This document shows positions 1 to 64,000 of a stretch of DNA of 64,000 nucleotides, piece after piece. This stretch comes from Paragordius varius. Taxonomy: Eukaryota; Animalia; Nematomorpha. Within the stretch, counting starts at the first letter, position 1; each line of letters starts with the position of its first letter. The notes under the pieces were generated by a model. The model was not told the origin of the DNA. It saw only the letters and a program-made list of their open reading frames with translations, and made no database searches. Made by a program: the position numbers and the translations under genes. The stretch is from NCBI GenBank assembly GCA_964247055.1, contig OZ176055.1, positions 8,804,001 to 8,868,000 on the forward strand, in the 5' to 3' direction.

Positions 1-442
1 TTTCTAATTCTAACACTTTGATCTATATTACATAGAAAATATAATTATTTTTTCTATCTATTTTACCGTTAACATTTCATTAAATAAATTTTTAAGAGTA
101 ATCTAGGGTTTAATTTGTAAAAAAGATATGATAAAATATTTTGTCTTACCATATTTATTTTATCATTTTTTCGAAAATACCATTTGTATCCAATAAGTTA
201 ACAGCTGATTTTAACAAAAAAGTTTTATTTTAGCTAAAAACCATATAAATTTTTTATTTTCAAGCTTTATATGCAATGCGAAAACCCCCAAATAATATTT
301 GCAAACAAAATGTTTAATGTGTTATAATTTTCATATTTTTCGATATTGTTGCAAAAAGATGCACATTTAAGCCAAATATCATATACGTTTTTTGAAATAT
401 ATTTAAAATGGAAATCACCCCCAGAGCATTCAAATAATATAC

Positions 443-1115
443 CTGTGTTTCCATTTCCAACATTTTAGCTTGGTGCATGGTTAAATTGGTTAAATTAATT
501 TCCATATTCCGTTGATATAGGGTAATGTACAAGGATTGTAGGGATGAAAGTATGGATTGAATTTTGTCGTTTATAATTTTTGATGTGGAATACATATGAT
601 GATAGTTTTCATCTAAAGTTTCTGTGGTTTGAAAAAATATTTTGATTTACAATCTTTTAAGTAATTAATGATTTTACAAAGAATATATATGTATTAGGAT
701 ATTGAAATTTTTTGCTGGGATCTATGATGGCTACCTTTTGTCAATAATATCATAAATTTAAAGGCTATAAAAAACAGGAAAGTAAAACCTACGACTCATT
801 TTTCAGAGATCGAAAGAGAACTAGTTTCCCTTTGTAACATAGTAAAAAAATTTTTTTGTAAAGGTCTGCATTCATATGAAATTTTCTTCCACTGATTTTT
901 CAATTATACTTTAATCTATATATTTATAAAAATGGAAAATGCTGGCTTTGTGATCTGGTACCGGAAAACCGGTAGACACATTCAAATCCAAACTTCGAAA
1001 AAATATAATCATTAATGAATGCCCCGACAATAGCTTTGCACTTTTTTTGAAATAGTCCCCCCCAGAAGTCCGAAGGACTTCCTCGCGCTGCTACGCAGCA
1101 CGAGATTTACGCTAG

Positions 1116-1156
<41 letters not shown>

Positions 1157-4100
1157 GTTTGTTTTGCCTACAAATAATATTTTTGTTTCAGCTTTTTCGT
1201 TTTTATTTGTATAATTTAATCGAGAAGGCATTGTTCTTGTAATTAATTATTTCCGATAAGCAAAATATTCCAATAAAAGGTCAGAAGACAGTATTTTTTA
1301 TTTTGTTTCAATTAGTAAAATATATAAAAGTATTTAATTAAAATGGAAAAATGAAACATGCCAAGAATAGTTAATAAACAGATTAATTAATATTTCCTAA
1401 CAATTACTTAAATAAACACGTATAAAACTAAAATTTAAACGTGGGTTAGAGTTTCTTAAAACTCATGCATATACCCTATTTTTATCTCAGGATATACTCA
1501 AATGATCAAAATTATCACATTAAAATGGTTTAACCTAGATTTTTACAAAAAAATTTATATGTAATATACCTTTAATATTTGTTGTCGAGATTTTCGTTTC
1601 TAATGAATCGCATCTTTTTGCAATTTGACTATTTTTAACTTTGGCTGACCAAATAAGATGGGCCAAATTTTTGGTGACCTCTTTTGCCAACGTTATAATT
1701 TCTTCAAATTTTATGGACGTGTCCACCTTCTTATCTGTTAGTTTGTGCACATTTTCGCTACCAAGAAAATTTTTTTAAAAAATAAAGATAAAATCCTTTT
1801 TAAGGTCTTTTAAATATTATTCTATAAAAAATATATATTAATTTGTACATTACCTTAAAATACCCCAGAGAAAAGGTGATTTTAATTAAAATATGAAGTT
1901 ATGCGGGCAAAGCGTAAAATATATGGACAAATATTTTTTGTTTTCTAAAAGAAAACAAAATTCTTCTAAATTGAAATATAATATATTTAAAAATTTTCAC
2001 AGTATTAAGTAGAATTGTATATTGGTAACACAATCAGTTATATATTTGACATTAATTAAATAAGCTATAAAGAAAATAATAAGGTTTAAAAAAGTATGGC
2101 TGTCTTTTATTCAAAAAAAAATTTGTTTTATTACGTTTTATCCTACGTTTCATATCAATTTTTAGATGGAAATTAAAACAAAGAAAAAAAAATTTACAAA
2201 TGTAAAAATCATGATATTTCCAAAATTTAAACACAAATAACTAAAATATATAAATTTCTTTAAAATATCTTTTAAAATATTAATACATGAAAAATGTTGC
2301 ACTAATCCCGACAATTTTAGCAGCTGAAAAGAATCCTTGATTCCATTTATCACCTCTGTAATAAAATTTGATAGTTGGCTGTTTGCTATTGTCATTCATT
2401 TGCGCTTCACCATTGTTAATGTTATTGATAATAAAATCTGGTATTTTATTTTTTTCAAGCTGATATAGGGTGTTTTGAAACTTTGCAGCTTGTTCAATAA
2501 ACAATTTGACATTCTAATAAAAAAATTACTAATTTATAAATATCAAAAATTTTTTATTTAATTCATAATTAATACAGATTATTGCGCTATTGCTCATATA
2601 AACAAGTGGAAAGAAAGTACAATCATTAAACATAAATTACAATATAATTAGAATACATAATCTTTAATAAATGAAAAAACACAAATATTTTATAAAAAAC
2701 ATTTTCATTTTATTTAACCATTTATGTTAATAAATGTAGAATCACCAATTTTAAATTACAATCACATTTGAAATTAATTAATTTCCAAAGCGAAAAATTA
2801 AAATTGTGAAACATTGTGATATTTAAACAATTCATCTATAATAATTAAATGATGATAGCATCCTCTATTTAAACCAGGGATCTTCGAGGGACACATTAGT
2901 AAAATATTCTGGTGAAAATTTTTTTAGATTTGACCTGTAATGCAAAACTCTACTATTTATTTCACCAATTTTTCCTAGTACATTGCAAAATGGAGAGATT
3001 TATTTAAGAAAATAATGATATTTTCCCGCGTATGCCGGACACCTCGTGATTTAAACAAAGCTAAAAATATACTTTATAATTATTTAACAAAAATTATAAA
3101 CATAAAAAATTTTGTACATTATTTTCAAACATACCTGCATTAATATTAAAGTTGAGGGGACTCCATCCGACAACCTCTCAAAACAACTTCTTAAACACCT
3201 AAAACCATTTGCGCACAAAACAAGCTCATCCGTTAAAAACAGTTCCGATTTTATTTCCAAAATTAAAAATTTACAAATTCAAGACACAGACCTCTTAGTA
3301 ACACTAGATGTAGAATCACTCTTTACAAAAATACCCAAATCAGAAATTATGGCTATAATAAACAATTTTACACAAACAGGTCTTAATCCTGATATACCAA
3401 AATTGATCCGGATATGTCTATATAATACATATTTTGTTTTCAATAACGAGTTTTACCTTAAAAACAATGGTACACCAATGGGACTAAGCATATCACCAAT
3501 CCTAGCAGATATCTATATGGAAAACCTGGAAAAACAGATATTTAACAGTTCCGAATTTCTCCCTACCATATGGCTACGTTATGTTAATGACATATTTGTT
3601 ATATGGCCCCACGGAGAAGACAGGTTACGTAATTTTTTTGATCATATAAACAAAATGAATAAAAATATTAATTTTACCATGGAATACAATAATACCTCTA
3701 TAAGTTTTTTAGATACATACATTACCAAAACACCCGATGGCCATCTCAATCACACGATCTATCGCAAACCAACCCACACCAACCTCTACCTAAACGCTCA
3801 CTCACACCACCACCCAGCTCAAAAACACTCAGTTATTAAAACACTCATCCATAGAGCCTATGACCTGACTAGCATCTCTAACCACAGAATTATCAAATCT
3901 CAAACATACGTTCCAACGAAATGGCTACTCCAAACAACTTTTTAATAAAATTCTTCACAAAACCTCAAATAAAAAAGATAACAATTTTGTATCCACAGCC
4001 ACCTTACCTTTCATTAATAATGTTACCACCAAAATCGGTAATATTCTCAATAAATTTAATATCCGTACAGTGTATAAGCCAATGACAAAACTGATCAACC

Positions 4101-7100
4101 TAATCAAATACAAAGATCCGATACCCAAGAACAGACTACCTGGTATATACAAGGCCACATGTTCATGTGAAAGCGTCTATATAGGTGAAAGTGGTAGAAG
4201 TATAGACGTCCGTTTACGTGAACACTCCCAATACATTCGTCTTAATAAACCGACCTCAGGTTTATCTGAACACGTTTGCAAGGAAGGACACTTCATTGCG
4301 GACACCAAGGTGATTACAAATATAGAAAACTACAACAAGCGTCTCATACGCGAGTCAATAGAAATTAAGAAAAACAATGCATCACTTAATAGGGACGATG
4401 GCCTAATATTGTCTCCTATTTGGAATTATATATTAATAGAATAACAATATCACTTTAATCAATCCACTATAATTATCACACATCCATAACACTTATCATA
4501 TTTATGTCTTTGATAATGTTGCAAAGGTAATTGATTTTTTCCAATATACAATAATTTTTAATGTTACTGGTTTTTTCAACAATTACCTATATCACACTAT
4601 ATAAGGCATCTTATTACGTTACAATTCATTTAATATTTTTTCGATAAAGACTTTACTATTAAAGTCGAAAATTAAAATATATATTTATATTTGTACGCAT
4701 TTCAGCTTAATTTTTTTTAATAAATACCTGCATTAATGTTGTAGCTAATTCCAACAATTTTTTATCATCCATATTGTAGGAAGGGACCTTGATAAGCAAC
4801 GAAAGTTTTTGTTCCAAATGTTGACTAGATTGACTAATTTTAGCGTATAACTCTTCAATCTCCATATCTAATTTTGCTAATGGAAAAAAATACGGAAATT
4901 TTATTTAAGAATATCATTTAACCCCTAAACAATTCAAATTCACCCTTGAATGAAAATTCACCCTAAAAATAAATTGTCTGTTTTGGGGCTAATATAACTC
5001 ATCATTAATATCAATTAAATTATTTCTTTAAAAGTATAGTTTATTATTTTTTCAGTCCTATGTTAAGTTTAAAAATTTTCTTTTTTTTATAAAATATAAA
5101 TAATTATTTATATTCAATAGCACATTTATAGGGTAAATTTGAATTGTCCCAGAAGATTTTAATTTGTTTAAAGGTGATTTTTATTGTTCAAAGGTTAATT
5201 TCAGGTGTAAATGGTGTGTCAAGTTTTAATGACATATTTTTATTATTGGTTTCAGCTATGTTTTTGATAAACTTTAAATTACAATAAAAGTATAACCAAA
5301 TAAAGTATCAGTGTAATGAAAAAAATCATATAAATAATGAAAAGCACTTATGTTTTCTTTTTGGCTTCATAAAAAAATTTATGATTCTAATTTAAGTTGT
5401 ATTATTATGTAGATATAATTACAATATAAACTTTTTGCGAGTAATTTATTAAGAATTACATTGATTCGTTAAATGATGATCCCAAAAGCTAGATTATTTT
5501 TAGTGCTATTTTCCTTAATTTCATATAAATTATTATCATAAAAAACAAAAAATTCTAAACCTATTTCTATTTTTTGAAAATCTCATCCTATATGTGGTGA
5601 GTAAATTCATATTATTGACCTACCTTCATTTTCTACTAAAGTCTCATTAGGTCCTTCAACTTGAATTTGGGTTAATATCCCATTATCCTGATTTTGAGGA
5701 TTAAAATCATTATGTGCATTCATCATTATTTCCTGAATAACTTTATTAAATTGATCGATAGATTCTTGTAGTGTGGCATTAAACATTTTCCACGGTCCAC
5801 ATATCATATAATTTTGTGTTGTCCCCATTGATATAAGGGTTTTAATTCCATTTTCCATAGTTTTTACCACATTTTTTGCTACTTTAACGATGTTTTCGTA
5901 ATCCTGTTTATTAGGAAAAATCCTAGAAGAATCAAAAACGGTAGAAATATGTTGAGATTTATCATTATTATCTTCAGTGAGTTCAAGATTGACCATTTCA
6001 AAGTCCTCATTAATATTATGATCTTTTTCGTCTCCAAATTGAGTTATATAATTGTTGAGGATGGTACATATGAATTGAACCTATTAAAATATATTTAAAA
6101 GAGATTTTAGCATACTACATTGGAGAATAAGATTTCAAGTAATCAAAGTAAATTATAGGCTAAATAAGAATATATGCTCAAAAAAAACACATATATATGA
6201 GTTTTTATATTTACCAATTGAATTATGAACACTTCTAAATAATTAAAACTTTAACAAAACAATCGTTTAATGTTAATTTATAAAAAATTAATGACGTATA
6301 CGAATATAAAAAATATTTATTTCAGAAAAAAATAAAATTAAATAACTATAAACAAATGTATGTTGAACAACAACTAGTTTTTTAAACCTTGGCATTTTAT
6401 ATAATTACCGTTTCAAAATAAAGGAATAAAGATGAGCTTGTAAAACACTCAATTATATAATAAAAATTGAAATTATATAGTTTATTGATAATCATAATTA
6501 TTAAAATTTAGCTATTTTTGTAAAACATTGTCTTTTAGTTTTAAAGTTTTTATGATTTCTTTTTATAAATTTTCTTTTTCTTATATATACTACTTACTTT
6601 AAAGTTTATGGTTAAAAGACGGTAACAATAAGTTAACAAATTGTCTAAAAAAGATGACATTCCGTTTTCACTATAATTGTTGTTTGTTTTCATTTCAGAA
6701 TTGAGATTTGCATCATTCTTAGAGAACAGTGTTGAATTATTCATAAATTTAGATATACTTTCTATTAAAGATTCGCATAAAACTAAATCCAAATTAGGTA
6801 ATTGGCTTAATTTTAAATACATGATATATAATTGATCATGGTTGATATTATTTTTGTAGCTATATGTTATATTATCGCCTGTGGAATCGTAAAACATTTG
6901 ACTAGATTGAGTGAGTTGATTGAGTATGCTTTGTAGGAATGTATCTTAAAGTTTGAAAAAATGGGTTTAAAAAATTTAAAATTTATTCGAAATCAAAAAC
7001 TTAATCAAAAAATAATTAAGGAATCCAATATTTTATAAAAATAAAATAAAACAATATTTACGTAAAAAATTTAATAAAAAATATTAAGGTAAAAATTATT

Positions 7101-10100
7101 CAAAACCAAAAACTTAACTAAAAATTCTAGATTTTATAAAGTATCTTAAAATAAAACAATATTTAGGTAAAAATTATAAACATAATTTAAACATATTTAA
7201 AATTTAGTTGAATATGGAAAAATTAACGAAAAATAATTATAAAATAAATATATATATTTAGGAAACAATTAAAAAAAGCTAAAAATTTATTTAAAATTGC
7301 ATATAAACAAAAAAATATATGAAAGAGCTCACTAAGGTAAGTTATTATATAGGGCGTTTCATTAAAACCGCTAAAATTTAATGGTAAATTGGATTGTGTT
7401 GATTGATCTTGTCGCGTACTATTTTGCTATAATTCAATCAAAAAAGTAATAATTAATATTGAAATTTTGAATAAAAGCTTTATAAAATATGTTTTTTTAA
7501 CACTGAATATTTTTTATAATAATATTGATAAAAATTTACTTTTAAAATAAAATATAGAAAAGTTTGTAAAAAAATTTTTTTAAAATAAAGTATTAAATCA
7601 TAAAAATTAACTTTCAACAATTTGAAATGAGTATTGCGTAAATTGTCATACATTCCCTTCAACGTGTCATATCGATATTTGTAATTGTCGTATAAATCTT
7701 TGCAATATAAGAAGAAAAAAACATAAAATTGATTTTAAAAGCATAGCAACTAGGAATAGCACCCGGGAAAACTAATGTTATTAAAAAAAATTTAGATTAA
7801 TCATGGTCAACCATTTTTTAAAAATGAAATTTATTTCATTTTATATTTTGGGATGTTATTAGATATACTAGCTGCACTACTTCAAGAGTGTCCTTGAACA
7901 CTTTAAGTTGGTCTTTGAAATCAAGTTGGTGCTTGAACATTTCATGTTAGTCCTTTGACTTTTTTGTTTTGTTTTTAACTTTTAACGATCAAATCATGTA
8001 TCATTCATCTATTTTATCATTTTTAACCTATTTTCTTGATTTAACCAAATTTTTAAATCACCTTTGATCATTCAAAAACTGTATATCTCTATTAAGCTTT
8101 TAAAAAATATATTAATTTTAATGAGATAAAAATATAAGTTTTCTGGGTTATTAGTTACCAATTTTCGTTGAAAACATTTATAATTAATAATATTTTTGAC
8201 TTGAAAAAAATTAGTTGGAAACAAAAAATTGGTTTTTTAACCAAAATATTAATTTTAAATGAATAAATATATATCATAAATCAAAAATTAGGTTAAATAA
8301 TAATAATAAAATAAAAAATTTTTAAATCCAAAATCAATTTTAAGAACCAACTAGTGTTTAAGGACCAACTTGAAGCGTTCGAGGACACTCTTTAAGTGTA
8401 AATGGTATAAGGTAAAAACAACCTTTATAACGAGTATCCTCTTTTTGTGCCAATGAGGGATTATTCAACAATTGGATTAGGGAATCGGTCGTATTTACGC
8501 CGACATCAAGCGAAATTTTCCTCAGTTTACAATCATTCTTATCTAATTTAAAGAATAAAAATAAATTTTAATATAAATTAAATTGTATAACTTACTTATA
8601 AAATTGTAAAAATTAGATAAAACTACCAAATATTAAATTAATTTTATCATAAATTTATTAATTTTAATTGGACTTTGATTGGGTCTAACCAGTTATGTTT
8701 TAATAATGTAAGATCGTTTTGCAACAATAACAAATTAAAGAATTAGATCTTAATGACTTTTAATTTAAATATATAAAACGGAAAGGTAAAAAATATGAAT
8801 TTAATGCAAAAATTGGTTTGCTAATTATCATATATAATTAAAATTAATAGATAGAATAAAATCAATTTGAGTAGTTAATTTTGTTATGTTCTATTTAGTT
8901 AGGATTGTTTAAATTTTTGGTATAATTAACTAGTTTTAACCGCGAATAACTATATTATTACGGAAAAACCGGTCAATATTATTACGGAAAAACCTCAAAA
9001 AACCTAGCCCCACATTTAATTTTTTTACCATTTTAGTTTTAATACTCAATCCCTAAAATATATTTATATTATTTTATTAAAACCTTCTTCTTTACTATAA
9101 CCATTTTCCGATAAAGTATCATTGTTGGAAATTGTTTCGTTATCAGAATTCTTGGAATTATTTGATGAGATTGATTTTGTCGTAACAACAGACGGAATAA
9201 TAAAATCAGTTTTAGCGATTCCATTATGGAAATAGGGTTGTTTCATAAGCTCTTCATCATCATAATCAGCATTTTCCTCATTAAATTTTTGAGATTCCTA
9301 GTGTAAAAAGTTAAAATTATAAACAAAAAATATGTAAATGTTAAACTCGTAAAAATTAGATTTTTATGATTTTTTATTCACAACTAATTGATAAAATAAA
9401 TTTTTTTACATTTTTAAACTATGTACATAATATCTATATTTTTGTCATAATGAAAGCCTTGTTAAAAAAATATTTTCTGTGTTTAGTAGAATAAATATCA
9501 ATTTTATAAAAATTTTACGATTTAATTTTTTAGTTTTATTTTACATTTTCGATAACTTGTAGTAATCGAAAATTAATGCATAACTTTAAAATAATTTCCA
9601 ATTATTGTTGGAATTAATAATTCCAATATTAAAAAAAATTAGGGATACGTTTTTACGATTATACGGTAATTTTTGTCTGTTGTTATATACCATTTAAAGT
9701 TCAAATTCACTCTTGGCCAATTCAAATTTTCCCTAAAATAAATTATGTGTTTTATAAAATAAAAAATTACCCATGTTTTTTTTTATTTTTAAAAAATGAT
9801 ATTTTGTTCTGAAAAATAATAAACTATGTAATGATAGGTTATATTAGCCCGAAAACACATATTTTATTTTTAGGGTGAATTTGAATTGTTCGAGGGTGAA
9901 TTTGAATTGTCCAAGGGTGAATTTGAATTTAAAATGGTATAATAAAAACCTTTATACCAATCAATGGTACTTAATACTTTTTGTAGCCAAAAACAATTAG
10001 ATAAAATAAAAATGTCCATAAATTTAATTATTTTGAAAGCTAATAATTGCGTTGATAAAAATATAATTGATAATTATGAAATTATGGATCTAAATCAAGC

Positions 10101-11944
10101 ATAAAAACCAACAAATTACTGATTTACTAGGGTGTTGATTTTGTGTTGGTAAAAGTATAGAAGTAAGCAGAGTTATATGTGGATTATCATTGGAGCTTTT
10201 GGAAGTGGTCATATTGTCATCAGAAACAGCTGTTAAACAAAAAAATATGTTTAAAACAATGTCATAATTGATTAATATTCTTTTTCCGTAAATTGTGATA
10301 CATTTTATTTTAAATAATAAAAATATTTCAATCCCATTTTTCAATTTTGTATAAATAAATCAAATATTAAAAAACAGAGCATAAATTGTCAATTAAATAT
10401 TAATACTATTATGAAAACCGTGTAAGGTATCAATTGAAAACCTTACACCATAATTTAATTTTTAAAATAACTATTTTAAGTATACCATTTGGAATTCAAA
10501 TTCACCCTTGAACATTTCAAATTCACCCTAAAAATAAATTAGTTTTCGGGCTAATAAAACTTATCATTAATATAAAATATATTCTTATGGCATTGTTTTT
10601 TATTTGTCAATATAGAAAATTTCATAATTTAAAAAATATAAAAAAATATAGGTAATTTTTAACTTTAAAAAACACATAATTCATTTTAGGGTGAATTTAA
10701 ATTGTTCAAGGGTAAATTTGAACTGTAAATGGTATATAAATCTCAAAAATTTCAATATTTTTATATCATATATACTAACATTGTTGATCTGAAACAGATA
10801 ATGTATCATTCTGTAAACTGTATTCCATTAAAGTTTCTTGGGGTAATCGTTCGTATATATGGGCACCCCCCACATCATTAAAATCAGATTTTATTCCCGG
10901 GTTGCATTTTGAAATTAATTGACTTTGTTCATATAGTGTTTTATTCAAACCAATAAAATTGTCCTTATAATTAATGGCATTTGAGAGTTTTGTTGAAATG
11001 TTAGAAGAAGGAGTCGTCTCAGAATACGTTGGAAGCGATGATTTGCGCAATAAAAAATTGGGCATCTAAAAAAATTTATGCAAATAAAAACACATATTGT
11101 AAATTTTTTAGATATTAAAATGAAATCTAAAAATACAGTAAAAATTAAAATTATACGGACAAAACGTGAAAATATAAAGACACATAATATTTTTTTCTAA
11201 AAGACTACCATACTTTTTTAATCTTTATTTTTAATAATTATAATTCATTGTTTTAAACTACAAAGTATAATATAGAAATGTAAATTGGTAACATCATTAA
11301 TTGTATATTTTACAAATATAATTTCTTTTTTATAGGATAAATTAAGTTTAAAAAAAGTATGGTTGTCTTTTGAAAAAAAATATTTGTCTTTATAATTTTA
11401 TATTTTGTCCGTATAATTTTAATTTTTACTGTATAAACCATTCACATTTTTAATTTACTCTTAAACATTTCAAATAACCACCCTAAAAATATGTGTTTCT
11501 GAATCATAACTCAGGATTAAAAATATATTATCATTTTTTAATTTTATTACCATAGTTTGTAAATTAAATACTCGTGAATTTTAATTGTTGTTTATGATAA
11601 TAAAAAGATTAATATAATAATTAAAACAAGGACCTGATATACTTACTCATCCAAAATAAATTTAACGAATTTTCGAAAATACATATGTATAATATAAAGT
11701 ATGATATAATTGGATCAATATATAATTTATCAGGTGATTTTTCAATTGTTTAAGGGTTTTTAAATCTAAATTGTATATATTAATATTATCTTTGTAAAAA
11801 TTAATAATTTTATCCATAAAACAATATAAAATCAAAGGATAAAACTAATTCAAAAAAAATATCTGACCTCCGTTAATTGAGGGATGGCCACCAAATTTTT
11901 CAAATACTGTAATCGAATACAATTTTGGAAAAATTTCTTTAATC

Positions 11945-11975
<31 letters not shown>

Positions 11976-14585
11976 TATAATACAGTAATTAAAATTATGA
12001 CAGGTAAAACGCATAAAAAACATAAAGACAAAACTATTTTATTTAAAAAACCAATTTTTCGATTTTAATATTTTTTCTATATAACCTCTAAGTATTAAAA
12101 ATATGAAAATGATAATAATTTGAATCTTTATTCCTTAATTTGCAGCCAAAAAATTAGCAATTTTTAAATAAATTATGATTTAAAAAAATATGGTTGTCCT
12201 AATTTTTAGGAAAAAATATTTGTCTCCTAATTTTTATACGTTTTAACTTTATAATTTAAATTTATACCATAAAACTATTATTGAATTAGGTTAAATTAAA
12301 AAAATTATTTGTAATAAGTATCAGAGTAAAATTAAACTTACATGTTGAAACATTGTTCAAATCGTTTTCTATGTCCTACCAAAAATTCATGATCAAGTCC
12401 TAAAACAAATATATAAAAATTTTCAAATTAAAGCGATATATAAAAGATTTATTTAAAGAAAAATATGTAATTAAAAACGTAACCGTTCTTGTGGAATCGT
12501 AATAAGAATTAACTTTTTTTCAAAAAAACGCTTTAAAACCAAAGAATGGTTGCAAAAAATAGTTTGAGAGTTTCAAAAAAAAACTCTTGTATATATCTAT
12601 GCTCATTTATTTGGAACATTAAATATGCATTTTTTTATTTTAATAATATAATAATAAAAATTAAATTTCGAGCGATAAGTTTATGTAATTTATTCAGTAA
12701 AAATTGATATTATACGGACAAAAAATAAAAATATAAAGCAAAAATTATTTTTCAAAAGACAAACCATACTATTTTAAACCCTATTTTATCCTATAAAAAT
12801 CATTTAATTACAATTGTAAAATATATACTGTATTGTGATACCAATTTACATCTCTAATATACTTTGTTGACAAAATTCAGATGTATATAAAATAATCAAC
12901 ATTTAATAAAAAGTGTGGTTGTCTTTTAAAAAAAATTTTCTTTATATTTTTACGTTTTCTCCGTAAAATTTCAATTTTTACTGTACGTTTATTTTTGGTA
13001 AATATTAAAAAAATTAGACAACTGTTATCGATTAACGCCACAAACAATAATTTATGGTAAAACATTCAAAAATATGTCATATATAAAATTATCAGTTTTC
13101 GAATCTTAAGTCTTCGTTTTTATATATATGTATGCCAAGAAACTCTAAAAATACTCTTCATGTCACTAAAACCGTAATAAACAATTGTTTTTATCCTAAA
13201 TCCATTATGTAAAAAGTATTGTTGATATATAATTCCATCAATAAAATTATTCTTTTGTCATGTTTTATAGACATCCCATTATATATTTGCAAAAGAACTC
13301 TAATACCGTAATCCCCAAAACGAAAGCAGCTTGGAAAGCATCGAAATTCGTGATTGAATATTATAAAAAATTTAAAACTCTTTAAAAACTTCAATTAATG
13401 CGCCGTACCTTACCGAATAGAGCATATATTTAAGTTGTGTTAATTTAAATAATTTCGAAATTCGAATCGCGTGCCAAAAAATGTTAAATTCATAAGATAA
13501 GGAGTGCCATTCAAATGTTTTATAGCCCATATACTTTTGCAACACCCCACGCCCCATGTAAGACCAAAAAATAGTATATAAATTTAAAAAAACTCAAACC
13601 CATATTTATTTTTAAGTGAAGGAGGGTATCAAAAATATTTATTTTTCAATTTTTCTATAAAGATAAATTTATTAATGATTATGAAAAAAAAGTTTATAAT
13701 CAAAATAAAATTTTTATATAATAAGTTAAACATCAAAAATGATTCTCTATTCCAATTCTCCAAAAATATATCCTAAAAATTAGGATAAAAAGAAAGGGGT
13801 GGTGTTTAAAAAAGTTATGACTTACTGTTATGTAATTTTCGCATAATATAGACGATATGATCATAAAGCAAAACGGCTTCTTGAATACACGGGACCAGGG
13901 GTTGAATACGCAGTTGTCCAGCACTTGTTAAGGAATTGAGACTTTAAAAAAATGTATAATAATATCAAATTTCTGGGAATAATTATTTTCAATACTAAAT
14001 AAATTTACCCTTGAACATTACAAATTCATTCTTGCCATTTCAAATTTACCCTTGAACATTTCAAGTTAACCCTAAACTATATTATAAGCTCTTGCCCTTT
14101 TTTAACTAATAATTGATATGATATTTTTTATAACTTGATTCTATCATTTTTTCTTGTATTAAACTTATATCAAAAAATATGGGTAATTTTCAAAAACGTA
14201 ATTTCTAGTTAGGTATTTAAAATGTTTAAATGTAATTTTAAATGTTCAAGAGTGAATTATTTACAGGGTATTTTGTAATATAATGTTAAGCTCTTTTAAC
14301 TATAGACACTTATACATTATATTCAAGTCACCCTTGAGATCTAAATTTATCACTTCAAACATTAGAAATTAACGCTAAAAAATATATTATGTATTTAAAT
14401 AAAATATCCATTTTAGGCAAAATTTATGATTATTAATGGAAAAAAATAAATGAATGAACAAAATATAGTCTTTTGGAAAAACTAATATTTTATCTCAATT
14501 ATGAGTTGTTTAACCAAAAAAACATACATTTTATTTGGGTGAATTTGAAACGTTCAAGGGTTGAATTTTATTAAAGAGTGAAAAG

Positions 14586-14620
<35 letters not shown>

Positions 14621-15309
14621 AATATCAGATATGATAATTTTAAAAGTATACTTATTTATTTCTAGGGATTGAAAGATGGCAGATTGCAATCGCAATATGT
14701 CTTCGAGATAATCTAGTAAAACTGTTGAAACTTGAAAGTAAGCATCATCATCCCCATAAATTTTATCAAGTTCGGTTTGTGTCAAAATTAAATTGTTGGG
14801 AAAATGTGGATTCTTGCATATTATAAATGTACAAAATTTACCTTGTTATGAAATTCGAGTTTGTTGCTAATCAAAATACAAAAATAATTGATCAATATGC
14901 TAAAATCATCTTTCAAATGACTCCATAACTTGCCCAAATCTTTTATACGCGATTTAAATTTATATGATATTTCCAAAGTCTATAGATAATATATAATGTT
15001 ATTAATTACATTCCGTTGACCATCTCTTAAAAGTTTGTATAAAACGTATAAAAATTTCCAGCATACAATTTGATTTCCTTGTAATGGCATATTTTCCATA
15101 ACAACTTTCCAAAATAATTCACATCCAACCCCGACATAAGATCCGATTATAATGGCTTAAATTTATAGATATGGAGTAAAACCTCTGACATGTTTCTCCT
15201 TTGCTGGACCTTCCTGTAAGCTCAGTCCTTTAAGGATACTGCTAACCTATGTATCGTAATAAAAGTTTTGACTAACTTGATGATCGTAAAATTGTTTTTG
15301 CTTAGACAT
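443..15309 (-). CDS. HIP1: Huntingtin-interacting protein 1 / HIP1R / Sla2 family (ANTH + I/LWEQ talin-like domain), 20 coding exons, about 1083 aa in window, final exon unresolved
   Basis: Exons (minus, GT-AG, phases all compatible): 15277-15309, 15183-15246, 15010-15155, 14842-14979, 14652-14812, 13826-13941, 12342-12399, 11868-11943, 10780-11065, 10120-10229, 9084-9297, 8423-8542, 7612-7697, 7333-7426, 6598-6944, 5624-6080, 4728-4876, 2287-2513, 1570-1757, 443-621. ANTH motifs: K-X9-KEKH (ILKGLSLQEGPAKEKHVR), CWKFLYVLYKLLRDG, EFHNK|NPHFP, TSAGQLRIQPL, GHRKRF, LQYLKNLVAIPQL. I/LWEQ motifs: FYYRGDKWNQGFFSAAKIVG, KFEEIITLAKEV, SAKVK, LTMHQAKMLEMETQ. In-frame TGA just upstream of the ATG at 15309. 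Cannot distinguish HIP1 from HIP1R. Confidence 0.92.
915..1115 (+). mobile_element. Non-autonomous Helitron (about 200 bp) in a HIP1 intron
   Basis: Begins TC(TATATATTTATAAAAATG) after an A; ends with hairpin CTCGCGCTGC-TAC-GCAGCACGAG, a short spacer, then CTAG followed by T. No TSD; A|T insertion is the Helitron signature. Confidence 0.85.
1885..2165. mobile_element. MITE family B, degenerate copy
   Basis: Recognisable arms (AAATATGAAGTTATGCGGGCAAAGCGTAAAA ... AAAAAGTATGGCTGTCTTT); ends approximate. Confidence 0.55.
3145..4444 (+). pseudogene. Disrupted Penelope RT-endonuclease ORF
   Basis: ORFs 3112-3945 and 4070-4444 join into one polyprotein with a single frameshift near 3880 (alternate frame TELSNLKHTFQRNGYSK...IRTVYKPMTK runs into the GIY-YIG ORF). 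Catalytic YxDD reads YVND. Confidence 0.85.
4641..4670 (+). ncRNA. Degenerate hammerhead-ribozyme-like motif at the Penelope 3' end
   Basis: TCGATAAA-GACTTT-ACTATT-AAAGTC-GAAA: perfect 6-bp stem II followed by GAAA. The 5' core differs from CTGATGA at 3 positions; stems I/III not clearly formed. Confidence 0.4.
4912..5216. mobile_element. MITE family A
   Basis: TIRs related to TATACCATTTACAATTCAAATTCACCC...GGGTGAATTTGAATTGTAAATGGTATA with ~21-bp subterminal repeats. Confidence 0.75.
7864..8409. mobile_element. MITE, family A-related variant (longer, different subrepeats)
   Basis: Inverted arms TTCAAGAGTGTCCTTGAAC...AAGTTGGTC / GACCAACTT...GAGGACACTCTTTAAGTGTAAATGGTATA; same terminal AAATGGTATA as family A. 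Confidence 0.75.
9686..9941. mobile_element. MITE family A
   Basis: TATACCATTTAAAGTTCAAATTCAC ... GTGAATTTGAATTTAAAATGGTATA. Confidence 0.85.
10481..10736. mobile_element. MITE family A
   Basis: TATACCATTTGGAATTCAAATTCACCC ... GGGTAAATTTGAACTGTAAATGGTATA. Confidence 0.85.
11134..11433. mobile_element. MITE family B (TA-flanked, CAGT-ended, Tc1/mariner-like ends)
   Basis: TACAGTAAAAATTAAAATTATACGGACAAAACG ... TTTTGTCCGTATAATTTTAATTTTTACTGTA; long TIRs, 300 bp. Confidence 0.9.
11981..12271. mobile_element. MITE family B (diverged)
   Basis: TACAGTAATTAAAATTAT... with internal family-B motifs; right arm degenerate. Confidence 0.7.
12694..12985. mobile_element. MITE family B
   Basis: CAGTAAAAATTGATATTATACGGACAAAA ... 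CCGTAAAATTTCAATTTTTACTGTA. Confidence 0.85.
14000..14570. mobile_element. Two degenerate MITE family A copies (about 14000-14280 and 14325-14570)
   Basis: AAATTTACCCTTGAACAT / TTCAAGAGTGAATT and TTCAAGTCACCCTTGAG / GGGTGAATTTGAAACGTTCAAGGG arms; ends approximate. Confidence 0.6.
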
Positions 15310-18300
15310 TGGATGTAATCAGCATGTTTCAACATTCATACTAATATTCGTGTGCGAGGAGAAAATTTAGGGTGGTAAAAGTATTATGATGCTAATTCAC
15401 CAATCTACTATAATAAATAAAATACGCTAATTTGCAAATTATGTCATCAGTTAATGGATTTCTCATTTATTTGTAAAATTTAACAGACATCGTTTATTTG
15501 AAACAGATAATAACCTTCCCTAAAATTTTCACGTAGTTTTATATCTTAAAGCAATTTAAAATTTAAAAATCTTTAAGAGGATTTTAGGTTGGCCTAATTT
15601 TTAACTATATTAGCTTTTTAGGCAACTTCAAAATAAATGTTTTTTATACCAGAATAATTGTCAAAAATGCTCATCTCAAACTTTTTGCCGACATTTTATC
15701 TATAAATTTTTTTAATCTCTTATGCACAGTTAAATAAGTGTATATTATGGCTTAATAAAACTTCAAGCTTTCAGGCTACATTTTAAGCATGAATGATTTT
15801 AAAATGGACTGCTCGCTTCAATCGCGTTTTGGAGCTGTCCCAATTTTTATCTAACTGTAAATATTATGAAAAAATGTATATAATAGAAAGCAATGTATAT
15901 AATTAAATATTAATAATAAACTATTAAAAAGATCTGTACAACTGCCCCAATATATAAACTAGGACAAGAAAAGTGAAAAGGTGAGGAAGTTCTAGCGATA
16001 TATTTAGATAAATATTTTTATTTGCCATCGAACTTTTGTATATTCGGTAAACTGCATAAAGCCGTACAATATTAAAGTTGGCACATTGCATTTCAATTTT
16101 AACACTTTAATACCTTTTTATTTTCTGTAGAATAGGCGATATTAGGGTAGTTTTGTACACCAGGCCTTAAACTAAATAAGGCCCTTTTGCTTTCGTTGAT
16201 ATTTGAGTATGAAAAATGTTCGCCTGCTTAGGAAAGCTTACATTTTAACCCTTTTTAACTTCCAGAGTTAAAATTGCAGTGATTCGATCCTAAATCGAAA
16301 CCGCATGGAAACAAAACCTCTAAAATTTATGCAGGAACCGCGTCTGTTTTGTTAAAACCACCCGGTATGGTTACTAATCCTCGAAAACCACACCAGTTTC
16401 AGTTACAAAATTTAAAAAACCATTCCGTTTAAAATTATAAGGAAAGTCTATTTAAACTGTTTATGTGGGGTTCCCGCACCTCAAAAACAGGTGACTCCTA
16501 TTTTTTCTTTAAAAAGTTAAATATTTTGTTTAACACTTTATGACCTTTTAGGGGAGTTTAATACCCCAGGGCTATTTAATATATCATAAAATAATATGAA
16601 ATTAAAATTCTCACCTCAATCGCCGCCTTTTCTTTAAGTTTTTTTGAATTGTCAATACAACACGCAAATCTACGTATATTATGGTTAAAAATATAATAGC
16701 ATGGGAAAGCTTACTAATTATAATTTATCAGCAAATTTTTGATATTTTGTGATTAATATAAGCTGTTCGTTTCAAATGTTTTGGTGCTATCTTAATCTGG
16801 TACTCTTTCATAAAAAAATTTATGAATTCTATGTTTTATTTATTATAATAAGAGAAGAGTGTGTAATAGTTGAATTTTAACCAAAGCAGCTTTCAAAACA
16901 GCAGTTTTTTACTTCAAGCTCTGGGGTAGAAAACCCCAATATGTCATCGCGAACAAAAAATAAAAATCTAATGGTTTGTAAATATTACTTTTGCCAAGAA
17001 TAATGTGTAGATATTTTATATTGACAAAATATATTCCAAATAAATAGATGGCGTATCAAAGACATTATATAATATTTCATGCGATTAAATTATTATTTGT
17101 GAGCAAACACTCCTTATTTACGCCTTTAAAATTAAAGATTATATTATAAAACTAAATTATCTGAAAATCAAAATAGACAAGACTTATCAAAACATTCCCA
17201 AGTCAATCTTACACATCCAGTCAACACCACGAGGAGGTGGTTAATAAAATTTTTGTACCTATTATTATACTCATTAATTTAAGTAATATTACAAATTCAT
17301 GAATCATAAATTCATTAGAGCACAAATAAGTTCCTATTCTAGCCGTAATCACAAAATATAATGTGAGGACATATTTTGCACTTTGACGAAGTACAATAAA
17401 ACATACTTTGCCTGTTATTACACCATCGGTGTGGTATATTACACAGTTTCACAAAAAAATATCCTGATGATATATATATATATATATATATGTATATATT
17501 TATCAGGATCATCATGGTGCTTTTGGTTTTAACCTTTACGAGTTATTAGAGAAAGTTAATACCTTTTTGTGGTAAGTGTTCCGTAAAAAATTGCAAAAGG
17601 TGTGCAATAGATTTTTTGGACAATGCTAAAAGCCTTATATAAAAAAGTATCACTAAAATATAACATAAACTACAAATAATAAGCAAAAACAATATTTTTA
17701 AAAATTTTAAATTTTTAGATGTGGGCTCTGATAAGCGTTACACCGTTTCCATCATCTTTCAAAATAGTTATAAGTACGCTTCCACAAAACATCCCAAATT
17801 TGTTTATGCAAAAAAATAAGAAAACTAATAAAAACTAAGGTTTAGGAAATATAATAATTAATATCATACTTCCCACCAAATAAGTATAAAAACACCTAAT
17901 TTTACGAAAAAAGATTATTTCGAATCTTATGCCATATATAATAAATTTTATATTATATTTTAAGGGTGACAATTTTCTATAAAATTTTCCGTTTGATAAC
18001 TATAACAAAAAATAAACTTTCTAATCTGATCAATATTTATTAAAATATCATGAATTAATTTTGTTAATTTTAAATTTTGAGGCACCTCTTTTTGCGGAAG
18101 CCCTGAGTGAAAGAGACATTATCTGAATATTACGGTGGACCGAAGTTTATAGTTTCGCCAATGTGCAAAAGGCTGAATCCTAGTTTGTATAATTTGGGCA
18201 GAAAATAAAACATTAACCAAAGGAAAATAGGCCAATCTTAGTTTTTACCTCAAAATGAACCATTTCTTTACAAATTATGGGGTTATTTTTACGGATAAAA

Positions 18301-20281
18301 TTTTTGAATAAATAAAGGGTAATTAATATATATTCATAAATAATCAATTTTTTTTATTTCAAAAAGCAGTACAAAAGTGGGCGCAGTACAGTCGCAGTTT
18401 TTCTGAAAATCCAACGTAAAACTATAAAAACTGCCATTTATTTCAATAATTTTGGCTAGTTAAATGGCGCAATTCGGAAATTAAATTTTACTTAGATTTC
18501 TTAAAATTTAGTATTTGAAATTTCTTGCCAGTTAATGAAATATTTTAGGTGGCCGCATGTTATACACCCCTACTTTAGAGTTCTGTATAAAAATATTAAT
18601 ATATATGAACAGAAATCGTTGATCTGGAAAAAAAATATAATTAAATATTTCAGTTATTTAGTCATTATTATTAACACTTGGATAAAACACAGTCATTTCA
18701 GTCTTTCGATTCAAATTGGGTCGTTGGATACCCCAGGCCTGTTTAAAACTAAAAATTTAAACAATATTTGAATGAATTGAAACCATGGCTATCTATGCAC
18801 TTGTATAACAGTAATGAACCGAATACTTGATATTACTTAGTATAACCCAAAGGTAGAAATTTAGCCAACATAAGATATGTGCATAAGTTAAATATGTAAT
18901 TTATGCAAAATTTACCACTTTTTCTGTTTCTATTAATGCAAAATGTGATTTAATAAACTTAATTATAGCCTTGGAATCAAATAAACACGATATTTTGCAA
19001 AAATGTTGTGACATAAAAATGGCGTCGAAGTAGTTAGATACGGAATTTTTTTAAACTAAATTTTATTTTAATATTTTGGCTTATTTTTTATTTCGATAGA
19101 TTCATAAATTTAAATTGGTACCGTTAGATACCCCGATTCGAATCGTAATTTTAATACTTTGGGCCTGGAGTTTTGAAATATATGGATCCAATATGAGAAT
19201 ATAAATTTATGGATGGTATAATATATTAAAATCATATTATCCAGTTAGCCATTGTATAAAAATAAATTTCTTGGTGCTCATATTTTATTAGTACATATGT
19301 GATTTTTGTTATCTTAAATCAACCGCATGGCATATTGGTTATGTGTGTCTTTTAAACTAGTAAATTGAAAAAAAATGTATATAAACCGGTAAGGTTATTC
19401 TTTTTTAGTATATATATATATATATATATCATAAATAAATAAAAAATCGAAAATACTGCTTAAATCAATCCTTTATTATGCAAATTAACAATCCTATACC
19501 ATTAAATGTATTTTCACTGTATATAAAATATTATAAATATACATGAGGTGTTATAGAAGCTTAAATAGGGATAACAATAAAAATTTGGCTAAAACAAAAT
19601 TATTTATAATGAGATTTATGTTTAAACTAAAAGATCATAATAACTTCTAATTATGTAGCTCTGAAATCCGATAGAAACAAACGGCTGTGATAAAACATAA
19701 TTGATTGCATATATAATAAAATTTTAATAATTTATTTTTATATGCCAGTATTTGTATCGTAAAAATCTGGTATTATAAGTTTACATGATGCTTTAAATTT
19801 AATATTTTTATAAATAATTAAATATTAACCCCCTAAGAAATTGTCTATATTTAAATTTGGCTGAATTTATAGTTTTAAGATATTCGAATTTGATACTAAT
19901 TTGGGGAATTTACCCAAAAGGAAAAAAGGAGGTGTCATACGAGTACAAAAATTAAAATTAATCATATACTCTTGGTCCTGCAATGAAATGAGTCAAAATT
20001 TTATCCTTGAACTTGGTATAAATTATTTCTTTAACTCCGAAATATATTTTAATTGTCATTCCTGATTATATGATAAATGAAACTCGTAATATTTATTATT
20101 TAAGACTTAAAGTGAGATTCATTCGTTTAATGGATGCCATCTAATTACAATCCCACAAAACTTTATAGAGAGTTACCTGTTTTAAAACTGGAAATAACAT
20201 TAAAAATATGAAAAATTGATGTTTAAAAATTAAATAATATTTGGATATTTTAGAACAAAATATACGTATTTTTATAGAACA

Positions 20282-21690
20282 CTAGCTGGCCCTGTCACAT
20301 TTCGCTGTGACGCAGTCTGACTGATAATTTTTCTTAATATTTGCAATAAATAGAATGGAGATAAAAAATTAATAAAAAACATATTGAATAAAAATAATTT
20401 AAATTATTTACCACAGATTTTTCCATAGGCTTAAATATTTTTTAATTATTAAACCTATTTAAACTGTCCCTTATTTAAGTTAATTTTCAACTGTCATTGG
20501 TATTTTAACATTTTTGTTTAATCATGTTTAAAAGTTTTATTTTGAAATTGTGTTGACACAGCTGGGATCAAGGGATATATAAAAAGTAAATCATTTGTGG
20601 TTCCTTTTTAAAAAGAACAATGATATTATACAAATTTCCCAGAAATGTGTTTAACTGAACTCAAATGGCCTCTTATGTTTTTCAAAAATTAGCAATAAAA
20701 CCACGCCATTTTTATATGGCGTCTCAGTTTTAAACCAGTAGACCCCTACCCATATATCTATATGGAAAAAGCGCTGAGTTAAATTCTTTACTTTTACAGG
20801 GGAAAATTTTGGAATGATCTTTGATATCATCGTCTCACGGGTTATTAAAATAGCTCAACACTAAATAATCATTATATGATGGCGTATTTTAAGGGCATAA
20901 AGGCCCCATAACGGCTAATAAAAATACGCCTGACTTTTTTACCCAGTTACGAGTAATATTTCAAGCTTTTAATAAGCTCATATAGCTCCGAAACAAAGCA
21001 AAATTAACGGCTAAATTTAGACCGTTGACCTATATTTTTGCTTTGTTAAATATTTTGAGTACCTATTGAACTCATATGGTTTGATAAGTTTTACAAAATT
21101 TAGCTCCAAAACAACGCAATTTATATATAGTGGAGCAATTTTTGGTAGATAGCTCCTAACCCAGGGGCACGCATAAAAAAAGCGTTGGGCAAAATTATTG
21201 TCTTTTAACAGGGAATATCTGAAATCCTTATTAAATTTTTACGGTCTCCTACTCTGGGGAAAAAAATAGATTTAAAAAATTATTTTTGTGGTTTTTTGAC
21301 AATAATGGCATTTTACCAGGGGATAAAAAGAGGGCCTAAATTAAAAATGTGAGCCGACTATAAGTAGCGCATTCGAAAATAAGTAAAAAAAATTATATTT
21401 AAAATTGAATGGTCCATTACGTTTTCTGGAAAATTGTCTAAATGAGGCGGATTTTTGTTGACTTGTTTTAAAAAACAGTCTACACGGGGCAGGCCCGAAC
21501 TGGGGGCCTAATTTAAAAAAAAGGCAAAGCTATTGTCGGGGCATTCATTAATAATTATAGTTTTTTGCATTTGGAAATGGATGCCTAAAATACGAAATTC
21601 GTAAAAACTACACTTTTCAACCAAGATTTAGCATTCTATGGATTTCAGAAATGCAATAGGGAATTTTTTTAGCGAGAGACTTTTAAAGAT
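20282..21690 (-). mobile_element. Larger non-autonomous Helitron related to the 915-1115 copy (5' end approximate)
   Basis: Minus-strand 3' end GTCACA-GCGAAA-TGTGAC hairpin then CAGCTAG|T at 20282; 21495-21590 is the reverse complement of TAATGAATGCCCCGACAATAGCTTTGC seen inside the 915-1115 Helitron. Confidence 0.65.
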
Positions 21691-23969
21691 AAATATAGTA
21701 CTGTTTGTTTTACACAATTTTGGTGGATATCATAGATAAACGAAGAAAACTCATAAGATTTCAAACATAAAACTGCCAAAATGTTTACGAACACATATAT
21801 TTGAACAATCCTTTGTTGCAAAAAATATCATTTTTTAGTTAAATTTTGTATTTGGTATACATTTAAATTTTTGGATGGCTTGTGTTGCAGAGTTTTGGTT
21901 AAGATTGGAAATATAATCGTATTAATTTTTTTAATATTATATGAGTCCAAAAATTTAAAAAGTCCTACTTCCACATCGTGGTAGCACCCTGGATAATTAT
22001 TTTGATAAATTTGATGTCATTTTTAAATCTTTTTTTATGTTGTGAGATTAGATTATTCTTTAATTTTATTAAACAAAAGGATTTTATCATGGTGTATTGT
22101 TAAAAAAGTTCTAAATAATTAAAAAAATTTTTATATTATATAGCTTCTAAAATAATTATACCATCTATTTATTAAATTACTTTGATAAACACATATATTT
22201 AATATAATTTAAGTTAACAATATTATGTATTAGCTCTCATAAGTTAACATTACTAAATTGAAACTAGTGAATTTGGTAAAGCTTAAATGTAGAAGATATG
22301 AAAAAACTATGGTGTTTAAATAGTTATTATCAACTGTCAGGGGTTTTTTTAACTTTAAATATAGTAAAATGCACGTTATACTTTTTTCAATTTCCATTTT
22401 TTTTGTTAACAATTAAAAAGACTGTAATTAGAAAGTCTTGATTGATTTAATCCATAATCATTTCAGACCCTTAAAAGCTTCAAAAAAACTTTGCATATGT
22501 TACAGTCCATTCAGTAGTCAACCGGTTTTAGAGTGAAATAAATTATCAGTCAAAATGTAAAACAAAGGCAAATTTTAAAAAATAACCCCACACTATTTTA
22601 AAACTTGATTTTCTTCACATAAACTATTGATATACTGTTTTAAATTATATAATTGTGTGTTAATAATTTAAATCTTAAATATGTATTACGTATGATGATG
22701 AATTGTTTTTAACATTTCAGGGTTTAAAAAGTAGAGTTGTATTTTTAAAAACTTATTTTATATATTGTCATTATAATTTCAATTATTAATGTAAAAACGT
22801 TTTTGACCCCTTAAGCTTAAAACGTAGTTTTTACATTTTTTGATGGTCCGACTTTCAGAGCCTTAAGTTGTGTGGAAAAAATTCTCGATATTATTTTAAT
22901 TTTAAACAGAGGTAAATGAATTTGTTTTGGACAATATTTTAATATTTGTTCATTCAGTATTCTATGTGTATCATGGGCATAACCTAAACTCCAAGAATTC
23001 CCTATATCTTATCATTAATTATACTATAATGAATAAATTTGACAAACTCGATTTGGTATAAAACAACAAGTGATTGCAATCAAACATATTTTCTATATTT
23101 TAACATTAATTTTGTATTTATTTAAATTTATAACAAGGCTGTCCAACACAAATGGTTTCGCTGCATTTTTCAATGAAAAAATTGACGGCGTTATTCGAAA
23201 CAAAAATAAACACAAAGAACCGATCAAACTATAAGAATTTTAATCTAATAAACATTGATGGTTTTAGAATTAATTTAATTCTTTACCGATCAATCAATGG
23301 TGTTGGAGAAAACAAAACCATGTATATAATTTTTCTAAAATTAAGACATAAACACTTAGAAATTATTTTAAAAAGAAGAATTATTTAAGTTTTTAACTTT
23401 ATCAAGATTTTTTTTAATTTTATTTAGTATTTTTTTAGAATGTTTGGCGAGCATCCTAGAATGTCGCGAAGGGGTGTATGAGTTGACACTTCCGATTTCA
23501 ATATCCCATTTTACCATATATATAACCATATCAATATAAAATCTCAAAGGCACAAAAAATGGTGCATTTAAACGTTTCACCATATTCTTAATTAATTTTT
23601 TGTACTTACTTGTGTTTTTATAAAAAATGGTTTATACGGAACTCGTGACCACAAAAAAATTTACAAATAAAACGATATTTTAAAATATCTTAATTAATAT
23701 TAGTCGGCATAAAAATGAATTGCAGTTAAATATCCTAAATCTCTTAATAATATTTAAGAAAATAGCTAAAACGGCTATTTTAAGAGTAAAATAAACTTGT
23801 AAGTCAGAAATTTTATTTCTCAGTTCTTAAAGTCTTTCCAAGTCTCTTTTATAAAATTTCTCGATGCTGCAAAAGTCAAATTTATCATATTTAATCAATA
23901 AAAACCCGAATTATCCAACTAACAAGTAGTTATATTTTTTGGATCGATGTGTTTTAAAATGTTAATATA

Positions 23970-24191
23970 TACAGGGTGCATTTTAAGGGTTGCTTATTTC
24001 ACCTTATAGTTGAGCAATTTAAAACACAGTAGTATATGGAAAAACCATAAAATGTTAAATAACCGATTTTTTCCTTTCTTACATTATTTTGTTTATTTTA
24101 TTCAAATTTTGTTATTATTTACCATAGGCTATTGTGTTGCAAATTGCCCAACTATAGTGTAAAATAAGCAACCATTAAAATGCATACTGTA
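23970..24191. mobile_element. MITE family C (TA-flanked)
   Basis: TACAGGGTGCATTTTAAGGGTTGCTTATTTCACC ... GTAAAATAAGCAACCATTAAAATGCATACTGTA; second copy at 38100-38286. Confidence 0.85.
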
Positions 24192-25989
24192 TATTGGTTG
24201 AATCGGTGTGTTTTATAATTTAAAAAATTTGCAATGAAAATGGCAAAAAAGGGTGAAAAGTATCAACTCACAAAATATGTCTGCAAAAGGAATACTTACT
24301 ATCAATAATTTTAAAATTAATTATAATTTTTTATACTATGTTTCAATTCTTTTATAAGATTACGCATAACCTTATAAAAAGCATTATTATAATGTAATTA
24401 TTATTATATATTTTTTACCGTTATATATTATCGATTTCTGATAAAAAAATAAACAGTATATATTGTGTTAAAAGCGCATACTACTGTGCTTATGTACTTT
24501 GAATGCATGTGATTTATAAAAAAATATATATATTTGTGATAGAAAAATATATATACAATGTTTCATAATCTGAGGTACACGTAGGTGTTAAATATTTTTA
24601 TATTTTTTAGTTTTTATATATTAAATAAAACAGCTAGAAAGGAGATCAATTTGTGTGCGAATGTACAGTTGAATATACGCCATGTCTTTGGTTTATGTCT
24701 TATTGAAAAGTCAAAAATAGACGTTATGAAAAAAGCCGTTTTAAAAAATGATTTATGTATCTGATTGTTTTTTGATAACATCCCAATGGTAAAAAACCGT
24801 CAATTAGGTCTGCTTTTTTGTGGATTAATCAACTTTAAATATTTTTATTGAGTCAAAGATTTTTTGCAAATTTTAAGTCAGTTAGGTTAAAAAACATTTT
24901 ATTGTAAAGTTTGGATTTCATTTTCATAAATTGTGCATTATATTAACTGTCATGTTAATTATAGTAATAGATGATTAAAGATAATTTAACGTGTAATTCC
25001 GCTAATGGGAGAAAAATTGAATATACATCATTTTTTAATTGCATATAGAACATTAAATGAAACTGACAAATATCGATTTTCTCATACACGCCCTTACCCT
25101 AAAGGCATATATTGTATTTGCATGACGGTGAAATATTTATTTATACATTATATTTTCGTAAATTACATATGTTAAAATTTGTTTTATAGATTTTAACCTT
25201 ATAAATCAATAAAAAAATCATTTGATTAAGATTTTTACGGAACATAACCAGAAAAATCATATATTATAAATCTTGTGAAATGCGTTTATAAGGTAAAACA
25301 TTAAAATTAATTTGCACTGTAAAATAACTTAATTATGAGTCACAGACCAGGCTTAACATGTGACATTAATTATACGTATAAATATACTATGCGTGCATTT
25401 TTATTTTCTTTATTCATAAAAGAGCCATTTTATTACAACAGAAAGAATATACTATATAAACAATTTGCTTTGCTTTTATACGTATATATTTTGTTTATTT
25501 TAAAAAAATAAAGAGGGAAATAATAAAAACGTATAAACAAAAAAAAAATGGTGGAATTACAATAAAAACGTTTTTTTTCTTTCCATATCGCTTTAAAATT
25601 TGTAATTTTTCTAACAATTTTTTTAATGTGAAAAATATTTTTTTATCTAGATATACATACACATATTTATGTATAATATGAATGAGATACCATGCTTTTA
25701 TTACAATATGTACTATTCCAGTTCAATTTTCACACACAACAAAAGTTTGTGTTATCAATACCGATCAAATAGGTTAAATTTCTTTACTATATTATTATAC
25801 TTTACATCTATCTTATTTGTAAAGTAAATATGTTGATTATACCGCTATTTGTTTATATTTTTTGTTTCTGGAAAGATCTATATTCGATTCCCATATGATC
25901 ATTTAATTCGGAATTCGTCTGCCAACATGCCATATTATTCATTGCGTTGAGTCATGAAGATAATTTTTTCCTAGAGGCATATATACTAA

Positions 25990-28900
25990 ATGAAATACTT
26001 ACCACAAAAATCAAGTTATGTCAAAGCCATGAATAATAGAAATGGTATTAAGAATTCTTGGATTTTGGACCACCATTCCAACTTAAATTCTTTTCAAAAG
26101 GACATTATTCTAAACGATTCCAAAGTGTTACCTTTATCGCCTCCGGCTTCAGATCACTCACCTTTCACGTTTCCTGAGGGGAGTAGTGATTTTGAAGTTG
26201 CGACCGAACTTTCTGATTCTCGTTCCTACACCGATATATCCAAAATGGGTAAAAATGAAACTGCTGCTTTAAATGGTGATTGTATTAAAAAGTCAGATAT
26301 ATTACAGCTAACAAATATTGCTTTGTCACCCAAAAGTGAGTTGGAGGTAATAAATGGTTCCGATGACATTTTATCCAACATGTTATCGTCCCTTCCGATA
26401 CCCAATATAACCTCTACTGCCCCATTAAATTTTGAACAAACGAAAAATAATTTAAAGTATGAAGCTCTTTTACATCAACAAACATCTACGTATGACCGAA
26501 TCAAATTTTTGCTTGAAACTGTTCGTAAACTTCAACAAAAGATTGTTGTAAACAACTTGCCGATAAATGGTAACAAGAGTCACAAGCTATTACAATACGC
26601 TCAAAATTTTGATCCAGAATTAACGGAAAACAGTTCGGAGGATGAGTCAGCTGAACCAGACGATATGTAAAAATATTTATCATTTTTCAAAAATTTAATG
26701 TTGTTCATGTAATTTTTTTATATCTTTAAATACAGAAGTCAAACATATCTTGCATGGGAACAAACTAGATCATCATACGCTAAACGATGGATATGGTTAC
26801 AACATCAAATCCTAGATCTCGATATGAAAATCAATCATCAAAAAGATATAAATAAACACCTTAAAGCTGTTAAATCATCTTTCATCCCACAATTAGAGAA
26901 TCAATTTATTGCGGATAATTATACTTCCATCAACACATGTGCTCGATGTAGACCCCTATCTTTACCACACCCTAAACGACACTTTTATTACAGAAATTTG
27001 CCTTTTAGCCATTCTTCCTATTCGTATCAAAGTTCATCTTCGCAAATTATGCACCCTAATTTAAGTTCTGGTATTGGATATTCAAGTTTTTTAACTCAAA
27101 TTTATCTATAGATTCCCTTTTAAACATTCTAAATTATACTATGAAACGCAAATCTTTTGTCTTGGAAGCCTATGCCAAAAACAAGTTTATTATATTCATT
27201 AAACTAATTTTTACTTATATTCATATTAGGAGTAGTACCGGCAGTTTTTCGAGAAATTTGTCGAATTCGACCCTTGGTCCAAGTTAAATTTATGTTTTAA
27301 TCTCCTTACTTTTCTATAGAACCGGAAAATTTAAATCAAAATTGTTTACAACATAATAATGCCAAAGGAAAAAAGACGCCATCATCTTTTCCACCCAAGA
27401 AGAAATTAATTGCGACAACACATAATTTAGTTTCTTCACATCCCTCCACTTCCTATTCAACTTATAATCCCCCAAATATAAAAAGTACAGTAAAAGCAAT
27501 AGTACAAGGAATTTTAAATTAGTAAATGTTTAGGGAGATTGACATAAGAATTTAAATTATTTTAATTCTTAATAAATATATTTTTAAAGCCATACTATTC
27601 ACTTTTTGTTTTTACTGTATATATATCATTCATGGTCATACAAACTTTACCACACTTATTTTATGTGTAGATCGAAATTATTCATATGACATTGATGATA
27701 TGGATATTTCTTTTAACAATTCTCAAACTAACATAATCATTCCCCATTACAAAGAAATTAGGACCCCGAGATGGGTTGATTCATATAACACAACATTAAA
27801 CGCTACAACAGCACAACCAACCATAATAAATCTAAACACTACCAATTCAGTATATTTTTTAATAGATTTTTTGATATAAAGTTTTAATTTTAACTTTAAA
27901 CTAAAGTTTTGTAATAACTCCCTCCTTTCGATTAATATATATGTATACTATAAGTTTTTAACACGGTATTTATTTACTTAGCCTTTTTATTTTTTGAAAT
28001 ATAATAGATAGGTAGGTAGGCAGGTAGATATACAATATATATAGTAATGATAACAATATTTGGCTTTGTTAAACTATTATATTGCATATATGCCTGTTTA
28101 TAATGTTTACACAAGTATAAAGTTGTCCAAATATAAATGTTTGGGTGACGATGTTTTTTGATATTAGCCAAGTATTTATAAAACACATTTAACAATTGAA
28201 CGCTTTCTAATTGATAGGATATGGATTTTAGAATCTTTTTTTTAAAAATTAATAAATTTTGTTTAAAATACATGGGTGTCATTTAAAATATAAGGTACAG
28301 TAGTGTATTCCTTAATGATTTTTTTTGTCATTAAAAAATAACCTCTCAAATTAGTTTAGCATAAATTTCGACTGGAAATGTACACATTTGGATTGAAAAT
28401 GTACATTGATGTTCCTCCTTTTACAGTTCGAATTCGCCCTTAAACAATTTTCAAATTCACCCTCGAACAATTCGAATTCATCCTAAAATAAATTATGTGT
28501 TTTTTTAAGATTAAAATTAACTATATTTTTAGTTTTAAAATATGAATTTAGGTCTAATAATAAGGCTGAAAAAAACTAAGCCATAAGAATATTAATAATT
28601 TATTTTTAGGGTGAAATTGTTCAAGGGGAATTGTCAATGGGTAATTTGAATTAATAATCGTATATTGAAAAAAGTAAAGATTATAAAATAAAATGCTGTT
28701 CAATTGTTTTTTAACAATAAAAGAGTATTGTGATTTCCAAATATTATATGACTAGATCTTTGAATAATTTTTTTATCCTAGATGATTGGAAAAAGCTTGA
28801 GTAATTGTGTATGCAAGACCATATTTTTTTTTCATCTTTATATATATATATATATACATATTTGCAATTATTAGAAACACTTATTTTTTTACCTGTTCTG

Positions 28901-29856
28901 AGAATTATTATTTTCATTTGCTTATTTTAAATTTTTTTTTCAAAAACAATCAATCCTTTCAAATCAATCTTTATAAAATATTCATTTATATGTAATTTTA
29001 GATCATCAAAATGACTTGCAATGATGAAGATGCTATCCTTCAAGCCCACACCAAATATCGTATTAAAGAACGTTTAGATCGAACACTCTTGCTAAAAACG
29101 CAAAACAGTCATCGAAAACAATCACATCAGCCCAATACTAATAATATGTCACATCAAAGTCAAGTTAATACACCGCCCCCCTTATCTTGTGAACAACTCG
29201 ATAATAAAAGTTTTTCTTCAACGAATTCATCTACAACCAATATTTTGAATGAAATTAGTAAAACAACAACAAGTTATCAAAATGGAATAATGGATAATGA
29301 AAATTTTAATACTGATATTATTTCGGTTGTTGAAAAATTATCAGATAATATGCAACCTAAAATAACTATCCATGATTTCTTACGCGAAAATAATAAAATA
29401 CAGAATACTACTTACAGTCAAATCACTAATAATCATTTATTTGGTGAACATAACAGAACATCAGTAAATTGCGACAATTTTACGACAAATTATTACCATA
29501 ATAATCATAATAATAAACACCAAATGGGTATAATGAAAACGAGCTCTGCGTCATCGTATGGATATGAACCACGCATTTTCCCATTATCCGATGCCGATTT
29601 TAAATGGTTCCTACAAGATTGTAACTCTAACATCGATTATTTAGATGCCATTTTATTTCAACAACAGAATAATTCGTCCGTAAATATTGACGACGTTAAA
29701 ATAGACGACATTAGTCAACAAATGAAATCAAATTTAACAGAAAATGAATCAATTAAGACTGGGAATGTTAACATAAAAACTGATATTAATCATATAAATA
29801 ATCCTATATCTTTAGCAGCAAACTGTGATGATTTAATTGCCAATACTATTACATAA
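25990..29856 (+). CDS. KANSL1: KAT8 regulatory NSL complex subunit 1 (KANSL1/Nsl1)-like, PEHE domain, about 778 aa
   Basis: Exons 25990-26666, 26736-27070 (or -27085), 27112-27184, 27230-27282, 27320-27484, 27671-27849, optional 28782-28808, 29002-29856; frame closes. Motifs: DPELTENSSEDES, WEQTRSSYAKRWIWLQHQILDLDMKINHQKDI, WIN-like CARCRPL, YDIDDMDISF...YKEIRTPRW, PEHE-like DEDAILQAHTKYRIKER. In-frame TAA immediately before the ATG. Middle exon boundaries less certain. Confidence 0.78.
28420..28652. mobile_element. MITE family A in a KANSL1 intron
   Basis: TTTACAGTTCGAATTCGCCC...CAAATTCACCCTCGAACAATTC / TAGGGTGAAATTGTTCAAGGGG. Confidence 0.75.
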
Positions 29857-31241
29857 ATATATATCATTTTTTTATCACCATTAATATTCATATGTATAAT
29901 ATCCATATTAATACAACTAATGATACAATATCATTAACATACATATATTTTTTAGATTATTGTATGCAACATAGATAAATAGATATAAGCTTTTTTTTTC
30001 ATATTATTGTAATAAAAGTTTTTTGAATTGTGAAATAAATTACAATAATTACTACCATATTACAAATATATATTAACCTGTGACTAATTTGGCTATATTA
30101 AGTGTAAATTTTTATAAGGATTTTTTAGTGACAAGAAAAGGTATTATTTGGAGTAAAATATTAGTTTCCTAATAAAAATAAAAATCAGCTTTTAAAACCC
30201 GTACAATTATTATTTTTTTCTACCCTGTTATGGATGCAAATTATTTCAGGTAACACTCTAAGTTTTTAAAATGCAGAAAGGCGCTTAGAAATCAATATGT
30301 ATTAAAATAAAAAAATCTCCTTAAATTTTATCTATACAGTTAGTGTTAGCTTTTCTTAAATATTTGCCAATATAGTTATCTTTCAGCTAAATTTAAGTAA
30401 TATTCATTTTCCGTAAAAAATCGCGTAAATACCAAAATGTCGTCCAATCTATAAATTATTAATTAATTATTAATCGACTTTATATACTACATTTGATAAA
30501 ATCAAAAAATTTGAGCAACACTCTGAAAGTATTAAAGAGCCAATTTAAAACATTTTTAAACTTATTATAATAATCTAATGTTTTTAATTCTCTAGGAATT
30601 TGAATAACTTTTCCGTTTTCCAAAGCAAACCACCTCTAATAATTTATCTATTCGACCATTCATTAAAAAGAATTTCTTCACACATACAAAGTTATATTTG
30701 ATATATATTTATATTTATTGTAAATATAGTATTCATAAAAAAAATAAAAATATAATTGATATTGCACATTACAGTATATATACATTTTAAATGCTAACCA
30801 AGATTATAAACTATACACAGTAATACTGACAGAATAACTTTATATGAGTAATTGGATATTTAACATATTCATAAAAGTGATTACAGTTAAAATTAAAATT
30901 TTAAAAAACACAACACAAAAAACAAAGACAAATACTTTTTATTAAAATCATATTTTTTTAAACCTTGATTTTTTTAATATATCCTATCTTTTTGTTTGCG
31001 AAATTGGAATTAAGATGTAAATTGGTAACAAACTCAATTATATACCACACTATTGTAATCATTTATGTTATATTGAAAAAATCAAGGATAAATATGTGTT
31101 CTTACTAAAATATTATAAGTCTTCAAGTTTTTACGTTTTGTCATTTCATTTTATTGTGAAATATATTCTCAAAAATAGGTTTTGTACAGTATATTCAATG
31201 CTATTTTTTTCCGGTTACAAATTATTCTTAAAAACGTAAAG

Positions 31242-63576
<32,335 letters not shown>

Positions 63577-63799
63577 CTGGATAAATATAATATATATTTT
63601 AAAATAAAAATAATTAAATATTAAAAAACATAAAAAATTAATTTTTTTTGTATAAGAATACAATATATATTATTATTTGATCCTCAATTTTAGTTTTTAT
63701 AACCTTTGGGAAAAAAGTTATGAATGGGAAATTAAAAACTTTCTAATAACTATGAGTTTAATAAAAAAAATAAATAAATCTATAAATATATATATATTT

Positions 63800-64000
63800 T
63801 ACAGTAAAAATTTAAATTATACGGACAAAATGTGTGAAAGAAAATATAAAGACAAATATTTTTTATCTAACAGACAACCATACTTTTTAAATCTTGTTTT
63901 TTTTGAATATAAACTATTGTTTTATACTGCAAACTATAATATATAGTAATGTAAATTGCTAACACAATCAATTATGTATTTTACGATTAAAACTAAATGT
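63800..64000. mobile_element. MITE family B, truncated by window edge
   Basis: TACAGTAAAAATTTAAATTATACGGACAAAATG...AGACAACCATACTTTTT. Confidence 0.85.

Follow-up and report, generated by a model that had tools for sequence, protein, structure and literature searches.

What becomes of a gene when a transposable element inserts exactly at one of its 5' splice sites? The question is raised by the window analysed here, a 64-kb stretch of DNA with a G+C content of ~24%, in which an element abuts the end of an exon of a HIP1-like gene. The gene lies on the minus strand, with an ANTH domain (46 bits, 14827-15240) and weak pieces of the THATCH/I_LWEQ domain (431-607 and 1589-1735) on one strand and in order, and it looks single-copy and otherwise intact. 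The boundaries of the exon next to the element are ..ttag (4877-4879) and CAG|GT (4728/4727). After the preceding donor, AAG|GTAGGT at 5624, the exon begins in phase 1; its end is in phase 0, and its flanking exons match the THATCH domain of HIP1R and I_LWEQ. The frame runs from 4728 into 2513, where the acceptor AG of the next exon is part of an in-frame TAG. In searches made one exon at a time, the best matches for that next exon (2283-2513) among solved structures were HIP1R (1r0d) and Sla2, both weak (E 0.4 and 1.4), and an exhaustive protein search with its 77 amino acids returned four non-HIP1 repeat proteins (plectin, ANF receptor, cohesin and Kunitz) and no orthologue. A word-index search with the same 77 residues for transcript-derived fragments spanning the 4728/2513 junction gave no candidates, and the junction exon itself (4728-4874) gave only chance coiled-coil matches to solved structures, none of them significant.

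A 14-mer found exactly twice in the window flanks an insert of 1,579 bases on the plus strand (Table 1). Read on the minus strand, the right copy consists of the exon end (4728-4737, with the exon AG at 4729-4728) followed by the retained donor GT at 4727-4726. The left copy has an AG at 3136-3135 followed directly by a GT at 3134-3133; its surroundings, CAG|GTATGT, are those of the original donor. Before the insertion the intron would have been 621 nt long; the 1,593 nt added (4727 to 3135) are the element and one copy of the target-site duplication (TSD). The initial annotation had described the repeat as a 14-bp TSD that spans the exon/intron border (10 bases of exon end and GTAT), keeps the exon end and a GT beside the exon as CAG|GTATTT, and carries the original donor context 1.6 kb downstream as AG|GT. 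The positions, the uniqueness of the repeat and the arrangement at the border all hold; in fact, however, the duplication is 12-14 bp long, because the 3' end of the family usually carries A or AT already. In about 10 other copies, tailed or untailed, ..TTAATAA is followed by A, and in most of them by AT. The AT at 4724-4725 may therefore derive either from the target or from the element, and positions +3 and +4 of the retained donor likewise may come from the element. A haplotig with the empty site was sought in the assembly, where the HIP1 exon and the left flank are each single-copy and have no second version.

Table 1. Features of the insertion and of the adjoining part of HIP1, in window coordinates.
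Feature	Position	Strand	Evidence
Left (gene-distal) TSD copy	3131..3144	.	Exact 14-mer, two in window
Inverted stub of the PLE family tail	3145..3159	-	Tail match in L003/L004 and L007/L008; same junction in L003
PLE body, 5'-truncated, antisense to HIP1	3160..4723	+	Genome matches; 3' end common to many copies
Reverse transcriptase coding remnant	3160..3945	+	Pfam RVT_1, E 4e-13
Putative GIY-YIG-type endonuclease coding remnant	4070..4444	+	GIY..(10)..YIG, R, EH, E and N motifs
Right (exon-proximal) TSD copy	4724..4737	.	Exact 14-mer, two in window
HIP1/HIP1R-like coding exon, 149 nt, ends ..TTLMQ	4728..4876	-	Frame and boundary logic; flanking-exon matches
Present intron, 2,214 nt	2514..4727	-	Boundary reading and site scores
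Next HIP1 exon, starts NVKLFIEQ.., donor CAT|GTATTA	2287..2513	-	Weak HIP1R (1r0d)/Sla2 structure matches

The insert is a Penelope-like element (PLE), as first proposed, and is 5'-truncated; the RVT_1 reading frame, the reading frame with GIY..YIG, and the architecture of 5' truncation plus tail all agree with this. At least 61 genomic matches to the body are present, the nearest of them 97.8-98.2% identical, and the homology of full-length copies to the insert begins only at 3160. That the listed reading frame 3112-3945 stays open across the TSD and the tail stub is chance. In the full-length relatives, ..LPKIHK..PLRPIV.. lies immediately before the truncation point; we take it to be a reverse transcriptase (RT) motif of the PLE type. 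The GIY, YIG, R, EH, E and N motifs of the putative endonuclease are kept in 14 homologues. The Pfam GIY-YIG family was reached by one of the 15 aligned sequences, a homologue (E 6.6e-4), the window protein itself having no match, and a profile of the endonuclease family gave nothing useful against solved structures. Judged from its reading frames, the window copy is dead, the 5' part of the ORF being missing and the frame broken between RT and endonuclease; a 5-nt deletion near 3866 is private to it, and there is a stop at 3943-3945. The one locus checked for an intact full-length PLE (L002) had none. Going by the high identity to its relatives and the perfect TSD, the copy is young and the insertion recent; its private divergence is ~1%.

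PLE insertions are frequently 5'-truncated, with head-to-head inverted arms, short TSDs, and a tail of 30-40 bp confined to one end (PMC8557442, PMC3846280). The family in the window has all of these, and an RT followed by a putative C-terminal GIY-YIG-type endonuclease. Most of its other copies are inverted composites, and in the two nearest composites read, the outer repeats are 11 nt (with one mismatch) and at least 9 nt. The window copy differs: of its inverted arm, only 14 nt of tail remain. Read in reverse complement, positions 3145-3158 are the 14 nt with which the 38-nt family tail ends, and 3159 is a single junction base. The stub matches the tails of the two nearest relatives exactly, its 14 nt likewise terminate the tails in L003/L004 and L007/L008, and the flank|tail junction of L003 is the same as here. 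Readings of 3145-3159 as part of the element body, as untemplated filler, or as an imperfect longer TSD were rejected, the stretch being family tail. On the right, the insert ends where many copies have their common 3' end, and since the left junction is an inverted tail stub, both ends are canonical PLE termini. The tail-stub identity of the left junction and the 12-14-base length of the TSD are new details, and an inverted arm cut to 14 tail bases bears on the mechanism by which PLEs integrate at two ends. Some PLE clades are without the hammerhead ribozyme (PMC8557442). In the copies examined here, Rfam found no hammerhead in window positions 2300-5200 or in five related loci, which may lack a pseudo-LTR. 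The single Rfam match to MIR2606, in L003, falls on the head-to-head palindrome there and is artefactual.

The reading that we favour, with a probability of about 60%, is that a recent, dead, 5'-truncated PLE lies at a HIP1 5' splice site whose retained donor is still used, the element being removed in one step with the intron. The insertion probably occurred by target-primed reverse transcription, with two staggered nicks 12-14 bases apart straddling the 5' splice site of the exon, and with the last 14 bases of the tail, as an inverted arm, joined to the direct, 5'-truncated body. Fill-in of the stagger left an intact exon end and GT(AT) beside the exon, and therefore no coding base was lost; the original donor context was displaced 1,593 bases downstream. 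The antisense element would then be removed as the first 1.6 kb of the 2,214-base intron ending at 2514, with the distal CAG|GTATGT at most a cryptic competing donor that leads to stop-containing isoforms. The locus is a clean natural example of how an insertion stagger can protect a gene: although 1.6 kb were inserted at a splice site, the coding sequence is complete. On present evidence, it is an ordinary intronic transposon insertion, neatly positioned, in a genome with very permissive donors.

The splice sites were scored with crude donor and acceptor matrices, made from 12 hand-inferred sites of one gene (HIP1), a few of whose upstream boundaries are only probable; the 12 true HIP1 donors were scored leave-one-out. 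The retained proximal donor CAG|GTATTT has 9.97 bits and the distal copy 11.21 bits, which is 1.2 bits higher. These are the top two among the 171 GTs of the intron, and the 12 other HIP1 donors all score 8.58 bits or less. The displaced donor is thus the stronger one, as initially annotated, but the retained one is not notably weakened, given that it beats all 12 others. A G at +5 is present in 4 of these 12, and the next three downstream donors are GTATTA, GTATAT and GTATAT. GT followed by A/T is nearly all that a donor requires in this genome, and therefore the retained CAG|GTATTT is most likely still used.

Some considerations count against one-step removal. Where two donors are nearly equal, the one nearer to the acceptor is often preferred in other systems, which speaks for the distal copy, and the insertion may be a deleterious allele that is polymorphic or heterozygous. 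An alternative, unlikely in our view, is that the allele is damaging: the distal donor or cryptic exons would capture much of the splicing, giving early-stop transcripts and lower HIP1 output, and the allele would be young, possibly polymorphic and mildly deleterious. Its youth is consistent with this, as are the higher score of the distal donor and its position closer to the acceptor. Read-through past the donor at 4727 meets a stop after 6 codons, which agrees with the earlier proposal that use of the distal donor would include antisense element with stops, and acceptor-like AGs at 3388 (6.45 bits) and 3352 (5.96 bits) could pair with the distal donor to form candidate cryptic exons of 254 and 218 nt. 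Against such damage, the proximal donor equals any other in HIP1, the gene is apparently single-copy, and under exon definition the extension of a 149-nt exon to 1,742 nt would be unusual. In another gene of the window, an exon end followed by GTAAGT occurs seven times along one intron. This suggests that duplicated donors are tolerated in this genome, which also argues against a damaging allele.

Less probable still is recursive removal in two steps, as suggested in the initial annotation, in which the proximal donor would be joined to the AG at 3135, excising 1,593 nt (the element and one TSD copy), and the regenerated CAG|GTATGT would then be joined to 2513. This would make the element and one TSD copy (4727-3135) an intron of its own that uses the TSD-derived AG, with the tail stub as its pyrimidine tract and branch region, which we consider equally doubtful. 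The geometry is exact, with GT at 4727, AG at 3135, and AG and GT juxtaposed, and the regenerated donor is the best-scoring GT in the intron. On the gene strand, the tail stub provides a stretch rich in C and T immediately before the distal AG, and also a CTCAAC-like candidate branch site upstream of it; this AG outscores 3 of the 12 true acceptors. However, with the crude 12-site matrix this acceptor half has only 1.83 bits and ranks 27th among the 96 AGs of the intron. The intron has 19 AGGT sites, against 5.2 expected from base composition, and at seven of them, including 3525 and 3456, the acceptor half scores higher. Moreover, the proximal donor can reach the true acceptor directly, and so the intermediate is not required.

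The AG|GT at 3135/3134 had been proposed to be a ratchet-like site. The ratchet points of Drosophila lie in long introns (examples ~50-73 kb), are highly conserved, and depend on a cryptic exon (PMC8605326). The window site resembles them in that its AG adjoins a strong donor GT, and in that a weaker donor downstream (GTATAT at 3072, 62 nt away, 6.69 bits) could define the cryptic exon that fly ratchet points need. It differs in its mediocre acceptor half, in the length of its intron (2.2 kb, not tens of kilobases), and in having been made by a young insertion instead of being highly conserved. With its weak acceptor half, its place as one of 19 AGGT sites and its short intron, the proposal is not supported by the sequence. 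If the two-step path were true, a recursive splice site would be on record at its birth, with a natural and newly formed zero-length exon, and tail-bearing PLEs that insert into AG|GT targets might, like introners, be able to remove themselves.

It is worth comparing the insert with two kinds of intron. Introners and other transposon-derived introns co-opt splice sites from the TSD (PMC11282704), and the TSD likewise gives splice dinucleotides at both ends of the window insert. Here it supplies the GT at 4727 and the AG at 3135, and therefore excision between them would restore the pre-insertion RNA exactly. Introners, however, are mostly short DNA transposons that make a new intron inside an exon and form large intron families, whereas this insert is a retroelement that landed on an existing donor; it can therefore be removed together with the old intron without being an intron itself. 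In the fungal stwintrons of the [D1,2] type, an inner intron occupies the donor position of an outer one, and the two have to be removed consecutively (PMC12403724), as they would be here. In stwintrons, the outer donor is interrupted between its G and its U by the inner intron, and therefore two steps are obligatory, whereas the HIP1 exon keeps an intact donor and two steps would be optional.

Finally, it is most improbable that the 14-bp repeat is a coincidence rather than a TSD, with the element already intronic and an exon border that merely resembles its flank: short repeats are common in so AT-rich a genome, but this one has no further match in the 64-kb window even with one mismatch allowed, two matches arose in none of 100 shuffles, and both copies, unique to this site, lie within 0-2 bases of the canonical element termini.

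The 14-mer occurs exactly twice in the window (G000:C6:8804001-8868000 of the 110-Mb assembly; G+C about 24%), at 3131-3144 and 4724-4737, the positions given in the initial annotation. There is no third occurrence in the window when one mismatch is permitted, and two matches were found in 0 of 100 shuffled sequences. A direct repeat is indeed present at both ends of the Penelope-like element (PLE), while the 14 bp proposed for the target-site duplication (TSD) can be refined to 12-14 bases, since the AT at 4724-4725 may be derived from the element. This length is in line with the outer direct repeats flanking two related composites, which measure 11 nt (one mismatch) and at least 9 nt.

The pre-insertion intron was 621 nt long with the donor CAG/GTATGT. 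At present it is 2,214 nt long with the donor CAG/GTATTT, and the old donor context lies 1,593 nt downstream, which bears out both the change of donor and the distance of about 1.6 kb described previously. Twelve further donors and 12 acceptors in HIP1 were placed by frame logic; on the resulting log-odds matrices, which are small and represent a single gene, the proximal and distal donors are the top two among the 171 GTs of the intron. The HIP1 donors are degenerate: G is found at +5 in only 4 of the 12 other donors (T and A in four each), with mostly T or A at +4 (window 14652-15277 and 443-10780, minus strand), and the next three donors downstream are GTATTA, GTATAT and GTATAT. Given that its score exceeds those of all 12 other donors, and that G at +5 is this infrequent, the donor retained by exon 4876-4728 is normal by local standards. 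Close to the ANTH domain, four introns span just 27-30 nt.

The most likely course, and the default reading, is that the element would be removed in one step along with the intron. The initial annotation had proposed instead that it may be excised as its own intron by two-step recursive splicing through a ratchet-like site, the distal AG/GT. Duplication of a CAG/GT border gives rise to an AG/GT automatically, and the distal site is such a product, not a distinctive ratchet. Its AG ranks 27th as an acceptor among the 96 AGs of the intron, where 19 AGGT sites are observed against 5.2 expected from composition; 16 of the 19 are within the antisense element, and in seven of the 19 the acceptor half scores better than that of the distal site. 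The fly ratchet points described (PMC8605326) are highly conserved, require a cryptic exon and are found in introns of about 50-73 kb, whereas the HIP1 intron is 2,214 nt. There is a weak candidate cryptic-exon donor at 3072, such sites being common in this composition. Two-step recursive removal is, from the sequence, possible but unsupported.

One-step removal would carry a risk, in that the distal donor, or cryptic exons 3388/3352->3135, may be used. An exon end (with an LNLLV-like coding end) followed by GTAAGT recurs seven times, at intervals of about 150-320 nt, within a single intron of a different gene (window 35189-36325, minus strand), which suggests that this genome tolerates duplicated (decoy) donors. 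The original observation is confirmed and refined, and the insertion is a further example of an already known kind of event, modest in interest.

Features of the HIP1-like gene, its splice sites and the inserted element (window positions)
Feature	Position	Strand	Remarks
ANTH	14827-15240	minus	HIP1-like gene
Junction exon	4876-4728	minus	after donor AAG/GTAGGT at 5624, phase 1; ends phase 0 at CAG/GT
Proximal donor	4727	minus	9.97 bits; 12 other donors, leave-one-out, <=8.58
Distal AG as acceptor	3135	minus	1.83 bits; true acceptors -4.97 to 9.24
Distal donor	3134	minus	11.21 bits
HIP1 exon	2513-2287	minus	top solved-structure matches HIP1R (1r0d), Sla2
I_LWEQ pieces	1589-1735 and 431-607	minus	HIP1-like gene
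Reverse transcriptase (RT) remnant	between the repeats	+	RVT_1, E 4e-13
124-aa ORF	downstream of RT, different frame	+	GIY..YIG, R, EH, E, N motifs, read in sequence

The host gene is HIP1/HIP1R-like, on the minus strand, and its exons were searched one at a time. Exon 4876-4728, which like the left flank of the insertion is single-copy in the assembly, gave no significant match in the database search, and the protein searches yielded no HIP1 orthologue for a check of the junction; the exon is putatively colinear with human HIP1 around ..LMQ... Position 2513 is its sole stop-free downstream continuation, the acceptor AG there lying within an in-frame TAG, and translation past the donor would run into a stop after six codons. 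Genome-wide, I_LWEQ scores highest (41.9 and 33.4 bits) not in HIP1 but at G000:C2:6012476-6013673, presumably the talin gene. A very abundant short repeat at 4918-5200, with similar sequence near 9700-9990, 10480-10720 and 14540-14570, is scattered through the HIP1 introns; it gave 2,223 first-look candidates in the own-genome search (73-78% identity, both strands), and is probably a MITE-like element.

The interval between the two TSD copies is 1,579 bases. The motifs of the 124-aa ORF are kept in 14 metagenomic homologues, one of which reaches Pfam GIY-YIG (E 6.6e-4). The element has at least 61 matches in the genome, the nearest at 97.8-98.2% identity, and many of its copies occur as two 5'-truncated copies inverted head to head, an arrangement known for PLEs (PMC8557442, PMC3846280). 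At the 3' end, many copies finish with TTAATAA and then A, or in most of them AT, and others run on into a common 38-base extension, matching the 30-40-bp PLE "tail" found in the literature at one insertion end only. On the 5' side, the match to longer copies starts only at 3160, upstream of which these carry PLE-type coding sequence (..LPKIHK..PLRPIV..). The 15 bases 3145-3159 were considered as filler; this was rejected, as 3145-3158, when reverse-complemented, is identical to the 14 terminal bases of the tail seen in the two nearest relatives. The insert is thus an inverted arm shortened to the tail stub, followed by a 5'-truncated body in direct orientation, and its two ends are canonical termini. 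The copy itself is dead: the 5' part of the ORF is missing, a deletion of 5 nt near 3866 is private to it, and a stop codon is present at 3943-3945.

The same flank-tail junction is present in another copy, L003 (G000:C4:55827-58263). It consists of two 5'-truncated copies facing head to head, with arms 99.9% identical; just one outer end bears the complete 38-nt tail, and the outer repeat is 11 nt long (one mismatch). L003 looks like one very recent insertion event, and shows that the family has recently been active. A match to Rfam MIR2606 at L003:2614-2824 (51.8 bits; gathering score 139.7, which it does not reach) was rejected as a microRNA; it falls on the palindromic head-to-head junction of the two arms, whose inverted repeat produces it as an artefact.

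What the first reader, a model, noticed from the sequence alone, without database searches (positions are those of the whole stretch)
14813..15276. Four consecutive 27-30-nt spliceosomal introns in the HIP1 ANTH domain
Seen (minus strand): 15247-15276 GTTAGTCAAAACTTTTATTACGATACATAG (30 nt); 15156-15182 GTTTTACTCCATATCTATAAATTTAAG (27 nt); 14980-15009 GTAATTAATAACATTATATATTATCTATAG (30 nt); 14813-14841 GTAAATTTTGTACATTTATAATATGCAAG (29 nt). Each contains an in-frame stop if retained, and removal gives seamless HIP1 homology (FYDHQ|VSSILK, KEKHVR|AIIIG, LRDGQRN|TLEIS, EFHNK|NPHFP). Known: typical animal minimal introns are about 45-65 nt or longer; sub-35-nt introns as a norm are reported mainly in highly reduced genomes such as dicyemids, ciliates and nucleomorphs. 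Here they coexist in one gene with kb-scale, MITE-filled introns. Inference: this animal's spliceosome handles both ultra-short and long introns, a possibly undescribed bimodal architecture. Such introns may also be too short to tolerate MITE insertion.
Basis: partly seen in the sequence, partly recalled or inferred. Interest (0 to 1): 0.9.

Follow-up and report, generated by a model that had tools for sequence, protein, structure and literature searches.

The report
Four tiny introns, hairworm HIP1 gene
The first four introns of an ordinary endocytosis gene (HIP1) in this hairworm-like genome are only 27-30 bases long, at the exact codons where a related hairworm has introns of 274-9,312 bases; they are almost certainly real, but their removal from RNA has still not been seen.

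Summary
On the minus strand, four GT..AG segments of 30, 27, 30 and 29 nt interrupt the ANTH-domain part of a HIP1-like gene. Removing them gives exons of 64, 146, 138 and 161 nt. These match, in length and phase, exons 2-5 of the Gordionus HIP1-like gene (XP_065323396.1), whose corresponding introns are 9,312, 1,839, 274 and 371 nt. Three of the four positions also carry introns in Priapulus.

Independent DNA contigs from two samples bridge all four segments without indels, so they are not assembly deletions. Listed variants are 4.3 times denser in the mini-introns than in the flanking exons. Nine of 11 exon variants are synonymous third-position changes.

The same gene continues with introns of 710, 1,426 and 398 nt that carry MITE-like repeats.

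Two things are not shown or not new. No RNA contig covered the locus, so splicing itself is inferred. Clusters of microintrons at gene 5' ends beside kb-scale introns are already published for parasitic flatworms, with modes of 32-37 nt. Introns under 30 bp are published for myxobolid myxozoans and Dicyema.

This scan has already reported the same intron class many times elsewhere in this genome. Verdict: a real feature, and a new lineage for a known kind.

The parts
15277..15309 (-). HIP1-like exon 1 (coding part, 33 nt, starts at the ATG at 15309)
   Evidence: It aligns with the N-terminus of Gordionus P0001.
15247..15276 (-). Mini-intron 1: 30 nt, GT..AG, phase 0, with an in-frame TAG as its last codon
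   Evidence: The orthologous intron is 9,312 nt in Gordionus and 235 nt in Priapulus. X1 contig 15159-15311 bridges it without gaps.
15183..15246 (-). Exon 2, 64 nt
   Evidence: The exon is 64 nt in Gordionus and also in Priapulus.
15156..15182 (-). Mini-intron 2: 27 nt, GT..AG, phase 1, two in-frame stops if retained
   Evidence: The orthologous intron is 1,839 nt in Gordionus and 684 nt in Priapulus. X1 contig 15004-15188 and X4 contig 14891-15264 bridge it with 0 gaps.
15010..15155 (-). Exon 3, 146 nt, ANTH core
   Evidence: Pfam ANTH E 6.1e-5. HIP1R ANTH structure 7OST E 1e-5. 81% identical to Gordionus P0001 residues 39-86. The Gordionus exon is also 146 nt.
14980..15009 (-). Mini-intron 3: 30 nt, GT..AG, phase 0, with an in-frame TAG as its last codon
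   Evidence: The orthologous intron is 274 nt in Gordionus. Priapulus has no intron at this codon; its nearest one lies 19 codons downstream. X4 contig 14891-15264 bridges it with 0 gaps.
14842..14979 (-). Exon 4, 138 nt, ANTH
   Evidence: Pfam ANTH profile 77-121. The Gordionus exon is also 138 nt.
14813..14841 (-). Mini-intron 4: 29 nt, GT..AG, phase 0; retention shifts the frame
   Evidence: The orthologous intron is 371 nt in Gordionus and 170 nt in Priapulus. X1 contig 14647-14949 and X4 contigs 14792-14920 bridge it with 0 gaps.
14652..14812 (-). Exon 5, 161 nt
   Evidence: The Gordionus exon is also 161 nt, phase 2. Three of its four listed variants are synonymous in the frame set by removing the 29-nt intron.
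13942..14651 (-). Intron 5: 710 nt, conventional, carries a high-copy repeat
   Evidence: Word depth above 120,000 at 14000-14113, against about 700 in the exons. Inverted repeat 14043-14077 / 14224-14258.
13826..13941 (-). Exon 6, 116 nt
   Evidence: Same length as in Gordionus.
12400..13825 (-). Intron 6: 1,426 nt, with a MITE-like element at 12695-12983
12342..12399 (-). Exon 7, 58 nt
   Evidence: The exon is 58 nt in Gordionus and in Priapulus.
11944..12341 (-). Intron 7, 398 nt
11868..11943 (-). Exon 8, 76 nt
   Evidence: The exon is 76 nt in Gordionus and in Priapulus.
300..11867 (-). Rest of the gene, with exons located only approximately. Matches to Gordionus P0001 lie at 9258-9103, 7689-7606, 6023-5667, 4880-4674, 2366-2298, 1756-1607 and 583-431. 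The I/LWEQ domain is at the 3' end. Introns here are kb-scale.
   Evidence: tblastn. Pfam I_LWEQ on ORFs 1535-1750 and 314-595. A reverse-transcriptase ORF lies at 3112-3945 on the + strand inside one intron.

Best explanation
These are four genuine U2-type GT-AG spliceosomal introns. They are the first four introns of the single HIP1/HIP1R-type gene (ANTH domain to I/LWEQ domain) of a nematomorph related to, but distinct from, Gordionus. They occupy inherited intron positions, and in this lineage they have collapsed to 27-30 nt. Later introns of the same gene stayed at 0.4-1.4 kb or more and collected transposon debris. I infer that they are removed by intron definition: the two splice sites are paired across the intron itself. 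At this size the 5' splice site, the branch site and the 3' AG must lie within about 30 nt, and there is no room for a polypyrimidine tract. The in-frame stops (three of the four are multiples of three, and each has one) and the frameshift in the 29-nt intron mean that any unspliced message would be truncated and probably degraded. Shown here: the sequence features, the positional orthology, their presence in independent DNA, and relaxed constraint inside the segments against purifying selection in the exons. Inferred: the excision from RNA, the recognition mode, and the direction of change. Shrinkage is favoured because the outgroup Priapulus has 170-684 nt at the three shared positions.
For: (1) Each segment runs from GT to AG, and removing them restores one open frame.
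(2) Window exons 2-8 are 64, 146, 138, 161, 116, 58 and 76 nt. Exons 2-8 of the exactly mapped Gordionus model XP_065323396.1 have the same lengths and phases. Gordionus introns 1-4 are 9,312, 1,839, 274 and 371 nt.
(3) The protein alignment has no gap at any of the four junctions. Identity to Gordionus is 72% over 264 residues. Positions 1, 2 and 4 are shared in phase with Priapulus caudatus.
(4) Pfam ANTH and the solved HIP1R ANTH domain align collinearly across the junctions.
(5) DNA contigs of two samples (X1, X4) bridge every mini-intron with 0 gaps, and no joint skips them.
(6) Among the listed variants, 10 fall in 116 intron nt and 11 in 542 exon nt (odds ratio 4.6, Fisher p = 0.0013). 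Nine of the 11 exon variants are synonymous third-position changes, and the other two are A>V and I>V. No variant touches a GT or an AG.
(7) Mini-intron GC is 13-27%, against 32% in the exons.
(8) The same layout of adjacent, 5'-end microintrons is validated in flatworms (PMC6530080; PMC4040987).
Against: No RNA evidence was obtained. The two runs labelled RNA for the same species label (X8, X10) laid no contig on the stretch, and my only read-laying run is spent. No transcript-derived protein of this organism turned up in the protein collections. Only two of the four mini-introns have a yUnAy-type branch motif at a usable distance from the AG (13 and 11 nt). In the other two the only match lies 6-8 nt from the 5' end. 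The variant table is truncated (55 rows not shown), so the density contrast could be somewhat biased. Introns of 27-30 nt are below the size that vertebrate and yeast spliceosomes are thought to handle (my own knowledge).
Confidence: 0.9

Rival explanations
1. The segments are retained in the message. The locus would then be a decaying pseudogene, or it would encode only a short N-terminal peptide.
For: No RNA was seen. Every segment carries a stop.
Against: The exons are under purifying selection: 9 of 11 listed variants are synonymous, in the frame that exists only after the segments are removed. Exon lengths and phases match Gordionus exactly over seven exons. The ANTH and I/LWEQ domains are both intact. 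No second HIP1 copy was seen in the window.
Confidence: 0.02
2. The short lengths are assembly artefacts: collapsed or deleted longer introns.
For: Gordionus has 274-9,312 nt at the same positions.
Against: Logan contigs, assembled independently from two samples (one about 3% diverged), bridge all four segments with 0 gaps. No loose ends or joints fall there. However, X1 may be the sample the window was assembled from, so it is not necessarily independent support.
Confidence: 0.01
3. The segments are removed, but not by the major spliceosome. One route would be an IRE1/tRNA-ligase type cut, as for the 26-nt XBP1 intron. Another would be excision from somatic DNA, like the short eliminated sequences of ciliates.
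For: The size range resembles both. Adult hairworms are largely gonad, so whole-animal DNA could hide a somatic excised form, and contigs drop rare variants (caveat stated).
Against: All four start with GT and end with AG. All four sit at the exact codon and phase of ordinary long GT-AG introns in Gordionus, and three do so in Priapulus. No DNA joint skips them. An independent removal system landing on inherited spliceosomal positions is not needed to explain any of this.
Confidence: 0.03
4. Real introns, but the cell uses other, more distant splice sites, so the true introns are longer and the exons shorter.
For: The region is AT-rich and full of GT and AG dinucleotides: there are 777 GT..AG pairs of 27-30 nt in the window.
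Against: Any other pairing would delete or add residues relative to Gordionus, Priapulus and arthropod HIP1. Those proteins align without gaps at all four junctions. It would also break the exon-length identity.
Confidence: 0.03

Closest known systems
Flatworm microintrons: Opisthorchis felineus (peak 37 nt), Gyrodactylus salaris (short mode about 32 nt) and tapeworms (PMC6530080, PMC4040987)
   Same: A discrete class of very short GT-AG introns. They lie next to one another, concentrate at the 5' end of genes, are poor in polypyrimidine tract, and share the gene with kb-scale introns in a genome that is not compact. Gene finders with default minimum intron lengths miss them.
   Different: The phylum is different (Ecdysozoa, not Platyhelminthes), so the origin is independent. 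The sizes here are 27-30 nt, below the flatworm modes of 32-37 nt, and this scan's unchecked notes give 20-33 nt for other genes. In flatworms the class is supported by transcriptomes; here no RNA has been seen.
Ultra-short introns of myxobolid myxozoans and Dicyema japonicum (PMC13644364)
   Same: Animal GT-AG introns at or under 30 bp, at conserved positions between conserved exons, with reduced splice-site motifs. All are parasitic lineages.
   Different: In those genomes the median intron is 22-27 bp and the genomes are compact. Here only the 5' introns are tiny, the rest of the gene has introns of 0.4 kb and more, and the DNA is repeat-rich. Two of the four introns here are exactly 30 nt, not under 30.
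Ciliate short introns (my own knowledge, Paramecium; ciliate exceptions are cited in PMC13644364)
   Same: The size range is similar. So is the pattern that introns whose length is a multiple of three carry in-frame stops, which exposes unspliced messages to nonsense-mediated decay.
   Different: Ciliates are unicellular and have uniformly tiny introns. Four introns are far too few to test the 3n/stop rule here.
Gordionus sp. m RMFG-2023 HIP1-like gene (XP_065323396.1, GCA_954871325.2)
   Same: It is the orthologous gene. The first seven intron positions and phases, and the lengths of exons 2-8, are identical.
   Different: All 16 Gordionus introns are 188-9,312 nt and none is a mini-intron. 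The protein is 72% identical over the first 264 residues, so the window comes from a different hairworm lineage.

Membership tests
U2-type GT-AG spliceosomal intron | GT at the 5' end and AG at the 3' end | tested here: met
   All four. No listed variant alters them in two samples.
U2-type GT-AG spliceosomal intron | Interrupts the reading frame, and removal restores a continuous, homologous protein | tested here: met
U2-type GT-AG spliceosomal intron | Same codon and phase as an annotated intron in related species | tested here: met
   Four of four in Gordionus and three of four in Priapulus.
U2-type GT-AG spliceosomal intron | Evolves as non-coding sequence while the flanks evolve as coding sequence | tested here: met
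   Variant density is 8.6% in the introns against 2.0% in the exons. Nine of 11 exon variants are synonymous. The variant list is truncated.
U2-type GT-AG spliceosomal intron | Absent from mature mRNA | not testable with these tools
U2-type GT-AG spliceosomal intron | Branch site and polypyrimidine tract upstream of the AG | tested here: inconclusive
   A yUnAy motif lies 13 and 11 nt from the 3' end in introns 1 and 4, with no suitably placed motif in introns 2 and 3. There is no pyrimidine tract.
[quoted passage not shown] | Length under 30 bp | tested here: inconclusive
   Two of the four qualify (27 and 29 nt). The other two are exactly 30 nt.
[quoted passage not shown] | Genome-wide median intron length under 30 bp in a compact genome | tested here: not met
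   The same gene has introns of 398-1,426 nt and longer, with repeats. A genome-wide histogram was not possible.
Flatworm-type microintron architecture | Microintrons adjacent to one another and at the 5' end of the gene, beside kb-scale introns | tested here: met
   Introns 1-4 are mini and introns 5-7 and later ones are long. Compare PMC6530080.
Flatworm-type microintron architecture | Length mode of 32-37 nt, in Platyhelminthes | tested here: not met
   The lengths are 27-30 nt, and the closest relative by protein is a nematomorph.
HIP1/HIP1R/Sla2 family | N-terminal ANTH domain and C-terminal I/LWEQ (talin-like) domain in one gene | tested here: met
   ANTH. I_LWEQ on ORFs 1535-1750 and 314-595. 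The orthologue P0001 carries both.

The most novel reading that the evidence does not exclude
A hairworm lineage has independently evolved a discrete class of introns of about 20-30 nt at the front of its genes. It did so by collapsing inherited introns that are hundreds to thousands of bases long in its relatives (9,312 nt to 30 nt in this gene), while keeping a large, transposon-rich genome with kb-scale introns elsewhere. This would be a further independent animal origin of introns at or under 30 nt, and the first in Ecdysozoa. It would imply a spliceosome that tolerates a 5' splice site to branch site distance under about 20 nt. It would also mean that gene models, completeness scores and gene-loss claims for hairworm genomes are partly distorted by missed mini-introns.
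Probability: 0.55. Interest if true: 0.7.

Novelty: new member of a known kind. Interest (0 to 1): 0.58.

Why it matters
The lower size limit of animal introns is a live question. A September 2026 survey of 51 animal genomes found introns under 30 bp only in myxobolid myxozoans and Dicyema (PMC13644364). A nematomorph with 27-30-nt introns, at positions where its relatives have up to 9.3 kb, would show two things. Extreme shortening can occur without genome compaction. It can also be confined to the 5' end of genes, as in flatworms, which suggests a general link between cap-proximal position and intron-defined splicing.

There is also a practical point. Default gene finders skip such introns (stated for flatworms in PMC6530080). 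Proteomes and completeness scores for this hairworm would then be understated. No full-length HIP1 of this organism turned up in the protein collections searched.

Tried and rejected
- **RNA evidence.** Two run searches (one search failed as busy) gave only runs of unknown kind, which turned out to be DNA, plus small runs labelled RNA with next to none of the sampled words. Laying X1, X4, X8 and X10 at 85% likeness put no RNA contig on the stretch.
- **Transcript-derived or fragmentary hairworm HIP1 proteins.** P0001:1-190 found only distant arthropod fragments. Residues 1-270 scored within the whole protein found Gordionus itself and then orthologues of about 50% identity. Exon 3 alone found no candidate.
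- **Spliced protein as a query.** Exons were searched separately by reference.
- **Exons 9-17.** Greedy homology-guided mapping failed beyond exon 8 because the middle of the protein is too diverged. Those exons are given only as tblastn matches.
- **Literature.** The Acutogordius/Nectonema genome paper and two flatworm genome papers were not held under the ids I tried. I therefore could not check whether short introns are mentioned there. The Gordionus genome preprint and the Mermithidae/Nematomorpha comparative preprint contain the word 'intron' zero times.
- **Other genes in the window.** The only other gene starts here were not identifiable (no Pfam match), so no window-wide mini-intron census was possible.
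- **U12-type, IRE1-type and DNA-elimination readings.** I considered these and set them aside (see rivals).

Full report
**The observation**

Reading the minus strand from the ATG at 15309 gives five coding pieces. They are separated by GT..AG segments of 30 nt (15276-15247), 27 nt (15182-15156), 30 nt (15009-14980) and 29 nt (14841-14813). If the segments are read through, each introduces a stop. The two 30-nt segments end in an in-frame TAG, the 27-nt one has two stops, and the 29-nt one also shifts the frame.

Spliced, the pieces give one open frame of 180 residues. Pfam ANTH matches exon 3 at profile positions 38-72 and exon 4 at 77-121, in collinear order. Exon 3 aligns over its whole length with residues 60-106 of the solved HIP1R ANTH domain, 7OST.

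The bare motif is not evidence. The window contains 777 GT..AG pairs of 27-30 nt.

**What decides the matter is orthology**

An exhaustive profile-free search with exon 3 found one close relative, P0001 (81% identity, E 9e-20). It is the 1,073-residue HIP1-like protein of Gordionus sp. m RMFG-2023 (XP_065323396.1 / CAK9303752.1), encoded on chromosome OX940787.2 (locus L001).

I mapped P0001 back onto L001 with an exact spliced match, and the translation equals the protein. The gene has 17 exons, and its introns are 188-9,312 nt.

| Gene | Exon 1 | Exons 2-8 (nt) | Introns 1-4 (nt) |
|---|---|---|---|
| Gordionus | 48 | 64, 146, 138, 161, 116, 58, 76 | 9,312, 1,839, 274, 371 |
| Window | 33 | 64, 146, 138, 161, 116, 58, 76 | 30, 27, 30, 29 |

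After removal of the four segments, and with homology-guided mapping of the next three exons, the window's exons 2-8 have the same lengths and the same phases as those of Gordionus. The four mini-introns therefore sit at exactly the codons where Gordionus has its first four introns.

I mapped the Priapulus caudatus orthologue (P0167, locus L002) in the same way. It has introns of 235, 684 and 170 nt at positions 1, 2 and 4, in the same phases. Position 3 is shared only by the two hairworms; the nearest Priapulus intron lies 19 codons downstream. The three-way protein alignment has no gap at any of the four junctions, and the window protein is 72% identical to Gordionus over 264 residues. The long state in the outgroup makes shrinkage in the window's lineage the simplest history. 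That direction of change is an inference.

**Independent DNA and variation**

My single reads call laid Logan contigs of four runs on 14000-15700. X1 and X4, from two samples of one study, turned out to be DNA, because they also cover the introns and the upstream spacer.

Contigs bridge each mini-intron without a gap:
- X1 14647-14949 covers intron 4.
- X1 15004-15188 covers intron 2.
- X1 15159-15311 covers intron 1.
- X4 14891-15264 covers introns 3 and 2.
- X4 14792-14920 covers intron 4.

No joint or loose end falls at these sites. The segments are therefore neither assembly deletions nor visibly excised from DNA. X1 may, however, be the sample the assembly came from.

The listed differences from the window tell the same story:
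- 10 variants lie in the 116 nt of mini-intron and 11 in the 542 nt of exon (8.6% against 2.0%, Fisher p = 0.0013).
- Of the 11 exon variants, 9 are synonymous third-position changes. The other two are A>V and I>V.
- This holds in exon 5 too, whose frame exists only if the 29-nt segment is removed.
- No variant touches a GT or an AG.

One caveat applies: the tool lists only the best-supported differences, and 55 are not shown.

**The rest of the gene**

Introns 5, 6 and 7 are 710, 1,426 and 398 nt. Further matches to P0001 run down to 431, and the I/LWEQ domain lies on ORFs 1535-1750 and 314-595. The gene therefore spans about 15 kb.

The long introns carry repeats:
- Two elements of about 300 nt with terminal inverted repeats of about 60 nt, at 11133-11434 and 12695-12983.
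- A stretch at 14000-14113 whose summed word depth is about 200 times that of the exons.
- A reverse-transcriptase ORF at 3112-3945.

**What is missing**

Splicing was not seen. The two runs labelled RNA for the same species label (X8, X10) laid no contig at 85% likeness. No transcript-derived protein of this organism turned up in the protein collections. Earlier follow-ups of this scan on other parts of the same genome reached the same point: many introns of 20-33 nt at gene 5' ends, a hairworm-like genome, and no RNA. I used their lead on the organism and tested it for this gene.

**Mechanism**

The most likely mechanism is ordinary U2-type splicing by intron definition. The splice sites are GT and AG. 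The first six intron bases are variable (GTTAGT, GTTTTA, GTAATT, GTAAAT), there is no pyrimidine tract, and GC is 13-27%.

A yUnAy branch motif lies 13 and 11 nt from the AG in introns 1 and 4. Introns 2 and 3 have no well-placed one. The branch site is therefore unresolved.

The in-frame stops in the three introns whose length is a multiple of three would expose unspliced messages to nonsense-mediated decay. This parallels what I recall of Paramecium, but four introns cannot test it.

**Comparison with what is known**

A paper of September 2026 surveyed 51 animal genomes and found introns under 30 bp only in myxobolid myxozoans (medians 22-27 bp) and Dicyema japonicum. Both are compact parasitic genomes (PMC13644364).

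The particular layout seen here matches a published description for the liver fluke Opisthorchis felineus: microintrons next to one another, at the 5' end of a gene, poor in polypyrimidine tract, and sharing the gene with introns of kilobases. In that fluke the microintron peak is at 37 nt and the main intron peak at about 3,000 bp. The same paper warns that annotation software with a high minimum intron length misses these introns (PMC6530080). Gyrodactylus has a short mode of about 32 nt that dominates ordinal positions 1-2, and its other introns reach about 20 kb. Tapeworms are cited there as bimodal too (PMC4040987).

The architecture is therefore not undescribed. What appears to be new is the lineage (Nematomorpha, an independent origin within Ecdysozoa), the smaller size, and the contrast with a sister genus (9,312 nt against 30 nt at one position). 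The two hairworm genome preprints I could read never mention introns, and I could not read the Acutogordius/Nectonema paper.

**Verdict**

- Observation: confirmed.
- Probability that these are real spliceosomal introns: about 0.9.
- Novelty: new member of a known kind.
- Interest: moderate to high. It is limited by the flatworm precedent, by the missing RNA, and by two of the four introns being exactly 30 nt rather than below it.

Noticed in passing
window 1607-1756 and 431-583 (minus strand): Gordionus encodes P0001 residues 941-1042 on one 304-nt exon. In the window the matching pieces lie about 1 kb apart, which suggests an extra intron in the I/LWEQ region that Gordionus lacks.
   Followed up: no
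window 14980-15009; L002 exon 3/4 boundary: Intron position 3 is shared by the two hairworms but not by Priapulus, which has a phase-0 intron 19 codons further on. This is either intron sliding or a loss plus a gain.
   Followed up: partly
window 11133-11434 and 12695-12983: Two copies of a MITE-like element of about 300 nt with terminal inverted repeats of about 60 nt (84-89% complementary), in opposite orientation, inside HIP1 introns.
   Followed up: partly
window 14000-14113 and 15653-15700: Summed contig word depth is 120,000-190,000 and 14,000-26,000, against about 700 in the exons. These are very high-copy repeat families that abut the gene.
   Followed up: no
window 3112-3945 (+): A 277-residue ORF with a reverse-transcriptase domain (RVT_1, E 4e-13) inside a HIP1 intron, on the opposite strand.
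   Followed up: partly
window 14647-15562: Contigs of sample S3 (X4) differ from the window by about 3%, and sample S1 (X1) shows two forms upstream of the gene. This is high diversity, or mixed lineages under one species label.
   Followed up: no
window 25990-26670, 26824-27111, 29011-29856 (+): Three long ORFs (226, 95 and 281 residues), rich in Ser, Asn and Thr, on the + strand with no Pfam match. They may be a lineage-specific or fast-evolving gene.
   Followed up: partly
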